A stretch of 64,000 bases of DNA from Acidobacteriota bacterium. Its GTDB lineage: Bacteria; Acidobacteriota; UBA890; WLXD01. Positions 1-64,000 of this stretch are shown here, in pieces. The stretch is from the NCBI GenBank assembly GCA_963666215.2, contig CAXWPL010000005.1, forward strand, positions 1,440,001 through 1,504,000, given 5' to 3'. Under the pieces are notes generated by a model. It was given only the letters and a program-made list of their open reading frames with translations, was not told the origin of the DNA and made no database searches. Within the stretch, counting starts at the first letter, position 1; each line of letters starts with the position of its first letter. The position numbers and the translations under genes are program-made.

Positions 1-135
1 CTCCCTCAAGGCCTGAACCGCGAGGAGCTCCTCGAGGAGATGGCCGGTCACATCCTGGGACAGGGAGACCTCGTTCCGATCTATGAGCGCGGGCGGTCGC
101 GCGAGCCCAGGGGCGCGTTTCCTCGTAGGTCATAA
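1..135 (+). pseudogene. 3' end of YbhB/YbcL (PEBP/Raf kinase inhibitor-like) protein, partial at window edge
   Basis: Frame 1 reads LPQGLNREELLEEMAGHILGQGDLVPIYER, typical YbhB C-terminus; runs into foreign sequence after ~90. Confidence 0.55.
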
Positions 136-331
136 ATGACATCGGGGCGACGAGCCCGCTGAGGTTGAAGCCGCCCGTGCGGTGACATGTCTGACAGTTC
201 TCTTGCACGATCGGCAAGACGTCTTTGTAGTACGTCAAGGCTGCTTCTTTGTCAGCGGCCATTCCGGGCATGGCTACCAGCCCTATGGCGACGAGAACGA
301 CGAGCGAGACGACGCCTGGCTTCAACTTCAT
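90..331 (-). pseudogene. N-terminal fragment of exported c-type cytochrome domain protein
   Basis: RBS AGGAG, signal peptide MKLKPGVVSLVV..., then TYYKDVLPIVQENCQTCHR (CxxCH)...APMSFMTYEETRPWAR; truncated near 90. Confidence 0.65.
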
Positions 332-501
332 GCTTTGCTCCTGCAGTCGGAGAAGGCGGCGCCAACAGATAGGCCTATTCGCCGATTGCCTGCCAATCTA
401 TCTCAAGGCTTGGTCAAGAAGACAGATCGAGCGCCAGGACCGACTCGCGGTCTCTCACGGCTTGTCACCGAGCAGTGTCGGGGCCGGCTATTGCGTGGAA
501 A

Positions 502-2259
502 TCAGTCCGCCTCGGGTAGGGCGAAGACCCAGAGCACCCCGCCGAAGGGGATGTAGGTCTTGGTACCGAAAAATCGATCGATGGCGCGGGTCCCACGCTG
601 GGCATCGACTCCCCAGCCCGATTGGACAGCGACGTACTGGGTGCCGTCGATCTCGTAGGACGAGGGCACTCCGGTAATCCCCGAGTTGGTGCGCTGCCGC
701 CAGAGGATATCGCCCGTCGTGGCGTCGAAAGCACGGAAGTATCGGTCGCTGGTACCGCCCATGAACACCAGGCCCCCTCCGGTGGTGAGCACCGGCCCCC
801 ACAGCTGGAGCTCGAACTCCTGGGTCCACACCTTCTTGCCGGCATTGAGATCCCAGGCCTGGAGCTCTCCGATGTGATCCCAGCCCTCGCGCAGAAAAAA
901 GCTCCCCCCGCCTTTGTTTTTTTTGGCGGCTCCGCTACGACGAGCACCTGTGGCCACGCCGGTGAAACGGCGGCCGGGGCGGTACTCGATCTCCTCGCCT
1001 TCCAAGGAGGAACACGTGTTCTCGTTGGCGGGAATGTAGAGCAGGCCCGTCTTCGGGTTGTAGGCCGCGGGCGGCCAGTTTTTGCCGCCAGCCACGCCCG
1101 GACAGGTGAGCGCCGATTTGCCGGTACCGGGCGTGTGCTCGGGGTCGTAAGAGGGGCGCCCGGTCTTCGCGTCGATCGAAGTGAACGCATTCTGGTAGAC
1201 GTAGGGCACAGCGTCGATAAAGCGGATGGCTTTCTTCTTGCGCTCGAGAATCCAGAGATAGCCGTTGCGCCCAGGGTGGACCAGGACCTTGCGTGTGCGG
1301 CTGCCACGCTTCACATCCAGCAGCATCGGGGGGTCGACCTCGTCCCAGTCCCAGGAGCCGTTCCAGTGATATTGGTGATGGCCTCGCAGCTTGCCCGAGT
1401 CGGCATCGAGAGCGATGACCGAGGTGGCGTAGAGGTTGTCGCCCGGACGGGCGTCGCCCATCCAGGGACCTCCGTTGCCGGTGCCCCAGTAGGTCAGGTT
1501 TAGCTTCGGATCATAGGTGCCGGTGACCCAGACCGGGGCACCTCCGGTGCGCCAGGTCTCGCCCGGCCAGCTCTTGTGCCCGCGCTCGCCGGGGCCGGGA
1601 ATGGTGTAGGTCTTCCACACTTCGTCCCCGGACTCGGCGTCGAGCGCGGTGACGAATCCGCGGATGCCAAACTCTCCGCCAGAAACGCCGACCATGATCT
1701 TGCCGTTGATCGCCAGCGGCGCCATGGTCATGTAGTAGCCGACGGAGTAGTCCTCCACCGCCTTTTCCCACACCACCTCACCGGTCGTCGCTTCCAGTGC
1801 GACGACGAAGGCATCGACTGTCGCGACATAGACCTTGTCTTGCCACAGCGCCACGCCCCGGTTGGTGGGGTGCAGCTGCTGCAGGTCTTCGGGCAGGTCG
1901 CGCACGTAGCGCCACAGTGGATTGCCGGTGCGCGCGTCGAGAGCGATGATGCGGCTGCCCGGGGTGGTGATGAACATGATGCCGTCGTTGACGATGGGCG
2001 GTGACTGGTGTCCCTCGTTCGCGCTGGTGGAGAAGGTCCACAGCGGAGCGAGCGAAGCTACGTTGGAGGTGTCGATCTGCTCCAGGGGGCTGTAGCCCCA
2101 ACCGTCGTAGGTGCGGCGATACATGAGCCAGTTCTCGGGCTCGGGCTCGAGCAGCCTCTCTTGGGTGACCGGACGGTAGGCCGGTGAATCCTGGGCGGCG
2201 AGGGCCGCCGGGACGACCAGGGTGGCAATGAGCACGAGGATTTTGCTGGAACAAATCAT
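502..2259 (-). CDS. PQQ-dependent dehydrogenase (methanol/ethanol-type beta-propeller), copy 1
   Basis: Signal peptide, NRGVA, GGEFG, WGTGNG, WDWDE, CPGVAGGKNW, tryptophan-docking repeats; ATG overlaps the Rieske stop (TGATG). Confidence 0.92.
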   Translation of the reverse strand: MICSSKILVLIATLVVPAALAAQDSPAYRPVTQERLLEPEPENWLMYRRTYDGWGYSPLEQIDTSNVASLAPLWTFSTSANEGHQSPPIVNDGIMFITTPGSRIIALDARTGNPLWRYVRDLPEDLQQLHPTNRGVALWQDKVYVATVDAFVVALEATTGEVVWEKAVEDYSVGYYMTMAPLAINGKIMVGVSGGEFGIRGFVTALDAESGDEVWKTYTIPGPGERGHKSWPGETWRTGGAPVWVTGTYDPKLNLTYWGTGNGGPWMGDARPGDNLYATSVIALDADSGKLRGHHQYHWNGSWDWDEVDPPMLLDVKRGSRTRKVLVHPGRNGYLWILERKKKAIRFIDAVPYVYQNAFTSIDAKTGRPSYDPEHTPGTGKSALTCPGVAGGKNWPPAAYNPKTGLLYIPANENTCSSLEGEEIEYRPGRRFTGVATGARRSGAAKKNKGGGSFFLREGWDHIGELQAWDLNAGKKVWTQEFELQLWGPVLTTGGGLVFMGGTSDRYFRAFDATTGDILWRQRTNSGITGVPSSYEIDGTQYVAVQSGWGVDAQRGTRAIDRFFGTKTYIPFGGVLWVFALPEAD

Positions 2260-2831
2260 CAGAGCTCCTTTTGGAAACGGATCTTGCCGCTGAAGCTGCC
2301 GGCAGCGATGAGGGTCCCATCCTCCTGCTTGAGGGGAAGGTAGGGAAGCCTCCGCGGCGCCGGGCCGGAGATTACCACGGCGCTGTTGCGCGGATCGAAC
2401 TCGGTCTCGTGACAGGAGCAGAGCATGTAGCGTGTCCCGTCGTCCCACATCGAAATATCACATCCGGTGTGGGTGCAAATCCCCGAGTAGGCAACGACTC
2501 CCTCGGCCGAGACCGCTCGCGTCTCCTCGGCGAGCTCCTCGGGATCGAAGCGAAGCACGAGTACCTGATTGAGCCGCGAGCCATCTCGCACCACTCCGGT
2601 GTTCGGGTCCTTGGCGTAGCAGGTCACCTGCTCGCCGTTCGGCTCGAGATCGGCGATTCTGACCGTCTCTCCCTGCTTGTCTCCGAAGGCGTAGATGAGG
2701 AAGTCGCCTTCTTGCGGACGCGCCTTTCGCGCCGCCTCCTCGTCCTGGGCATGCGCACGTCCGACCCCGCGCAGGCCCAGCAAGAACGCGAGGGTCGACT
2801 TGAAGAGGGTACGGCGATCTCTTGGCTTCAT
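2259..2831 (-). CDS. Tat-exported Rieske [2Fe-2S] protein, copy 1
   Basis: DRRTLFK twin-arginine motif, CTHTGC and CSCH boxes, GPAPRRL. Confidence 0.92.
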   Translation of the reverse strand: MKPRDRRTLFKSTLAFLLGLRGVGRAHAQDEEAARKARPQEGDFLIYAFGDKQGETVRIADLEPNGEQVTCYAKDPNTGVVRDGSRLNQVLVLRFDPEELAEETRAVSAEGVVAYSGICTHTGCDISMWDDGTRYMLCSCHETEFDPRNSAVVISGPAPRRLPYLPLKQEDGTLIAAGSFSGKIRFQKEL

Positions 2832-2933
2832 TGCCGAAGCTGGAGCCTATCTCACAGCGCCTGGTACCGCGCGCTTAGGCCCAGCTCATGAAGGGGTAGC
2901 TACCACGTGCACCGATTAGCGAGCGGCCGGGAG

Positions 2934-4165
2934 ACGGGTAGGAAATCGCTTTTCTGAGCATGAGGAGCATGAGGGTTTTCGGAGGCCTGGGCGAGAGCTG
3001 GAGGTCCTGGGGGTCACTTCTCGGCGGCTCGACAGCAGGATTAGAGTGCGCGGTCCTGGCGGCAGGTGGGTCGCGAGAGTGCTTGGGGGCGTGCGCGGCA
3101 GCGGGGCCCCCCAGGAGTCCCCGGAGGGGGGCCAGAGGAGTCGAGGGTCCCCCGGGAGCGTCAGGCGCTCTTTGTGTCGGCAGGGATGGGTGTCTCAGGC
3201 AGGCTCATAGACCAGCTCGGGGGCTGGCGGTGAGTGAGCGAGGGGCTCCGGCTCTTGGGGTTCCGCCTGGATTCCCGCCAACAACCTGCGGATGGAAGAG
3301 AGCTTGGTGACGAAGGCCACGATTCTCACTTCGCCGCCGCAGTACGAGCACAGCAGGGGATCGATCTCGTACACCTTGCGCAGCAGGCGAGCCCAGCTGA
3401 TGCTCCGCCGCCGGGTCCTGTTCCCTGTGCTGGCGGTGGTCTCGGCGACCTGTGACGTGTCACCGGAGTGGGGAGCGCGGCGGCCCTTGCCCCGGGCAGC
3501 GTTTGAGTACAAGCCGCGCCGAGTAGACGACCTCTCCGCTCTCAGCATCCCACTCCAGACGGTCGAGGACGAGGGGGCAACGAATCATGGTTCGGCCGAG
3601 TCGTACCGCGCCCTGGCGGTTGGCATGAGGGGCATACGCAGCGCTGTTTGCAGGAGAACGCGACGATTGCGCTCTGACCGCATCCCTCGCACTTGAGGCG
3701 GGCGAAGCCCTGTTCGAGAAGGCCGCAGTCCTAGGCATCTTCAACGGCCCAAACGCGAAGAGATGGATCAAGTTTCGAAGCCTTTGAAGATGCCTGAGCC
3801 GCGCGGCGGGAGCCGCGCTTGGCGGGAAGCAAACTAGGGCGGCCCGTGGTAGTCACCACGGGTTGCACTAGTACCAGTACACCACCCTTGCGACCACGCT
3901 GCGCAGGTAGCCGAAGGTCGGCTCGAAACGATCTTCGTAGACCTGGAGGAAGCGCTCGAAGTGGTGTGTCAAGGCGCGGTACGCCACGCTCCGCTCCGGC
4001 CGCCGCCGGCGATAGACCTGGCTGTGAGCCGCCTCTGCCATTGCCTCCCGTCGAAGACAAGAGACGGAAAGCGGCGCTCAGATCTGGCACCGATCGCACC
4101 TGATGCTCTTCCGCCCCGAGCTCGGCTTCCGCTCGAACCTCGCTGGGGAACGACCGTGGGCGGCA
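2934..4165 (-). mobile_element. Degenerate IS91/ISCR-like rolling-circle element (ori-like end at 2934; transposase remnants 3195-4041)
   Basis: End reads AAAAGCGATTTCCTACCCGT on minus strand (oriIS-like); YRRRRPE, DCGLLEQGFARLKC..SCKQRCVCPSC Zn domain, YSNAARG, WARLLRKVYEIDPLLC; internal deletions. Confidence 0.85.
3731..3871. mobile_element. CTAG-bounded insertion made of two tiny inverted-repeat elements
   Basis: AGGCATCTTCAA...TTGAAGATGCCT and ctagGGCGGCCCGTGGT-agtc-ACCACGGGTTGCActag interrupt the transposase between VVYWY and DCG. Confidence 0.6.
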
Positions 4166-4223
4166 GCTTTCCCCCGGCTGCTGCAGCTGAGTTCAACGCT
4201 GCGTGCCTTGATACGATCGGTCC

Positions 4224-4480
4224 ATGAGGGTCTCAGAAACACCCAGCGTCATTCATTCGGATCCTGAGATCCTCGGTGGCGCACCCGTTTTCCGCGGTAC
4301 GCGGGTCCCGGTCAAGAATCTCTTCGACTACCTGGAAGCTGGCAATCCACTCGAGAGGTTCCTAGATCACTTCCCACGGTTTCGCGCGAGCAGGCGTTGG
4401 CGGCTCTAGAAGAGGCAGCTGAAGGCCTTATCCGCAATGCGACTGCTTCTCGATGAATCGGTTCCTCGGCAGCCTTGCGC
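4224..4480 (+). pseudogene. DUF433 antitoxin (frameshifted) plus stub of DUF5615/PIN toxin
   Basis: IHSDPEILGGAPVFRGTRVPV; then MRLLLDESVPR at 4437, truncated. Confidence 0.75.
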
Positions 4481-4534
4481 GAGCTGGATGCTGATCGTGG
4501 AATCGGATCCGAGAGTCCGCGGTATGCTTAGGAC

Positions 4535-4777
4535 ATGGGAGCTGCGTCTGATACCTGGCAGGACTTCATTGCTGTCGATCCAGCGATATGCCACGGACGG
4601 GCCTGCATACGGGGTACCCGCGTCATGGTGTCTGTGATCCTAGACAACTTGGCTGCGGGACTATCGGCGGAAGAGATCCGAGCCAGCTACCCGACGGTGA
4701 GCAAGCAGGCTCTTCAGGCCGTTATGGGCTATGCGGCCGACCTGGCACGGGAGCGCATCGTCGACATCTCGTCGTAG
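4535..4777 (+). CDS. DUF433 family antitoxin
   Basis: DPAICHGRACIRGTRVMVSVILDNLAAG...YP. Confidence 0.85.
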   Translation: MGAASDTWQDFIAVDPAICHGRACIRGTRVMVSVILDNLAAGLSAEEIRASYPTVSKQALQAVMGYAADLARERIVDISS

Positions 4778-4786
4778 AGGCCCGTG

Positions 4787-4892
4787 GTGAGGTTCAAGGT
4801 CGACGAGAACCTCCCCGTCGAGATTGCTCAGAGTCTCGGTGAATCCGGCTATGACGCTCAGACGGTCCCGGACGAGGGACTTTGCGGCGCAG
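4787..4892 (+). pseudogene. Truncated DUF5615 (PIN-like) toxin
   Basis: GTG start, RFKVDENLPVEIAQSL...QTVPDEGLCGA then break. Confidence 0.7.
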
Positions 4893-4924
4893 ACGGACAG
4901 ACGACGGCCCAAGCACGACTGTGA

Positions 4925-5245
4925 GTGAAACGCTCGCACAGATTCAAGCCCTGGTACAGCGCGCTGAAGTCCCGTGTTTCCCTACACGGGTATGACGAGC
5001 TCGCCGACGACGAGATCAGCGTGCGAGACATCGTCAGCGGGGTAGGGGACGCCGTCCTGATCGAGGACTACCCGGATTACCTGAAAGGCCCATGCTGCCT
5101 CGTGTTGCAGCGAGATGGAGCAGGGCGACCGATTCATGTAGTCTGGGGTATCAGGGCGGGTCGAAACTCTCCGGCCGTCGTTGTCACGGCATATCGACCC
5201 GATCCGAAGAAGTGGGAGGAGTCGTGGCAAAAGAGGCGGACATGA
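4925..5245 (+). CDS. DUF4258 family toxin-like protein (5' end possibly damaged)
   Basis: [28 protein letters not shown]. Confidence 0.75.
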
Positions 5246-5460
5246 GCGACCGATCGACGACGAAGCTCGTTCGCGAAGGCGACTTTGTCGCCGAGGTGGC
5301 TGTGCGCCTCGTCGAAGACGAGAGCGGCTGGTCACCGTATCTGTCTCTTGAGGACGCGTTCAAGCTCGATGAGGTCCGGGACGCGCTGCGAGCGGGAGAC
5401 GTGAAGCGAGCGGCCCAGCTCGCTGCTTTCCTCTACCGGCTGACGCCGGTGGAAGCCTGA
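5242..5460 (+). CDS. Small partner (putative antitoxin) of the DUF4258 protein
   Basis: ATGA overlap; [14 protein letters not shown]...[17 protein letters not shown]. Confidence 0.65.
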
Positions 5461-5754
5461 CGAACAAAACCCGACGTCCGCACGTCGTCACGAGTCTCGG
5501 CAAGCTACTCCGACAAGGACCAATGCTACCTGCGAGCGCAAGTCGTGCAGTTTGAAGAGGCAGCCGCTGCGCCCATATCGGAACAGGGTGGGACTCCCCA
5601 AAAAGGATACCCGCCGGGGTGCATTTTCAGGTGCATCGAGTGGCAACAAAAGCCCATTCTCGGCCGCGAAGGTCAACAACAGATCTGCCTCTAAATCGTT
5701 CTTTTTCTTACAGTTGAGAGTGGGGGAGAGTTGCCTCCAATTGGCCCAGGCCCG

Positions 5755-5810
5755 TCTCAAAATCCCCCGCCCGCAAGGGCGTGAGGGTTCAAATCCCTCC
5801 CCCGGTACCA
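5755..5810 (+). tRNA. 3' half of tRNA-Leu(CAA), att-site remnant, not a full tRNA
   Basis: CTCAAAA anticodon loop, long variable arm, GGTTCAAATCC T-loop, CCA end; no 5' half upstream. Confidence 0.85.
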
Positions 5811-5875
5811 CTCTAAATAGTTAATAACAAGCGACTTAGTATCGATCTCGATGCTCCGCGAATAATCGGCTGGCA

Positions 5876-7910
5876 GTGCGACACGAAGGAGGAATCTGAT
5901 GACCTGATCGAAAGACAGAGATAGGAGACCTCTGGGTCTCGAAGGCCGGCGGGTGAAAGTCCCGCCCGGGGAGTTGTCGGTACACCCCGGTAGCCGCCGG
6001 AGCAGTCGATGCGGGTGACCGTCCGGCTGAAGCCTCCGGAACAGCTGGAGTAAGTCCAGTGGGCAAAGGTGCAGGCCGCAACGCGAGTGAACCCTGAGAA
6101 GGCCCCGAAAGTTACTTGCTGGAGCCGACCCTCCTGCCATAAGGGGAAGGCCGCCGCTCGACGGAGGAGCAACCGACCGTTGAATCCGCCGAATCCAGCC
6201 GGGGTAGTGGGGGTGGCATGTACCGAAGGTCTTTGAGGCAACGTGTGAGACCCACGTCGGTGGCGGGTTGCGACCGCCAACCGGGAAGGCGTAAAAGGTC
6301 GTTCTCGGGCCGTTGTGGGAGTCGGAGGGGCTTGTATTACTGAGGAAGCCGGGTAACTCCGGTGAAGGGAAGGAGCCCTAGTTCTGGTGCGCTTTGGAAG
6401 GAGAAGGAGACCGGGATTGACGCAAAGTCTAGGACCCGAACGAGTCGAGCGACTCCGGAAGAAGCTGTGTGACAAGGCCAAGCGAGAGCCCGACTTTCGC
6501 TTCTACACCCTGTACGACAAGGTCTGCTGGCCCGAGACCCTATCTGTGGCCTACGCCCGCGCGAAAGCCAACCGGGGAGGCCCGGGAGTGGACGGAGTCC
6601 GGTTCGAGGAGATCGAGTCGTATGGGGTCGAGCGATGGCTGGGAGAGCTCCGAGAGGAGCTGGTAGAGGAAAGCTACCGTCCGCAACCGGTGCGGCGGGT
6701 GAAGATTAGGAAGCCCGGCGGCGGAGAGCGTGCGCTCGGGATCCCGACGATTCGGGATCGAGTGGCGCAAACCGCCGCAGTGCTGATCCTCGAGCCGATC
6801 TTCGAGGCCGATTTTGAAGAGAACGTGTATGGGTATCGACCGAAGCGGAGCGCCCATGATGCGCTAGCTGCCGTACGAGACGGTTTGTACGAGGGCCAGG
6901 CCCACGTCGTCGACGCCGACATCGCCCAGTACTTTGACACGATTCCCCATGGGGATTTGCTGAAGTCGGTGGCGCGTCGGATCGCCGATGGGAAGATCCT
7001 GCGACTCTTGAAGCTGTGGCTGAAGTCTCCAGTGGACGAGCAAGATGGCTCGGGTCGCTGGCGACGGACAGGCGGCAAGAAGAGGAAGCGGGGGATTCCG
7101 CAGGGTGGGGTGGTCTCACCCCTCCTGGCCAACATCTACATCAACCGGCTCGTGCGTCACTGGCGCAACTCAGGCGCCTCGAAACGCCTAGGTCAGATCG
7201 TCTCTTACGCCGATGATTTCGTCATCCTGTGCAGGAGCGAGGCGCAGGCTCGCGAGAGCTTGGATCTCGTCTCTCACTGGCTGACAAAGCTCGGCTTAGC
7301 GATTCACCCGGACAAGACCCGCCTGTGCGGGGTGTGGGAGGAGTCGTTCGACTTTCTGGGGTACACCTTCAGATCGCATCGACGCTTCCGCACCGGCCAG
7401 CGGATCTTGACTGCGAACCCTTCGAAGAAGGCCCAGAAATGGCTCCGTTTCCCGCCGCCTCTCATCGAACCGTGCTTGCGGTTCTCCCGCACACGGCTCC
7501 CGGACTGGCTTCACGACGAGGCATGCGCGAGTCGACCCTTTCGATCCCGGTACTGCTTGATGTCGAGGACTGCGGCTGAGCCGTAGACCTCGGAGGCAGA
7601 AAACCGGGCGACTCCTTGCGATTGGAGTTTGTGTCGTCGACAGAGGAATCGTCGGGCACGTCTCGCGACATGCCACCAGACGGCGCGATCCGCAGCTGCC
7701 GTCCATCCGAAGCTGAAGTAGTTGGCCCATCCCATCAAAAGACGGTTCAGCTGCAGACGCAGCTCGGGCCAGGGCTCCGGGTTCCCCCGATACAGCAGGG
7801 CGTTGACCTTCTCCTGGAGCCATGGTCAGGAGATTGAGGCACTCGCAAACGAAAGGGCGAGAAAACAGATGGGCCTGACCTACAGCCACCGCGCCCGCCG
7901 TCGACTCCAC
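5876..7910 (+). mobile_element. Group II intron with internal inversion
   Basis: 5' GTGCG, 3' GACTCCAC, RT ORF; domain V GAGCCGTGTGCGGGAGAACCGCAAGCACGGTTC lies on the minus strand within 7439-7823. Confidence 0.92.
6417..7823 (+). pseudogene. ltrA: Group II intron reverse transcriptase/maturase, C-terminal domain X inverted
   Basis: LGIPTIRDR, PQGG, YADD, FDFLG; flipping 7439-7823 restores KWLQEKVN...GWANYF. Confidence 0.9.
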
Positions 7911-7935
7911 CCTAGGGGCAGCCGGAGGCTGCCGG

Positions 7936-8368
7936 GCTGCTGCGAGGGGTCGGGAATGTGCTGGGTGAGACGGGCGATGAAGTCCAGGACATCCCAGCGG
8001 GCCACAGTGCCGTAGGGGCTGGCCGTGCGCCGCGGCCGCGCCGAGTAGACGACCTCTCCGCTCTCAGCATCCCACTCCAGACGGTCGAGGACGAGGGGGC
8101 AACGAATCATGTATCGGCCGAGTCGTACCGCGCCCTGGCGGTCCTCAGCCCGCACCGAGCCGGTGGTCTCGGCGACCTGTGACGTGTCACCGGAGTCGGG
8201 AGCGCGGCGGCGCTTGCCCCGGGCAGCGTTTGAGTAGAATCCCCAGTACCTCACGAGCTGCTGCGAGGGGTCGGGAATGTGCTGGGTGAGACGGGCGATG
8301 AAGTCCAGGACATCCCAGCGGGCCACAGTGCCGTAGGGGCTGGCCGTGCGCCGCGGCCGCGCCGAGTA
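7936..8368 (-). mobile_element. IS91-like transposase fragments with ~110 bp tandem duplication
   Basis: GRYMIRCP, QHIPDPSQQLVRYWGFYSN; 7936-8047 repeated at 8258-8368. Confidence 0.85.
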
Positions 8369-8369
8369 A

Positions 8370-8583
8370 CAACCTCGAGGACTACTTGACGCTCAACCTG
8401 AATGCCACCTACCAGTTCCCGATCAAGGGTGGGGTGCAAGGCATTATCGGCGGCGAGGTTGCCAACGTCACCAACGAGCAGGCCCAGGTCAGGATCAACT
8501 CCTTGAACGGCAGACCGCCCCCCTCGATCCAAAGTTTCCAGTTCCCGCGGGAGTATCGCCTCAAGCTCGGTTTCCGATTCTGA
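8370..8583 (+). pseudogene. C-terminal fragment of TonB-dependent receptor-like outer membrane protein
   Basis: NVTNEQ...PREYRLKLGFRF, terminal Phe beta-signal. Confidence 0.6.
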
Positions 8584-8619
8584 GCGCGTCGAAGCAACAT
8601 CGGCTTAGCTGAGATTGCA

Positions 8620-8762
8620 AAACACCGGCGGCGGCCGCCGGTGTTTTTCTTTGTGCCGAGACAGGAGCGTCTGAGACCGGCTGGCTTCGGCCGCCGGTGT
8701 TTTTCTTTTGTGCCGAGGCGCAGGCGTCTGAGACCGGCGGCCGCCGCCGGTGTTTTTTTATG
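8620..8762 (+). terminator. Three tandem intrinsic-terminator-like hairpins
   Basis: ACCGGC...GCCGGTG followed by a T-run, three times, with linker TGTGCCGAG..GCGTCTGAG. Confidence 0.7.
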
Positions 8763-9112
8763 TCTTGTCGGCTTCGCGCGTGAAGCGCCAGCTCTCGCCG
8801 CGCAGCGCTTCGGCGAGGAAGCCTTGCGTCGAGGGTCTCTCGAGCTCCCGGCGGGTGTAGGCAAAGACATCCATGCCGACGGGGAAGGACTCCGGAACAG
8901 TCCGGGCTTCGGTCACGGAAGCGCCTGCCCGACCCACTGAGGATCAAAAGCACGTCGATGTCGCTTCCTGGCGCGTAGGTGCCGCGGGGAAAGGAGCCGA
9001 ACACCACTACTTCCTCGACCTCGGGACGAGTCTCGAGCAGGCGACGGGCGAACTCGGCAGTCTGCTTCCGAATCGCCTCGAAGTCAATCGATTTGACGAC
9101 CACAGAGCTCAA
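8758..9112 (-). pseudogene. MNT nucleotidyltransferase antitoxin, frameshifted near 8895
   Basis: VVFGSFPRG..PGSDIDVL motif; tail FPVGMDVFAYT in another frame. Confidence 0.75.
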
Positions 9113-9473
9113 GAATCTCTCCGGCGGCGGCGATGGCGCGCTCGGCTTCTGAAGAAGTGTAGAAATCGGTTGGTGCGCCCTGCTCCAATCCGTTGGGATC
9201 GCGGGTCGGGATGTAGTGCTTATCGAGCTCCTTGGCTCGATCAAACAGGGAGCTCTCGATCTCGACCCTCTCGCCGAGATGGCCCAGGAGAAGTGAGAGC
9301 GTGTGACCCCATGCATCGAGATGCAACTTCTGGAAGACCGCCTTGATCGCCTTCTCGGCGGCCTGATGACAGGCAAAGGCCGCCCAATCGTAATCGCCGT
9401 CGTCGCGAGAGTTCTTCGCATGGCGCAGATCCGCCTGTGCCTGGCGCATCCAGTCTTGTGATCTCTCGGGCAT
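9084..9473 (-). CDS. HEPN domain protein
   Basis: WMRQAQADL, AAFACHQAAEKAIKA, WGH, YIPTR. Confidence 0.85.
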   Translation of the reverse strand: MPERSQDWMRQAQADLRHAKNSRDDGDYDWAAFACHQAAEKAIKAVFQKLHLDAWGHTLSLLLGHLGERVEIESSLFDRAKELDKHYIPTRDPNGLEQGAPTDFYTSSEAERAIAAAGEILELCGRQID

Positions 9474-9479
9474 CTTGGC

Positions 9480-9735
9480 GAGAAGCATCCAGCGGGGGGC
9501 ACTCTGTCGATTGTGGCGGTCCGCGAAAGCGGTCTCCGCGGTGAGGACGGAGGGCGGCTCGGAGTTGAAGCGCACTCCCAGGTCCCGTCCTTTCTCGCGC
9601 AAGAAGAGATGGAGCGACTTCAGAGTCCCGGTCTTCCCGGCCTTGACCTCGACCGGGACGATGCGGCTTCCCTGCGAGAGGATGTAGTCGACCTCGGCGG
9701 CAGAGCCCGGCTTTTCCCACGCCGTGCTCGTAGTA
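9480..9735 (-). pseudogene. DUF4143 (AAA ATPase C-terminal) fragment
   Basis: AEVDYIL..IVPVEVKAGKTGTLKSLHLF. Confidence 0.6.
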
Positions 9736-9791
9736 CAATCGACCCTCTTGACCGCACAGAGTGGATCGACGGGTCTCGGAGAGGAGGATCA

Positions 9792-11615
9792 ATGGGAGTG
9801 AAGACTGTAGCGCTGTGCCTGCTTCTGTCGCTGGCAATCACTCTGACTCTCGGGGGGCTGGCGTTCGCCCAAGAAAGCTCACCTCGATCGGCCTTCTTCG
9901 GCGACATCCACATCCACACCATGTATTCGCTCGACGCTTTCATGGCGAATGTGCGGACAACCCCGGATGATGCCTATCGCTTCGCCAAGGGCGAGGCGAT
10001 CGCACATCCTGCCGGCAAGATGTTGCGGCTCTCCGGGCCGCCGCTCGATTTTCTGATGGTCAGCGATCATGCCGGCTATCTGGGAGTGTTCGCCGGATTC
10101 TCAGACCCGCGCAGCCCGAACTACAACCACCCGGCGAAATCGCAGCCGCCGCCTGCCGTTCAGCAGCTCATCCGCGAGGGCAGCGAGCTCGGAGGCCCGG
10201 CGGTCATAGGCGACGCCTGGCAGCGCGAGATCGAAGCCGCGGAGAGGCACAACGATCCCGGAAAGTTCACCACCTTCATCGGCTATGAGTACTCCGCATG
10301 GACGGGGCCTTCTTCCGCCAGGATGAGCCCCTCACCTGGGAGTCGTCATATGCACCGCAACGTGGTCTTCCGCAGCAGTAATGTTCCGAAGCTTCCCTTC
10401 AGCCGTCGCGATTCCGCCGATCCGGAAGACCTTTGGGACTGGCTCGATCAGCTACGCGCCGAGGGTATCGAGGCGCTCGCGGTACCCCACAATATGAACC
10501 AGAGCGACGGAATCGCCTTCCCCCTGACGACCTGGAAGGGCGGCCCGATCACCAAGGAGTTCGCGAAAAAGCGTATGCGCAACGAGCCGATCGCCGAGAT
10601 CACCCAGAAGAAGGGGACCTCGGAGGTACATCCCTCGCTGTCGCCCAACGACGAATGGGCCGATTTCCAGATCGTGCAGTACTACTTGGATCGAGTGAAC
10701 AACAAGGATCCGATCTCGATCTTCAAAGGCGGTTACTGGCGCGACGCGCTCAAGACCGGTCTCGAGATGGAGGCAAAGAGTGGCTTCAATCCCTATCAGC
10801 AGGGTGCGATCGGGTCGAGCGATTCCCATGTGAGCGCGGGCTCCTACGAGGAGGACAACCGCTTCGACGGTCGAGCCGACACACCCTATTCACGCTTCTC
10901 GGCCTATACCCCTGAGCAGGGAGGCTGGGACGGGTTCTACACCCACCGCCGCGCAACCCACGCAACCGGGGGGTTGGCGGGAGTCTGGGCGGAAGAGAAT
11001 ACCCGTTCGTCGATCTACGATGCGATGCGACGTCGAGAGACCTTCGCGACCTCGGGCCCACGAATCCGGGTCCGCCTCTTCGGAGGCTTCGATCTGCGTG
11101 GGCGGCTCGATGGCTCCTCGGATGCGGCCTCGAGAGCCTACGCGCACGGAGTGCCGATGGGCGGCGTTCTCTCCGGCAGCTTCAAAGGCGCACCGAGCTT
11201 ACTGGTGTGGGCGCTACGCGATCTGGATGCCGGCTGGCTGCAGCGAGTACAGATCGTCAAGGGCTGGGTCGAGAATGGCGAAGCGCAGGAGAAGATTTAC
11301 GACGTGGCTTGTTCGGACGGCCTCGAGCCCGATCCCCAGACCCACCGCTGCCCCGATAACGGGGCCAGAGTGGATCTGAGCGACTGCTCGATAAGCCGCG
11401 ACAAAGGAGCGGTGGAGCTGGATGCGGAGTGGACCGATCCGAGCTTCGATCCCAGCCAGCTGGCTTTCTATTACGCCCGCGTGCTGCAGAACCCCTCCTG
11501 CCGTTGGTCGACCTGGGACGCTGTGCGGCTGGGTATCGAGCCCAATCCCGAGCTCGCCAAGATCATTCAGGAACGGGCGTGGAGCTCGCCGATCTGGTAT
11601 CGGCCGGACCCTTGA
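9792..11615 (+). CDS. DUF3604 (PHP-like) exported metallohydrolase 1
   Basis: RBS GGAGG, signal peptide, GDIHIHT, SDH, HRNV, GSSDSH, TSGPRI, QERAWSSPIWY. Confidence 0.88.
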   Translation: MGVKTVALCLLLSLAITLTLGGLAFAQESSPRSAFFGDIHIHTMYSLDAFMANVRTTPDDAYRFAKGEAIAHPAGKMLRLSGPPLDFLMVSDHAGYLGVFAGFSDPRSPNYNHPAKSQPPPAVQQLIREGSELGGPAVIGDAWQREIEAAERHNDPGKFTTFIGYEYSAWTGPSSARMSPSPGSRHMHRNVVFRSSNVPKLPFSRRDSADPEDLWDWLDQLRAEGIEALAVPHNMNQSDGIAFPLTTWKGGPITKEFAKKRMRNEPIAEITQKKGTSEVHPSLSPNDEWADFQIVQYYLDRVNNKDPISIFKGGYWRDALKTGLEMEAKSGFNPYQQGAIGSSDSHVSAGSYEEDNRFDGRADTPYSRFSAYTPEQGGWDGFYTHRRATHATGGLAGVWAEENTRSSIYDAMRRRETFATSGPRIRVRLFGGFDLRGRLDGSSDAASRAYAHGVPMGGVLSGSFKGAPSLLVWALRDLDAGWLQRVQIVKGWVENGEAQEKIYDVACSDGLEPDPQTHRCPDNGARVDLSDCSISRDKGAVELDAEWTDPSFDPSQLAFYYARVLQNPSCRWSTWDAVRLGIEPNPELAKIIQERAWSSPIWYRPDP

Positions 11616-11666
11616 TCAGGCGTGGGATTCCCCACTGCAAGGACTACGAGCCAGCGGTCCCCGCCC

Positions 11667-11905
11667 ATGCTTTTTCAAGCGGGGAGGGCATCTCTTCGTA
11701 GTTCTCGCTCTCTTGTTCGGCTGCGCCGCCCCGTCTGATCGAGAAGATCCGCTGGGAGCAGAGCTACGCCGCGAGGTCGAGCGCTTCATGGCCGAAGGGC
11801 TCGAGGTCGCGACGACGGCGGCGAGCCTGGAGCAAAGGAGCGATCTACTGTGGCGGTGGGGCAATGCCTGGGCCCTCGCCGGCCACGAGCTGCCGGCTCA
11901 GCTCT
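11667..11905 (+). pseudogene. N-terminal fragment of a lipoprotein resembling the 33067-35652 protein
   Basis: LLFGC lipobox; LWRWGNAWA versus LWEWGNAYA. Confidence 0.5.
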
Positions 11906-12884
11906 GGCCACTTCCTGTCCAAAATAGCCAGTGTAGATCTGGTATTGATGCCGAGCAATATCGGTAGGGACTCGAATGCTAGTGGCGTCGAGAACCTGCA
12001 CATTGCTGACAGTTTCCCCGTCACAGATCACGACGGCTTCTGCTGCATTCGGCAGGTTGGTGATCTGCAAGGTCGTTGCCTGTCCGGCCACACTGCGATC
12101 GGCGACGTAGGTGCCGATGTTCAGCACCCCGATGTCCTTGTCGTTCCACGCCGTGTCGACACCGAGGCTGGGGTAGTCCACTCCTTCGAGCGTTGGAGCG
12201 GTGAACTTGTCCAGGTGCTTGACCTTGAAGGCATCGATCCAACTCCCCTCGGCGATTTCGCTCATCATCAACTGGGCGGTGCCTATACCCCGAGGCCAGG
12301 GTTCGTCGTAGTTGAACCACCAGCCGAACTTCTCCATGCCGTCGCCAAACCATCGGGGTTCAAAATCGCGCTCGGCCGCCGCGCTCAGGCGCACGACAGC
12401 GGTGTGATCACCGAGTGCCCTGGCCATCACCAGGGCGAGTGCATGGGGTTGAATCTCGCGCTTGGGGTCGTGCCAGCCGTTGGTCTCCGCTGCGGCCTCG
12501 TAGATCTGAGTCGCTAGTTCAGGCGACTGCGGCATGAGATAGAACGCAGTACCCACACCGGCGCCGGCCCTCCCGGGCAGGTTGACTTTGAACTTCTCGA
12601 GAGGGTCGTAGTACATGGTGATCCACTCGATCTGGTTCTGGCCATTGACGCTCATGTAGTTGTCCTTCATGAACTCGATCCAATTCTCGAACCTGCCAAA
12701 TGAAGCGCAACCAGCCCTGGGTGCGTTCGTTGTGTTTCGGGTAGAAGTTCGGCGCGAACCTGGGCGTGCCCGAAGAGACACGACTTTGCGACACGCCAAC
12801 CGAGGCACCCAGAGATGCGGCACCGCCTGCTATTGCAACACTCTTCAGGAAGTTACGCCTGGTTCTGCCTTGCGACCGCGACAT
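11900..12884 (-). pseudogene. Tat-exported linalool dehydratase/isomerase-like protein, internally deleted
   Basis: TRRNFLK signal, GWLRFIW, junction ~12690, then FEPRWFG..FGWWF..EPWPRG, PTLEGVDYP. Confidence 0.55.
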
Positions 12885-12895
12885 GCCTCCACCTC

Positions 12896-12992
12896 CTAGG
12901 TCACCCGAATATTCTGACACGCGGGCGGTGAGGGATTTGCGGCCAAGCCGTCAGCCCAAAGGGCTGATCGCGCACGCCCAGAATCCCGTTGG
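12896..12992 (+). repeat. ~95 bp repeat or MITE end (partner 15411-15504)
   Basis: TAGG(TG)YCACCCGAATA..CTGACAC...TCAGCCC-RAA-GGGCTGA hairpin...GCCCAGAATC. Confidence 0.75.
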
Positions 12993-13206
12993 ATTTCACT
13001 GCCTCTGCGCCTCATCTTCCGACCCGGCGTTGTACGATCATTCTCTCCAGTGATTACCGGGTCGACGAAGCCGAGGCCGCAGGTCACTGCGGTCGGGCGT
13101 CGCGAACCGGGCGACGATCAACGGCGGATCGCGGACGCTTTCGCGCGCCTCGTAAACCGCCTCGCGGCCACTCAAGACGGCCGTCGGACACTGCTGGATC
13201 ATCGTC

Positions 13207-14250
13207 ATGCGCATCAACTACACCAGACTCGCGTTGCTCCTTCTCGTCATCGCGGCCCCCGGCGTCGCGGCCCAGCCGCCCCCGAATCCCTATCGTCTCG
13301 TCGAGGACTGGCCACAGCTCCCAACGACGATGAACGGCGGCGAGTGGGGGGAGACGATCGGCGTCGATCGTGATCACGACGGGAACATCTGGGTCTTTCA
13401 CCGGTGCTTCAACGATGAGCCGGCCGGCGCAGCCACCTGTGTCGGCAGGGACGATGATCCACCGATCCTGAAGTTCCATCCGTCCGGCGAGCTGCTCGAT
13501 AGCTGGGGCGAAGGTCGCTTCGCGGCACCGCACGGGTTTCACATCGACCCGGAGGGGAACCTCTGGGCGACCGACTACAACGGCAGCGAGACCGTGCTCG
13601 GTCTGTCGGCCGGCGGCCGCGGGCATCAGGTGTTCAAGTTCAGCCCGACGGGCGAGCTGCTGCTGACGCTGGGTCAAGCGGGGGTCGCGGGGAACGGACC
13701 GGACACCTTCGACCGGCCGTCCGATGTCGCGGTCGCCGACAATGGGGACATCTTCGTGACCGATGGCCACGGGCCCAACAACCGGGTCGTGAAGTTCGCG
13801 AAGGACGGGCGGTTCATCACGACCTGGGGAGGGCCAGGCGACGGACCCGGCGAGTTCAACCAACCGCACACCCTGTCGCTGGATACGCAAGGACGCGTGT
13901 TCGTCGGGGATCGATCGAACAGCCGTATTCAGATCTTCGAGCCCGACGGCACGTTCGTCGCTGAATGGAAACAGTTCGGTCGGCCGAGCGGCATGTTCAT
14001 CGACGAGGACGACATCTTGTATGTCACCGACTCGACGTCGAATTCGAGAAACAACCCCGGCTTCAACCGCGGGATCTACATCGGCAGCGCGAGGGATGGC
14101 TCGGTCACCGCCTACATTGCGGATCCCGATCTCGACCAACAGGAAGTGCGTGGCATCTCGGGGGCGTCGGGCATCACCGCGGATCGCGCTGGCAACGTCT
14201 ACGCAGCCGACGTCGGCCCAAAACGGATACGGAAATACGTCAAGCCCTGA
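13207..14250 (+). CDS. NHL-repeat / peptidyl-alpha-hydroxyglycine lyase (PAL)-like exported protein
   Basis: Signal peptide; PHG, FDRPSDVAV, DGHGPNNRVVKF, FNQPH, DRSNSRIQIF. Confidence 0.85.
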   Translation: MRINYTRLALLLLVIAAPGVAAQPPPNPYRLVEDWPQLPTTMNGGEWGETIGVDRDHDGNIWVFHRCFNDEPAGAATCVGRDDDPPILKFHPSGELLDSWGEGRFAAPHGFHIDPEGNLWATDYNGSETVLGLSAGGRGHQVFKFSPTGELLLTLGQAGVAGNGPDTFDRPSDVAVADNGDIFVTDGHGPNNRVVKFAKDGRFITTWGGPGDGPGEFNQPHTLSLDTQGRVFVGDRSNSRIQIFEPDGTFVAEWKQFGRPSGMFIDEDDILYVTDSTSNSRNNPGFNRGIYIGSARDGSVTAYIADPDLDQQEVRGISGASGITADRAGNVYAADVGPKRIRKYVKP

Positions 14251-14307
14251 TGGTCCGTCCAGAACCCTGAGCCGGGTGCGCTACACTCGCCGGCACTGGA
14301 GGCCAGA

Positions 14308-15414
14308 ATGCTCGCAAAACAGCTAACGACACTCGCTGCACTCACGCTTCTCGCCGCCGCGTGCGGGTCGCCGCCGTCCGCCACCGAGGCGCCCGCCGCC
14401 GAGATGGACGTCCTGCAGCCACCGCCTGGGGTCGACATCGACCGCGCCTATGCTCCCGGTCAGGTGGTCGATGCGCAGGGGCTGGCCGGTTGGTATCCGC
14501 ACGAAGGCGGGTTGATGGAGTATCGCGTTGCGATCCGCTTCGGTCTGGAGCCGAACACGATGCCGGACGGCTGGACCTTCGGCCGAGTGTCCGCCGTGGC
14601 GACCGACTCCAGCGGTCAGGTCTTCGTGTTTCATCGCGGCGACGTCGCCGATCCGATCATCGTCTTCGATGCCAAAGGCAACTACCTGCGGTCCTTCGGG
14701 CGCGATCTGGACTTCGGCAACGAGCACGGGCTGCGCATCGACCGCTATGACAACGTCTGGGTCACGGACAACGGCGACCATCAGGTGATGAAGTTCACCA
14801 ACGATGGCGAGCTGCTCATGACGCTCGGCACCAAAGGAGAGGCTGGCACCACCGACGACACCTTCGATCGTCCGGCAGATATCGCCTTCGGTCCCGACGA
14901 CGAGCTCTACGTCGCCGATGGGTATGGCAACAGCCGGGTGGTCAAGTTCGACGCCGAGGGGAATTTCGTCACGACGTGGGGCACGCCTGGCTCAGCCCCC
15001 GGCGAGTTCGACCTCGTGCACTCGATCGCTGTGGACTCCCGGGGGCGCGTGTATGCCAGCGACCGCGAGAACAACCGGATCCAGATCTTCGATGAGAACG
15101 GCGAGCTCCTGAGGATGTGGACTCATCTCGGGGCGACCCAGAACATCTTCATCACACCTGACGACCAGGTGTGGGTCATCACCCACCGCGACAACGTCGA
15201 GAACATCACCTACGACACACTCGCCGGCCGGATCATGCGGGTCGACATCGAGACGGGTGAAGTCATCGGTGCCATGGAGAGCCCCGGGCACTGGATTGAC
15301 GTCGCCGCCAGTGGCGAGATCTTCATCGGGAGTCTTACCGGTAACGTGTTCCGATGGTACGAAGGCTGGATGGAGACCGAGGAAGCGGCGCAGGCGGAAC
15401 GGCCGGCTGCTTAG
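14308..15414 (+). CDS. NHL-repeat PAL-like lipoprotein
   Basis: LAAAC lipobox; FDRPADIAF, ADGYGNSRVVKF, DRENNRIQIF. Confidence 0.85.
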   Translation: MLAKQLTTLAALTLLAAACGSPPSATEAPAAEMDVLQPPPGVDIDRAYAPGQVVDAQGLAGWYPHEGGLMEYRVAIRFGLEPNTMPDGWTFGRVSAVATDSSGQVFVFHRGDVADPIIVFDAKGNYLRSFGRDLDFGNEHGLRIDRYDNVWVTDNGDHQVMKFTNDGELLMTLGTKGEAGTTDDTFDRPADIAFGPDDELYVADGYGNSRVVKFDAEGNFVTTWGTPGSAPGEFDLVHSIAVDSRGRVYASDRENNRIQIFDENGELLRMWTHLGATQNIFITPDDQVWVITHRDNVENITYDTLAGRIMRVDIETGEVIGAMESPGHWIDVAASGEIFIGSLTGNVFRWYEGWMETEEAAQAERPAA

Positions 15415-15504
15415 GTGCCACCCGAATACTCTGACACCCGGGCGAGGGATTTGCAGTCGAGCGGTCAGCCCGAAGGGCTGATCACGAACGCCCAGAATCG
15501 TTGG
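15411..15504 (+). repeat. Second copy of the ~95 bp repeat; begins at the NHL gene stop codon
   Basis: TTAGGTGCCACCCGAATACTCTGACAC...TCAGCCCGAAGGGCTGA. Confidence 0.75.
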
Positions 15505-15678
15505 GGCTACCTGCCCGCTCACGGGGTACCTCAACCCAAACGTTTTCTTGCTGGAACAAGCTCGGGCTCGAGGATGGCCGGCTCGCTGGCGCGAACACCA
15601 TGAGGCGATCAATTTCCAGGAAGCACCCCGGGTGATCGGGCTCGAGATATCGTATCAGCGGTGAGCAAGGAGGCTTTG

Positions 15679-17490
15679 ATGCGCATCCGTTCGAGTATCG
15701 TGTTGGGCCTGCTTTTGGCCGGGGCCCCCTGCGGGTCGCGTGCATCCGAGAGAGCGGCCTTCAAGAATGCCTACTTCGGCGACCTGCACGTGCACACCGC
15801 GATGTCGTTCGACGCCTTCATTTGGCATGTCAGGGGCACGCCGGATGATGCTTATCGCTTCGCGAAAGGCGAGGCGGTGCGCCATGCGTCCGGCGAGGTC
15901 ATGCGCCTGTCGGGTCCACCGCTGGACTTTCTGGCGGTCACGGATCATGCAGAGTACCTGGGTGTGATGGATAAGCTGACGGATCCCGACCATCCGTTCT
16001 CAAAGCTCCCCAGCGCGCGTCGGTTGATCAAGGATAGTCGGGAAGGAATTCAAGCTGCCTTTGACCTGGTTGCGGGACCGTTTGTTGCGGAAAGCCGGCC
16101 CGTCGAGGGCTTATGGGATCATGGGGTGATTCGCCAGAGTTGGCAGGAGGCGCAGGCCGCGGCCGACCGGCACTATGAGCCCGGCGTGTTCACCACGATC
16201 AAGGGGTTCGAGTACACGTCGTCGCCCACCGGCCATGGCAACCTGCACCGCAACGTGTTCTTTCGAACGGGGAAGGCGTCCGACACCGTGTTCAGCCTGT
16301 TCGACTCGCCCAACCCAGAGGATCTCTGGCGATGGCTGGACGAGCAGCGCTCCCGTGGCATCGAAGTTCTCGCCGTACCCCACAATCCGAACTGGAGCCG
16401 GAATTCGATGTTCGCTCGAGTGACGTATTCGGGCGAGCCGGTGGATGCCGAGTGGGCCGAGCGACGAGTGCGCAACGAGCCGCTGGTGGAGATCACGCAG
16501 ATCAAAGGCACATCCGAGACCAATCCCGCGCTCTCGCCCAACGATGAGTGGGCGGACTTCGCCCTGTACTTGGGCGACCGGAATGACCCGGCGCCCGCCA
16601 GCTACGTCCGCAGCGCACTACTGACCGGGCTGTCCCTGGCAGACGAGCTGGGGATCAACCCGTATCGGCTGGGGATCATCGGCTCGACGGATGCACACAA
16701 TGCGGCCTCCACGTTCGAGGAAGATGCGTTGTTCGGGTTCTTAGGGTTGAAGGACGGCACCGCCGAGTTGAGACAATCGGTGCCGCCGGACGGCGCGTCC
16801 GTCTGGCCCGAGGAAACAATCCCGCTCACGACCTCCGCCACGGTAGGAGCGAGTGGCCTGGCTGGCGTATGGGCGGAAGAAAATACCCGCGAGGCGATTT
16901 TCGACGCGCTCGCGCGTCGGGAGACGTTTGCCACCTCCGGACCGCACATCCGCGTCCGATTCTTCGGCGGGTACGGAGTCGCCAGCTTGATCAGTCGGCC
17001 AGACTTCGTAGAACAGGCATACCGGAAGGGCGTGCCCATGGGCGGCGAGCTGAAATCCGAGCGACGCCAAGCACCGGAGTTCCTGGTCTGGGCGGTGCGC
17101 GATCCGAACAGCACTTGGCTTCAGCGGGTGCAGATCGTGAAGGGCTGGCTGTCCGATGGCAAAACCCACGAACGGGTCTACGACGTCGGGTGCTCGGACG
17201 GCTTGCAGCCCGGTGAAACCCACCGGTGTCCGGACAACGGCGCCCAGGTGGATCTGCGGGACTGTTCGGTCTCTCGGCACTCGGGTGCGTCGGAGCTGCG
17301 TGTCGCCTGGCGGGATCCAGACTTCGAGCGCCGCCAGCCCGCTTTTTATTACGTGCGAGTATTGGAAAACCCCACCTGCCGGTGGTCCACTTGGGACTCC
17401 CTGCGAGCGGGCGTTGAACGGAATCCGCAACTACCGGCTACGATTCAGGAACGGGCCTGGTCCTCGCCCATCTGGTACTCGCCTCGATAA
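15679..17490 (+). CDS. DUF3604 metallohydrolase 2
   Basis: GDLHVHT, TDH, GSTDAH, QERAWSSPIWY. Confidence 0.88.
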   Translation: MRIRSSIVLGLLLAGAPCGSRASERAAFKNAYFGDLHVHTAMSFDAFIWHVRGTPDDAYRFAKGEAVRHASGEVMRLSGPPLDFLAVTDHAEYLGVMDKLTDPDHPFSKLPSARRLIKDSREGIQAAFDLVAGPFVAESRPVEGLWDHGVIRQSWQEAQAAADRHYEPGVFTTIKGFEYTSSPTGHGNLHRNVFFRTGKASDTVFSLFDSPNPEDLWRWLDEQRSRGIEVLAVPHNPNWSRNSMFARVTYSGEPVDAEWAERRVRNEPLVEITQIKGTSETNPALSPNDEWADFALYLGDRNDPAPASYVRSALLTGLSLADELGINPYRLGIIGSTDAHNAASTFEEDALFGFLGLKDGTAELRQSVPPDGASVWPEETIPLTTSATVGASGLAGVWAEENTREAIFDALARRETFATSGPHIRVRFFGGYGVASLISRPDFVEQAYRKGVPMGGELKSERRQAPEFLVWAVRDPNSTWLQRVQIVKGWLSDGKTHERVYDVGCSDGLQPGETHRCPDNGAQVDLRDCSVSRHSGASELRVAWRDPDFERRQPAFYYVRVLENPTCRWSTWDSLRAGVERNPQLPATIQERAWSSPIWYSPR

Positions 17491-17539
17491 CATCTCGAGG
17501 GGATAGACGGGGCGCGCGGGGCCGGCTATTGCGTGGAAA

Positions 17540-19276
17540 TCAGTCCGCCTCGGGCAGAGCGAAGACCCAGAGCACCCCGCCGAAGGGGATGTAGGTCTTG
17601 GTACCGAGAAATCGATCGATGCCGCGCATCCCACGCTGGGCATCGACTCCCCAGCCCGATTGGACGGCGACGTACTGTGTACCGTCGATCTCGTAGGACG
17701 AGGGCACTCCGGTAATCCCCGAGTTGGTGCGCTGCCGCCAGAGGATGTCGCCCGTGGTGGCGTCGAAAGCACGGAAGTATCGGTCGCCGGTACCGCCCAT
17801 GAATACGAGACCCCCTCCCGTGGTGAGTACCGGCCCCCACAGCTGGAGCTCGAACTCCGTGGTCCACACCTTCTTGCCGGCATTGAGATCCCAGGCCTGG
17901 AGCTCTCCGATGTGATCCCAGCCCTCGCGCAGAGAAGATCTCCCGCCCGACCCGCTCGGCAGACGGGGGCAGCAGCCGGTGAAAACGCGGCCGGGGCGGT
18001 ACTCGACCTCCTCGCCTTCCAAGGTGGAACACGTGTTCTCGTTGGCGGGAATGTAGAGCAGGCCCGTCTTCGGGTTGTAGGCCGCGGGCGGCCAGTTCTT
18101 GCCGCCAGCCACGCCCGGACAGGTGAGCGCCGATTTGCCGGTACCGGGCGTGTGCTCGGGGTCGTAAGAGGGGCGCCCGGTCTTCGCGTCGATCGAAGCG
18201 AACGCATTCTGGTAGACGTAGGCAGTTGCATCGATGAAGCCGATGGACTTCTTCTTGCGCTCGAGGATCCAGAGGTAGCCGTTGCGGCCGGGGTGAACGA
18301 GCGCCTTACGTGTGCGACCGCCACGCTTCACATCCAGCAGCATTGGGGGGTCGACCTCGTCCCAGTCCCAGGAGCCGTTCCAGTGATATTGGTGATGGCC
18401 TCGCAGCTTGCCCGAGTCGGCATCGAGAGCGATGACCGAGGTGGCGTAGAGGTTGTCGCCCGGACGGGCGTCGCCCATCCAGGGACCTCCGTTGCCGGTG
18501 CCCCAGTAGGTCAGGTTTAGCTTCGGATCATAGGTGCCGGTGACCCAGACCGGGGCACCTCCGGTGCGCCAGGTCTCGCCCGGCCAGCTCTTGTGCCCGC
18601 GCTCGCCGGGGCCGGGAATGGTGTAGGTCTTCCACACTTCGTCCCCGGACTCGGCGTCGAGGGCGGTGACGAATCCGCGGATGCCCCACTCTCCGCCAGA
18701 AACGCCGACCATGATCTTGCCGTTGATCGCCAGCGGCGCCATGGTCATGTAGTAGCCGACGGAGTAGTCCTCCACCGCCTTTTCCCACACCACCTCACCG
18801 GTCGTCGCTTCCAGTGCGACGACGAAGGCATCGACTGTCGCGACATAGACCTTGTCTTGCCACAGCGCCACGCCCCGGTTGGTGGGGTGCATCTGCTGCA
18901 GGTCTTCGGGCAGGTCGCGCACGTAGCGCCACAGTGAATTGCCGGTACGCGCGTCGAGAGCGATGATGCGGCTGCCCGGAGTGGTGATGAACATGATGCC
19001 GTCGTTGACGATGGGCGGTGACTGGTGTCCCTCGTTCGCGCTGGTGGAGAAGGTCCACAGCGGAGCGAGCGAAGCTACGTTGGAGGTGTCGATCTGCTCC
19101 AGGGGGCTGTAGCCCCAACCGTCGTAGGTGCGGCGATACATGAGCCAGTTCTCGGGCTCGGGCTCGAGCAGCCTCTCTTGGGTGACCGGACGGTAGGCCG
19201 GTGCATCCTGGGCGGCGAGGGCCGCCGGGACGACCAGGGTGGCAATGAGCACGAGGATTCTGCTGGAACGAAGCAT
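17540..19276 (-). CDS. PQQ-dependent dehydrogenase, copy 2
   Basis: Near-identical to 502-2259; loop FTGCCPRLPSG. Confidence 0.92.
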   Translation of the reverse strand: MLRSSRILVLIATLVVPAALAAQDAPAYRPVTQERLLEPEPENWLMYRRTYDGWGYSPLEQIDTSNVASLAPLWTFSTSANEGHQSPPIVNDGIMFITTPGSRIIALDARTGNSLWRYVRDLPEDLQQMHPTNRGVALWQDKVYVATVDAFVVALEATTGEVVWEKAVEDYSVGYYMTMAPLAINGKIMVGVSGGEWGIRGFVTALDAESGDEVWKTYTIPGPGERGHKSWPGETWRTGGAPVWVTGTYDPKLNLTYWGTGNGGPWMGDARPGDNLYATSVIALDADSGKLRGHHQYHWNGSWDWDEVDPPMLLDVKRGGRTRKALVHPGRNGYLWILERKKKSIGFIDATAYVYQNAFASIDAKTGRPSYDPEHTPGTGKSALTCPGVAGGKNWPPAAYNPKTGLLYIPANENTCSTLEGEEVEYRPGRVFTGCCPRLPSGSGGRSSLREGWDHIGELQAWDLNAGKKVWTTEFELQLWGPVLTTGGGLVFMGGTGDRYFRAFDATTGDILWRQRTNSGITGVPSSYEIDGTQYVAVQSGWGVDAQRGMRGIDRFLGTKTYIPFGGVLWVFALPEAD

Positions 19277-19848
19277 CAGAGCTCCTTTTGGAAACGGATC
19301 TTGCCGCTGAAGCTGCCGGCAGCGATGAGGGTCCCATCCTCCTGCTTGAGGGGAAGGTAGGGAAGCCTCCGCGGCGCCGGGCCGGAGATTACCACAGCGC
19401 TGTTGCGCGGATCGAACTCGGTCTCGTGACAGGAGCAGAGCATGTAGCGTGTCCCGTCGTCCCACATCGAAATATCACATCCGGTGTGGGTGCAAATCCC
19501 CGAGTAGGCAACGACTCCCTCGGCCGAGACCGCTCGCGTCTCCTCGGCGAGCTCTTCGGGATCGAAGCGAAGCACGAGTACCTGATTGAGCCGCGAGCCA
19601 TCTCGCACCACTCCGCTGTTCGGGTCCTTGGCGTAGCAGGTCACCTGCTCGCCGTTCGGCTCGAGATCGGCGATTCTGACCGTCTCTCCCTGCTTGTCTC
19701 CGAAGGCGTAGACGAGGAAGTCGCCTTCTTGCGGACGCGCCTTTCGCGCCGCCTCCTCGTCCTGGGCATGCGCACGTCCGACCCCGCGCAGGCCCAGCAA
19801 GAACGCGAGCGTCGACTTGAAGAGGGTACGGCGATCTCTCGGCTTCAT
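19276..19848 (-). CDS. Tat-exported Rieske protein, copy 2
   Basis: Two amino-acid differences from copy 1 (I/V, T/S). Confidence 0.92.
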   Translation of the reverse strand: MKPRDRRTLFKSTLAFLLGLRGVGRAHAQDEEAARKARPQEGDFLVYAFGDKQGETVRIADLEPNGEQVTCYAKDPNSGVVRDGSRLNQVLVLRFDPEELAEETRAVSAEGVVAYSGICTHTGCDISMWDDGTRYMLCSCHETEFDPRNSAVVISGPAPRRLPYLPLKQEDGTLIAAGSFSGKIRFQKEL

Positions 19849-19869
19849 TGCAGAAGCTGGAGCCTATCT

Positions 19870-20304
19870 CACAGCGCGTGCGGTGACGCCTACTCTCTGC
19901 AGCGCCTCGACGAAGGGCGCCGCCTGCCGGGCCACGTCGGCTCGACCGTCGGAGTGAACGACGAGGAAGGGAGGCGTCGTGCCGTCGGGGCCCAAGTGAT
20001 GGATAGGTGAAACGGCGTTCCAGGCGGCGGGGTCCTCGCCGAAGACCCGCCGCATCATCTCGCCAAAAGTGCTCGCCGGATCAGTCTCTTCGATGATTCG
20101 CTCTACGTTGTAGGGGCCGGTCGCGAGAGAGATGACCCCGGCGATGGTTGCCGGGGCGATATTCTGCTCGGTGAGGAATGCCGTGTTGGTGCCGACGACC
20201 GAGACCAGATGTGCGCCGGACCAGCCCATGAGGAAGATGCGCGATGGGTCGCCGCCGTAGTCAGCGGCATTATCGTGAAGCCACCGCGTAGCTCGGGCAA
20301 TGTC
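19870..20304 (-). pseudogene. Alpha/beta hydrolase (esterase) internal fragment
   Basis: WLHDNAADYGGDPSRIFLMGWS.GAHL, SPIHHL..PPFLVVH. Confidence 0.65.
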
Positions 20305-20657
20305 GCCGAGTAGACGACCTCTCCGCTCTCAGCATCCCACTCCAGACGGTCGAGGACGAGGGGGCAACGAATCATGGTTCGGCCGAGTCGTACCGCGCCC
20401 TGGCGGTCCTCAGCCCGCACCGAGCCGTGGGTCCACAAGCCGCTGTGCGGCCGGAGAGCATGTTGTTCACCGTGTCAGCGTCGATCCGTCCCTTCTCGAG
20501 CAGCATCCTGAGCACCTCGGCTCGGAAGAGGCGCTCCACCTTCTGGGCGTCGAAGTAGAGAAGGTGTCGAAAGGTCCCGTCAGGGAGCCAGGCGCCATCG
20601 GCCATCAGGACGTGGATATGTGGGTGAAATCGCAACAGCTCCCCGGACGTCTGGATG
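20304..20657 (-). mobile_element. IS91-like transposase fragment with HUH motif
   Basis: QTSGELLRFHPHIHVL; continues with a frameshift into RQGAVRLGRTMIRC. Confidence 0.85.
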
Positions 20658-20714
20658 AACCACCGTCAGCGCGATCATCAGTGCACCGATGAGAACGAGA
20701 ACGAGCATCAGGGT

Positions 20715-21245
20715 CTAGTCGGCCCGGCGCACTGTCTCCAACGGGACTGGCGAGCCTCCCATGACGAACCGCCCCACGCCTGTCGCCTCGTCGATCTGCG
20801 CATCGGCCCCAAGCACTGCCATGCCCTTTCCGTTGCCTTCGGCATCGACGGTGAGATCGATGATCGTCATCGCCTGCTCCAGGGAGCCGCTGACGACTAG
20901 CTCGGGGGTGCGGCTGATCGGCCGATCCGCGACCAGATGGATTCGTCGGCCGTCGCCGGCCTTGAAGGAGATGGCATAGTGGAGGTCGTAACGTAGCTCC
21001 TCGGTGAGCACGACATAGCCTGTCGTCTTCTGTTCCTCCAGCGCCTGCAGAGTCAGCCCCACATCGCTCTTCTTGACGACCTCGATCAAGGCAGCCCGCT
21101 CGGCGGGGGTCGTCCAGCGCTCGACGACGACCTCGACCGGCGTCTCGAGCTGTGAGCCTTCGACGATGAAGCGGAGAAGTAGCTCACCCAGTTGCGCTCT
21201 CAGCGCGCCGCTGAGAAGCAGGGGCAGGATCAGGAGGCCGAGCAA
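20715..21245 (-). CDS. Hypothetical exported protein (start uncertain)
   Basis: Hydrophobic N-terminus; ERWTTPAER..RRIHLVADRPIS. Confidence 0.55.
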   Translation of the reverse strand: MLGLLILPLLLSGALRAQLGELLLRFIVEGSQLETPVEVVVERWTTPAERAALIEVVKKSDVGLTLQALEEQKTTGYVVLTEELRYDLHYAISFKAGDGRRIHLVADRPISRTPELVVSGSLEQAMTIIDLTVDAEGNGKGMAVLGADAQIDEATGVGRFVMGGSPVPLETVRRAD

Positions 21246-21448
21246 AGCGCGCCGAAGCGTGTCCGGGTATCGCTTCAGGTGTTGCGCGAGTGGTCACTCA
21301 TCATAGAGCTCCTCTACGGGACTAGCCCGGGAATGTGTTGCAGCCGGTTCACAGGTCCAGGAAGCAGGCCTCATGGTAGTGCGAAGCCGCCAACAACGCC
21401 AGAGTGGAAGGCCGATGCGCTAGACTCCCGGCAAGCGATTGGAGAGCG

Positions 21449-22945
21449 ATGAAACCAGGGAATCGGGTCCTGGCCCGAACCGTGCCGACCCGCACACGAC
21501 TGGCTTTCGGGGTCGGCGCCGCGGCCGAGAACATGTCGCTCTACTCGCTGTCGATCCTCGGCCTGCTGTTCTACAACCAGGTGCTTGGACTGGACGTGCT
21601 ATTGGCGGGCCTGGTGCCCACGATTGCCCTGCTGACCGACGCCATCTCGGATCCTCTGTTCGGCTCGTTCTCGGATCGTTATCGCTCCAAACGATGGGGG
21701 CGGCGTCATCCGTTCATGCTGATCTCGCCGATACCCATCGCGCTCAGCTTCTTCTGCGTCTTCAACCCACCGGACGACCTGACGCCAAACCAGCTCTTCG
21801 GGTGGTTCCTCATCTGGTCCATCAGCCTGCGGACGTTCATGACCGTGTACCACGTGCCTCACCTGGCGATGGGCGGCGAGCTGTCGAGCCGCTACATCGA
21901 ACGCTCCCGCATCATGAGCTACAACAACTTCTTCTCCTGGTTTGGTGGTGCCGGGTTGTTCAAGCTGAACACGGTCGTCTTCTTCGCTTCGGTGGCCGTG
22001 GCAACCAACGGACTCTTGAATCGCGACGCCTACCCGGCGTTCTCGATCGCGATGGCGGTCTTCATCCTGGTCGTTCTTTTCAGCTCTGCCTGGTTCACCA
22101 TAGACCGGATTCCGACGCTGCCGCAGGCACCGGAGGATCTGGACGGGTTTTCGATACGCGCATTCGGTCGCGACGTCGCTTCCGCCTTCTCGAACCGCAA
22201 CTACCGGATGCTGATGATCGCCTTCTTCGCCCTGTCGCTGATGCTCGGCCTGCGCCTGGCGCTCACCAACTACATGAACATCTTCTACTGGGAGCTACGG
22301 TCGGAGGACATCGGCACCTTGCTTTTCACCGGATCGTTCATCGGCTATGTCACCGGGTTCATGTTGACGGCGCGTTTGCACACCCGCTTCGACAAGCGGC
22401 GTACCATCGTGCTCACCGCGCTCGGACTATCGGTCTTCCCGGCAATACCGGTGGTCCTCCGATTGATGGGCACGTTTCCGGAAAACGGCTCGCCTTGGCT
22501 GCTGTGGGCGATCGCCGGATTCCAGGCCCTTTCGTCCGGCTCCGGCAGCATTCTGAACATCAGCGTCATGTCGGCGTTGGCGGACATCGCGGACGAGAAC
22601 GAGGTTCGCATCGGTCATCGACAGGAGGGCACGCTCTATGCCGCGCGGACGTTCTTCGCCAAGCTCGACAACTCACTCGGCCAGGGGATCGCCGCCTTGT
22701 CGCTGGCGATCATCGGCTTTCCGAAGAACGCGCAGCCGGGCGCGGTCGATGCCGACACCATCTACTGGCTGGGCTTGATCGAGTCGCCTCTCTCGATCGT
22801 TCCGGGTCTCATAGCCGCGTGTTTCTACGCCCAGTACCGCATCAACCGAAAGCAGTACGAGGACACGCGTCAGCAGCTCGATGAGATACACGCGCGACGC
22901 GCCACGGATGTGTCCCGTTTTTTGTGGAAATGGGTTCAGGCGTAG
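21449..22945 (+). CDS. MFS transporter, GPH (sugar:cation symporter) type; C-terminus altered by IS256
   Basis: DAISDPLFG..SD, WGRRHPF, ADIADE..RQEG; many TM segments. Confidence 0.88.
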   Translation: MKPGNRVLARTVPTRTRLAFGVGAAAENMSLYSLSILGLLFYNQVLGLDVLLAGLVPTIALLTDAISDPLFGSFSDRYRSKRWGRRHPFMLISPIPIALSFFCVFNPPDDLTPNQLFGWFLIWSISLRTFMTVYHVPHLAMGGELSSRYIERSRIMSYNNFFSWFGGAGLFKLNTVVFFASVAVATNGLLNRDAYPAFSIAMAVFILVVLFSSAWFTIDRIPTLPQAPEDLDGFSIRAFGRDVASAFSNRNYRMLMIAFFALSLMLGLRLALTNYMNIFYWELRSEDIGTLLFTGSFIGYVTGFMLTARLHTRFDKRRTIVLTALGLSVFPAIPVVLRLMGTFPENGSPWLLWAIAGFQALSSGSGSILNISVMSALADIADENEVRIGHRQEGTLYAARTFFAKLDNSLGQGIAALSLAIIGFPKNAQPGAVDADTIYWLGLIESPLSIVPGLIAACFYAQYRINRKQYEDTRQQLDEIHARRATDVSRFLWKWVQA

Positions 22946-24269
22946 TCCTCCGAGTCGTCTTTTGCTAAATCCTACCGTTTACGCGGCCCTCTCAACCTCG
23001 AGCAGGAGCTGAAGCGCCCGGTAGCCGTTAATCCTTCGCAGGTGTATCTGCCCGAAGGCGACGAGCCCCCAGAGGAGCGTGACGCCGGCAGCCTCGGTGG
23101 CAAAGGAGCCCTGGGTTTTAGTGCGGCGACGAAACTCGCGGTTCAGGTTCTCCAGAGCGTTGGTCGTGCGCACCGAACTCCACAGCGATTTGGGGAGCTC
23201 GTAGAAGGTCAGTAGCTGGAACCCTGCCTCCTCAAGGCTGCGAGCCACCGCCGGGACTAGTCGCGACCACTTGGTGACGAACGCCGCGTAGGCCTTGCGG
23301 GCCTGTGCCGCGTCCTCGGCTCGTACGATCGAGTGCCAGTCACGCCGCAGCTCGTCGTGTGCGTGCACCGGGCAGTGTTTCTTCAGATTCTCCCACTTGT
23401 GTTGGACGCAGCGCTGGACTTTGACCTCAGGCCAAGCCTTCAGCGCCGCGGCCAGCCCTTTGTGGCCATCCGTGACCAGGTAGCGCGGAGCCTGAAGACC
23501 TCGGGCCTTCAGATCCTCGATCAGCCACTTCCAGTGCTCGGCGGCCTCGCTCGCGGCTAAACGTAAGGCCACCAGCACCTTGGTGCCGTCCGGAGTCACA
23601 CCCAGCACCACCAGCACCGGTACCGAGACCACTCGACGGGCCAAGCGGACCTTCAGGTGAAAGCCATCGAGAAACAGAAGCACGTAGGACTCCTCCGACA
23701 GATCGCGCTCACTCCAGCGAGCAAAAAGCTCCTTCAGCCGAGACACCACACGCGAAACTGCGCTCTTGGACAGGTGCTCCTCACCCAGCAGCGGAGCCAA
23801 TGCCTTCTTGATCCGGCGGCTGTTAGCGCCAGCCAGATACGCACCCAGGATCGCGTCATCGACCTCCTGCGTACGACGAGCGTAACGCGGCACGATCGCA
23901 CTGCGAAACTCTACGCTGGCCCCATCCTCGCCGACTAGCCGTCCTCGTGGAATGTCCAGTTCCTTCGACCCACACGCCGTCGTGATCAGACGACGCTGCT
24001 TGCCGTTGCGATAGCCCGCACGCTCGCCTGAACGCTCGTAGGCGCTGCAGCCCAGCGCCTCGGACAGCTCTTCCTCGAGTGTGATCTCGATCGCCGCACG
24101 AACACGCTCGCGTAACAACGAACGAATGTCCTGACGGAAGCGTGCAGCTTCCCCTTCCTCGTTGATATTCTCCACCATGGCGTAATCCTCCGTTCGCCCT
24201 AACCGGCGATGTGTTTGACCACTAGGAGGTTACGCCATTCTCAATTTCCACAGCATTCGGGACGGATCC
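22906..24269 (-). mobile_element. Complete IS256-family element
   Basis: IRs GGATGTGTCCCG..TGTGGAAAT / GGATCCGTCCCG..TGTGGAAAT; 8-bp target duplication CGCGCCAC (22898-22905, 24270-24277). Confidence 0.93.
22979..24178 (-). CDS. IS256 transposase
   Basis: YRNG, LFLDG, VTDGHKGL, QRCVQH, TTNALENLN. Confidence 0.93.
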   Translation of the reverse strand: MVENINEEGEAARFRQDIRSLLRERVRAAIEITLEEELSEALGCSAYERSGERAGYRNGKQRRLITTACGSKELDIPRGRLVGEDGASVEFRSAIVPRYARRTQEVDDAILGAYLAGANSRRIKKALAPLLGEEHLSKSAVSRVVSRLKELFARWSERDLSEESYVLLFLDGFHLKVRLARRVVSVPVLVVLGVTPDGTKVLVALRLAASEAAEHWKWLIEDLKARGLQAPRYLVTDGHKGLAAALKAWPEVKVQRCVQHKWENLKKHCPVHAHDELRRDWHSIVRAEDAAQARKAYAAFVTKWSRLVPAVARSLEEAGFQLLTFYELPKSLWSSVRTTNALENLNREFRRRTKTQGSFATEAAGVTLLWGLVAFGQIHLRRINGYRALQLLLEVERAA

Positions 24270-24300
24270 CGCGCCACTGGCTAGCTATAGCTATAGCTAG

Positions 24301-24900
24301 GGTACTGTCAGGTTGAGCCTGTTGGTGGCAGAGTGCGCCCATGAAGAGCAGCACACTCAGCTACCGCGGCTATCGGTTCCCGCCCGAGATCATCGCCCAC
24401 GCAGTCTGGCTCTACCCTCGCTTCTGTCTGAGCCTTCGGGACGTCGAAGATCTCCTCGCGGAGCGCGGAATCACTGTCTCTCACGAGACCATCCGCCAAT
24501 GGTGCCGGAAGTTCGGCACCGAGTACGCACGGAAGCTGAAGCGGCGGGGAGGCAGACTGGGCGACACGTGGTTCTTGGACGAGCTCTTCGTGACCATTCA
24601 GGGCAAGAGGCAGTACGCCAACAACCGAGCCGAAGTCTCCCACCAGCCGACCCGGCAACGAGAGCGACAGATGCGCCGCTTCAAATCACCCGGCCAAGCG
24701 CAGCGATTCCTGTCCGCTCACGGAGCCATCCAGAACCTGTTCCGCGTTGGGCGGACCTGGTCAGCTCCGCAAACCACCGAGTTCTACGAGATCGCTCCTT
24801 CGGTGTCTGGCGACAGGAGACGTGTGCCTCCTGAGTCCGAGTCGAACCAACCTTCGACAACGCCGGAGCTCGCCTCGACCAAGGCCAAGTTGACAGTGCC
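24301..24900 (+). mobile_element. IS6-family element, internally deleted
   Basis: IRs GGTACTGTCA / TGACAGTGCC; YRGYRFPPEII, WFLDE joined directly to NNRAE. Confidence 0.85.
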
Positions 24901-24909
24901 GCACTAACC

Positions 24910-25334
24910 CTTCAGGAGCGCGCTTACTCCTCTCCGATCTGGTTGATACCGCGATAAGGAGCGGCTCGAAACGATCTTCGTAGACCTGGGGAGGAAGCGC
25001 TCGAAGTGGTGTGTCAAGGCGCGGTACGCCACGCTCCGCTCCGGCCGCCGCCGGCGATAGACCTGGCTGTGAGCCGCCTCTGCCATTGCCTCCCGTCGAA
25101 GACAAGAGACGGAAAGCGGCGCTCAGATCTGGCACCGATCGCACCTAATGCTCTTCCGCCCCGAGCTCGGCTTCCGCTCGAACCTCGCTGGGGAACGACC
25201 GTGGGCGGTAGCTTTCCCCCGGCTGCTGCAGCTGAGTTCAACGCTGCGTGCCTTGATACGATCGGTCCATGAGGGTCTCAGGAACACCCAGCGTCATTCA
25301 TTCGGATCCTGAGATCCTCGGTGGCGCACCCGTT
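24910..25334. repeat. DUF3604 3' tip + IS91 5' stub + DUF433 start
   Basis: 24910-24961 matches 54218-54269; 24962-25334 matches 3919-4291 with a few differences. Confidence 0.85.
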
Positions 25335-25369
25335 TTGTTGGCGACCGCGAGTGGTTCGACTACGAGATC

Positions 25370-25792
25370 CGGGTCGAAGCGCCAGCGGTTGTAGCCTTCG
25401 CCGGTGGTCGCCGTCAGCGGCTTGTAGGCCTTGCCCAGCCAGTAGCCGCGCTCCGAGCTCTCGTTGTACATGAAGTCGGCGGTCGAGGCTTGTCGAGTGG
25501 CGTCGCCGCCGTTGGGGACGATGCCCTGGTAGTGGCCGTTGAGCTCTGCCATCGGTACGGCGGGTAGGGATTTCCACAGGGCTAGGACGGCGTCGCGGTC
25601 TAGAGCCAGGAGTTGCTCCATGGTCCAGGTGCCGGAGTGCGACAGCGGGAGGCTGCTTGGCGTTTGGGTGGTGGCTGTGGTGGTGGCGTCTTCGGCGGGT
25701 TCTGTTGGCGGGGCCGCGGGTGCGGTGGTGGGCGTGCAGAAGAGGATGGCTAGCGCTGCCATTGCCACGAGAGTCGTGGGGGTTCGTCTCAT
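25370..25792 (-). pseudogene. Exported hypothetical protein, 3'-truncated
   Basis: RBS GGAGG, signal peptide; runs into the repeat at ~25335. Confidence 0.5.
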
Positions 25793-25912
25793 AGGGAGGC
25801 CTCCTTATCGAGTGGTTTGAATATAAGGCAGGCCTGGGGCGGTGTCGAGGGCGTAAGACGCCCCCCAGGGACGGGGGGCGCTACACGAAGGAAGGAAGGA
25901 ACGGGACGGCCA

Positions 25913-26290
25913 TTACGGCGCGAAGCTCGAACGGGCGCTAATTCCCCACGTGTCGTTCTCTTTCGTCACCAGGTACAAGGTGTTGAAGGTCGAGATCACT
26001 TCGCCGGCGGCGTTGTAGCGACTGAAGGTGAGCGCCACGTTGGCGGCGTTCTCGGCGACCTGGATGGCCTCGATCTCATCCCAGGCGCTGTGGTCCCAGC
26101 CGAAGCGCTCGGCGAAGGCGTCGAAGTCCATGTTGGCGACGAACTCTTCTTCGGTTTCGGTCACGACCACTTCGCCGCTCGCGAGGCGAAGGTGGGGGAA
26201 GTGGAGGGTCGATGCCCAGGCCTGCGGGTCGCGTGCGTTGAACGCCGTCATGTACTCCTCGACCTTGGCGACGGCGATCTCATCGCTCTG
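25913..26290 (-). pseudogene. NTF2/SnoaL-like protein, 5'-truncated
   Basis: YMTAFNARD..LHFPHLRL..WDHSAW..WGISARSSFAP. Confidence 0.55.
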
Positions 26291-26645
26291 GTGAAGGTAT
26301 CGACGACCAGGGTGGCTACCGCCACACCCAGAGTCTCGACGTACTCGCAATCCGTCATTCCCTGCTCCAGAAGCCCCTCGACCCAATGTCCCGCGATCCG
26401 TCCGGGGTCGGTGACAACGCGATGAACGACCTCCACCACCTGGTTGGGCAACTCGCCCAGGCTGTCGTGCGAGCCCTCGAGCCCATACGGTGACAAGCCC
26501 GCGCGTTTCGGGTCTCTCCCGCGATGGCGACCCGGCGCTCAGAGGTCCACCAGGTGCCCGGCGTTCCCAGGTGGCGCCAGATACGTCGGTGGGCCTCGAC
26601 GAGATCTCCTCTGACGAGCAGAGAAGAAGCGGTATAGTCGATCAT
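26290..26645 (-). pseudogene. AhpD-like protein, frameshifted and truncated
   Basis: PGTWWTSERRVAIAGETR..C; HRVVTDPGRI; YVETLGV. Confidence 0.5.
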
Positions 26646-26743
26646 CGGCGGTAGCGTACCAAGCCGAGTTGAGGGTTGGAAGAGCGATGGCGTAAGAGGT
26701 CTCCTCGGTCGATTTGATCGGGAGAGGATTGGAGGGGCGCTGG

Positions 26744-28267
26744 GTGAGAACGCCGCTATCAGGGTTGATATTACTGGTCGCCTTCGGCTTGAGCGCCTGC
26801 GCAAACGAGGGGTCGGATCCCTCGGCGGCGGAGAGCGCCCAGGCTCCGGAGCCGGCACGTCAACCGAACATCATCGTGATCCTCGCCGACGATCTCGGCT
26901 ATGCCGACATCTCGACCTACGGCGACCGGGTGGCGACACCCAACATCGATCGCATCGGCAAAAAGGGCGCGATCTTCGAGCAGGGCTATGTGACCACGCC
27001 GGTCTGCTCCCCTTCGCGCGCGGCGCTGGTGACCGGTCGTTACCAGCAGCGCTACGGCTTCGAGCACAACGCTCGCGAGTCACCCGAGGTGCCCGATGTC
27101 GGCCTCATCGCCGGTGAGCTGACGATCGCCGATCATCTCAAGCGCGCCGGCTACGCGACCGGAATCGTTGGCAAGTGGCACCTCGGTTTCAAAGACGAAC
27201 ACTATCCGACCCATCGCGGCTTCGACGAGTTCTACGGTCATCTCTCGGGAGCAACGCAATTCGTCAATGTGCTCTCGCAAGGGGTTCATTCGATGGCGTT
27301 CGACGACGAACTTCGTGCCAGACCGCCTGAAGACCCGCGCACTGATCTCCTCGTTCGTGGAAGCGAGCCCCTCTCTCCGCCCAACCGAAGCGGAGGCAAC
27401 CAAATCGTCGAAGGGCCCGAGAGGACGGTCCGCGAAGTGGCGGAGTACATCACCGACGTATTCGGTGAGAGATCGGTCGACTTCATCAGCCGGCACAAAG
27501 ACGAGCCCTTTTTTCTTTACTCCGCGTTCAATGCGCCGCATTCGCCCTTTCAAGTCACCCAGGAGTACTACGACCGCTTTCCGGACGAGAAAAACGAGCT
27601 CCTGCGCATCTACTTCGGGATGATCGCTGCCCTCGACGATGCGGTCGGGCGCATCCTCGACACTCTCGAGGAGAACGGTCTTGCCGACAACACCCTCGTC
27701 GTTTTCCTCGGCGATAACGGCTGCGCAGGCTATGTCCCGGGACTGTGCTCTTGCGAGCCGCTTTCGGGCGGCAAGGCCACCTTCTACGAGGGCGGCGTGC
27801 GAGTGCCGTTCTTGATGCGGTGGCCACAGGCGATCGAAGCGGGTAGCCGCGTGACGACGCCGGTGTCTTCACTCGACATTCTGCCAACCGCAATCGCCGC
27901 CGCCGGGCAGACCGCGCCCGAGGGTCTCGCCCTCGACGGTCACAATCTCCTGCCGCTGTTCGAGGAAGGGGGTGGGGGTTCGCATCACGACCGTCTGGTA
28001 TTCCGCATGTCTCCGGCCATTGCAGTTCGCCAGGGCGATATGAAGCTGATCAAGCCCAACCAGGATGAGCCCCTGGGCTTCCTCTACGACCTATCTGTGG
28101 ACGTGCGCGAACAGAACAACCTCGCGGATGAGCGCCCCGAGGTGATCCAGTCGCTCGAGGAGGAGATCGAAGACTGGCGATCGATCACCGCCGAGCCGCT
28201 CTGGGGTCCTCGCCCGCCCTTGACCTACTCGATCTGCGGTATCGAGCCGATCGGCTTCGAGGTATGA
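26744..28267 (+). CDS. Arylsulfatase-type sulfatase, lipoprotein
   Basis: LSAC lipobox, ADDLG, CSPSRAALVTG formylglycine motif, GKWHLG, DNG. Confidence 0.92.
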   Translation: MRTPLSGLILLVAFGLSACANEGSDPSAAESAQAPEPARQPNIIVILADDLGYADISTYGDRVATPNIDRIGKKGAIFEQGYVTTPVCSPSRAALVTGRYQQRYGFEHNARESPEVPDVGLIAGELTIADHLKRAGYATGIVGKWHLGFKDEHYPTHRGFDEFYGHLSGATQFVNVLSQGVHSMAFDDELRARPPEDPRTDLLVRGSEPLSPPNRSGGNQIVEGPERTVREVAEYITDVFGERSVDFISRHKDEPFFLYSAFNAPHSPFQVTQEYYDRFPDEKNELLRIYFGMIAALDDAVGRILDTLEENGLADNTLVVFLGDNGCAGYVPGLCSCEPLSGGKATFYEGGVRVPFLMRWPQAIEAGSRVTTPVSSLDILPTAIAAAGQTAPEGLALDGHNLLPLFEEGGGGSHHDRLVFRMSPAIAVRQGDMKLIKPNQDEPLGFLYDLSVDVREQNNLADERPEVIQSLEEEIEDWRSITAEPLWGPRPPLTYSICGIEPIGFEV

Positions 28268-28292
28268 AAGCGAGCTCGCCGCTCGTCGTCGC

Positions 28293-28535
28293 TCAGCTCG
28301 CTGCGGTGCCGAGCTCCTCCAGGTGCCGCGCAATCAACATCTTGATGAGGGACTGACGGGGAACCCCTAGCCTCGAGGCCTCGCGATCGAGAGACTCGAC
28401 CATCCAGTTGGGAAAATCGACATTGACTCGGCGCTGCTCGTGACCGGGGCGTCGCACCTTTGACAGATCAAGATACCTGGTGATGTCCTCGCCCGCATCG
28501 AACTTCTTGTCGAGCTCCTTCGCCTTAGCCTTCAT
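28293..28535 (-). CDS. BrnA/CopG-type antitoxin
   Basis: FDAGEDIT..RVNVDFP.WM..LDREA..GVPRQSLIK. Confidence 0.85.
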   Translation of the reverse strand: MKAKAKELDKKFDAGEDITRYLDLSKVRRPGHEQRRVNVDFPNWMVESLDREASRLGVPRQSLIKMLIARHLEELGTAAS

Positions 28536-28785
28536 AGAGTTCGATCTCCTCTCTGCGAGACCGTCGAACCGAGATAATCCGCAGACGGTCGCCTCGATAG
28601 GTGATGATCGCGGACCACGACAGATCCTCGATCTTCCCGACGATCAGGATCCTTGGCTCGTCCGCAGTCCTCGCCGGGACGGCAATCAAGTCGGGGTCGT
28701 TCCACAGCTCTTGCGCCTCGATGAAATCGATGCCGTGTTTCTTCTGGTTCGAGCGACTCTTGCGGACGTCGAACTCGAACCTCAT
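28525..28785 (-). CDS. brnT: BrnT family toxin
   Basis: KSRSNQKKHGIDF, RIISVRR. Confidence 0.85.
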   Translation of the reverse strand: MRFEFDVRKSRSNQKKHGIDFIEAQELWNDPDLIAVPARTADEPRILIVGKIEDLSWSAIITYRGDRLRIISVRRSRREEIELYEG

Positions 28786-28898
28786 GGTATAAAAATTATA
28801 CCTCACAAGGCCAAGTCTCGGAGGGCCTTCGCTCTCTGGCAGCAGCTCGCAGCTCTCCAGGCCAAGCGCCGGTGCGGCTCGAGCGACTGCGCGGTACT

Positions 28899-30850
28899 TC
28901 AGCGACCGACAGACAGATCGCCGAGCACGAAGGCGATGAACTCGGGCTTCGTCGTGCGGTCGCCGAAGGCCACGACGATGTACTGCTTGCCCTCGTGCTC
29001 GTAGGTCATCGGCGCCGAGGTTACGCCGGCCGGTAGCTCGGTCTCCCAGACGACGTCGCCCGTCGCCTTGTCGAAGGCCCGGAACATGGGACCGCCGCCA
29101 CCCTCCGGAACGGCGATCATGTCGGGCGAGCCCTCGCCGAGGAAAAGCAGCGTCTTGGTGACCAGCGGCGACGCCCGCCCGGTCTGTCCCAGCGCCGGCA
29201 GGTCGAGGCCGGCGAGCAGCGGGTGGTCCTTCGGCCCGTCCCCGTTGGCGGCGACCCACAGATGCTCGCCGGTATTCATGTCGATGGCGGTGATCCGACC
29301 CCAGGGCGGCTTGGTGATCGGTAGCCCGCCCTCGAGCTGGATGTGCCCACTGCGGGGACCGCCGTGCCGGTAGCGGAAGTCGGAGCGGTTGGGGTCGGGC
29401 TGGTAGAGGTCGATCACCAGTAGCGCCGTCACCGAAGGAACGTAGAGGATCTGCGTTTCGGGATCTAAGGCGGCCCCGTTCCATGCCGTCGCGCCGATCG
29501 CCGAGGGCACCTGGACCGCACCACGAAAGCGCTCCCCGTCGAGCAATGCCGGCGGCAGATAGAGCGGCCCGAGCTGATAGCCCTCGAGGCGCTGCATCGC
29601 CGCGCGCCGCAGCTCCGGCGTGAGGTCGATCAGATCCTCAACGGCAAGACCTTGGAGATCGTACGCCTTCGGCCAGCTCGGATGCGGCTGGGTGGGATAG
29701 GCCTGTTCCCCGGGAACCGTCGATGGTGGCGCCGGCAGCTCGACGATGGGCCACACCGGCTCGCCGGTCTCGCGGTCCAGGACGTAGGCGTAGGCCTGCT
29801 TGGAGACCGCGACCAGGGCCTTGATCTCCCTGCCGTCGACGGTGATGTCAGTGAGAGCACCGGAGCGGCCGGGAAGTCGTAGTCCCAGAGGCCGTGGCGG
29901 ATGGCCTGGAAGTGCCACACCCGCTCACCGGTGCGTGTGCGCAAGGCGACGATGCTCTCGCCATAGAGGCCTGCGCCCGGGCGGTGACCACCGTACCAGT
30001 CGTTGTTCGGCGTCGAGGTGTTCGCATAGACCATGTCGAGATCCGCATCGCAGCTGAACCAACCCCACACGTTTCCCCCGCCGGTGTAGTCCGCCGAGCC
30101 CTCCTCCCAGGTCTCGTAGCCGGGCTCGCCCTTACGCGGAATGATGTGAAAGACCCAAAGCAGCTCTCCGGTCGGGATGTCGTAGGCCTGGATCAAGCCC
30201 GGCGGCGCCTTCTGGTGCATCGAGTTGTCGTGGGTCGAGCTGCCCAAGACGATGGTGTCGCCACACACGGTCGGCGCCGAGCTCCAAGAGTAGCCGCGCA
30301 ACGGCGGGTCGACGGCTTTGCGGATGTCGACCCGGCCCTCCTCCCCAAAGCTCCGGTCGGGTTTGCCGGTCGCAGCGTCGAGGGAAACCAGGTAGCCGCT
30401 GGAGAGGAGCAGAAAACGTTCCTTGCCCTCGCCGCGCCAGAACGCACCGCCTCGATTTCTGAACTCGTAACTCGTGCGATCGATCCTGTCGTCGTTATCG
30501 TAGGGGTCGTACACCCAGAGGCGCTCGCCCGTCGTCGGATCGAGTGCGGCGCCCATGCCTGCGGCGCTCGAGATCAAGAGCCGGCAGCTGGCGTAGAGCG
30601 GAGTGGTCTCGAGGATCGGCGACGCGCGCAGGGTCTCCCCCGCCGGGTACTCGATGGATGGCTGTCGCCAGGCGACGTCGAGCCGCGCCACGTTGGATTC
30701 GTCGATCTGCGCGAGCGACGAATACTTCGTGCTGGCGGCATCGCCGGCGTAAGCGAGCCATTCGGGAGCCGCGGCCCCGGACTGCGCATGTGACGCCAGG
30801 GCCGTCACCGCCAGGGCGAGCCCCAAGAGAGAAGCTCGGACCTCAAGCAT
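28899..30850 (-). pseudogene. PQQ-dependent (quinoprotein glucose dehydrogenase-like) enzyme, single frameshift near 29855
   Basis: WDYDFPAAPVL in one frame, TDITVDG..PTQP..KPPWG in the next; could be a sequencing error. Confidence 0.85.
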
Positions 30851-32333
30851 TTGCGAAGTGCTTCTCGAGACGAGCTACCACGTCGGGCTTGCTGGCGGCA
30901 ATATTGTGGTCCTCGAATGGGTCCGCCTCGGTGTCGAACAAGATCTTCTTCTCCTCGAAGCCATCGACCAACTTGTAGCGATGGTCCTGCACCAATCGGA
31001 ACCTGCCGGAGGCGGCGTTGCCCGTCTGGAGCGCGGAGCGGAGATGCTCCCGATGCTCTCCCTTGCCGGAGTCGAGCACAGGCCGCAGCGAGCGACTATC
31101 CATGTCGTCGGGCACGGCGACCTCGGCGTAGTCGAGGCTGGTGGCAGCCAGGTCCATAAAGGAGACCAGGGAGTCACTACGGACACCCCTCGCGATTCCC
31201 GGGCCGGCCATGACCAGCGGCACCCTCGCCGAGGCCTCGTGGGGAAGCGACTTGCCCCAGTAGTCGTGGTCGCCGAGCATCTCGCCGTGATCGCTGGTGT
31301 AGACGACGATGGTGTCGTCCGCCTCGCCACGCTCCTCGAGCCGCTTCTGGTAGATGCCGAGCTGGCGGTCGATGTTCTCGATCATCGCCGCGTAGTTCTG
31401 GCGGATGCGGATGTGGTGCTCCGGCGTGAAGGGGGACGGAGGAGCGAGCATCCGCCCGCCACGCCCGATGCCCTTGTAGTTATGCGGCTGCGGGAAGTCC
31501 TCGATCACCCGGTCGGGGCCACGGTACAGCCGCTCCATCCTGCGAGTGATGTCCATCGGCGGATGGGGTCCATTGAAGTTGACGATCAGAAACCACGGGC
31601 TCCCGTCCGGAGCACCGTCGAGGAGATCCAGCCCGGTGCGCGCCGTGTAGTTGGCTTTGTAGGCCTCGTCGCTGAGCGGCGTGGGCTCCGTCCTTCCCCA
31701 CCAGTTGAGATGCCGCGGTCTGGCGCGCTTGGCCATATCTTCCGCGTGGATCCTGAGCATGGGTGGGTCCAGCGATTGGAGGTAGTGCCCATAGGGATTG
31801 TCGAGCGAGGTCCCTTTGCTGCCGGTGATCAGCATGTCGGAGAAGCCCCACTCCTCCATGTGCAGCTTGCCGTCGGGAGTCCGCCCGTCCGCTCCTTTGT
31901 GCAGATCGATCTTGCCGCAGGCCATGGTGTGGTAGCCGCTCTGGTGAAGGTGCTTGTAGAAGGTGGTCCGGTCAAGCGGCATCGCAACCGCGTTCGTCGG
32001 CGCCCCGCAGTTCTCATACTCTGCGCCCAACGCCAGGCAAGCCCGCGACGGTCCGCACACCGGCGCCGCCACGATCGCCCGCGTGAAGTCGACGCCGCGT
32101 GCCGCCAGGGCGTCGATGTTGGGTGTCGGGATCGGGATCTGCGGATTGCGTCCCAGCCAGTCGAAGCGGTGCTGGTCGGAAACGAGCATCAGGATATTGG
32201 GTCTCTTGGTCGAGCGCGGTCCCGGGATCTGAGCCGCGCCGGGGCCGGATAGAGCGGCCGTCGCGGTGGCCGCGGCGGCTCCCGCGAGGAAGTCGCGTCG
32301 AGAAGTGAGCTTCTGGCTGTTCTTTCTCTTCAT
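30843..32333 (-). CDS. Tat-exported sulfatase family protein
   Basis: SRRDFL, SDQHR, CGPSR, TSDHGEMLGDH. Confidence 0.9.
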   Translation of the reverse strand: MKRKNSQKLTSRRDFLAGAAAATATAALSGPGAAQIPGPRSTKRPNILMLVSDQHRFDWLGRNPQIPIPTPNIDALAARGVDFTRAIVAAPVCGPSRACLALGAEYENCGAPTNAVAMPLDRTTFYKHLHQSGYHTMACGKIDLHKGADGRTPDGKLHMEEWGFSDMLITGSKGTSLDNPYGHYLQSLDPPMLRIHAEDMAKRARPRHLNWWGRTEPTPLSDEAYKANYTARTGLDLLDGAPDGSPWFLIVNFNGPHPPMDITRRMERLYRGPDRVIEDFPQPHNYKGIGRGGRMLAPPSPFTPEHHIRIRQNYAAMIENIDRQLGIYQKRLEERGEADDTIVVYTSDHGEMLGDHDYWGKSLPHEASARVPLVMAGPGIARGVRSDSLVSFMDLAATSLDYAEVAVPDDMDSRSLRPVLDSGKGEHREHLRSALQTGNAASGRFRLVQDHRYKLVDGFEEKKILFDTEADPFEDHNIAASKPDVVARLEKHFANA

Positions 32334-32374
32334 CTTGGACTCCTTCGCTTCCAGCATAGCGTAGCCGTGCGGGT

Positions 32375-32800
32375 CTAACGAGGGAGCGGAAGCGCGAAAG
32401 CCAGCAGCCACGACTTCCTCGCCCCCGCCGCCGATGGTCTCGCGAAGTTTCTTTCAGGGCCGGCCTGCACGGCCCGCTCGATCGACATCCCGGGCCCGGG
32501 GGTCTCGCCACCACCGGCGACCAGGATGAACTGACGCCCCTCGTGCATATAGGTCATCGGTGAGCTGTGCAGGGTTACATCGCTCCTGACCTGTGCGATC
32601 AGCTCGCCGCTCGCCTTGTCATAAGCGTCGAGGTAGCTGCCGTTCGCCGACCGATCACCGAGCTCGTCGACGATCGGCTCGATAGTGACGAGCAGTGTCT
32701 TGGTGACGAGCACTCCACCTTCAGCAACGATCCCCTGCTGCGGTGGCGTACCCAGACGGCCCAGATTCAGGTGCTTGATTGCGGGGTGGTTTCTCGGCTG
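32375..32800 (-). pseudogene. C-terminal fragment of a PQQ-dependent dehydrogenase
   Basis: PRNHPAIKHL, LVTKTLL, AYDKASG, PMTYMHEGRQF. Confidence 0.75.
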
Positions 32801-33066
32801 TCGCTCCTCGAAACAGATCCGCATGTGGATTCAGCAGGTTAGAGCGCGGGTCCTCACTGCTGCCGCCACTGGCTGTTGCGTCCCCGACTCAATGGGTGGA
32901 CGAGTATTGAGGAGGCACAGCGCTCATTGCGCGGTCCGGGCGACAGGGTCACTTCTGTGTTGATTAGAAGAGACTTCTGAACCGGGGCGCTGCCCCTACT
33001 CGGTGCGGGCCGGTTCAGCCGCCACCAAGGAGGGTGACCAACTTCTCGGGCCTGGCGCGAGCGATC

Positions 33067-35652
33067 CTAGTTGGAATCGCTGGCCGGGCTCTCGCCCACC
33101 CAGAACGGGCTCGACCACGCCATCGCGCCGTCAACCTGGCGCACCCGCACGTAGTAGTAGTCGCCGGGCTGCGGATTGTCGAGATCCACGTATCGAAAGT
33201 CTTGATCGACGTCGCCCTGGTCGCTGACCACCTGGACGGCGAGGGCGTCGGTTTGATCCAGCACTTGATACTCCCGCCGGTCGACCTGACCGCCGAGGCT
33301 TCCGAGCCGAAAGGCTTCGACCCGGGCGGGAAGCCGCTGCGACTCGCGCACGTCGCTTCCCGTTCCGCGCAACTCTTGCGTCGACTCCATGTCCACGATC
33401 ACGCGCGTGTCGGCGTCGGCGCCGCGCAGCCGAAGTAGAATCGCCGCACTGCGTCCTCGAGTGAGCATTCTGAACCGGACCTCATTCCCCGTCCGCTCCG
33501 TGGAGTAGGAACCTGGATGGCGGAACCAAGGGTCTCGGTGACCGACGACCTCTGCGCCCTCGACGCGAATGACGCCTAGCCACGGCCGACTGCCCCGCGG
33601 GCCCCGGCGATCGCCCACGACCTCGGTCGACGCCTCGAAACTCACTTGTACGACCGCGTCGCTTGTCATATCAGCCTCGAGATACCGCTGCGAATACACG
33701 ATGCGGCCGTTCTTGACCACATCGATGGCGTCAATCGGAGCCGTGCCGTGCACTCGGCATTCCAACTCTCTCCGGTTCGTGGCGGGCTGCTCCTGTCCCA
33801 TGGGGACCCCATTGAGCCACGCGTCAAGGACAATGCGTTCGCCGGTGGTCGCATACGTCGCCCGACTGCGCAGCGCGTTGAAGATTGCTTCACCCGTGTT
33901 CTCCGCCGCTAGGACCGCGGCGAGTCCGCCCAGTTGCGTACCCGAAGACTGTCCGGGCCCGCCCATAAAGCCGTAACCCGGGTGTCCGGTATGGTTGTCC
34001 GACGCGCCGACAAACCCGATCCGGAACCCGTTCTGCAAGTACCGATTGCCATACCAGTCGAACGTGCCGTGGCTGGACTGGATCTCGACCAGCCTCTCCA
34101 TCTCCCCGTCGCTGCGGGTCCAGTCGCCCGGCTGATGGGCGTGCGGAATGATCAGCACGTCGTCACTCCGGTTCGCTGCTCGCAGTTCTGCGTACAGCTC
34201 GTCGAGCAGAGGCTTTGTTTGCGTGCCGACGCGTCGTCGTCCAGGCACGTCGCGGAACAAGACGTTGTGGTGTCCGCCGTCGCCCAGCGAAGTCGTCCAC
34301 TCGAACCCGAGAATCGGCGTGAATCGCCCTGGCGCGCGGTATTCCTCGGCAAGCTGTTGTAGCGTCCGCCATTCGCCGTCGTCGAGCCAGCGGTCGTGCT
34401 CGGACAATGTGAGAAAGTCGAGTCGGGCTACGTCACGCCCGAAGCGGAAGTATCCTTCGGCGGAACCTTGTCCCTCCGCCATCCCGGTGTGACCGTGCGT
34501 CTCTCCCCAGTAGATGCGCCGAGCCGGATTCCTTTCGACGAGGATGGGGTTGCTGGCCCCTTGCAAGGTCCCGTCGGCGGTGCGCACTGCGAACCGATGG
34601 ACGCCGGCGGAGCGGATGGCGACGTTCTCGATCTGCACCAGCGCTTCCGACTCGGCCGCAAGCGTCCGGAAGGGCTCGCCGTCCAGCAGCACCTCCAATT
34701 CGCCTGGACCGGCGGACGCAACGTTGCGAAAGCGGTCCTCGGCGCGAACCGTCAGGGTGAATTCCTCGCCCGGTTCGACCACCGATGGCGCAATCGCGTT
34801 CAGGAAGCTCGCTTTCTCCTCTCCGACGACCTCGAACGACGGCCAATCGGGCCAAAGGAGCACGCCGTCTCCGTCCAAGTCCACCAAGAACGGAAGTCGG
34901 ACTTCGTCGTTGGACCACTCCTGCAGCTTCATGCCCGGCCCGCCGCCGGATCGATCCCCGTACGTCACGGTCACAGTGTCTCCCTCTTGCAGCGTGGCGC
35001 CGCTCAGACGGAATCCGATCGCGGTTCCGGTAAGTCCAGCCGGGTAGCTCGTCCATGGCTCGACGGAGGAGAGCCGGGCGTTCGGATTCGAAGAGCGGAC
35101 GGTGACGAAGTCGGCCTCGGTGGCGCCCGTAGACAAGGCGCCGTTTCGCCGCCCCTTGGCAAGAATCAGCCCGCCGCCTTCGGCGATCGGCCGGTCCCCG
35201 ACGGTGTAGGTCTGCGTTACCGTGGCGTACCCTCCCGCTGGAAAGGGCCCCTCGGAAGAGATCGTCAGGCTGCCCAAGGCTCCAGGGGCCTCGTCCGGGA
35301 CTTGGAGTTGCCGGACCATATAGCCGATGAGATCAGAAATGCGGTCGACCGGGATTGGTTGACCGGAAAGCCCACGCAAGGCCCGGTTCAGGAAGGACGC
35401 GTTCGGAGGGAAGTCATCAGCGATGCGACCGCGCTCTCGCGCGTATGCGTTCCCCCATTCCCAAAGAGTCCGGAACCTGGAGCTTAGCTCGTCGACGTCG
35501 TCTGTCGGAACAGAGGCCTTTTCCACCAGCGCGTCGACTCGGGCGCGTAGCTCTTGCGACAGGTAGTCGCCCGAGCTGCGCCGGTCTTGAGCCGCTACGA
35601 CCCCAACAAGAAAAGCCAGAACGGTGATGGACGCGACGCGAACGAATCTCAT
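33067..35652 (-). CDS. Large DUF3604/PHP-like exported protein
   Basis: WGETHGHT, SEHD, HHNV, GASDNH, YATTGERI, YYYVRVRQ..AWSSP. Confidence 0.78.
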   Translation of the reverse strand: MRFVRVASITVLAFLVGVVAAQDRRSSGDYLSQELRARVDALVEKASVPTDDVDELSSRFRTLWEWGNAYARERGRIADDFPPNASFLNRALRGLSGQPIPVDRISDLIGYMVRQLQVPDEAPGALGSLTISSEGPFPAGGYATVTQTYTVGDRPIAEGGGLILAKGRRNGALSTGATEADFVTVRSSNPNARLSSVEPWTSYPAGLTGTAIGFRLSGATLQEGDTVTVTYGDRSGGGPGMKLQEWSNDEVRLPFLVDLDGDGVLLWPDWPSFEVVGEEKASFLNAIAPSVVEPGEEFTLTVRAEDRFRNVASAGPGELEVLLDGEPFRTLAAESEALVQIENVAIRSAGVHRFAVRTADGTLQGASNPILVERNPARRIYWGETHGHTGMAEGQGSAEGYFRFGRDVARLDFLTLSEHDRWLDDGEWRTLQQLAEEYRAPGRFTPILGFEWTTSLGDGGHHNVLFRDVPGRRRVGTQTKPLLDELYAELRAANRSDDVLIIPHAHQPGDWTRSDGEMERLVEIQSSHGTFDWYGNRYLQNGFRIGFVGASDNHTGHPGYGFMGGPGQSSGTQLGGLAAVLAAENTGEAIFNALRSRATYATTGERIVLDAWLNGVPMGQEQPATNRRELECRVHGTAPIDAIDVVKNGRIVYSQRYLEADMTSDAVVQVSFEASTEVVGDRRGPRGSRPWLGVIRVEGAEVVGHRDPWFRHPGSYSTERTGNEVRFRMLTRGRSAAILLRLRGADADTRVIVDMESTQELRGTGSDVRESQRLPARVEAFRLGSLGGQVDRREYQVLDQTDALAVQVVSDQGDVDQDFRYVDLDNPQPGDYYYVRVRQVDGAMAWSSPFWVGESPASDSN

Positions 35653-35869
35653 GAGCACGCTGAGTGCCCGATAGTGTACCAGGCCCCTTGAATCGCGCAG
35701 CCCTTCGGCGCCAACGATCGTCGGAGCCTACAGACCGCCCAACGGTCAACCGAGTGGCTGGATTCACACAGCAGAAGCCCGAGGAGCAGGCGTTGAATAG
35801 TTGGTCGAGAAAGAGTTCCTGAGACTCCTTGATCGAGCGCGATCTTGAGGGCCTCGTCCAGGGGCAGCG

Positions 35870-36426
35870 GACGCTCCTTCACCCTCTTCGGCAATCTGCT
35901 GCTCGAGCTTGGCGCCCAACGGGCTGGTCACGAACATATAGCCTGAGCGCTTGTCGTTGAAGGTGTCCAGTATGAGCTGAAAGTTGTCTTCATCGAGCAG
36001 CTGTAACGAGTCGCGTCGCATCTCGGTTGCAATGACGCCGTTCGCAATCGAATCGTAGGCCTCGACCCCCACATAGAGCCGTTCGTCGTCGTACATCAAT
36101 CGCACAACCGTCCGCTCCGTCGCCGGGTCGCCTTCTGCCGGCTCTTGCTGGATGAAGTCGTCGATGATCGCCGCGTTGAGCCATGCCTCTTCGTCGAGGA
36201 TCCCATCCAAGTTAGGGGGACGGCTCGTATACGACGGCTCGACACTATCGAGCTCGTCCGGGATAAGCGCCTGTCGTTCACCGCCGAAGCTCAACGTGCC
36301 ACCGGCTTCTGGGACGGACGGTGCCTCGCCGGCTTGTTGGGCGCCTGCAGCGGTGCCCAGTAACAAGGTGAGACACAGAATCAAACCAACCGGGTGTCGA
36401 CTCGTGGTGGACAGAAGCGCTGGCAT
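35870..36426 (-). pseudogene. CBM9-like / DUF5916 protein N-terminal fragment
   Basis: PNLDGILDEEAW..FIQQEP.EG..ATERT..LDTFNDKR. Confidence 0.7.
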
Positions 36427-36794
36427 GTCGGGAGAACTCCGGGGAGTGATGGACGAGCAACCCTAGTTGTAACTCGGTCTCGAAGACAGCGAGCGCCGCG
36501 CAACTCGTCGTGACGGCACGCACGCAACCAGCGCCAACGCCACCTGCGCACCCATCAAGAGGTCCCGCGCGCGAAGGTATGAGGGACCGTGAGTCACGCC
36601 CGGCGCTTCGGCCTTCAGCCGCAGGGGGAGCCACGCATCGTCTAGCGGCCCGTGGTAGCGGGGCCCATGATGAATGCCGGCTAGCGATGCGCAGCCTCCT
36701 GAGCACTCGACGGTTTGAGGGGAAGCTTCGCTAGCAGCCCGTGGTAAAAAGCCCCGCGGCATGCGACGGGCGCTCCATCCCCGCCGGCTGCGTT

Positions 36795-36922
36795 GCTTCG
36801 GTGGTGTTCGACACCTTCCTCGACAGACGGCATGGCGTGGCGGTCTACACCAACCCGCTGGGCGCCCTCGGCGACTTCCAGATCACCAACGAAGGGAACC
36901 CCAACCGCGACTGGAACCCGGT
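36795..36922 (+). pseudogene. Second DUF5916-like fragment
   Basis: VVFDTFLDRRHG..TNPLGA..NRDWNPV. Confidence 0.55.
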
Positions 36923-37005
36923 GGCCGCCGCGTTGCTCATCATCGGGTGCTGTGGGATTTCCGGCATCCGAGCTACACTGGCGCTGCCCGGAGGTGTGTA
37001 GACCC

Positions 37006-38118
37006 ATGAAGAAGCTTCTGATCCTGACCCCCGCCATCATCTTCGCGCCGCTGCTGATGGTGGTCGCCTGTGATCCGGGCCCGACGCAGGTGATAGCGCC
37101 GGGTGTGGATGACATCGCGGTGATGCGGCCTCCACCCGGTGTAGACATCGACCGGACCCACGCCTCCGGGCAGGTGGTCGACCCGGATGGACGCGCCGGG
37201 TGGTATCCCCACGAGGGCGGTCTCATGGAGTACCGCGTCGCCATCCGGTTCGGACAGGAGCCCCACACGATGCCCGAGGGCTGGAGCTTTGGACGGGTGT
37301 CGGCGGTGGCCACCGACTCGAGCGGAGACGTATATGTATTTCACCGGGGGGATGCCGCCGATCCGATCGTGGTGTTCGACGCCGAGGGAACCTATCAGCG
37401 CTCGTTCGGCGTCGATCTGGACTTCGGCAACGAGCATGGGCTGCGGATCGACCGCCACGACAACGTCTGGGTGACCGACAACGGCAACCACCGGGTGATG
37501 AAGCTCTCGACCGAGGGCGAGGTGCTGATGACGCTGGGCCGCAAGGGGCAGGCTGGCACCAGCGACGACACCTTCGACCGGCCGGCCGACATCGCGTTCG
37601 GGCCAAACGACGAGCTGTACGTCGCCGACGGGTATGGCAACAGCCGGGTGGTGAAGTACGACGCCGAGGGCAACTTCGTGAAGACCTGGGGCACACCGGG
37701 CTCGGGACCGGGTGAGTTCGATCTGGTCCACTCGGTGGCCGTCGACTCCCAGGGGAGGGTCTACGCCAGCGACCGGGAGAACAACCGGATCCAGATCTTC
37801 GACCCCGATGGCACGCTGCTCGACACCTGGAACCACCTGGGCGCCACGCAGAACGTCTTCATCACCCCCGACGACCAGGTGTGGGTGATCACGCACCGAG
37901 ACAACGTCGAGAACATCACCTACGACACGCTGGCCGGCCGGATCATGCGGGTCGACATCGACACTGGTGAGATCATCGGCGCGATGGAGAGCCCCGGCCA
38001 CTGGATCGACGTGGCCGGGAACGGCGACATCTTCATCGGCAGCCTCACCGGCAACGTCTTCCGCTGGTACCAGGAGTGGATGGAAACCGAACAGGCGGCG
38101 CAGGCCGAGCGCCCCTAG
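37006..38118 (+). CDS. NHL-repeat PAL-like lipoprotein, paralog of 14308-15414
   Basis: VVAC lipobox; shared GWYPHEGGLMEYRVAIRFG and near-identical propeller. Confidence 0.88.
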   Translation: MKKLLILTPAIIFAPLLMVVACDPGPTQVIAPGVDDIAVMRPPPGVDIDRTHASGQVVDPDGRAGWYPHEGGLMEYRVAIRFGQEPHTMPEGWSFGRVSAVATDSSGDVYVFHRGDAADPIVVFDAEGTYQRSFGVDLDFGNEHGLRIDRHDNVWVTDNGNHRVMKLSTEGEVLMTLGRKGQAGTSDDTFDRPADIAFGPNDELYVADGYGNSRVVKYDAEGNFVKTWGTPGSGPGEFDLVHSVAVDSQGRVYASDRENNRIQIFDPDGTLLDTWNHLGATQNVFITPDDQVWVITHRDNVENITYDTLAGRIMRVDIDTGEIIGAMESPGHWIDVAGNGDIFIGSLTGNVFRWYQEWMETEQAAQAERP

Positions 38119-38332
38119 CAGTCCGTGGCAAAGTCGCGCGTGGCACCGAGACGATGCCCAGGGGCTGAACGCGCCCAACGGTATCGCGTTCAGGGAGGGG
38201 GGCGCTCTACGTGGCCGAGCTCGATCGCGTGCTCCGGTACGACGACATCGAGACGCGCCTCGAGAATCCGCCAGATCCGACGGTGGTCAGCGATGCGTTT
38301 CCGTCGGACTGGATGCATGGCTGGAAGTTCGT

Positions 38333-38410
38333 TCAGACGGTCCCGGACGAGGGACTTTGCGGCGCAGAGGACGAAGACATCAGCGCCCGCTGCTTGGCTG
38401 AAGATCGCGC
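38333..38410 (+). pseudogene. Internal DUF5615 fragment overlapping 4857-4892
   Basis: TCAGACGGTCCCGGACGAGGGACTTTGCGGCGCAGA shared, then continues EDEDISARCLAEDR. Confidence 0.65.
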
Positions 38411-38438
38411 CCGCTCTCTGGTAGTGTAGACTCAGATC

Positions 38439-38642
38439 GTGCTTCGGACCGTGAAAGCCGAGATTGACGAGGAGGGCCGGATCCGGCCCGATGAGGACGT
38501 GCCTCTGGAGCCCGGGACAAAGGTGCTGATCACCTTCCTCGGAGAGGTTGCCGAGGAGGCGCTGCTTAGCGAACGGTCGCTTTCGGCTGACTGGTCGCGG
38601 CCGGAGGAAGACGCGGCGTGGTCGCACTTGAACCCGGCATAG
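38439..38642 (+). CDS. Small antitoxin-like protein
   Basis: LLSERSL..DWSRPEEDAAWSHL, overlapping a MazF-like gene. Confidence 0.7.
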   Translation: MLRTVKAEIDEEGRIRPDEDVPLEPGTKVLITFLGEVAEEALLSERSLSADWSRPEEDAAWSHLNPA

Positions 38643-38959
38643 TCGTTCTCGTCCGGTTTCCTTTCTCCGATCTCTCCGCCTCTAAGTTCCGCCCGGCAGT
38701 AGTGCTGGCCCATGCAGGTGGCTAGGATTGGGTGCTGTGCCAGGTCACGAGTAATCCATATGGAGACCCGAAGGCGGTGCCACTCACCGGCGCAGCGTTC
38801 GCATCAGGGGGGCTTCGCCGCGACAGCTTCGCGCGGCCGGGGAAACTGTTCACGGCGAACGCGTCGATTGTTGAGAGGGCCGTGGGTAACCTCAGGTCCG
38901 CCACGCTGAGGACGCTCATCGAAGCAGTAGTTGGCGTGCTTGATGAGGGCGGCAAGTGA
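38618..38959 (+). pseudogene. mazF: MazF/PemK toxin with in-frame TAG at 38723
   Basis: VRFPFSDLS..KFRPAVV, LCQVTS, RPGKLFT. Confidence 0.8.
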
Positions 38960-38965
38960 GGCGCT

Positions 38966-39032
38966 CGCTAACAACTCGCTGCAGCAGACACGGACCTTCG
39001 ACCCGCACGGCTGAGCTCCGGAGCCATTGGGC
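38966..39032 (+). other. Degenerate attC-like site
   Basis: CGCTAACAACTCGCTGCAGCAGAC...GCTGAGCTC...ATTGGGC just after the TA stop; core imperfect. Confidence 0.45.
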
Positions 39033-39301
39033 CGGACAGGTCTTCGAATGCTACTTCCACAAGGACTAGCTCTTCTGTGCGAGCATGGTCGGGCAGGTGG
39101 AGGAGGTAGCCGGTACTCCACTACCGGAACACCGTGGGACCCCCGAGAACAATACCCCCACCGGGGTGCATTTTTAGGTGCATCGAGTGGCAACAGAAAG
39201 CCACTTTTGGCCGCACCTGCCAACAGAAGGCGTGCCCGTAACTGGCTTCTTTTCTTGTAGTTGAGAGTGGGGGAGAGTTGCCTCCAATTGGACCAGGTCC
39301 G

Positions 39302-39358
39302 TCTCAAAATCCCCCGAGGGCAACCCTCGTGAGGGTTCAAATCCCTCCCCCGGTACCA
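39302..39358 (+). tRNA. Second 3' half of tRNA-Leu(CAA), att-site remnant
   Basis: As 5755-5810 but with a different variable arm; ~150 bp upstream also homologous. Confidence 0.85.
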
Positions 39359-39686
39359 CTTCTAATCCCTTCAGAAGGATACGCTTAGGCGGAATCTCAC
39401 TGCCCGAGAAATATTCGGGTGGGACCCTGCCAGCCGAAGGCTGCTGGGGGTCCTCCCCTGTCTGTGAGTGGCGAACCTCATAGGCCTCTCTGGCCGGAGG
39501 CGGCGTCACGTGCCTCTCCGATTTGTTACGCGCTGCTCAACGTAGATGTCAGGCCAATCCAGCGAAGAGTACCCCGTCGTACGTTACGGGCGCGCTACTT
39601 CCTGTAGATGGTGGCTTACTGGTGGGCAAGCTTGCTAAATTCGTATGCCTAACGAGTGATGATCTAGAAGATATTAGGATGAGACG

Positions 39687-40733
39687 ATGAGAATTAGTGT
39701 CGGTGTGCGCGGTCCTGTGCCAGGCCAGAGTGCGAGCTTCGAAGAAGAAGTTCGTTTTGTTCAGGAAGCTGAAAAGTTAGGCGTATTTGCAGCCTGGACC
39801 GTTGAAGGTTGGGGTGCGGATGCCGTGACTCCGCTTGCCTATTTAGCAGCACGAACAGAATCTATCCGCCTAGGCACCGGCATTATGCAGCTCAGTGCAC
39901 GCGTGCCAAGCATGATCGCGATGACCGCTCGCACTCTGGCAGAACTGTCAGGCAATCGATTTTTGTTGGGCTTAGGGGTTAGCGGTGCACAGGTCGTTGA
40001 GGGTTTACATGGCGTACCCTTTCGCGCGCCGCTCACACGGTTAAAAGAGACAGTCGAGATTCTAAAAATGTCCCTGGCCGGGGAAAAGATAGAATTTAGC
40101 GGCAAACAAGTGCGGGTGCCGCTACCTGGTGGGAGAGGCCGTGCTCTACGCTTGAGTGGTAAGAAGAGCGATCCAATTCCCATCTATCTCGCCACGTTGG
40201 GTGAAAGGAGCTTGGAATACACCGGATCCGTAGCGGACGGTTGGATCGGTACTACCTTTTGCCCGGAACATGCGCATGCCTTGTTGCCCCATATCGAGGC
40301 GGGTGCGCAGATGGCCGGTCGAAAACTCACGGATCTAGACATTAGTGCCGGGGCGGCAAGAGTTGAGTTCGGTAACATTGAAGAATTAGTGAACCGAGAG
40401 CGAATGGGACGTGCGTTTACCATCGCAGCCATGGGATCGCGTGACGACAATTACTACGCCGACAGTTACGCTCGAGCAGGCTGGGCGAGCGAGGTCCACG
40501 AGGTGCAAACGCTTTGGCACGCCGGACGCCGCGATGAAGCCGCGAGCAAAGTTCCTTTTGACATGATCATGCAAACAAATTTGTTTGGAGACGACGCAAG
40601 CATGCGCACCCGGATCCAGGCCTATATTGCGGCTGGGGTGACAACGCTAAAAGTGACGCCGGCGGGTGACACCTGGTAGGCGCGTGTCACCACACTTGGT
40701 CGATTGATGGACTTAATAAAGTCCCAACGCTAG
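39687..40733 (+). CDS. LLM-class (luciferase-like, probably F420-dependent) oxidoreductase; TAG at 40677 probably premature
   Basis: EGWGADA.TPL..LAART..IRLGTGIMQ, GLGVSG.QVVEGLHG; frame continues ARVTTLGRLMDL to TAG 40733. Confidence 0.85.
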
Positions 40734-40808
40734 ACCAGCGTCGCTCATGGGGGCTCTCCCTATTGTCCCTTCAGAAAAACAACTGGACCCGCTGGCCGTG
40801 GAGGTCGA

Positions 40809-41954
40809 TCAAGAATCTTCGAGGAAGTCCGACAGGCGTCCGTAGGCTTTGACGAAGTCTTCCTTGAATCCATAGACGACGTTGCGCGTCGACTGAATCT
40901 TGTCGACCAGGCCGACGCCCTGCCCGACAAAGTAGGTCTCGACCTCGATCGCGCCTTCGTGGCCGATCTCGGCGAGCTTGCGGACTTTGGCAAGCGCCGG
41001 ACCGGCCACGATGGGCTGCAGTGGCATCGGCAGAGGGTCTGGGCTTCCTTCGGACTCCCAGGCTTCGGTCCACGGTGAAGCGAGCTGACGGGCATGCTTG
41101 CCGGTGCGACTACGTGAGCGCACGGTCTGGCTGGAGCTCGCTTCGATGAACTTCTGCTTCATCACCTCGGAGGTCTCCGCCTCGGTGGTGGTGAGCCAGA
41201 CCGACCCGGTCCATACGCCGTCGGCGCCCATCGCCATCGCCGCCGCCATCTGCTTGCCGGTCATGATGCCGCCGGCGGCGAGGATCGGCACATCGCCGTA
41301 CTCCTGGATCGCCTCGTAGATCTCTGGAATGAGCACCATCGACGAGACGGTGCCGCAGTGTCCGCCGCCTTCGGTACCCGAGACCACCAGAATGTCGACA
41401 CCTGCCTTGACCTGGTTGATGGCATGCTGCTTCGCGCCAATCAGAGCCGCAACCGGAACGCCCCGTTCTTTGCCCATCTTGAGCAGCCAATCGGGGGGGA
41501 CACCGAGGGCGTTGGCGATCAGCCGAATCGGATGGGAGAAAGCCACATCGACGACATCCTTCGCTCCCTCAGGGCGCAGGTTGTTGCCGAAGCCCGCATG
41601 CGCGAGCCGTGCTTCATCGTTGATATCGCTGGTGTCGATGTCGTGATCTTCGAGAATCTGCGAGGCGAAGCGCTTATGCTCTTCGGGCACCATCCCCAGC
41701 ACCTGCTCCAGCGTCGGCTGCGAGTCGCGAGTGAGCATCGCATTGGGGATCAGTGTGTCGACGCCATAGGGGAGACCGTCGATGTGATCGTCGATCCAGG
41801 AGAGCTCGATCTCGAGCTGCTCGGCCGGCATGGAGGCGATTCCCATCACACCCATCCCTCCCGCCTTGGTCACTTCGACCACGACGTCGCGACAGTGGGT
41901 GAAAGCGATGAGGGGGAACTCGATTCCAAGTAACTCACAGATCCTCGACTTCAT
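40809..41954 (-). CDS. Nitronate monooxygenase (2-nitropropane dioxygenase) family protein
   Basis: GTEGGGHCG, LAAGGI, GVWTGS, GQGVG. Confidence 0.88.
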   Translation of the reverse strand: MKSRICELLGIEFPLIAFTHCRDVVVEVTKAGGMGVMGIASMPAEQLEIELSWIDDHIDGLPYGVDTLIPNAMLTRDSQPTLEQVLGMVPEEHKRFASQILEDHDIDTSDINDEARLAHAGFGNNLRPEGAKDVVDVAFSHPIRLIANALGVPPDWLLKMGKERGVPVAALIGAKQHAINQVKAGVDILVVSGTEGGGHCGTVSSMVLIPEIYEAIQEYGDVPILAAGGIMTGKQMAAAMAMGADGVWTGSVWLTTTEAETSEVMKQKFIEASSSQTVRSRSRTGKHARQLASPWTEAWESEGSPDPLPMPLQPIVAGPALAKVRKLAEIGHEGAIEVETYFVGQGVGLVDKIQSTRNVVYGFKEDFVKAYGRLSDFLEDS

Positions 41955-42020
41955 CAGTAGCCTCCTTCTGCTTTCCTGTTCCGTTTGGGGACTGAGACCT
42001 TGTGTGAACCGTCGTAGGGT

Positions 42021-42752
42021 CTACTGACTCCCACGCTCAATGCTTTCATTGGAAGCCATCGAAGCACCACCTGCCCGGTACCGGGCTTTGCGTTCCTCCG
42101 ACCACTGATCTATCTCGCCCTCGGGTACGCCGTAGGCCAGGCCCCGCTCCACCGCAGGCCTGGCCCGCACCCGGTCCACCCAGGCCACCACGTTGGCGTG
42201 ACCGGTGATATCGACCTTGCTCCACTTCCAGCCCCGTATCCAGGGGTAGCTGGCGATGTCGGCAATGGTGAAGTCATCACCGCAGATCCAGGACTGTCCC
42301 TGTAATTGTTTTTCCAGTAGGCGCAACAAGCGTTGGGCTTCATTGCCGAAACGTTCCAACGGGTGGGATTTGCGCTCCGCATCGATGTCATCCATATAGC
42401 GCGTGTAACTCAGCTTGTTGCCAAAGGTCGGCCCCACATTGGCGGCCTGCCAGAACAGCCAGGGCAGCACCTCCCAGCGCTCCTCGCCCAGGGGTAACAA
42501 AGAAGACGGGTATTTTTCCGCCAGGTAGAGCATCACGGCGCAGCTCTCCATGATGTGCCTGTCACCGTCAACCAGGGCGGGAATCTTCTGATTCGGGTTT
42601 ATGGCGGTGAATTCATCGTTAAACTGCTCACCGGCCATCAGGTCTACGGTATGCACCTCGAAGGCCGGAACATCCAACCCCGCCTCGATGAGTTCCTCCA
42701 ACATGATGGTTACCTTCCAACCGTTGGGTGTCGCCGCGGTCCACACTTCCAT
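42021..42752 (-). CDS. Glutathione S-transferase (YfcG/YghU-like)
   Basis: TPNGWKV..LEE, NPNQKIPAL, ES, FTIADI. Confidence 0.9.
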   Translation of the reverse strand: MEVWTAATPNGWKVTIMLEELIEAGLDVPAFEVHTVDLMAGEQFNDEFTAINPNQKIPALVDGDRHIMESCAVMLYLAEKYPSSLLPLGEERWEVLPWLFWQAANVGPTFGNKLSYTRYMDDIDAERKSHPLERFGNEAQRLLRLLEKQLQGQSWICGDDFTIADIASYPWIRGWKWSKVDITGHANVVAWVDRVRARPAVERGLAYGVPEGEIDQWSEERKARYRAGGASMASNESIERGSQ

Positions 42753-42811
42753 GCTAATTACACTACCTCATCAAAATACTGATTGCTTAGAAACGCACCG
42801 CTGTTGTGCCC

Positions 42812-42977
42812 CTAGACCAGCGTTTCCGAAGTTCGAGTCGCATAGCTCGAGGTCATTCTGTACGGAGGCAAGGCGCGCCGACGCAGGCATATTGGGAATC
42901 TGTCGAGGAGGTGCAACGCTGCCAGCGGGCAGAAGGGGCCGAGATAGGTGGCGCGAACTTTGGAAACGCTGGTCTAG
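42812..42977 (+). mobile_element. 166-bp MITE A
   Basis: TIRs CTAGACCAGCGTTTCCGAAGTTCG / CGAACTTTGGAAACGCTGGTCTAG. Confidence 0.85.
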
Positions 42978-43130
42978 TGCAAGGCCGAAATGAAGATCGT
43001 GGCGTTGGTGGTGGAGGAGTCCTCGCTGCGCCGGTTGCTGGGTGGTCTCGAGGTGGGGCCTCAGGAGGCCATCTCGTTGTCGCGGGCGCCTCCGGGGGGA
43101 GGGGAGCTGCACTACGAGGTCATCGAGACT
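42978..43130 (+). pseudogene. C-terminal fragment of a second, divergent IS91-like transposase
   Basis: CKAEMKIVALV..SSLRRLL..RAPP resembles CGGEVRIVAFV..SSIRRLL..HSPP at 3195-3340. Confidence 0.6.
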
Positions 43131-43170
43131 CGCCAGCAGCCGAGGCCTGTGGGAGGATCCGGGGACGCAG

Positions 43171-43336
43171 CTAGTGCAGTGTCTCCGACATGGCTTACCA
43201 ATATCTCGGCCTCTTTTGCCCGCTGCCGTCGTCGCGACTCGTCGACATATTCCCAATATGCCTGCCTCGTCGCTCCTTGACAGCGAACAAAATGACCTCG
43301 AGCTCTTGGCAAGCCATGTCGGAGACACAACACTAG
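43171..43336 (-). mobile_element. 166-bp MITE B
   Basis: TIRs CTAGTGCAGTGTCTCCGACATGGCTT / AAGCCATGTCGGAGACACAACACTAG; core homologous to MITE A in reverse orientation. Confidence 0.85.
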
Positions 43337-43368
43337 GAGCGCAGGCGCTCCAGGAGGGAGGACGGCCA

Positions 43369-44433
43369 ATGGAAGTCTGGTATCTCGGTGTGGCGAGGCC
43401 GCGGGGTGGCGCCGCTGATGCGAGGCGCCTCGAGGAGAAGGGCTGGAGCGGATTCGCGATGGTGGATTCGCAGAACCTCTCCGGCGACGTCTACGTCGCG
43501 CTGGCCATGGCGGCGAACGCGACCGCACGCATCGGCCTGGGACCCGGAGTCACCAACCCGGTCACGCGGCAGGCCGCGACGACGGCGGGCGCCATCGCCA
43601 GTGTGCAACGGGTCGCCGACGGGCGCGCCGTCATGGCGATCGGCCGAGGTGATTCGGCGTTGGCCCACTTGGGTCGCTCACCGGCCCGTCTCGGTGCCTT
43701 CGAGAACTACGTTCGCAACCTACGTCGCTACCTTGCGGGCGAGGCCGTGCCTTTCGACGAAGTAGAGATGAGCACCGACGCGGCGGCGCCGCTCGACGAG
43801 CTGGGGCTGGCGGGGGCGCCGCGGACGAGCCGCATCGCGTGGATCGCCGACGTGCCGCGGGTGCCCCTCGAAGTTGCCGCCACCGGTCCGCGGGTGATCG
43901 GCATCGCGGCGCGCCACGCGGACAGGGTGATGTTCTCGCTCGGCGCCGACGCGGACCGCCTCGCCTGGGGCATCGAGGTCGCGCATCAAGCCCGACGAGA
44001 CGCGGGCCTCGACCCTGACGGAGTCAGCTTTGGTGCCTACCTGAGCTGCGCCACCCATCCCTCGCTCGATGTCGCCCGCGAGATGGTCCGAGGTGGTGTC
44101 ACCACCCACGCTCGCTTCTCCGTGATGCACGGGCAGGTCGCGGGTCCGGTCTCGGAAGAGGAGCGGAAGGTCTTCGCCGACGTGCATGACCACTACGACA
44201 TGAGGGCCCACACCCGCTCGGACTCCCCGCAGGCGGCGTTCGTCACGCCGGAGTTCATCGATCGCTTCGCCATCCTCGGCTCCCCGGATCAGTGCATCGC
44301 TCGCTTCAGAGGGCTCGCCGAGATCGGCATCTCGAAGTTCGTGGTGTCGGGGGTCGACCGCGGAGCGGATGGGAGCGAGGCCAGGGCCTTGCTGGAGAAG
44401 GAGGTCCTACCGTCGTTGGTCGGCGCCGAATAG
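43369..44433 (+). CDS. LLM-class flavin-dependent oxidoreductase (Mer-like)
   Basis: DSQNL.GD, GVTNPVTR, IGRGDSA, AATGP. Confidence 0.88.
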   Translation: MEVWYLGVARPRGGAADARRLEEKGWSGFAMVDSQNLSGDVYVALAMAANATARIGLGPGVTNPVTRQAATTAGAIASVQRVADGRAVMAIGRGDSALAHLGRSPARLGAFENYVRNLRRYLAGEAVPFDEVEMSTDAAAPLDELGLAGAPRTSRIAWIADVPRVPLEVAATGPRVIGIAARHADRVMFSLGADADRLAWGIEVAHQARRDAGLDPDGVSFGAYLSCATHPSLDVAREMVRGGVTTHARFSVMHGQVAGPVSEEERKVFADVHDHYDMRAHTRSDSPQAAFVTPEFIDRFAILGSPDQCIARFRGLAEIGISKFVVSGVDRGADGSEARALLEKEVLPSLVGAE

Positions 44434-44831
44434 TTGGAGGAAGCCTTTCCGAAGGGCTACTCGCCACGGACAGCGAGAGCCGGCGACAGTAGGTCTCTCA
44501 GCCTGTTCCTTGCCTGAGAACAATCCCGAGGAGTGGACAACACAGACTCGCTGCCTGCTAGAGGGGTTTGCTGAGGAAGGCGGCGAGGAGTAGGGTGTGT
44601 CCCTCCCCCTTTGCGCGTTCATGAGGGATCTTCACCTGGGAAGTGTGCCGACGGGAAAAGGGGACAGATGATGCCAGCACCGACGATAGTTTCGCGCGGC
44701 TTAAGAGCCGCGCTGGAGCACCTACGACGCCGCCGCGCTCGGCGTCGAGCTCCCGGCGGGGGTGCCACCGACGATACAGGAGCGAGCGTTTACGTCGCCG
44801 ATCTGGTATCAGCCCGATTGATCTTCGACCG

Positions 44832-45681
44832 GTGGAGTCGACGGCGGGCGCGGTGGCTGTAGGTCAGGCCCATCTGTTTCTCGCCCTTTCGGTTGCGAGT
44901 GCCTCACTGTCCTGGCCTTGGCTCCGTTTCCCGCCGCCTCTCATCGAACCGTGCTTGCGGTTTTCCCGCACACGGCTCCCGGACTGGCTTCACGACAAGG
45001 CATTCGCGAGTCGATCCCCTCGACCCGATCTAGCCGGGCGGCTCCTTGCGATCGGAGCTTGTACCGTCCTCTCGCTTGGCCTTGTCACAGAGCTTCTTCC
45101 GGAGTCGTTTGACTCATTCGGGTTCCTAGACTTGCGTCAATCCCGGTCTCCTTCTCCTTCCAAAGCGCACCAGAACTAGGGCTCCTTCCCTCCACCGGAG
45201 TTACCCGGCTTCATCAGTACTTCGAGCCCCTCCGACTCCCACCCCGGCCCGAGAACGGCCTTTTACGCCTTCCCGGTTGGCGGTCGCAACCCGCCACCGA
45301 CGTGGGTCTCACACGTTGCCTCAAAGACCTTCGGTACATGCCACCCCCACTACCCCGGCTGGATTCGACGGATTCAACGATCGGTTGCTCCTCCGCCGAG
45401 CGGCGGCCTTCCCCTTATGGCAGGAGGGTCGGCTCCAACGAGAAACTTTCGGGGCCTTCTCAGGGTTCACTCACGTTGCGGCCTGCACCTTTGCCCTCTG
45501 GACTTAATCCAGATGTTCCGGAGGCTTCAGCCGGACGGTCACCCGAATCGACTGCTCCGGCGGCTACCGGGGTGTACCGACAACTCCCCGGGCGGGACTT
45601 TCACCCGCCGGCCTTCGAGACCCAGAGGTCTCCTATCTCTGTCTTTCGATCAGGTCATCAGATTCCTCCTTCGTGTCGCAC
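44832..45681 (-). ncRNA. ORF-less group II intron derivative (850 nt)
   Basis: GTGCG start, GACTCCAC end, domains I-III and V-VI homologous to 5876-7910; RT ORF deleted. Confidence 0.9.
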
Positions 45682-45744
45682 TACCACCCGAATATCCCAA
45701 AGACTCGGCGCTGATCCGACGGTCTGGCCGTAGCGCGCCTGCAT

Positions 45745-46791
45745 CTACAGCGCCTTCCTGACAGCTTCGCAGACGGCTTCCGTCGATGCCTTGCCACCTT
45801 GATCAGGCGTCAGAACAGAACCGCTGGCATAGACCTCGGCGATGGCGGTACGCAGACGTTCGGCTGGCTCCACCATGTCCAGATAGTCGAGCATCATCGC
45901 GGCGGTCAGCAGATTCGCCGTCGGATTGATGATATGCTGACCGGCTATGTCCGGCGCGGTGCCGTGCGCTGTCTCGAAATAGGCGTAGTCCGCACCATAG
46001 CAGCCACTGGCAGCCAGACCGAGCCCGCCCACCAGGCCCGCCGCGGCATCGGACAGAATGTCTCCATAAAGGTTGGGCATCACCACCACATCGAATCGCT
46101 GTGGTTCCCGAACGAGCCGGCAGGCGAAGTCGTCGACGATGAAAGTCTCCAGCGCAACGTCCGGGTAGTCTGCAGCCAAGGCAAGCGCCACGTCGCGAAA
46201 CAAGCCGTCGGACTGGGGCAGCATGTTGTATTTGGAGGTGACCGTGAGCCGACGCTGACGCTGCATGGCAAGCTCGAAAGCGAAGCGGATCACCCGCTCG
46301 CTGCCGGCTTCGGTGATCGCTTTGATCGCATACTTGCCAGGACCCAGATCTTTTACGGATTTCCGTATGGTCACGCCCACCGGCGCGGGTTCCGCCAGCG
46401 ATTCGAGATCTCCCTCGGCTCGCACGTAGAGATCTTCCAGATTCTCACGGACGATGAGAAAATCTATCCCCTCCGGCTCCGCCAGCGGCGATCGGGCGCC
46501 GGGCAGATACACAGCGGGTCGGACGTTGGCGAAGGTGCCTTTTCCCCAGCGCAGATAGAACAGCGAAGCACCCGAGCTGCCACTGGTCGCACCGAAGAAG
46601 GTCGTATCGGCGTCATCGATGAGCGCCTTGCTCTCAGCCGGAAAGGGTGAGCCGGAAGCCTGCTGTGCCGCCTCGCCCACCAGGGGATACGTCCACTCGA
46701 TCCCGAGCCTCAGACTGTCGAGCAACCCGATGGTCGGTTGCACCGCCTCGGGCGAAGCGTCGTCTCCCTCGATCACGGCTACCCGGGTCAT
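45745..46791 (-). CDS. Isocitrate/isopropylmalate dehydrogenase family protein
   Basis: FANVRP, VRENLED.Y, NLYGDILSD, HGTAPDIAG. Confidence 0.88.
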   Translation of the reverse strand: MTRVAVIEGDDASPEAVQPTIGLLDSLRLGIEWTYPLVGEAAQQASGSPFPAESKALIDDADTTFFGATSGSSGASLFYLRWGKGTFANVRPAVYLPGARSPLAEPEGIDFLIVRENLEDLYVRAEGDLESLAEPAPVGVTIRKSVKDLGPGKYAIKAITEAGSERVIRFAFELAMQRQRRLTVTSKYNMLPQSDGLFRDVALALAADYPDVALETFIVDDFACRLVREPQRFDVVVMPNLYGDILSDAAAGLVGGLGLAASGCYGADYAYFETAHGTAPDIAGQHIINPTANLLTAAMMLDYLDMVEPAERLRTAIAEVYASGSVLTPDQGGKASTEAVCEAVRKAL

Positions 46792-47396
46792 AAGTCGTAC
46801 ACCCACGGTCGCGAACGCCGGTCGGCGCTCTGAAAATCCGCAATCTCCGACTCATGGGACAGGGTCAGCGCGATCGTGTCCAGACCCTCGAGCAGGCAGC
46901 GTTTTTTCAACGGATTCACCTCGAAAGAAATGAGCTCGTCGCCCCAGCTCAGTGTTTCAGCCGCCAGGTCAACCTGCACTTCCACCGTGGTCTCGACCAG
47001 GCGCTCAAACACACTCTGCTCGACCACAACGGGCAGCAATCCGAGCTGAAAGCAGTTGTTGAAGAAGATGTCGCCGAAGCTGGTACCGATCAGAGCACGA
47101 AAGCCGAGATCGTGCAGTGCCCGCGGCGCGCTTTCGCGGGAACTGCCACAACCGAAGTTTTGGCCGGTGAGCATGATGGCGCAGTCGGCGTAGGCAGGCT
47201 CATTCAGGGGAAAGTCCGGCAAGGGCGTGCCGCTGTCCGCGTCGCCCGTGTCATAACGCCAGGCTTCAAAGGCGTAATCGGCCAGCGGCCGGGCGTTGCG
47301 ACCGGTGAGCCGCCGCATGGGAGTGATGATGTCGGTGTCCACGTTTGCCGCCAGCAGCGGAAGCGGCCTGCAGCACAGCACCTCGAACCTGTCCAT
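46788..47396 (-). CDS. leuD: 3-isopropylmalate dehydratase-like small subunit
   Basis: NVDTDII, NFGCGSSRE.A, SFGDIFFNN. Confidence 0.88.
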   Translation of the reverse strand: MDRFEVLCCRPLPLLAANVDTDIITPMRRLTGRNARPLADYAFEAWRYDTGDADSGTPLPDFPLNEPAYADCAIMLTGQNFGCGSSRESAPRALHDLGFRALIGTSFGDIFFNNCFQLGLLPVVVEQSVFERLVETTVEVQVDLAAETLSWGDELISFEVNPLKKRCLLEGLDTIALTLSHESEIADFQSADRRSRPWVYDL

Positions 47397-48796
47397 CAAT
47401 CCCACTCCCTGACATCGACGATGGCACCGGCAATGGCCGAGGCTGCCACAGTCACGGGGCTCGCCAGATGGGTCCGCGCTCGCGGCCCCTGACGCCCGAC
47501 GAAATTTCGATTCGAGGTGGAAAGGCAACGCTTACCCGGCGGCACATACTCACCGTTGCTGGCGACACAGCGGGAACAACCCGGCTCCCGCCATTCGAAG
47601 CCGGCCTCGAGAAAGATCCGGTGCAGGCCCAGCAGCTCTGCCTCACGCTTGACCCTTTCACTGCCCGGAACGACCCAGGCCACCACGCCTTGCGCCACCC
47701 GTCTACCTGCAACGACTTTCGCCGCGGCCTGCAGATCGGAAAGCCGGCTGTTGGTGCAGGATCCGACGAATACGTAATCGACAGGCAGCCCACAGAGCGG
47801 CTGGCCTGGCTTTAGACCCATGTAGTCGAGGGCAGCCCGCACACCGCTTACGTCAGCACCGCCGCGATAGACCAGGGGATCCGGCACAACATCCGACACC
47901 GCTCCGCCATGCATCGGGCTCGTCCCCCAGGTCACCTGCGGCGCTATGGAATCCGCAGCGATGCTGACTTCGCGATCGAATTCAGCGGAGGCGTCACCGG
48001 GTAGGGTCTGCCAGAACCGGACGGCCGCATCCCAGGCCGCCTCTTTGGGAACGTAGCGGCGTCCGTGCAGGTATTCGAAAGTCGTCGAATCCGGCGCCAC
48101 CTGGCCGATCTTCGCTCCGAGCTCGACGGACAGGTTGCACAGCGTCATCCGTTCCTCGACGCTCATTGCGCGTACCGTTTCTCCGGCATATTCCATGGCA
48201 TGTCCGACGCCCAGTTCCACACCCTCCGTCGCGATCAGATGCAGGATCAGATCCTTGGCGTGCACCCCCTTCGGCAGCCGCCCGCTGAACGTTACCCTCA
48301 GCTGCTTCGGTTTGCGTTCGATGATGGTCTGGGTGGCAAGCACGTGGTTGAGCTCGCTGCTGCCGATGCCCCAGGCAAGCGCCCCAAGCGCGCCGTGGGT
48401 ACAGGTGTGGCTATCGCCGCAGACGATGGAAAGTCCCGGGAGGGTCAGACCGAGTTCGGGACCGATCACATGCACGATGCCCTGCTCCGCGCTGCCGAGA
48501 TCGAAAAGTGCTATTCCGGACTCGCCGCACTCCTTACGCAGCATGGGAATGAGACGGCTGCCCGACGGCGTGCTGGCGTCATCCCGGTCAGCCTGGGTTG
48601 ACACGCAGTGATCGGGCGTCGCGAAGCAGAGCTCGGGATTGCGAACCGGAAACCCTCGCCGGCGCAGGGTTCGCAGTGACGGCGGGCCGGAGAGATCGTG
48701 CAGCAGATGACGATCGATGTGCAGCAACTGATAGTCACCACCGAGATCGGTGATGACGTGTGCATCCCAGCATTTGTCCAGCAGCGTTTTCCCCAT
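47396..48796 (-). CDS. leuC: 3-isopropylmalate dehydratase-like large subunit
   Basis: CGDSHTCTHGA, GSCTNSR, PGCSRC, STSNRNF.GRQG. Confidence 0.9.
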   Translation of the reverse strand: MGKTLLDKCWDAHVITDLGGDYQLLHIDRHLLHDLSGPPSLRTLRRRGFPVRNPELCFATPDHCVSTQADRDDASTPSGSRLIPMLRKECGESGIALFDLGSAEQGIVHVIGPELGLTLPGLSIVCGDSHTCTHGALGALAWGIGSSELNHVLATQTIIERKPKQLRVTFSGRLPKGVHAKDLILHLIATEGVELGVGHAMEYAGETVRAMSVEERMTLCNLSVELGAKIGQVAPDSTTFEYLHGRRYVPKEAAWDAAVRFWQTLPGDASAEFDREVSIAADSIAPQVTWGTSPMHGGAVSDVVPDPLVYRGGADVSGVRAALDYMGLKPGQPLCGLPVDYVFVGSCTNSRLSDLQAAAKVVAGRRVAQGVVAWVVPGSERVKREAELLGLHRIFLEAGFEWREPGCSRCVASNGEYVPPGKRCLSTSNRNFVGRQGPRARTHLASPVTVAASAIAGAIVDVREWD

Positions 48797-48812
48797 GCCC
48801 TGCATGGTAGCC

Positions 48813-48852
48813 CTAGCTTTCGAAAATGATGAATATCATTTCCAAAAGCTAG
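48813..48852. promoter_or_regulatory. 40-bp AT-rich CTAG-bounded palindrome upstream of leuC (operator or MITE remnant)
   Basis: CTAGCTTTCGAAAATGAT-GAAT-ATCATTTCCAAAAGCTAG. Confidence 0.5.
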
Positions 48853-49006
48853 TTGTCTTCTGGCGCCGAGGACGGCGCACTTGGGGGTTGCTTCCTATTC
48901 GCTCCGGGAAGCGTTGTCACCTCCTGCCGCCGACCTGCGAGGATCTTGCTCATCTCGATCACACGAATTCCGTCGTAGGGCAGCTGGCTCATCTCAATGC
49001 GTTCTC

Positions 49007-49987
49007 CTACCGCACCGGTCCAGGATTGCCAGCGATGAAGTCCACGATGATGCGAGCCAACTGCGCGCCGTGGGATTCCTGAATGAAGTGGCCGGCGCCT
49101 TCGACGATCAGGTGTCCCTGGTCCTGAGCCCCTGGAACCTCGCGCTGGAACTTCTCGTCCTGACCGCCTGTGACGGGATCACTGTCTCCGAAGGCCGTCA
49201 AGAACGGCTTATCCCACTTCTTGAACACCTCCCAGGCGGCGAGGTTGGCCTCGCGAGCCGGGTCGTCCAAAGTAACCGGAACCCGCTGCGGCATGATGAG
49301 AGGCCCCGCTTTGTAGCGGGGATCGGGGAAAGGCGCATCGTACGCTGCCTGCAAGGAAGGATCGCCGTTGCTCCGCGCCAGCATCATGCCGGTCGGGATG
49401 TCGCCGCGGTCGATCATGCCCTGATTCACCCCTTTCCAGTTCATGAAGGCCTCGGAGAGCTGGTCCTCGCCGGTCGGCAGGGCGGTATTGGAGATCACCA
49501 CCCGAGCGAAGCGATCCGCTCTCTCGGCCACCACGCGTAGGCCGATCAGACCACCCCAGTCCTGGCCGAAGAAGGTGACGCCGCGTAGGTCGAGCGCCTC
49601 GACCAGCTGCTTCATGACGTCGACGTGGAACTCGTAGGTGTGGACCTCCATCTCGGCCGGCTTGTCGGAGCGTCCAAAGCCGACCAGGTCCGGCACGATC
49701 ACCCGATGACCCGCGGCCGTCAAGACCGGAATCATCTTGCGAAACAGGTAGGCCCAGGTCGGCTCGCCGTGGATCAGCAGAATCGCCTCACCGTCCCTCG
49801 GTCCCTCGTCCAGGTAGTGGACTCTGTAGCCTTCGATCTCCTGATAGCGCGGCTCGAAGGCGAAACCGGGAAGATTCTGAAAACGATCGTCCGATGTCCG
49901 AAAGACTCCCGGCCGGATTTCCTCACCACCGACAGCCGCGGCCGCCAGCGCGACCGATGCGAACACACCGACAATGTTGCTATTCAT
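49007..49987 (-). CDS. Haloalkane dehalogenase
   Basis: HGEPTW, GFGRSDKP, QDWGG, YDAPFP, D.V, GHFIQE. Confidence 0.9.
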   Translation of the reverse strand: MNSNIVGVFASVALAAAAVGGEEIRPGVFRTSDDRFQNLPGFAFEPRYQEIEGYRVHYLDEGPRDGEAILLIHGEPTWAYLFRKMIPVLTAAGHRVIVPDLVGFGRSDKPAEMEVHTYEFHVDVMKQLVEALDLRGVTFFGQDWGGLIGLRVVAERADRFARVVISNTALPTGEDQLSEAFMNWKGVNQGMIDRGDIPTGMMLARSNGDPSLQAAYDAPFPDPRYKAGPLIMPQRVPVTLDDPAREANLAAWEVFKKWDKPFLTAFGDSDPVTGGQDEKFQREVPGAQDQGHLIVEGAGHFIQESHGAQLARIIVDFIAGNPGPVR

Positions 49988-50169
49988 CTGATTTGCCCTC
50001 CAACGAGCGCCCTTGAATAGGCGCAAGTCTATCGCTCGCCGCCAGCAGCCCGGTTCGCGGTGTCGTCTTCCACCCAGAAAGACGACAAAACCGCTCAGCG
50101 AGGACCTATGCAGTTCCAGCTATTGGTGTCGTGGTCCGCCAGTAAAGGCGACACGCAGGCTCACCACTT

Positions 50170-50370
50170 CGAACGTGTATTCCGCCGCCGGCGCGTCGCG
50201 GTTCCACAGATCGATGTAGATCTTCCAGCCGTCCGGTGTGCTGCGTAGCACGTTGATCCACTTGCCGACCTCGTCGCGGACTTCGCCCGTTTCCTTGTTC
50301 GTCGCGCTGTCGGTCCAGGTGTCCCACGAATACGCCCAGTCGCCCTCGACCTCGATACCGCGCATCACGC
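50170..50370 (-). pseudogene. DUF4440/SnoaL-like fragment
   Basis: VEGDWAY..GKWINVLR..DGWKI. Confidence 0.5.
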
Positions 50371-50449
50371 CGGCGCCGTTCGGGGTCTGGGCCGCAAACA
50401 GGAGGCTCAGCGCGTAGTCGCGCCGGCGCGAGCCCTGTACTCATCCGGT

Positions 50450-50630
50450 GTAGTGCCAAATGGCCAGCAACGCGAACAGCGTGCTCAATAGGTCCTTGCG
50501 GCTCGCCACCCAGGCCACGGACTCCACGTGCAGCGGGTGAACGGCGAAGAGCGCGGCCACCAGCGCGCTGCGCTGCAGCGAGCCGGTCATGCGGCGCAGC
50601 AGCGCGAAGAGCAGGAGACTGTTTTCCAGG
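50450..50630 (-). pseudogene. Fragment of TMTC-like membrane glycosyltransferase/TPR protein
   Basis: AALFAVHPLHVESVAWVASRKDLL. Confidence 0.6.
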
Positions 50631-50806
50631 TGGAGCAGAAGGCCGCGCTGGCCTTCTTCCCGCCGCCGATCTACTGCCGTTGGATCGCCCAGCGAGGCGC
50701 GCTAGCTCGATCGCGATAGAACCTGGCTGCGTTTCGTCAAGCGTCGCGAGTCCGCTGGAAAATCGTCTCGACGATGCAATGCCCGGCGATTCTCCCAGAG
50801 GATGAC

Positions 50807-52096
50807 TCATGCGATGGCGCGATCCTCAGCGATGAGAAACGCCGTAGCGAGCGAAAGTGCGATCGCTGAGATGATCGCGAAAATCGTGAGCAACGCCGGC
50901 CAACCCTGGTCCCGGATCACCGCGCCGGCCAATGGCGCAAAGATCATGGTGGCCCCGTAGCCGCAGGCATCGATCAGCCCGATCAGCACACCGGATCGCG
51001 CACGTCCGAACTGAATCGAGAACACACTCATGGGGATGTAGTACGCGGGCGATACCGCGAGCCCGAAGAGGAATGTCGCCGCCACGGCAACGCCCAATGC
51101 GGCGGCTGCGTCCAGCTCGAGTTCTGGCAAAAAACGAATCAAGACAATGGCCGCCAGCCCGACCGCCAACAAACCGCCCAGGACACGCACCCGACCGGCG
51201 GGGCTCAGCCTGTCATACAGCAGCCCCCCAGCCAGAACAGAAATGAAGGATCCGGCCGGAAAGGCCGACGAAGCCATGCCCGCTGCTCCGGATTCGATGG
51301 CGAAGTTCTGCTTGAAATACAGAGGTAGGAAGCTGAGGAACTCCATCTGGATCGTCATGGCCATCATGGCCAGGCAGATCAACTGGACGCGTCGGCTCTT
51401 CGCGAAGTGAATCAGCGTCGCCCCGAGCGTCTCCTGCCAATCCAACAGCCCCAACCGCACTTCTTCGCTCTCCACGGGTCCCGGGTTGGGCGACGCCAGA
51501 CCCCTTTGGCCAGGGCTGTCCTTCAGATAGATGAAGTCGAGCCCCACGATCAGCGCTGTGATCATTCCGGATACGTAGAAGAGCCAGCGCCAGGGCAGCA
51601 CCACCAGGAGTGCGCCCAGCAGGAAGCTGGAGATCACGCTGCTGGCCCGGGAGCTGGTTGCGATGACGCCCCATATCCGCCCGTGCCTGGCCGCGTCGAA
51701 CCACGCTCCGATGAGCTTTGCCATGGCGGGCCAGGCGCCCGCCTTCGTCAGCTGGGCCAGGAAGTTCATCAGCATGAACAGGAGGTGCGCCGACGAGGCC
51801 CCGAAGATCACCGTTGCGGCGCCGGTCAGCGACGTTGCGAGTAGGAAGAGCCGACGCCCACCCAGGGCGTCCGCGATTGCGCCGTTGAGTAACTTGCCTG
51901 CAAGTGCGCCCGCGGCCCCCCAACCCAAGAGGGCACCGAAGCCGGCCACATCCAAGCCGAGGGCGGGGTCGTCGATCATCTCAGGAGATGCAATCGAAAC
52001 AGCGGTCCGGCACAGGACCAGCCCCGCGTAGCCGCCGTACATGCAGAGGACGGTGGTCAGCTCCCAGCGCAGTCGATCCCGGGCAAGTTCTGGCAT
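50807..52096 (-). CDS. MFS transporter, GlpT/UhpC-like
   Basis: GKLLNGAIADALGGRR, AWPAMAKLIGAWF..GRIWG; many TM segments; start could be 52126. Confidence 0.82.
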   Translation of the reverse strand: MPELARDRLRWELTTVLCMYGGYAGLVLCRTAVSIASPEMIDDPALGLDVAGFGALLGWGAAGALAGKLLNGAIADALGGRRLFLLATSLTGAATVIFGASSAHLLFMLMNFLAQLTKAGAWPAMAKLIGAWFDAARHGRIWGVIATSSRASSVISSFLLGALLVVLPWRWLFYVSGMITALIVGLDFIYLKDSPGQRGLASPNPGPVESEEVRLGLLDWQETLGATLIHFAKSRRVQLICLAMMAMTIQMEFLSFLPLYFKQNFAIESGAAGMASSAFPAGSFISVLAGGLLYDRLSPAGRVRVLGGLLAVGLAAIVLIRFLPELELDAAAALGVAVAATFLFGLAVSPAYYIPMSVFSIQFGRARSGVLIGLIDACGYGATMIFAPLAGAVIRDQGWPALLTIFAIISAIALSLATAFLIAEDRAIA

Positions 52097-52146
52097 CCGG
52101 CTGCGACCGTAGCATGTGGCCTGCATCCGTTTGGAGTGGCGAGAAC

Positions 52147-54491
52147 ACGGGTAGGAAATCGCCTTTCTGAGCATGAGGAGCATGAGGGTTTTCGGAGGCC
52201 TGGGCGAGAGCTGGAGGTCCTGGGGGTGACTTCTCGGCGGCTCGACAGCGGGATTAGAGTGCGCGGGCCTGGCGGCAGGTGGGTCGCGAGAGTGCTTGGG
52301 GGCGTGCGCGGCAGCGGGGCCCCCAGGAGTCCCCGGAGGGGGGCCTTTGCTTCACTCTGTCTGTTGTTTTCGTTACCCTGGAAGCTCGCAGTAGGTGGTC
52401 GCGCCCCCTACGGGAGAAAACGATGATGAGAAAAGTCCATCGCATCGCCGCGCTGACGGTCTGCGTATCGTGTGCCACATACGGCGCCGCAAGCGGGCAG
52501 CGCAATGCTTATTTCGGCGATCTGCACATCCATACGCGATATTCCCTCGACGCCTTCGTTTTCGGCACCCGCGCTTCACCCGACGTCGCCTACAGCTATG
52601 CGCGCGGGGAGGCGATCACACATCCCGCCGGCTACCAGATCCAGCTCGATCGCGCGCTCGATTTCTACGCCGTCACCGACCACGGCGCCTATCTGGGCCT
52701 GTGGTCGGCGATGACCGACCCTGCTCATCCGCTCCACGACGCTCCCGAAACCCGTCGCTTCTTCGATCCGAAGACCATCAACGAGAGATACGCGGCCTTC
52801 CGGGCCGGCTCCTCGTTTCTCCGGGACCATCCCGACCCAGAGGCCTCACGTTCGGCCTGGCGGGAGATCATCGCCTCGGCGGAGCGCAACTACGAGCCGG
52901 GCAAGCTCACCACCTTCGTCGCCTATGAGTTCACGTCGTCGTACCCCGAGGGGGCCAATCAACACCGCAACGTCATCTTTCGCGGCGCGAATGCGCCCGA
53001 GCTGCCCTTCACCCGACTCGACTCGCCGAACCCCGAGGATCTCTGGGACTGGCTCGATGGTTTGCGAGCACAGGGCATCGAGGCGCTCGCCATCCCCCAC
53101 AACTCGAACCAGAGCGATGGCTACAAGTTCGCGCGCCAGAAGATGTCCGGGGAGCCCTTCGACGCGGCATACGCCCGACTGCGGATGCGCAATGAACCCT
53201 TGGTCGAGATGACACAGATCAAGGGCACCTCGGAGACACATCCGCTACTTTCCCCCAACGACGAGTGGGCCGACTTCGAGATCGAGCTTCTCACCCCGGC
53301 CGAATCGAGCCTCGACAAACTCCGTGGAAGCTATGTGCGCGACGCCTACCTTGCCGGTCTCGGCTTCGAGGAAAGGGAGGGCTTCAACCCCTACCGGTTC
53401 GGGGTGATCGGTGCGAGCGACAGCCATAATGCGGGAGCCGCTTACCAGGAGTCGTCCTACTTCTCCAAGCTCGGGATCATCGATGGGATGCCCGAGGGGC
53501 GGGGATCAGTGCCCCCGGGAGGAGCTACCAGCTGGAAGGACGCAGAGCGAGCCCCCGGATCCGACGCGACGACCTCAGGGCCGCTACCGGCAACGGAGAG
53601 GTTCGCGACCTGGGGCGCTTCAGGTCTGGCGGGCGTATGGGCCGAGGAGAACACGCGCGAATCGATCTACGACGCCTTCCGCCGCAAAGAGACCTTCGCC
53701 ACCACCGGACCACGGATCCGTGTGCGTTTCTTCGGCAGCTACGGCTTCGGCGACGATCCGCTAGAAGACGAGGATCTCGTGACGAAGGCCTACGAGCACG
53801 GGGTACCGATGGGCGCCGACCTCCCTGCGCGGCGGCGTGGCGTGCCGCAATTCCTGATCTGGGCGATGCAGGACCCCGAGTCCGCCAAGCTTGACCGTGT
53901 TCAAGTGATCAAGGGCTGGATCGAGGACGGCGAGCCACAGGAGCGGGTCTACGATGTCGCCTGCTCCGACGGTCTGGAGGTCGACTCCGAGACCCACCGC
54001 TGTCCCGATAACGGCGCTCAGGTGGACCTCACAGACTGCACCGTCAGCGCCGACGTCGGTTCAACGCAGCTCAAGACACTCTGGACCGATCCCGAGTTCG
54101 ACCGCCGTCAACGTGCCTTCTATTACCTGCGAGCCCTGGAGAATCCGACCTGCCGCTGGACCACCTGGGACGCCATCCGGGCGGGCACGCCGCCCCGGCC
54201 CGGTCCTGCGGCAACGCTTCAGGAGCGCGCCTACTCATCTGCGATCTGGTTGATACCGCGATAAGGAGTGGCCCGCAACTCGCCAGCTCTCCGAGCAGCT
54301 TGCGGTCGTCACGCTCCGCTCCGGCCGCCGCCGGCGATAGGCCTGGCTGTGAGCCGCCTCTGCCATTGCCTCCCGTCGAAGACAAGAGACGGAAAGCGGC
54401 GCTCAGATCTGGCACCGATCGCACCTGATGCTCTTCCGCCCCGAGCTCGGCTTCCGCTCGAACCTCGCCGGGGAGCGACCGTGGGCGGCAG
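52147..54491 (-). mobile_element. IS91-like derivative enclosing a DUF3604 gene
   Basis: 52147-52344 matches 2934-3131 (ori end); 54310-54491 matches 3985-4166 (transposase start and leader). Confidence 0.75.
52423..54264 (+). CDS. DUF3604 metallohydrolase 3
   Basis: GDLHIHT, TDH, GASDSH, QERAYSS. Confidence 0.88.
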   Translation: MMRKVHRIAALTVCVSCATYGAASGQRNAYFGDLHIHTRYSLDAFVFGTRASPDVAYSYARGEAITHPAGYQIQLDRALDFYAVTDHGAYLGLWSAMTDPAHPLHDAPETRRFFDPKTINERYAAFRAGSSFLRDHPDPEASRSAWREIIASAERNYEPGKLTTFVAYEFTSSYPEGANQHRNVIFRGANAPELPFTRLDSPNPEDLWDWLDGLRAQGIEALAIPHNSNQSDGYKFARQKMSGEPFDAAYARLRMRNEPLVEMTQIKGTSETHPLLSPNDEWADFEIELLTPAESSLDKLRGSYVRDAYLAGLGFEEREGFNPYRFGVIGASDSHNAGAAYQESSYFSKLGIIDGMPEGRGSVPPGGATSWKDAERAPGSDATTSGPLPATERFATWGASGLAGVWAEENTRESIYDAFRRKETFATTGPRIRVRFFGSYGFGDDPLEDEDLVTKAYEHGVPMGADLPARRRGVPQFLIWAMQDPESAKLDRVQVIKGWIEDGEPQERVYDVACSDGLEVDSETHRCPDNGAQVDLTDCTVSADVGSTQLKTLWTDPEFDRRQRAFYYLRALENPTCRWTTWDAIRAGTPPRPGPAATLQERAYSSAIWLIPR

Positions 54492-54603
54492 GTCGGTGAC
54501 CGGTTGCGAGGCGTGACGAGCGCTCCGCCGACGAGTACGCCGGGGGCAGGGGACGGGGATAGGGGTCTTATGTCAACGGGGGTGTCTAATGCCGCCTTTA
54601 GTC

Positions 54604-55425
54604 TTACTCCTTGGGTTGAGCGTATGAGAAGGGGAACAGTGGCCCGAGTTCAATTGCGTCGGTTCGGAAATGGGCGATGGCTTGGTACTCGTCACTTGCG
54701 ATCATTTCTAGGAAGGTCTCGATGGACGGGTAGCTGACGAGTAGCAGGCGATCGATTTCTTCGTCGGAGATGACGGGGCCGACACCTTTTAGGACGTAGA
54801 CGGTAGCGCCGCCGCGCTTCTTGACCCCCGTGCTCGCGGGGGGGCCGTATTTTGTAAAGTATTGTTCTCGACCGGCGTCGCCGGCGAAGCGCAGCAGGTT
54901 AAGGATGTAGACCGTGTCAGCGCTCGGAGGCGGCGAAAGGACCGGCATCGGGAAGTTCCTCGGCGGAGGGGAAGGCATCTCGCCGGAAAAGGCGTAGACG
55001 AATGACGCGTCGACGGAGGCCAAGCGATTCGGAAGCGCGCCTTCGGTGCTGCCGGCCATGTCCATGACGGCCTGCATGGAGGGGTATTTGCGGAATGTCA
55101 CGCGGTCCCAGCTGGTGTGATCGACCGCGCCCAGAGTGTGAAGGTGGGGAACGGGCTCGGTGCCGTTCAGTTTGGTCGCGTCGACCTTGCGCGCGGTGCC
55201 ACGGAACACGACCGCGCCGCCGAGGCTCTTGAGTTTCTCTTCGACGATGCCGTCGTAGATGGCGTATTTCTCTTCGCCGCCAGGCTTGAACTTGACGAGG
55301 TCCATGACGACGACGGGGCCTTCTACGTTGGCTCTGAGGAGGTCGGCTATGCCGCCGACGTCCTGGGCGGAGGCGGTGGTGTTAACTAACAGAATGGAAA
55401 GAATCGTTGCGATAATATTCGTCAT
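54604..55425 (-). CDS. Exported protein with tandem DUF1330-like domains
   Basis: Signal peptide; VVMDLVKF..WDRV..YPS and YILNLLRF..YPS repeats. Confidence 0.65.
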   Translation of the reverse strand: MTNIIATILSILLVNTTASAQDVGGIADLLRANVEGPVVVMDLVKFKPGGEEKYAIYDGIVEEKLKSLGGAVVFRGTARKVDATKLNGTEPVPHLHTLGAVDHTSWDRVTFRKYPSMQAVMDMAGSTEGALPNRLASVDASFVYAFSGEMPSPPPRNFPMPVLSPPPSADTVYILNLLRFAGDAGREQYFTKYGPPASTGVKKRGGATVYVLKGVGPVISDEEIDRLLLVSYPSIETFLEMIASDEYQAIAHFRTDAIELGPLFPFSYAQPKE

Positions 55426-55480
55426 CGGCAATTCTCCAACACTAAAGGAACTAAAAGGGGTTAATCAGGCAAGGCAAAAC

Positions 55481-56386
55481 TCAAATTACGCCACCCAGCG
55501 ATGACTCGGGCAGGGTCGGCACGGTGGCCGGGCTGCAGATCCGACTCATGGCCGCCGCCTTGTGGCGATAGATGTCGCGGAACTCGGGGGTCAATTCTAT
55601 CTCCATAAAGTCGTGCAAGCTGGGGTAGCGCACGATGTTCAGGCGCCACCAGCGGACGTCGGGAGGGTTGAGGGCGTCGGGCACGTCGGCGCCGGCCAGG
55701 AGCTCGCGGTCCAGCGTCGCCAGCTCCCCGCCGCCCCGGTAGCGTCCGTAGGCGTCGAGGCCGGACGAGCCGGGATACTCGCCGTCGGGGTAGTACGCCT
55801 CCTCGCGGAGCTCGATGAGGTTCACGACATGAATTGCCGTGTCCGCCGCATCGTCGGAGGTCACCTGCCGCGGCGCTGCGGGTGGCTGCCGTGGCACGGC
55901 CACCACCACCTGCCCGGCCGCCACCGCGGCCTCACGATGCACGAGGGCCGCCTCCTGCGCTGCGCTGCGCTCCACCGTTTCCCACGCTCGCCAGCTCGGG
56001 TAGTGCTTCAACACCACGATGTCCCAGTCGCAGTAGGGCTTGATGGGCCAGTCCTCTGGGCGACCGGGTATCGTCCGGCGTAGGACGTTGTTCACGAGCA
56101 GGGTCGTCACGCCGGCCTCTTCCTCGACCGCACGCAGGCCCGCGAGATAGGCATGGTAGGCGGCTGTGGGAGTCTTGAGACCGAACGCTGTGCCGTCCGG
56201 GTAGGCGACAGCTCGCCGCAGCTTCACTTCCTCCAGGCGGTGGAAGGCGCCGTCGCCGTGACTCTCGGCCAGACGCGCCCCCAGCTCGGTCCGGGGGGCG
56301 TCCTGCGCCACCACCGCGCCACCGGCGAACGCCAGGTAGAAGACTAGGCTCAGACCTGAGCGAGGCACCATCGTACGATCGGTCAT
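55481..56386 (-). CDS. Exported protein with tandem DUF1330-like domains
   Basis: A.YPDG, WDIV..YPS, HREAA and VVNLI..YPDG..RYPS..HKAAA. Confidence 0.6.
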   Translation of the reverse strand: MTDRTMVPRSGLSLVFYLAFAGGAVVAQDAPRTELGARLAESHGDGAFHRLEEVKLRRAVAYPDGTAFGLKTPTAAYHAYLAGLRAVEEEAGVTTLLVNNVLRRTIPGRPEDWPIKPYCDWDIVVLKHYPSWRAWETVERSAAQEAALVHREAAVAAGQVVVAVPRQPPAAPRQVTSDDAADTAIHVVNLIELREEAYYPDGEYPGSSGLDAYGRYRGGGELATLDRELLAGADVPDALNPPDVRWWRLNIVRYPSLHDFMEIELTPEFRDIYRHKAAAMSRICSPATVPTLPESSLGGVI

Positions 56387-56455
56387 CGCGACCTCCTTTC
56401 GTTGGCACATAAATCGTGGATGAATACCTACAGACCACTAAATACGGTATGTTTA

Positions 56456-56475
56456 GAGTCCGCCCCTGGGCACCA
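56456..56475 (+). other. Short tRNA 3'-end fragment (att-like)
   Basis: GAGTCCGCCCCTGGGCACCA followed by a T-run, at the start of a lower-GC tract. Confidence 0.5.
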
Positions 56476-56602
56476 TCTTTTTTCAGTGTATACCAGACAC
56501 ATCTGTCTCATGAGTTGATCCCTTGCGAATTTCTTAAGCTATTAAACTATTAGTGTCCCCAATTGGTTACTGGCGCTGATATTAACTGTGATGAAAATCA
56601 TC

Positions 56603-56711
56603 TCACCGAACCGGGCTTGACCAGGCGACTGCATCGTTGGCCTGCTCGATCTTGAAATAATGGTAGTCGCCCTGATCAGGATTATCAGTATCGGTGAATG
56701 CAAAGTTAAGG
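56603..56711 (-). pseudogene. C-terminal fragment of a protein like 33067-35652
   Basis: DTDNPDQGDYHYFKIEQ..AWSSP versus DLDNPQPGDYYYVRVRQ..AWSSP. Confidence 0.65.
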
Positions 56712-56741
56712 ACGGATAGGAAATCGCTCTTCTGAGCATGA
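56712..56741 (-). mobile_element. Isolated IS91-like ori end
   Basis: ACGGATAGGAAATCGCTCTTCTGAGCATGA matches 2934 and 52147. Confidence 0.7.
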
Positions 56742-57287
56742 TGCGATCCGGTAGTGACAAAGAAAATGGAGTTTGAATTATGCCTCGAGTAGTAGAGACT
56801 ATTCCTGATGCATTGGCTGCAGAGGCCGAGGCCGCCCGGGCTTGGTTCTCCAAGGAAAGCGGAAGTGATTTCAAGTTGACCGGGATTGTCGATCCCCCCG
56901 TTCGCTTCGCTCACGAAGGTGCCAGCCTCTTGTTGAGGACCCGCGCGGCGGACCACCCGGGAGCAGATCCATCTGAATGGAGGGCAGAATGTTCGGCTGG
57001 CACCCTGGCAGCTGAAGGCTGCCGGGCCCGCGCCTCTTTGTTGGGGTGCTCTCGCAGGATGGGGGACCGGGGTGCCCGGCGGCTGGTCGAGTCACGGAAA
57101 CGCGGGTGCTCTTCTTCGGGCGCGGCCGGTCAGAGCCATCTCAATCGAGATTCGCCAGACTTTGAGGTCAAAAGAGAATCTAAAAGAATACGGGGAAATT
57201 AGAATTTCAACTACCGCTGCCCATACACAGATATCCAGCACGGTACCTCTCAAACCTCTTTATATCTTATTCGCGCCCATTACTAGC

Positions 57288-57980
57288 CTATTTGCCGGAA
57301 ATGACTCGCAGATTGCTAAAGTAACCCACCGTACCTGGGCCGATACGTAGTGCGATGGCGCCTTTAACATCACCCAGTTTAAGGTCGTTCACAATCAGGG
57401 TCGGTTGATCAGAACCGTGCACATAGAGTTGGGCTGTCGTACCCGCTACCTCTACTTTCATCTTCGTCCACTCTCCCGGAACCAGATCGACATACGCTTC
57501 GTATTTGGAAGGGACCGATTCTCTCAGGGTTCGCCATGAGTAGTCCGGAAAGGACACATACTGGCTAGCATGATTGCGGCGGACCTGATCGTTGGCCCTT
57601 CCGTTGGTCGGTCGAAGATAAATGCATTCATACTCGGAGACGTCTGTATTCACATGGAAAGCAACTCCGATGAACCCACGTGCCCCAGGGTTGGCTCCAG
57701 GAAGTGGCATCCCAGCAACATCGACTTCGATCACGCCGTTGTGAAAATCGAATTGTTCAATTACCAGCAACTTGTCGGGACCGGAATTCTTGAATGCCTC
57801 CGCTTCAGTCACACGCAGCGCTTTCCTCCCCTTGTAGTTCGTAGTCTCGACTACCACCTTGTGAGGGTGGAGCGATTCCAGCTTGTGCAAATCAATCTCT
57901 TCAGCGAAACTAACAATTGGTAGGGAGATCAGCCAAGCGAGGGTAAAATATTTGGGAAGTTGTTGGAAGAAAAAGAGCAC
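57288..57980 (-). CDS. Exported hypothetical protein, DUF1080-like beta-sandwich; lower GC
   Basis: GVIEVDV, RGFIGVAF, YLRPTNGR..RRNH, W..MKVEV, YFSNLRV. Confidence 0.65.
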   Translation of the reverse strand: MLFFFQQLPKYFTLAWLISLPIVSFAEEIDLHKLESLHPHKVVVETTNYKGRKALRVTEAEAFKNSGPDKLLVIEQFDFHNGVIEVDVAGMPLPGANPGARGFIGVAFHVNTDVSEYECIYLRPTNGRANDQVRRNHASQYVSFPDYSWRTLRESVPSKYEAYVDLVPGEWTKMKVEVAGTTAQLYVHGSDQPTLIVNDLKLGDVKGAIALRIGPGTVGYFSNLRVISGK

Positions 57981-58451
57981 GATGAAAATTTAAAACTAAA
58001 AGTTGAAATGATAAGCCAAAATCCTCTGCGTCTCAGCGCCTCTGCGCGAGGCTTAATCAACTCCTCGTTCCGCCAGCTCAGCATCAATGAGATCGAGGAT
58101 CAAATGTTGGTCACGCACCAAGGCGTCCATATTGTTGGCGACTAAATGTGACCAGGAACGTTTAAACCGAGATTTGCCATTTGGTTCTCTCCTCCAGTTC
58201 GAGACCCAGGATTGGAGGCCATACTACCGGACTCGCCGCCGTGTCTTGGACGGGGCCGCCCCCAGCGAGTCTCCCAAAGCTGTGGGGGGCGAATACCCGT
58301 CACCTTCCGTAGCGGTCGGTAGAGTCGGTGAACCGCCCCGACTTCACCGGAGACTCCAAACCTTGAGAGGATTGGAGTCATGTCAAGAAGCAGATTCTCA
58401 CCAGAAGTCCGGGACCGTGCTGTACGCCTGGTCTTTGACCAGGAAGTACAG

Positions 58452-59902
58452 GGCGGATTCAACTGGTCGTCGCAACATCTCGTGATGGAGGTGTTTCGAT
58501 GGGAGTTGGCAAGTGTCAGGGTGCGATTCGAGCGATGCGTGGCCAGATGCGGTCACCTGGCCGGCCCTCGACAGCGCGGCGCGAGGACCGGATCCGGTTC
58601 TGGGAGACGATCGCTCGTGGGGCGTCCAGCGAGGACGCCGCAACAGAGGCTGGGGTGTCGCCGGCTGTCGGGTCGAGATGGTTCAGGCAAGCTGGTGGAA
58701 TGCGACCTATCTCGTTGGCTCCGGTGTCGGGGCGTTATCTGTCGTTCGCCGAGCGTGAAGAGATCGCCATCCTTCACGCTCAGCATGTTGGGGTACGTGA
58801 GATCGCTCGCCGCCTGGGTCGTTCACCGTCGACGATTTCGCGGGAGCTGCGCCGCAACGCGGCGACTCGCAGCCGTGCCGTAACTTATCGGGCCACGACT
58901 GCGCAGTGGCACGCGGAGCGGCGCGCCAGCCGTCCGAAGGTCTCCAAGCTTGCCGCGAACGATGCCTTGCGGAGTACGTGCAGAACCGCCTCGCCGGCGT
59001 GATCGCAAGGCCTGACGGGGAGCTGGTGCCGGGTCCGGATGTGCGTTGGATCGGCCGTCGGCACGGCCGTCGCCAGGATCGGCGTTGGGCGAAATCCTGG
59101 AGTCCGGAGCAGATCTCGAACCGGCTTCGGATTGATTTCCCCCATAATGAGTCGATGCGGATCTCTCACGAGGCGATCTACCAAGCGCTCTACATCCAAG
59201 GTCGAGGAGCCCTCAAACGCGAGCTCGTCGCGTGCCTGCGAACCGGGCGAGCGCTACGAGTGCCGCATGCGCGAACCCGGGGGAGAGGCAAGAAATTTGT
59301 AACTCCGGAGATCATGATCAGCGAACGCCCCGCCGAAGCCGGCGACAGGGCCGTGCCGGGTCACTGGGAAGGCGACCTGATCGTCGGGCTCGAGAGCTCA
59401 GCGATCGGGACCCTCGTCGAACGCACTACGCGGTTCACGATGCTGCTGCACCTGCCCCGCATGGAAGGGCACGGGACCGAATCGAGGGTGAAGAACGGGC
59501 CGGCCCTCGCCGGGCACGGCGCCGAAGCCGTCCGTGACGCGATCGCGGTGTCAATCACCACGCTGCCCGAGCAGCTCCGCCGGTCCTTGACCTGGGACCA
59601 GGGCGCCGAGATGGCTCAACACGCTCAACTCCGCGTCGATACCGGCCTCGCGATCTACTTCTGCGACCCGCACAGCCCCTGGCAGCGGGGCACCAACGAG
59701 AACACCAACGGACTACTACGCCAGTACTTCCCGAAGGGCACCGACCTTGTCAGATACTCCTGCGACGACCTCGCCGCGGTCGCGCTCGCACTCAACGGCC
59801 GACCCCGCAAGACCCTCGGCTGGAGAACCCCTGCCGAAGTCTTCGATGAGCTTGTACACTCTGCTCACCAAGGCAACGCTGCGACGACTCCTTGAACCCA
59901 AG
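58452..59902 (+). mobile_element. IS30-family element; transposase frameshifted near 58965
   Basis: IRs GGCGGATTCAA..GTCGTCGCA / TGCGACGAC..TTGAACCCAAG; WSPEQIS, GHWEGD, TWDQG.E, QRGTNEN.NG. Confidence 0.9.
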
Positions 59903-60316
59903 CAGTACGCCTCGAAGGCTTACCAGGATCGGCTGGCTGAGCTGCGGTTTCGCTGCAGCATGTCCGGCGTCGGAAATTGTTATGACAATGCGGTCTTGGA
60001 GAGCTTCTTCGACAGTCTCAAGACCGAGGTCTGGGACCGACCCTTCGAGACTCGTCAGCGAGCTCACGACGAAGCGGTTTCTTACCTCGAAGTGTTCTAC
60101 AACCTGAGACGCCAGCATTCGACGCTCGGATTCCTGAGCCCCGAGGCCTTCGAAGGGGCAGCGTGAACTCACGCGCGACCGGCGGTCGGATCCGAAGGGA
60201 GGCTGCGCTCCCCGAACCTCGCACAGCCTCGTCCGAAGCTGACTACCCGAACTGATGCAGAATAGGAACTGCCCCGATGGGGCTTAACTTGGTGTCCACG
60301 AAACCGTGACCGCTCA
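59903..60316 (+). mobile_element. 3' part of a second IS3-family element
   Basis: QYAS..SMSGVGNCYDNAVLESFF..YN.RRQHSTLG; end GTGTCCACGAAACCGTGACCGCTCA. Confidence 0.82.
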
Positions 60317-60394
60317 GAACCCCTGCCGAAGTCTTCGATGAGTTTGTACACTCTGCTCACCAAGGCAACGTTGCGACGACCCCTTGAACCCAAG
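60317..60394 (+). repeat. Second IS30 right end
   Basis: Matches 59825-59902 with few substitutions. Confidence 0.88.
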
Positions 60395-60670
60395 CAGCAC
60401 GCCTCCCAGTGGTCAGCGATCCGGTGGGTGGCGTCGAAAATCGGCTGCTCGGCGGAGACCCTACGCAACTGGGTGCGGCAGGCCGAACGAGACGCGGGCC
60501 GAAGACCCGGTTTGACGACGAGCGAGCTCGAAGAGCTGAAACAGCTGAAGCGCGAGAACCGTGAGCTCAAGCGAGCGAACGAGATCCTGCGTAAGGCGTC
60601 GGCGTATTTCTCCCAGGCGGAGCTCGACCGCTGACCGAGGTGATGGTGTTGTTTATCGAAGAGCACCGGG

Positions 60671-61030
60671 ATGTCTGCTCTGGAGAAAACCCGAATTGTA
60701 GCGGAGGCGTCCACGAGCATCCGGGATCTATCGCTGGCCGGCATCCGGCTTCGCTACCCGAAGGCCTCAGAGGACGAATGCCGCCTGCGCTACGCATTGA
60801 TCACTCTCGGTCGATCCGTAGCCTGCCAGGCGTACCCGGAAGCCGAGGCGCTGGTCGCTCGCTGACTCCTGTGGCAGCGAACCCGATCGACGTCGCTCTT
60901 CTAGTCGCTCAGGTCCTCCAGGACTGCGAGGTGCGCTACTTGGTAGGTGGCTCGATCGCCAGCTCTGTCAGCGGCGAGCCGCGCTCGACGCTCGACGTCG
61001 ATCTCGTCGTGGAGCTGAGGCAGACACGAG
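60671..61030 (+). pseudogene. Small protein plus truncated nucleotidyltransferase (TA-like pair)
   Basis: LAGIRLRYP.ASEDE; YLVGGSIASS..GEPRSTLDVDLVV. Confidence 0.6.
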
Positions 61031-61034
61031 TCTC

Positions 61035-62762
61035 TCAGGGAGCGACGTACCAGATGGGCGAGGTGTAGGCGCGCTCCTGGATGGCGGTCGCGGGACGGTC
61101 TCCTCGTCGGGAGGGCCCCATGGGGGTAGGGATCTCGAGTACGCGCACGTAGTAGAAGGCGTTGAGCCGGGGATCGAAATCCGGATCGGTCCATACGCCC
61201 TGGAGCTCCGCTGCACCGATCGAGTTGTCGTAGGTCTGGGCCGCCAGGTCGACCGTGGTGCCGACCGCAGGAAGCTTGCCGTCGGCGCCGCGCCTCCGGT
61301 CGCCCGACCCTACGACGTCGTAGACCTGCTCGGCGCTCTCGCCGTTCTCCGACCAGCCCTTGACGATCTGGATGCGGTCGAGGTGGGCACCCTCGGGGTC
61401 CTTGATCGCCCACACGACGAAGCTCGGCGGTCCGCTCTGGTCGTCTCCCGGCAGGTCGGTTCCCATCGGCACACAGCAGGCGTAGGCCTTCTCGACCCAG
61501 CCTGCCCGTTCGGGGTCGACTCCATCGGCATCGAAGCTGCCGAAGAAGCGCGCCCGGATGCGGGGTCCGGTCGTTCCCCAGGTCTCCCGGCGTCGCAGTG
61601 CCTCGAAGACGGAGGTACGGTCGTTGCGCTCCGCCCAGAGCCCCGTCAGCCCCGACAGCGTCCGGGTGTTCGCGTTGATGCGGTACACCTCGGGGCGCGC
61701 TGCCGTCGGCGGGAGCCGCTCGGCCGACGGTCTGCCGGAGTGGCTGTCGGTGGCCGCCACCAGGCCGAAGCGATAGGGATTGAAGCCGAGCTCGTCCTGG
61801 AGCTCGAGGCCGGTACGGTAGGCGTCGCGCACGTAGCCGCCGGCAAACTCGGTGACCTCTTGCTCTCCACGGCTGCCCACCAGGTACTCATGCAACCAGA
61901 AGTCGGCGAACTCGTCGTTGGGGCTGAGCGAGGGGTGGGTCTCCGACTGGCCCTTCTGCTGCGTCACCTCCACCAGCGGCTCGTTGCGCATGCGCTGCTC
62001 GGCGTACTCCGCCGTCAACGGTCGGTCCTGGCTGTCGACGCGCTCGAACATGATGCCGTCGGAGAGGTTCGAGTTGTGGGGGATGGCAAGAGCCTCGTGG
62101 CCTCCCTCGCGGTGGCGGTCCATCCACTCCCACAAATCCTCGGGCCGCTCGGTGTCATGACGCGAGAGGGGCACGGGTGCCGTGTCGCCCTTGAAGATGA
62201 CGTTACGGTGCAGGTTGCGCCCGTCGGGCGTCGCCGTCCACTCGTAGCCGATGAGAGTCGTGAAGACGCCGGGCTCATAGTGCTCATTGGCAAAGGCGAC
62301 GATTCGCTCCCAGCTTTCTTTCTGCACCTCCGGGAGCATCAGCTCGTGGAAATCCTGACCGGCCCGAGAGGCTGCGAGGATCTTGCCAAACACCGAGCGC
62401 CGCTCGGCGGGGTCGTCACTGAGCACGCTCCGCGCCAGTGGATGCTCGGCGTAGGGGTGGCCCTCCTCGCTCATCCTTACGAACGAGCCGAGGAAGAAGG
62501 CGTGGTCGGTGACCGCCATGAAGTCGAGCGGCTGGGTGAGCCGGTAGGTCTGCCCGCCTTGCACCCAGGGCTTGCCCTTGGCGAACTCGTAGGCGTCGCC
62601 GGGCGTCATCGCCGTGCCGGCGTAGGCGTCGAACGAGTATCTCGTGTGCATGTGCAGCTCGCCGAAGAGCGCCTTGCGCTCGGCCGGACCCGCCGCCGGC
62701 GCGGTCGTGCCGCCTATCCAGGACATCAGGGCCGCCAGGGCGGCCGCTCTCGTTGATACCAT
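61035..62762 (-). CDS. DUF3604 metallohydrolase 4
   Basis: GELHMHT, TDH, AATDSH, QERAYTSPIWY. Confidence 0.88.
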   Translation of the reverse strand: MVSTRAAALAALMSWIGGTTAPAAGPAERKALFGELHMHTRYSFDAYAGTAMTPGDAYEFAKGKPWVQGGQTYRLTQPLDFMAVTDHAFFLGSFVRMSEEGHPYAEHPLARSVLSDDPAERRSVFGKILAASRAGQDFHELMLPEVQKESWERIVAFANEHYEPGVFTTLIGYEWTATPDGRNLHRNVIFKGDTAPVPLSRHDTERPEDLWEWMDRHREGGHEALAIPHNSNLSDGIMFERVDSQDRPLTAEYAEQRMRNEPLVEVTQQKGQSETHPSLSPNDEFADFWLHEYLVGSRGEQEVTEFAGGYVRDAYRTGLELQDELGFNPYRFGLVAATDSHSGRPSAERLPPTAARPEVYRINANTRTLSGLTGLWAERNDRTSVFEALRRRETWGTTGPRIRARFFGSFDADGVDPERAGWVEKAYACCVPMGTDLPGDDQSGPPSFVVWAIKDPEGAHLDRIQIVKGWSENGESAEQVYDVVGSGDRRRGADGKLPAVGTTVDLAAQTYDNSIGAAELQGVWTDPDFDPRLNAFYYVRVLEIPTPMGPSRRGDRPATAIQERAYTSPIWYVAP

Positions 62763-62936
62763 CGCGCTCTCCTTGCTTATGGAAACCGAGGTGAGAGGGG
62801 CCCTCCCCTGGGGCTGAGCGCATTACGGCTCCTCCTACCTGGATGAGGTGAAGGCCGTAAGGCCCCGCGGTGGGGAGAGCTGAACCCGTACATTGTGGAC
62901 GGAAACACAGCGGATTGCACAGAGACGCCGTCTCCA

Positions 62937-64000
62937 TCAAGGTGGGTCCTGCGACCGGAGCGCCAAGGCGACCACTCGTGGTGGAGTCCCCCCACCGCCA
63001 ACCATAAAGCGCCCGCCGCCCACACTGACGGCGAGATACTGCCGTCCGTCCACCTCATAGGTGATGAGGTTCGAGTTCGGCGAATCGGGGAGCTCGATGC
63101 CACCGAGGTATGCACCGCTCTTCTTGTCGTAGACGCTGATCTCCGCCGGCCGGTCCGGCTCGAACGGCGTGCCGCCGCTGATGTTCTCGGGCCGCTGGGT
63201 GACGAAGAGAAGGGTCTTGGTGACCAGGGGCGCCGCATAAGGATTAAGGGCGCCGAGTCGAGGGAGATCCAAATCTTTGAGGGCCGGATGTTTGCGCGGG
63301 CCTTCGCCGTGGGCGACCACCCAGGCGTGCTCGCCGGTGGCGAGGTCGATCGCGGTGATACGACCGTAGGGGGGCTTGACCAGTGGCAGGCCGCGCGGAC
63401 CCGCGACACCGTCGTACCAGCGTTTTGGGGTGTAGCGCATATCCGAGCGATTGGGGTCTGGCGTGGTGAGCGAGACGGTCACCGGCCGGGTGAAGGACGG
63501 TACGTAGATGAGGCCGCTCTCCGGATCGACAGCGGCACCGGTCCAGTTGGTTCCTCCGCCGTCCGACGGTAGCTGGATCACCGGCTTGCCCTCGCCTTCT
63601 AGCCGGGGCGGAGTGAAGAACGACGCCAGCTCGTACTCCTCCGCGATCTCCAGAGCCTGTCGGCGCAGCTCAGGGGTGAAATCGATCAGATCGTCGACCG
63701 AAACGCCCTGGCGATCGTAGGCGGCAGGCTTGGTGGGGAAGGGCTGGGTGGGCGAGGCACGATCTCCGGGCACCGTAGTCGGTGGCACTGGCTTCTCTTC
63801 GATCGGCCACAGGGGCTCTCCCGTCTCGGCATCGAAGACGAAGAGGAAGGCCTGCTTGGTCGGCTGAGCGACCGCTTTGACCAGTTTGCCGTCGACTCTT
63901 ACATCGATGCGGCTCGGCGCCGTCGGCAGATCGTAGTCCCACAAGCCGTGGTGCACCATCTGGAAGTGCCAACGCCTCTCACCGGTCTCGCAATCTACTG
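62937..64000 (-). CDS. PQQ-dependent (glucose dehydrogenase-like) enzyme, 5' part outside window
   Basis: HHGLWDYDLP, PTQPFP, KPPYGRITAIDL, LVTKTLL. Confidence 0.85.
   Translation of the reverse strand, partial: VDCETGERRWHFQMVHHGLWDYDLPTAPSRIDVRVDGKLVKAVAQPTKQAFLFVFDAETGEPLWPIEEKPVPPTTVPGDRASPTQPFPTKPAAYDRQGVSVDDLIDFTPELRRQALEIAEEYELASFFTPPRLEGEGKPVIQLPSDGGGTNWTGAAVDPESGLIYVPSFTRPVTVSLTTPDPNRSDMRYTPKRWYDGVAGPRGLPLVKPPYGRITAIDLATGEHAWVVAHGEGPRKHPALKDLDLPRLGALNPYAAPLVTKTLLFVTQRPENISGGTPFEPDRPAEISVYDKKSGAYLGGIELPDSPNSNLITYEVDGRQYLAVSVGGGRFMVGGGGTPPRVVALALRSQDPP

Follow-up and report, generated by a model that had tools for sequence, protein, structure and literature searches.

The group II intron present in the window, i.e., the whole stretch of 64,000 nucleotides of an Acidobacteriota genome that was analysed, is a bacterial intron of the type encoding a reverse transcriptase and maturase without an endonuclease domain, and its homing site is probably a box of 17-20 nt, (A)ATRTTCGGSTGGCA/CC(T) (the slash marking the insertion point), which belongs to a short REP-like intergenic repeat. 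Every readable copy of the intron lineage occupies a box of this kind, always at the same exact position within the repeat, and this is a new target type for ordinary group II intron homing. Bacterial group II introns persist by finding sites where insertion is harmless; since the box occurs in multiple, mostly intergenic copies, it would offer many harmless sites and a further route to safe insertion. Occupied and empty copies of this natural target of about 20 nt lie side by side, which would make the recognition rules of an endonuclease-less intron testable, and the association would link two selfish systems usually studied apart, the REP/RAYT elements and the retroelements.

Intron copies and their structure

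A blastn search of the genome revealed this intron twice and nowhere else (Table 1). Both begin with GTGCG, copy 1 ending in ..GACTCCAC and copy 2 being followed by CGGTC, and both have ..TCGGSTGGYA upstream and C downstream. The preliminary description had proposed a group II intron with these two pairs of exon junctions, which were recovered when the junctions were re-read, and the Rfam model RF02003 (group II D1-D4; gathering score, 49) matched copies 1 and 2 with 99.4 and 100.7 bits, respectively. Domain V was detected at both copies, with RF00029 scores of 36 and 38.8 bits, just below the gathering score of 40 bits. In a consensus fold of 17 introns, both helices of domains V and VI presented compensatory pairs, with an unpaired A at -7.

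An intact relative of copy 1 (L001) is present in G001, a genome that is otherwise unrelated and carries the box family throughout. Setting the inversion of copy 1 aside, the two introns share 99.7% identity, and the similarity of copy 1 to both copy 2 and L001 begins at 5861, inside the 5' exon. The intact intron bears an open frame of 464 codons, scoring 374 bits with TIGR04416 (cut-off, 300 bits) and containing the RVT_1 and GIIM domains, the endonuclease domain being absent. Beyond the remnant in copy 1, no further group II reverse transcriptase was detectable in the window's genome.

Table 1. Intron copies, exons, box sites and tRNA fragments located in the window.
Feature	Position	Strand	Details
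tRNA-Leu(CAA) 3' fragments	5756-5810 and about 39310-39360		match to full genes
Occupied box, 5' exon of copy 1	5861-5875	+	AATAATCGGCTGGCA; IBS1 = TGGCA at 5871-5875
Group II intron copy 1, rearranged	5876-7910	+	2035 nt; RF02003 match at 5947-6086
EBS1 (TGCCA plus T)	6135-6140	+	terminal hairpin loop of domain I; consensus fold
Intron ORF, N-terminal part (reverse transcriptase domain), truncated by inversion	6387-7439	+	Pfam RVT_1, 140 bits
Inverted segment of copy 1	7439-7823	-	flanked by 8-bp inverted repeat ATGGCTCC/GGAGCCAT
3' part of long domain VI	7824-7910	+	bulged branch-point A at 7904, 7 nt from 3' splice site
3' exon of copy 1	7911-7933	+	CCTAG, then hairpin GGCAGCC-GGA-GGCTGCC (7917-7933)
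Vacant box, 2 nt missing from IBS1	12896-12916	-	junction 12901
Vacant box, full match	15411-15433	-	AGTATTCGGGTGGCA/CCTAA, also given as CAGAGTATTCGGGTGGCA/CCTAA; junction 15416; 29.0 bits
Vacant box, GTGGGA variant, then hairpin	39406-39428	+	junction 39424; 27.6 bits; paralogous to copy 1 site
Group II intron copy 2, ORF-less derivative	45681-44832	-	850 nt; domains V and VI in normal order
Occupied box of copy 2	45682-45696	-	GATATTCGGGTGGTA
Vacant 44-nt palindromic unit	56985-57028	+	32.1 bits; would-be junction 57002 in apical loop

The target repeat

The box core TCGGSTGGCACC was found 63 times in G001, against 2 occurrences of the reversed control, and 7 times against 3 in the window's genome, while the stricter pattern WWTNWTCGGSTGGCAC gave 24 matches in G001 against none in the control. 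No enrichment of the core was detected in G003 (14 vs 12) or G004 (10 vs 17), the intron lineages of which use other upstream sequences. A weight matrix trained on the G001 sites yielded six matches of at least 20 bits in the 4.65-Mb genome of the window and none in its reversed control, with five of the six confined to C5:1,455,433-1,508,601. The three vacant sites named in the preliminary description exist where it had placed them, the 44-nt unit is an addition to its list, and two more vacant boxes lie just beyond the window's end, at 65881 and 68618 in window numbering. Its concern that other copies of the intron might occupy unrelated sites was examined in G001, the window's genome having no further copy, and the outcome favours its proposal on this point: all six of the 5' junctions read there fall inside the box.

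The shared extent of the box copies is limited to about -17..+3, plus a hairpin in 13 of 30. Hairpins with at least 6 perfect pairs within +1..+40 were counted at 13/30 vacant sites, compared with 3/30 and 4/30 control windows, their stems differing in sequence with the pairing kept. This explicit stem count was used in place of fold-stability z-scores, which, against this GC-rich background, ranged from -3.8 to +1.6 for the rebuilt sites (mononucleotide shuffles), most of them being weak. The palindrome is not consistent at either occupied site of the window's genome or in the 3' exons read in G001. The sharpest subfamily is the 44-nt palindrome, which is surrounded by unrelated flanks and can form two alternative hairpins.

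According to a crude ORF call, 27 of the 30 vacant sites lie outside long ORFs; the three strict G001 matches (out of 24) found inside long ORFs may be due to chance. Clustering of the ORFs around the 30 sites disclosed no neighbour gene common to the vacant boxes, no ORF family being present at more than 5 sites. The repeat unit thus described looks, from its sequence, like a 17-20 nt box, often with a GC hairpin behind it, and REP-like rather than the end of a MITE.

Individual sites differ in their setting: the vacant box at 15411-15433 overlaps the stop codon of a plus-strand ORF (14251-15414), and that at 12896-12916, which has 84 nt in common with the copy at 15416, immediately precedes an ATG with its ribosome-binding site. 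An interpretation of TGGCAC as a sigma-54 or sigma-70 promoter was rejected, the -12 GC spacing, judged by eye, suiting one site only.

Target recognition

The loop TGCCAT at 6135-6140 had been put forward as EBS1, and this assignment is borne out by its position in the domain I consensus fold and by covariation in the relatives. In an alignment of 22 introns with their exons, the 5-nt core of EBS1 pairs with the exon in 21 rows; L016 carries a compensatory double change (TGACA/TGTCA), and L002 and L006-8 constitute four G.U variants with TGTCA. The 5' exon ends with GGCA in 21 of the 22 rows (TGGCA in 20) and with TGTCA in L016, whereas on the 3' side the first exon base is C in 23/24 rows and the first two are CC in 19/24. 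Further upstream, TCGG at -10..-7 and an A/T-rich stretch at -11..-14 are present at all eight occupied sites, two in the window's genome and six in G001; among the 223 GSTGGCACC sites of the window's genome, only 7 have TCGG.

As regards EBS2, when the domain I alignment was scanned column by column for pairing with exon positions -6..-17, no column rose above background, and the per-intron complements of at least 6 nt were scattered and non-homologous, with the long match of L006 falling inside a GNRA-capped helix. The sole lineage-specific complement, CCGAAT at 6187-6192, is an EBS2 candidate situated 3' of EBS1, which is not the normal place of EBS2. Since EBS2 was not located and no column covaries, the argument for recognition of the distal box comes solely from the site statistics.

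The last five exon bases, TGGCA, pair with the TGCCA of EBS1 (6135-6139), and insertion takes place exactly after that A. In the proposed mechanism, positions -7 to -16 and +1 to +2 would also be recognised, via EBS2 and EBS3 or through the protein, as suggested by the frequencies at the sites. As the intron is without an endonuclease, it probably enters transiently single-stranded DNA by reverse splicing, and the adjoining hairpin may help to expose the insertion site. Insertion behind a stem-loop in the manner of class C (IIC) introns was considered and rejected: the hairpin lies downstream of or around the junction, and the 15-17 nt upstream are conserved and form no stem.

Nature and spread of the repeat

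The REP-like character of the box is indicated by its location, inverted pairs of it being found on either side of genes for RAYT-like tyrosine transposases. At 10 of 12 Y1_Tnp loci in G001, a box-like motif pointing away from the gene lies 90-240 nt upstream of it, and at L095 and L094 a second, inverted copy follows the 3' end, the box of L094 holding the intron. The RAYT-like proteins scored 54.5 and 40.4 bits with the NCBIfam model REP_Tyr_transpos (cut-off, 80), and most of the RAYT-flanking motifs have only GGGTGGCACC in common with the box. The unpaired box beside the stem contains GTGG, not GTAG, and GT[AG]G may be tolerated as a REP tag. The copy number, in the tens, is low for a REP family, and no Y1_Tnp gene was found in the window's genome, which is 91.7% complete.

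These observations lend themselves to a three-layer arrangement, which we put forward tentatively and hold to be doubtful as it stands: RAYT-like enzymes would maintain and spread the box-plus-hairpin units, the units would form hairpins while single-stranded, either at the replication fork or as the RAYT acts on them, and the endonuclease-less intron would have evolved to reverse-splice into this exposed strand, precisely at the junction between box and hairpin. Carried by REP-bearing islands, the intron would pass between distant Acidobacteriota, as would its ORF-less rider.

The box could instead be an immobile host cis element conserved for its function, for example a terminator or attenuator hairpin with a protein- or RNA-binding tag, to which the intron has adapted. 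The mostly intergenic position of the boxes agrees with this, as do the convergent orientation of the nearest downstream ORF at 11/30 sites (6 of these ORFs ending at most 40 nt from the box), the preservation of hairpin pairing with different sequences, the two alternative hairpins available to the 44-nt subfamily, and an upstream block containing TTGACA that is common to three G001 copies. However, the hairpin is not followed by a U-tract, the box has no fixed orientation relative to genes and matches no Rfam family, and RAYT-like genes are flanked by inverted box pairs. Moreover, the box is absent in the 25 other genomes of the same family or order that were searched, which would be odd for a regulatory signal, so that a host element appears unlikely.

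The preliminary description had taken the box for the end of a TA- or CTAG-targeting MITE, a small cut-and-paste element whose terminal inverted repeat the intron would parasitise as a multicopy safe site. What holds of this proposal is the multicopy repeat itself and the intergenic landing sites, as documented by the counts in G001 (63 vs 2); the TA/CTAG-targeting terminus failed, with no duplications and no consistent terminal inverted repeats, and we judge a MITE origin very improbable. Several box copies are indeed followed by CTAG, CTAA or CCTA, but CCT(A) also follows the junction where the intron occupies sites of unrelated context, which makes it part of the recognised target and not a duplication, and no unit has a matching TA or CTAG on its opposite side. 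An inverted box-like sequence was found within the 330 nt scanned at 15/30 vacant sites, yet neither the position nor the spacing of the nearest partner is fixed: 7 are upstream (-36 to -167), 6 coincide with the hairpin arm (+1 to +5), and 2 sites have partners on both sides. Most units consist of a box with its own hairpin. The 44-nt subfamily is sharp-ended between its unrelated flanks and lacks a duplication. One account treats REPINs, too, as miniature mobile DNA (PMC3116915), but the box is not accompanied by any DDE transposase, and the transposase fragment beside copy 1 is of the IS91-type Y2 kind, with a repeat that does not start until 7933, beyond both box and hairpin. With that same starting point, and with unrelated sequence upstream of the other copies, the box was also rejected as the end of this IS91-type element.

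It is barely conceivable that there is no repeat family and that the vacant sites match the recognition sequence of the intron by chance. Although the conserved span (-17..+3) corresponds to the usual reading span of group II introns and, of the 24 strict matches in G001, 3 are inside ORFs, both G001 patterns and the weight matrix far exceed their reversed controls, five of the six matrix matches in the window's genome are gathered within 53 kb, and common hairpins and subfamilies reach past the box.

Decay, probable movement in trans and lateral sharing

A 383-nt inversion in copy 1, observed in this assembly alone, parts domain V from domains I-IV and places it, together with the codons of the maturase, on the wrong strand. 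The inverted segment carries on its minus strand the maturase codons (X, 7822-7511) along with domain V (7433-7501) and one strand, the 5' one, of domain VI. The uninverted order is present in L001 and in contigs of runs X19, X20 and X21, and among the public contig pieces listed none displays the window's order across 7446/7447 or 7822/7823, bearing in mind that contigs drop rare variants. Both intron copies of the window's genome look dead and can be regarded as relics. Copy 2 is 98.9% identical over its full length to L045, an ORF-less copy bearing the same deletion in a different box of G001. Because the form represented by copy 2 thus occupies another box as well, the ORF-less intron appears to have moved in trans.

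Within the window's genome, the boxes are restricted to some 70 kb of island-like DNA having mobile elements in common with G001; an IS, a MITE and the intron occur in both at 97-100% identity, and two other 20-kb regions of the window's genome match G001 only weakly. As read from the sequence, this DNA with its boxes and introns is located at an integration array of tRNA-Leu(CAA), the 3' fragments of which are listed in Table 1. The contig could be chimeric with G001-like DNA. The present reading flags the region as laterally shared and explains several intergenic repeats and two non-coding stretches of the window. The fragment at 5756-5810 had been considered as a tmRNA or a new structured RNA, which was discarded after ARAGORN reported nothing in the window and Rfam (E<=1) nothing meaningful.

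Comparison with known systems

A close parallel in strategy is RmInt1, which homes in ISRm2011-2 of Sinorhizobium meliloti, a multicopy mobile element. Both systems combine a reverse transcriptase and maturase without an endonuclease, sequence-specific homing based on EBS/IBS pairing, and a repeated target outside housekeeping genes. Unlike RmInt1, the present intron targets a REP-like box of 17-20 nt in tens of copies rather than a gene-sized insertion sequence, and its EBS2 was not found in the alignment scan. Introns of class IIC read a stem-loop upstream of the insertion point together with a very short IBS1, whereas the hairpin of the present sites follows the junction or holds it in its loop, and an IBS1 of 5-6 nt is accompanied by a further 10 conserved nt. 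The RNA also differs, matching the D1D4-4 model and having a long domain VI. The targets described for IIC introns are intrinsic terminators, behind which they insert, and the attC sites of integrons (PMC4424553); the two have in common a repeated, hairpin-associated intergenic motif that serves as a safe multicopy site and a protein without an endonuclease.

An association of group II introns with REP elements has a precedent in Pseudomonas putida KT2440, where 2 of 9 intron copies are REP-associated (PMC1525189). In the passage concerned these are a minority for which no specific recognition is claimed, in contrast to the 8/8 occupied sites found here at one exact box position. The resemblance to REP/REPIN elements and their RAYTs, as portrayed in abstracts, includes the short palindromic intergenic repeat, the unpaired conserved tag beside the stem, and the inverted pairs flanking a Y1 (HUH) gene (PMC3733652; PMC3337134; PMC3116915). 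The abstracts describe a GTAG-type tag, unpaired, at one palindrome end (PMC3733652) and RAYTs that are typically single-copy (PMC5581495), while in the present family the tag is GTGG inside GGGTGGCACC, the copies number in the tens, the match to the RAYT model is below the cut-off, and G001 has 13 RAYT-like genes. The ORF-less deletion derivative at a new site recalls the ORF-less group II introns of Thermosynechococcus, reported to be mobilised in trans (PMC2882425); the evidence here differs in consisting of one derivative at two boxes in two genomes. One review distinguishes three target specificities of group II introns, i.e., homing sites, terminators and attC sites (PMC4424553), and if the arrangement of RAYT-like enzymes, repeat units and intron were true, REP elements would stand beside them as a fourth bacterial target class.

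Two decayed copies of one group II intron

By blastn, the 4.65-Mb genome under study (five contigs) holds just two copies of the group II intron, both in the window (C5:1440001-1504000), and the exon junctions proposed in the preliminary description proved correct, namely AATAATCGGCTGGCA/CCTAG for copy 1 and GATATTCGGGTGGTA/CGGTC for copy 2 (the slash marking the junction). Pfam RVT_1 (140 bits) identifies a reverse-transcriptase domain in copy 1, whose reading frame turns to nonsense from 7440 on. Against the near-identical intron at locus L001 of a second genome, G001, copy 1 aligns at 99.7% identity in three pieces, an arrangement which, judged from the alignment, shows a simple inversion of 7439-7823 in copy 1, bounded by an 8-bp inverted repeat (ATGGCTCC/GGAGCCAT). 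The uninverted L001 intron has an open frame of 464 codons matching TIGR04416 at 374 bits (cut-off 300), and its protein carries RVT_1 and GIIM domains without an endonuclease domain. In contigs from three public sequencing runs (X19, X20 and X21), 7446 and 7815 are adjacent on opposite strands, as the uninverted order requires; since this order is found both there and in L001, the intact intron exists in nature, the inverted form of copy 1 having the present assembly as its sole source.

Nearly the entire ORF is gone from copy 2, which retains domains I-III, V and VI in order. A genome search for domain V turned up none besides those of the two copies, so neither copy has a working protein partner here, and both are decayed. 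The 3' end is secured by a fold predicted from a consensus of 17 relatives: domain V and domain VI, the latter long at ~130 nt, are both backed by compensatory pairs, and the A located 7 nt before the intron end (7904 in copy 1) is left unpaired. Two intron copies of G001 (L049/L063 and L053/L061/L062) are themselves interrupted by inserted elements, as judged from 5' parts that end at intron position 410-460, the intron sequence continuing only 0.5-4.5 kb beyond.

Features of the window and of contig C5 (window positions unless prefixed C5)
Feature	Position	Strand	Remarks
Intron copy 1	5876-7910	+	2035 nt; starts GTGCG, ends ..GACTCCAC
RF02003 (Rfam group II D1-D4) match, copy 1	5947-6086	+	99.4 bits (gathering score 49)
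Maturase codons of copy 1 (WLQEKVN...AHASS)	7822 down to 7511	-	
Domain V of copy 1	7433-7501	-	RF00029
Intron copy 2	45681 down to 44832	-	850 nt
RF02003 (Rfam group II D1-D4) match, copy 2	45471-45610	-	100.7 bits (gathering score 49)
tRNA-Leu(CAA), full gene	C5:1303527-1303612		
tRNA-Leu(CAA), 3' fragments	C5:1378901-1378955; 5756-5810; ~39310-39360		
IS91-family transposase fragments	7880-8392; 20372-20665	-	
IS91-family fragment repeats	3434-3646; 7933-8368; 20304-20433		
Nucleotidyltransferase-domain and HEPN-domain open frames	8561-9502; 9084-9788	-	
ALIL pseudoknot RF01497 (Rfam)	60601-60685	+	50.8 bits (gathering score 50)

Exon pairing and target site

An alignment of 22 introns over their first 520 nt, with the 5' exons included, comprised the two window copies and 20 relatives from Acidobacteriota MAGs (69-100% protein identity). 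The loop TGCCA(T) at 6135-6140, previously proposed as EBS1, complements the exon's final five bases in 21 of the 22 rows and shows a compensatory double change in L016 (TGACA in the loop, TGTCA in the exon), which bears out that assignment. Four relatives (L002 and L006-8) pair a TGTCA loop with a TGGCA exon through G.U, and L020 has a single mismatch. The sixth position is paired in 12 of 20 rows and mismatched in 8, two rows stopping short of the exon position, and its pairing is at best optional. The EBS1 sequence lies in a 9-nt terminal loop of the consensus fold; EBS2 was sought in the domain I alignment and not placed.

Across the family, 5' exons end in GGCA in 21 of 22 cases (TGGCA in 20; TGTCA in L016), and 3' exons start with C at 23 of 24 junctions (CC at 19), the remaining flanks being unrelated. 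The lineage of the window copies has at least six 5' junctions in G001 (L041, L045, L049, L053, L057 and L060), from copies 93-100% identical over the part present. In all six, as in both window junctions, (A/T-rich)TCGGSTGGCA directly precedes the intron; TCGG precedes only 7 of the 223 GSTGGCACC sites in the genome under study, so IBS1 alone cannot explain site choice. The insertion point is exact and uniform, and this lineage, in eight of eight junctions read, exclusively uses sites of a 17-20 nt repeated sequence, hereafter the box.

Copy 2 is collinear with L045 over its full 850 nt (98.9% identity) and carries the identical deletion, each occupying a box of its own with distinct flanks; movement of the derivative therefore followed ORF loss, and a full-length copy presumably supplied the functions in trans. 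Trans mobilisation is reported for other ORF-less introns (PMC2882425).

The box as a REP-like repeat family

The box is a multicopy, mostly intergenic repeat family. In G001 (6.8 Mb), WWTNWTCGGSTGGCAC occurs 24 times against none for the reversed pattern, and the core TCGGSTGGCACC 63 times against two. Of the 24 sites, three within ORFs and one duplicate were omitted, and a weight matrix trained on the remaining 20 gave six matches of at least 20 bits in the genome under study and none in the control, five of them within C5:1,455,433-1,508,601. The window holds two occupied and four vacant boxes (12901, a copy with a 2-nt deletion, 15416, 39424 and 57002), and two further vacant boxes lie less than 5 kb past its end. 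The 16-mer ATNTTCGGSTGGCACC was present, once each, in only two of 80 other genomes of the phylum, and in none of ten same-family or 15 same-order genomes. Core enrichment was mild in G002 (13 against 4) and not seen in G003 (14 against 12) or G004 (10 against 17), the latter two carrying sister intron lineages with different upstream exon sequences. Two local arrangements were also observed. Boxes 12901 and 15416 (both minus) are direct repeats inside an 84-nt shared stretch and bracket a plus-strand two-ORF unit (13156-14250, 14251-15414), resembling a duplicated intergenic module. At G001:C1:6212127-6214298 (L082, L041), three same-orientation vacant cores lie within 2.2 kb upstream of the intact G001 intron, and 6.21-6.41 Mb of G001 holds seven of the 24 strict boxes and two intron copies.

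Box copies share about -17 to +3 around the would-be junction and diverge into subfamilies beyond. The clearest is a 44-nt unit, GGGCAG-AATGTTCGGCTGGCA-CCY-TGGCAGCYGAA-GGCTGCCGGG, found at 57002, at 68618 (window numbering, past its end), at three vacant G001 sites and at one occupied G001 site, with sharp ends and unrelated flanks; in its predicted fold, a single long hairpin, the 5' edge of the apical loop holds the junction. Of 30 vacant sites, 13 have a hairpin with six or more perfect pairs within +1 to +40, against 3 and 4 of 30 in two control windows of the same loci, and the stems vary with pairing kept (GGCAGCC/GGCTGCC, GCCGGCC/GGCCGGC, CGTTCGC/GCGAACG). By a crude ORF call, 27 of the 30 fall outside long ORFs; at 11 sites the closest ORF downstream runs convergently, ending within 40 nt of the box in six of these.

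The preliminary description took the box for the terminus of a TA/CTAG-targeting MITE. Box units show no TA/CTAG duplication, and the CCTA read as one belongs to the conserved target and also follows occupied sites in unrelated DNA. A scan of 330 nt at each of 30 sites did reveal an inverted box-like sequence at 15, in no fixed position: the nearest partner is upstream (-36 to -167) at seven, forms a hairpin arm (+1 to +5) at six, and lies on both sides at two. G001 has 13 Pfam Y1_Tnp matches (12 above cut-off), the genome under study none. At 10 of 12 such loci, oriented alike, a box-like motif (at most two mismatches to TCGGSTGGCAC) lies 90-240 nt upstream, directed away from the gene; at L095 box and hairpin flank both sides in inverted orientation, as at L094, where the upstream box is occupied by the intron. 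The best match of these proteins (~300 residues) is the NCBIfam REP-associated tyrosine transposase (RAYT) model, at 54.5 and 40.4 bits, below its cut-off of 80 (IS200, 24.8 and 18.5). Box units with flanked RAYT-like genes broadly follow the REP/REPIN-RAYT pattern described in PMC3733652, PMC3337134 and PMC3116915, with the unpaired tag in the box reading GTGG rather than GTAG and the copy number being modest; on this evidence taken together, the repeat is called REP-like rather than a MITE terminus. The most MITE-looking item in the window by copy number and length is a separate repeat of ~170 nt, present as an inverted pair (42809-42980 and 43167-43340); G001 holds over 40 copies of it, 84-98% identical.

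Island context and shared DNA

The window lies within an array of integrated DNA behind tRNA-Leu(CAA). The 3' fragments of this gene begin in the anticodon loop and lie in direct orientation behind the single full gene, a layout suggestive of integrated islands in tandem, about 75, 67 and 33.5 kb in size. Some 250 nt preceding each of the two window fragments are also 78-81% alike; copy 1 follows one fragment, and the vacant 39424 box the other, at ~65 nt, each within a paralogous ~320-nt repeat.

Parts of the window and C5:1.57-1.59 Mb match G001 at 97-100%, including the introns, the ~170-nt repeat and a 1366-bp element (22905-24270) of which G001, otherwise unrelated, has at least 11 copies at 100% identity; recent transfer of an insertion sequence presumably accounts for these. 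In two other 20-kb regions (C1:300-320 kb, C5:1.20-1.22 Mb) matches are weak, reaching at most 70% across a few hundred bases, or 82-83% across 51-65 bases. Boxes and introns therefore probably arrived with DNA shared laterally from a G001-like lineage, the box being genome-wide there; another possibility is a chimeric contig.

Several neighbouring features were also noted. An IS91-family (Pfam Y2_Tnp) rolling-circle transposase gene survives as scrambled, partly duplicated fragments, one of which adjoins the hairpin downstream of copy 1, its repeat beginning only at 7933. Nucleotidyltransferase and HEPN domains, paired typically in toxin-antitoxin or defence modules, occur in frames that overlap as listed, with provisional gene limits. 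Near the ALIL pseudoknot, the frameshift signal of some IS3-family transposases, are 90-nt direct repeats (59824-59913, 60316-60405).

Proposed mechanism and comparison with known systems

The ribozyme and protein architecture and the EBS1-IBS1 pairing are established; positions -7 to -16 and +1 to +2 may in addition be recognised, by an unplaced EBS2/EBS3 or by the protein. Reverse splicing would use single-stranded DNA as its target and dispense with cleavage of the second strand, the route usually accepted for introns that lack an endonuclease (PMC4424553); the hairpin may help to expose the site, and RAYT-like enzymes would maintain the REP units. The matter is of moderate interest for mobile-DNA workers, and of more should the physical substrate turn out to be the REP hairpin.

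According to the review PMC4424553, the target specificity of bacterial group II introns is of three kinds, namely for homing sites, terminator motifs and attC sites. The present case is ordinary homing by mechanism, with a REP-like repeat as the homing site. No report of an intron specialised for REPs was found in the openly accessible literature searched, supplements apart; the nearest printed case found, a table entry in PMC1525189, is Pseudomonas putida KT2440, where two of nine intron copies are REP-associated.

Follow-up and report, generated by a model that had tools for sequence, protein, structure and literature searches.

ISCR elements are IS91-like rolling-circle elements known to carry neighbouring genes, and their cargo lies outside the element, past a termination end that has been missed and beside an intact transposase gene. 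Non-autonomous Helitrons lack a transposase and have conserved 5′ and 3′ ends, both short, on either side of host DNA; a Helitron family is identified from numerous copies that have the same ends but sit at different sites. A study of IS801, of the IS91 family (Bardaji et al., 2011, PMC3189936), reports ori-end fragments of 229, 360 and 679 nt formed by one-ended transposition and insertion of the ori end next to GAAC, CAAG, GGAC or CGAC, and concludes that reorganisation is the origin of most of the genomic IS801 fragments. Among the titles and abstracts listed for the literature on non-autonomous rolling-circle IS91 elements, none describes an IS91-family element with internal cargo.

The locus analysed here lies in a 64,000-nt stretch (the window, positions 1,440,001 to 1,504,000 of contig C5) of the MAG G000, the source genome. 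It consists of an intact DUF3604 gene with pieces of an IS91-family element on either side, and we refer to the whole as the composite. Its parts and neighbours, in window positions, are as follows.

50807–52123, minus strand: MFS transporter gene, left neighbour.
52147–52345, plus strand: left (ori-side) end fragment of an IS91-family element, 199 bp.
52346–52419, plus strand: native leader of the DUF3604 gene, homologous to the leader of a G041 paralogue.
52420–54264, plus strand: intact DUF3604 gene, 614 aa, with a PF12228 match.
54265–54273, plus strand: GGAGTGGCC, the 3′ flank native to the gene; the stretch that follows the stop codon in a G041 paralogue is homologous to it.
54274–54309, minus strand: internal transposase piece of 36 bp, about residues 145–156, a deletion scar.
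54302–54366, minus strand: transposase codons 1–21, MAEAAHSQAYRRRRPERSV, 97.4% identical to 3976–4041.
54367–54491, plus strand: region upstream of the transposase start (ter side), common to all four right-end copies.
54492–54541, plus strand: 50-bp stretch, 100% shared with one G041 copy only and present once in G000.
54604–55431, minus strand: DUF1330-like gene, right neighbour, convergent with the DUF3604 gene.

Three further copies in the window are needed below.

2934–4166, plus strand: reference relic A, with left end, minus-strand transposase remnant and right end.
24906–25208, plus strand: remnant B, in which the 3′ tip of a DUF3604 gene is joined to transposase codons 1 to about 41 and then a right end.
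56712–56743, plus strand: ninth left-terminus copy, about 30 bp left, with 3 mismatches in 32 where chance predicts no such match; a comparison with G041 also brought it up.

The initial annotation had two end regions bracketing a full DUF3604 gene in native order, and self-BLAST of the window bore this out: 52147–52345 matches 2934–3133 at 97.5% identity over 200 bp, 54302–54491 matches 3976–4166 at 97.4% over 191 bp, and both pieces keep native order and orientation around the intact gene. The assignment of these repeats to the IS91 family also held. The N-terminal Zn-binding domain PF14319 was matched at window positions 3620–3751 (E 4.5e-10) and the Y2 HUH domain PF04986 at C5 1423300–1423830 (E 3.6e-16), where HPHIH is visible; the family's transposase domains are present in pieces, and no copy is complete. 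The pieces align to an intact metagenomic relative of 422 aa (L097) with 36–63% identity over the matched stretches. Relic A, which had been taken as the reference element, is itself a relic with a partial transposase, as it keeps residues 2–52, 48–94 and 316–407 of about 422 aa and lacks approximately 95–315. In G000 as a whole only residues 2–94 and 164–407 remain, scattered over several loci, and a search for an intact transposase of this type in G000, G041, G242 and G332 found none. The best match in a plasmid collection showed 38.5% identity, is annotated just 'transposase' and was of no help in defining the ends; the transposase studied here belongs to a distant branch. The classical IS91-type copies in G041, with intact frames of 399 and 414 aa, and a fragment at C5 1328190–1328891 of G000 share the Pfam family PF04986 but are a different lineage, and the studied element gave no DNA match to these loci.

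The left piece at 52147–52345 is wholly non-coding, and its counterpart in relic A is found past the transposase stop, on what would be the ori side if IS91 and IS801 are taken as a guide. Its outer start, ACGGGTAGG, is sharp and is common to eight further copies with unrelated outer flanks. The G000 census comprises nine left termini, each with a different outer flank, and four right ends, all on the plus strand within C5 1384863–1496743, every copy being truncated or internally deleted. The left-end fragments are graded in length from about 30 to 380 bp and have one common outer terminus. As with IS801 and IS91, there is a fragment series with a common terminus downstream of the transposase gene and varying inner length, inverted repeats and target duplications are lacking, many genomic fragments are put down to reorganisation, and DNA past the other end is sometimes carried, here a DUF433 region after three right ends. 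Comparison of the left 30 nt with the reverse-complemented right candidates gave 8/30 and 2/30 matches, and the flanks (GCGAGAAC on the left, GTCGGTGA or GGGGGCAG on the right) contain no target-site duplication. As for the GC-rich stem-loop that IS91 elements have at the termination end, folds of both ends were no better than those of shuffled sequence (z −0.58 to +1.16), and about 45 bp inward from A 4166 there is a 10-bp palindrome, CCGAGCTCGG.

Unlike IS801, the element has no full-length copy that could serve as a source, and its transposase is of a distant branch. An IS801-type tetranucleotide (GAAC, CAAG, GGAC or CGAC) was found at one of 13 outer left junctions (nine in G000, three in G041 and one in G242). 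The sole GAAC junction is 52146, that of the composite; the other 12 read ggag, gcgg, tacg, gtgg, atcg, gcca, gggg, aagg, agag, gggt, cgcg and gggc. The inner ends of the left fragments have no tetranucleotide in common (0/7 match either candidate right terminus), and this result gives no backing for an IS801-type origin of the 199-bp piece. The locus differs from ISCR in that the gene lies between both ends and the transposase is gone. It resembles non-autonomous Helitrons, the analogy drawn in the initial annotation, in its two short ends around host DNA; unlike them it exists in one copy, with no partner, a scarred end region and two candidate 3′ termini.

The product of the DUF3604 gene covers positions 3–590 of the 591 of PF12228 (E 9e-219), and its hydrophobic N-terminus resembles a signal peptide. 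Its nearest G000 paralogue has 57% protein identity, and the gene shows no match above 85% in G000 DNA except two short pieces, a 67-bp tip in remnant B (89.6%) and an 80-bp stretch in paralogue D2 (90%); the best G041 DNA match is 81–82%. PF12228 was matched 7 times in G000, 12 in G242, 13 in G332 and 61 in G041. The seven G000 paralogues share 45–76% identity in protein and 54–76% in DNA, compared with 95–99% DNA identity among the element copies. The proposal that the element helps to expand DUF3604 genes is contradicted by this difference, because of which we conclude that it did not build the family here. Both borders of the gene are native. Over window positions 52341–52553 there is 78% identity to a G041 paralogue whose leader is preceded by no element end, and GGGCC at the left junction is common to the element end and the native leader. 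The motif TAAGGAG-TGGCC, used for comparison in the initial annotation, proved to be the gene's own 3′ flank, homologous to that of a G041 paralogue. Promoter-like sites were not found within 51950–54700, where two terminator-like matches stand against 1.4 expected. The longest ORF of the MFS gene would start within the element end, at 52183; its start is probably at 52123 or 52096.

The right flank does contain the transposase start and leader that had been noted, but it is longer and composite. The 36-bp piece at 54274–54309 is 100% identical to G041:C1:3974051-3974086, where the same letters occupy their natural place between the Y2 and Zn-finger regions; here it is out of frame with codons 1–21, and the similarity GGTCGT / GGTACGC marks the scar between the two. 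Two deletion scars are present inside the transposase remnants of this flank. Homology to another copy continues to 54541, beyond 54491, where the sequences of relic A and its two sisters part. Both positions are candidates for the right terminus, each backed by just two kinds of context, and the 50 bp between them may be either the true element end or a co-inherited flank. After the same point the right ends have two different continuations, one in A, B and the copy at C5 1393442 and the other in the composite and a G041 copy.

Remnant B had been read as a second, diverged example of the same junction, cut on its left by an IS6 element. The latter part is correct, since the ORF there matches DDE_Tnp_IS240. 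The former is half right: on the DUF3604 side B breaks off exactly where the composite does, but it continues into transposase codon ~41 (A 3919), a different position from that in the composite. By self-BLAST the tip (24906–24972 versus 54213–54279) is 89.6% identical over 67 bp, and 24962–25336 matches 3919–4291 at 98.7%, the shared flank extending to 25336. B can be derived from a composite-like ancestor by one short-homology deletion between AAGGAGTGGC and AAGGTCGGC. Against the composite, the gene tip differs at 7/67 positions and the right end at 6/188 (Fisher P = 0.045), and beyond A 4166 the two carry different DNA.

A second left-right pair is present at C5 1390868–1393442 with its ends 2575 bp apart, and it encloses a TerC tail fragment and a 2-hydroxyacid dehydrogenase gene; the composite unit itself recurs at no second site in G000. 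An IS110-like tail considered inside this pair was dropped for want of a Pfam match. In a random-placement simulation, an outcome in which at least two of three right ends had a left end no more than 2.6 kb upstream had P = 0.07. The surrounding island is a mosaic of segmental repeats of 0.1–2.6 kb at 87–99.8% identity. In-silico excision of six fragments and three whole units restored no long reading frame, so no fragment is provable as a simple insertion.

Element relics adjoin DUF3604 genes repeatedly. After paralogue D1 (C5 1382777–1384570) a left end begins 293 bp later, and D2 (C5 1410709–1412418) lies between two separate relics, a left-end relic upstream at 1409614–1410082 and a different left end 230 bp downstream, at 1412648. 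Downstream of each of two D5-type paralogues of G041, after about 22 bp, comes a homologue of the 309-aa gene that the window has at 55481–56410, from which it follows that the right-end relic in G000 occupies what is elsewhere a short convergent spacer.

With relatedness judged by gyrB (rpoB was not found in G000), near-identical relics (96–100%) occur in bacteria as distant as 51% GyrB identity, and they sit beside DUF3604 genes in three lineages; G041, G242 and G332 contain relics only, and the composite was not found in G041. DNA searches of 40 relatives, the whole class (26 genomes) and 401 genomes sampled from the phylum yielded, outside G000, only short 70–81% matches in G013, G014 and G020 and the relics in G242 and G332; the transposase is absent at two of the weak-match loci (L003 and L004). 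With two candidates scored per genome, 3/401 phylum genomes hold any element piece. The left 32-mer had no match in the metagenome collection, and a protein scan of metagenomes returned 19 loci, the best at 66% identity and none with these ends. A search for an empty site gave no close homologue of the MFS neighbour in the 40 relatives (best 45% protein identity), and in G041 neither a locus syntenic via the MFS and DUF1330 neighbours nor an empty site was found. The sulfatase-gene continuation after the 5216 copy of G041 was likewise not found.

We favour, at about an even chance, the reading that the composite consists of two independent relic fragments next to a resident gene, trimmed by short-homology deletions. 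The DUF3604 gene would be a resident chromosomal paralogue with its native leader still in place and 9 bp of native 3′ flank, and the flanking repeats would be two separate dead fragments of IS91-family rolling-circle elements. We infer that the upstream one is an ori-end fragment of 199 bp, one of nine sharing a single outer terminus, and that the downstream one is the remnant of a second copy whose start once lay immediately behind the gene, an arrangement still seen for copies behind two sister DUF3604 genes. Short-homology deletions may then have removed the left end of this second copy and most of its transposase, leaving (i) the 36-bp internal piece, (ii) codons 1–21, (iii) the upstream region and (iv) the right end. 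The homologies, scars, census and missing intact transposase are observed directly; the succession of events and the origin from two copies are inferred. This two-fragment reading is favoured because all nine left and four right ends are truncated or internally deleted, because the separate copies beside D1 and D2 set a local precedent, and because the right part is scarred, with short similarities at the scar and at the left junction. The lack of an intact transposase of this type, the single-copy composite, the mismatch in age between gene and element copies, the precedent of IS801 (PMC3189936) and the convergent spacer of the D5-type loci argue in the same direction. Against it are the order and orientation, which are those of one element with only 74 bp and 9 bp of gene flank, the second pair (2575 bp, P = 0.07), the DUF3604-side break common to B and the composite, which would fit an older chimera later copied, and the inner-end and excision results (0/7; no long frame restored).

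In a rival that we regard as possible but doubtful, a DUF3604 segment took the place of the interior of a single IS91-family copy, between a point 200 bp into the left end and about transposase residue 156, either by two switches of template or through illegitimate recombination occurring twice at short homologies. Such a chimera, the structure proposed in the initial annotation, would be a true ori-cargo-ter unit that a transposase acting in trans, as that of IS801 does (PMC3189936), could in principle move. Both ends in native order and orientation around exactly one gene, the GGGCC microhomology at the left junction, the foreign DNA in the second pair and a pairing of ends commoner than random placement predicts (P = 0.07) all speak for it, as does B, which, with the same break and one deletion away from a composite-like ancestor, would mean that the right half existed in two copies. 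However, just a single complete copy exists, four genomes yielded no autonomous partner, the right terminus is undefined (54491 or 54541) and an additional scar lies within the right part. The divergence of B (7/67 in the tip, 6/188 in the right end) is the wrong way round for copying of a whole unit unless right ends were homogenised, the DNA beyond A 4166 differs between the two, and inside the second pair gene fragments form a patchwork, as decay would give. That the composite ever moved as a unit seems to us quite improbable.

Homologous recombination among dispersed relics is an unlikely third account. It would have used the 190–380-bp repeats at 95–99% identity as crossover sites and brought the pieces in with neighbouring DNA from other loci, so that adjacency would say nothing of transposition. 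The segmental mosaic and the two different right-end continuations after the same point speak for it, and IS801 has been proposed as mainly a source of homology regions for genome flexibility (PMC3189936); the inner junctions, however, fall at homologies of a few bases and not within long shared stretches, and reciprocal products were not identified. A false join in the MAG is very improbable, even though the assembly is 91.7% complete, rpoB is missing and the repeats are present 4–9 times, since the locus is on a contig of 1.61 Mb, one of five. Identical Logan contigs from three runs in two studies cover 51700–52193 and bridge the outer left junction by 47 letters, and others starting 30 letters inside the repeat, at 52316 and at 54512, run into unique DNA without a difference. 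Logan contigs break at the repeats and so speak neither for nor against the DUF3604/right-end junction. Among the 14 public runs listed, five hold half or more of the sampled words; the junction evidence comes from the 32 of 701 pieces listed, none over 54165–54310, and the Logan joints listed include none that connects the right end to the left one. It is also unlikely that this IS91-family lineage behaves like non-autonomous Helitrons, with ori and ter ends persisting around a swapped-in DUF3604 gene and around the dehydrogenase gene at C5 1390868–1393442, and with chimeras and end fragments alike mobilised in trans by a master copy that the community harbours elsewhere, whether on a plasmid or in another species. 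Such a scheme would account for the finding of relics only, for 96–100% identity across 51% GyrB identity and for DUF3604 adjacency in three lineages.

The non-autonomous vehicle of the initial annotation is not supported: the composite is single-copy in G000 and has decay scars and no clean right end. Its present arrangement is more likely the result of DNA rearrangement than the cargo of a working vehicle; on the favoured reading it is no longer active, and it did not give rise to the DUF3604 family. If an IS91-type unit really could mobilise the gene as internal cargo, bacteria would have an equivalent of gene capture by Helitrons, and a large uncharacterised enzyme family, greatly expanded in these genomes, would have a means of spreading. 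The evidence suggests instead that a dead insertion sequence has decayed and been rearranged in the ordinary way, and the main value of the case is therefore cautionary, as paired ends in native order are insufficient to call a vehicle. The near-identical fragments without a transposase in very distant bacteria nevertheless imply recent exchange and an active source that has not been seen.

Self-BLAST of the window and a PF12228 match together confirmed the description in the initial annotation of repeated ends of an IS91-family element bracketing a full DUF3604 gene. The left end (52147-52345) matched 2934-3133 at 97.5% identity over 200 bp, the right end (54302-54491) matched 3976-4166 at 97.4% over 191 bp, and the gene between them (52420-54264) is intact, covering PF12228 positions 3-590 of 591 (E 9e-219). 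Two further matches were 54213-54279 to 24906-24972 (89.6%, 67 bp) and 3919-4291 to 24962-25336 (98.7%). The loci concerned are:

2934-4166, A, reference relic, transposase remnants on the minus strand
24906-25336, B, remnant
52147-54541, C, composite around the DUF3604 gene, element ends on the plus strand

At the left junction of C the element end runs to ...GGGGGGCC (52345) and is followed by the gene's own leader. A paralogue in G041, a 6.8-Mb MAG labelled Thermoanaerobaculia, has a homologous leader from the equivalent of 52341 which begins with the same GGGCC and has no element in front; the left join of C therefore falls within a 5-bp shared motif. The 9 bp directly past the stop codon, GGAGTGGCC, have their homologue in the 3' flank of a G041 paralogue. 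The 36 bp at 54274-54309 match, at 100% identity, a piece of the transposase interior (residues ~145-156) that the G041 copy at 3.974 Mb has in its natural place; in C this piece joins transposase codons 1-21 (54302-54366) out of frame, and the upstream region follows to 54491. The genome under study (G000) has the next 50 bp (to 54541) only here, and they match the G041 copy at 5.216 Mb with 100% identity. In A, B and a copy at C5 1393442 (C5 being the contig that holds the window, at 1440001-1504000), the sequence past the equivalent of 54491 is instead that of a DUF433 gene region. Given these two continuations, the right terminus is either 54491 or 54541.

The relic A has a PF14319 match at 3620-3751, and a sister fragment (C5 1423300-1423830) has a PF04986 match and HPHIH. 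The window DNA is GC-rich, so spurious long reading frames are common. Transposase residues were counted against a 422-aa relative that is intact on a metagenome contig (L097), by which A retains only residues 2-52, 48-94 and 316-407. Its left piece (2934 to ~3194), on the downstream side of the transposase stop codon, would be the ori side by analogy with IS91 and IS801 (PMC3189936); the right piece, upstream of the start codon, is the ter side. The element ends show neither terminal inverted repeats nor target duplication. A 135-bp insert at 3735-3869 splits the transposase remnant of A and is missing in both G041 copies spanning that point; part of it (3792-3860) is 85.5% identical to G041:C1:6349708-6349775, which adjoins three DUF3604 genes arrayed in tandem. 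A is followed on its right by two DUF433 genes and one DUF4258 gene (4167-5245), and pieces of this region recur at C5 1393443-1393768, 1413006-1413156 and 1415422-1415945, invariably right of element pieces and sharing their strand. It may represent cargo acquired by read-through, or else a passenger module belonging to a longer form of the element.

The left terminus, ACGGGTAGGAAATCGC..., occurs nine times in G000 and the right-end core four times, every one on the plus strand inside C5 1384863-1496743 (P = 0.0002 for 13 ends if orientation were random). The left ends share a single sharp boundary with nine unrelated outer flanks, and besides A their inner extents are ~30, 139, 200, 213, 263, 300, 353 and 380 bp; the ninth terminus (56712-56743, ~30 bp, 3 mismatches) is 2.2 kb to the right of C. 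The copies are mutually 95-99% identical in DNA. None in G000 holds a complete transposase of this type, all loci pooled giving residues 2-94 and 164-407. The assembly comprises 5 contigs (completeness 91.7%); rpoB was found neither by family model nor by tblastn with the G041 gene, so at least one core region is missing, which could also conceal an intact element.

G000 has all seven of its full DUF3604 genes in one 130-kb island (C5 1382777-1512387), six on the plus strand. Their mutual identity is 45-76% for the proteins and 54-76% for the DNA, and the gene in C reaches at most 57% protein identity to any other. Against the near-identity of the element copies, the paralogues must be far older than the element's activity, which rules out the element as spreader of the family and contradicts the proposal that it expanded these genes. 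PF12228 matches number 61 in G041 (tandem arrays included), 12 in G242 and 13 in G332. Relic pieces at most 400 bp from DUF3604 genes occur in three genomes:

G000, 52147-54541, composite C
G000, 24906-25336, remnant B
G000, C5 1382777-1384570, paralogue D1, left end 293 bp downstream
G000, C5 1410709-1412418, paralogue D2, left-end relic on the upstream side, another, distinct left end 230 bp past the gene
G041, 3965124-3965297, right-end piece, inverted, ~400 bp past a D5-type gene
G332, C1:1802629-1802813 (L120 1501-1685), sole relic, one of 13 DUF3604 matches having its 5' end 235 bp away

The reading that we prefer for C, with about an even chance of being right, is that of two separate relics flanking a DUF3604 gene. 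The paralogue D2 demonstrates that independent copies on both sides of such a gene do occur in G000, and a deletion from the gene flank into a downstream element copy would yield precisely the right side of C. The left end that follows D1, the scarred right part of C and the convergent neighbour ~22 bp past G041 D5-type genes were also counted in its favour. The structural claim of the initial annotation, that a single element had its interior replaced by DUF3604, is plausible, the ends being in perfect order and orientation with minimal gene flanks, but we hold such a chimera to be rather unlikely. The break point common to B and C speaks for it, as does pairing of ends beyond random placement (P = 0.07), with one further left-right pair of 2575 bp:

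C5 1390868-1393442 (L011 10868-13442), in order: 139-bp left end; TerC tail fragment; secreted-looking 2-hydroxyacid dehydrogenase gene; ~0.6 kb unassigned DNA; transposase residues 1 to ~60; right end

Shuffling of segments by homologous recombination between relics appears improbable, and misassembly highly so: identical contig pieces from three public runs in two studies bridge 52146/52147 by 47 letters, and identical pieces starting 30 letters inside the repeats (52316 and 54512), one letter below the bridging rule, reach unique DNA. The public pieces listed did not include 54165-54310.

Remnant B had been taken for a second copy of the DUF3604/transposase junction of C. The DUF3604 3' flank is indeed broken at the identical place, but the transposase side of B resumes elsewhere, at codon ~41 (A 3919), so that the likeness 'TAAGGAG-CGGCTCGAAAC versus TAAGGAG-TGGCCCGCAAC' consists of the gene's own flank and two different transposase positions. 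From the sequences, a single deletion between AAGGAGTGGC and AAGGTCGGC would turn a C-like ancestor into B, in which case the fusion would predate both loci and have been copied once. Copying of the whole unit is made less likely by the tip, which is more diverged (7/67 positions) than the right end (6/188; P = 0.045), and by the DNA past the right end, which is unlike in the two.

The idea of a non-autonomous, Helitron-like vehicle with DUF3604 as cargo did not gain support. The unit is complete only once, and neither a partner nor any intact transposase of its type was found in G000, G041, G242 or G332. No empty site was found, the relatives searched having no orthologous neighbour locus, and the joints listed from public contigs included none that would close a circle. 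In its graded lengths, the left-end series is similar to IS801 fragments that PMC3189936 attributes to one-ended transposition. However, no tetranucleotide was shared by the inner ends (0/7), GAAC stood at only 1/13 outer junctions and in-silico removal of fragments restored no gene, leaving such an origin unsupported; the IS801 authors likewise do not regard it as the source of most genomic fragments (PMC3189936).

Elsewhere in the window, a 1.9-kb repeat (58451-60394) encoding a 329-aa DDE-type transposase has 98-99.8% identity among its three copies in C5; it is probably an insertion sequence that is still active, and may be IS30-like.

A protein-seeded scan identified five relic loci of C's element in G041 (L023-L035; DNA identity 96-99%) and nothing intact of this type; the intact IS91 transposases there (399 and 414 aa) belong to another lineage. 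Sampling 401 genomes of the phylum added one relic each in G242 (L119) and G332 (L120), 98-100% identical over aligned pieces and with the same inner junction; the G332 relic is a transposase tail, 99% identical to A. Other window genes, too, have non-syntenic counterparts in G041 at 92-93% DNA identity (e.g. 55489-56399 and 49021-50001). A 2.4-kb duplication (479-2860 and 17517-19877, 96% identity) encodes a PQQ-dependent dehydrogenase along with a Rieske protein; the left end of A adjoins one of the two copies, and in G242 a frame with PQQ-dehydrogenase-like C-terminal sequence, as judged by eye, adjoins the relic's left end.

The phenomenon at C is of a known kind, and the element is an undescribed, apparently extinct lineage of the IS91 family. 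Since GyrB of G000 and G041 is only 51% identical, the near-identical relic sequences and the recurring window genes suggest recent exchange between distant bacteria. The proximity of relic and DUF3604 gene in G332 has a chance probability of ~0.6% by rough arithmetic estimate; rather than showing mobilisation, the association suggests that relics and DUF3604 genes reside together in exchangeable islands.
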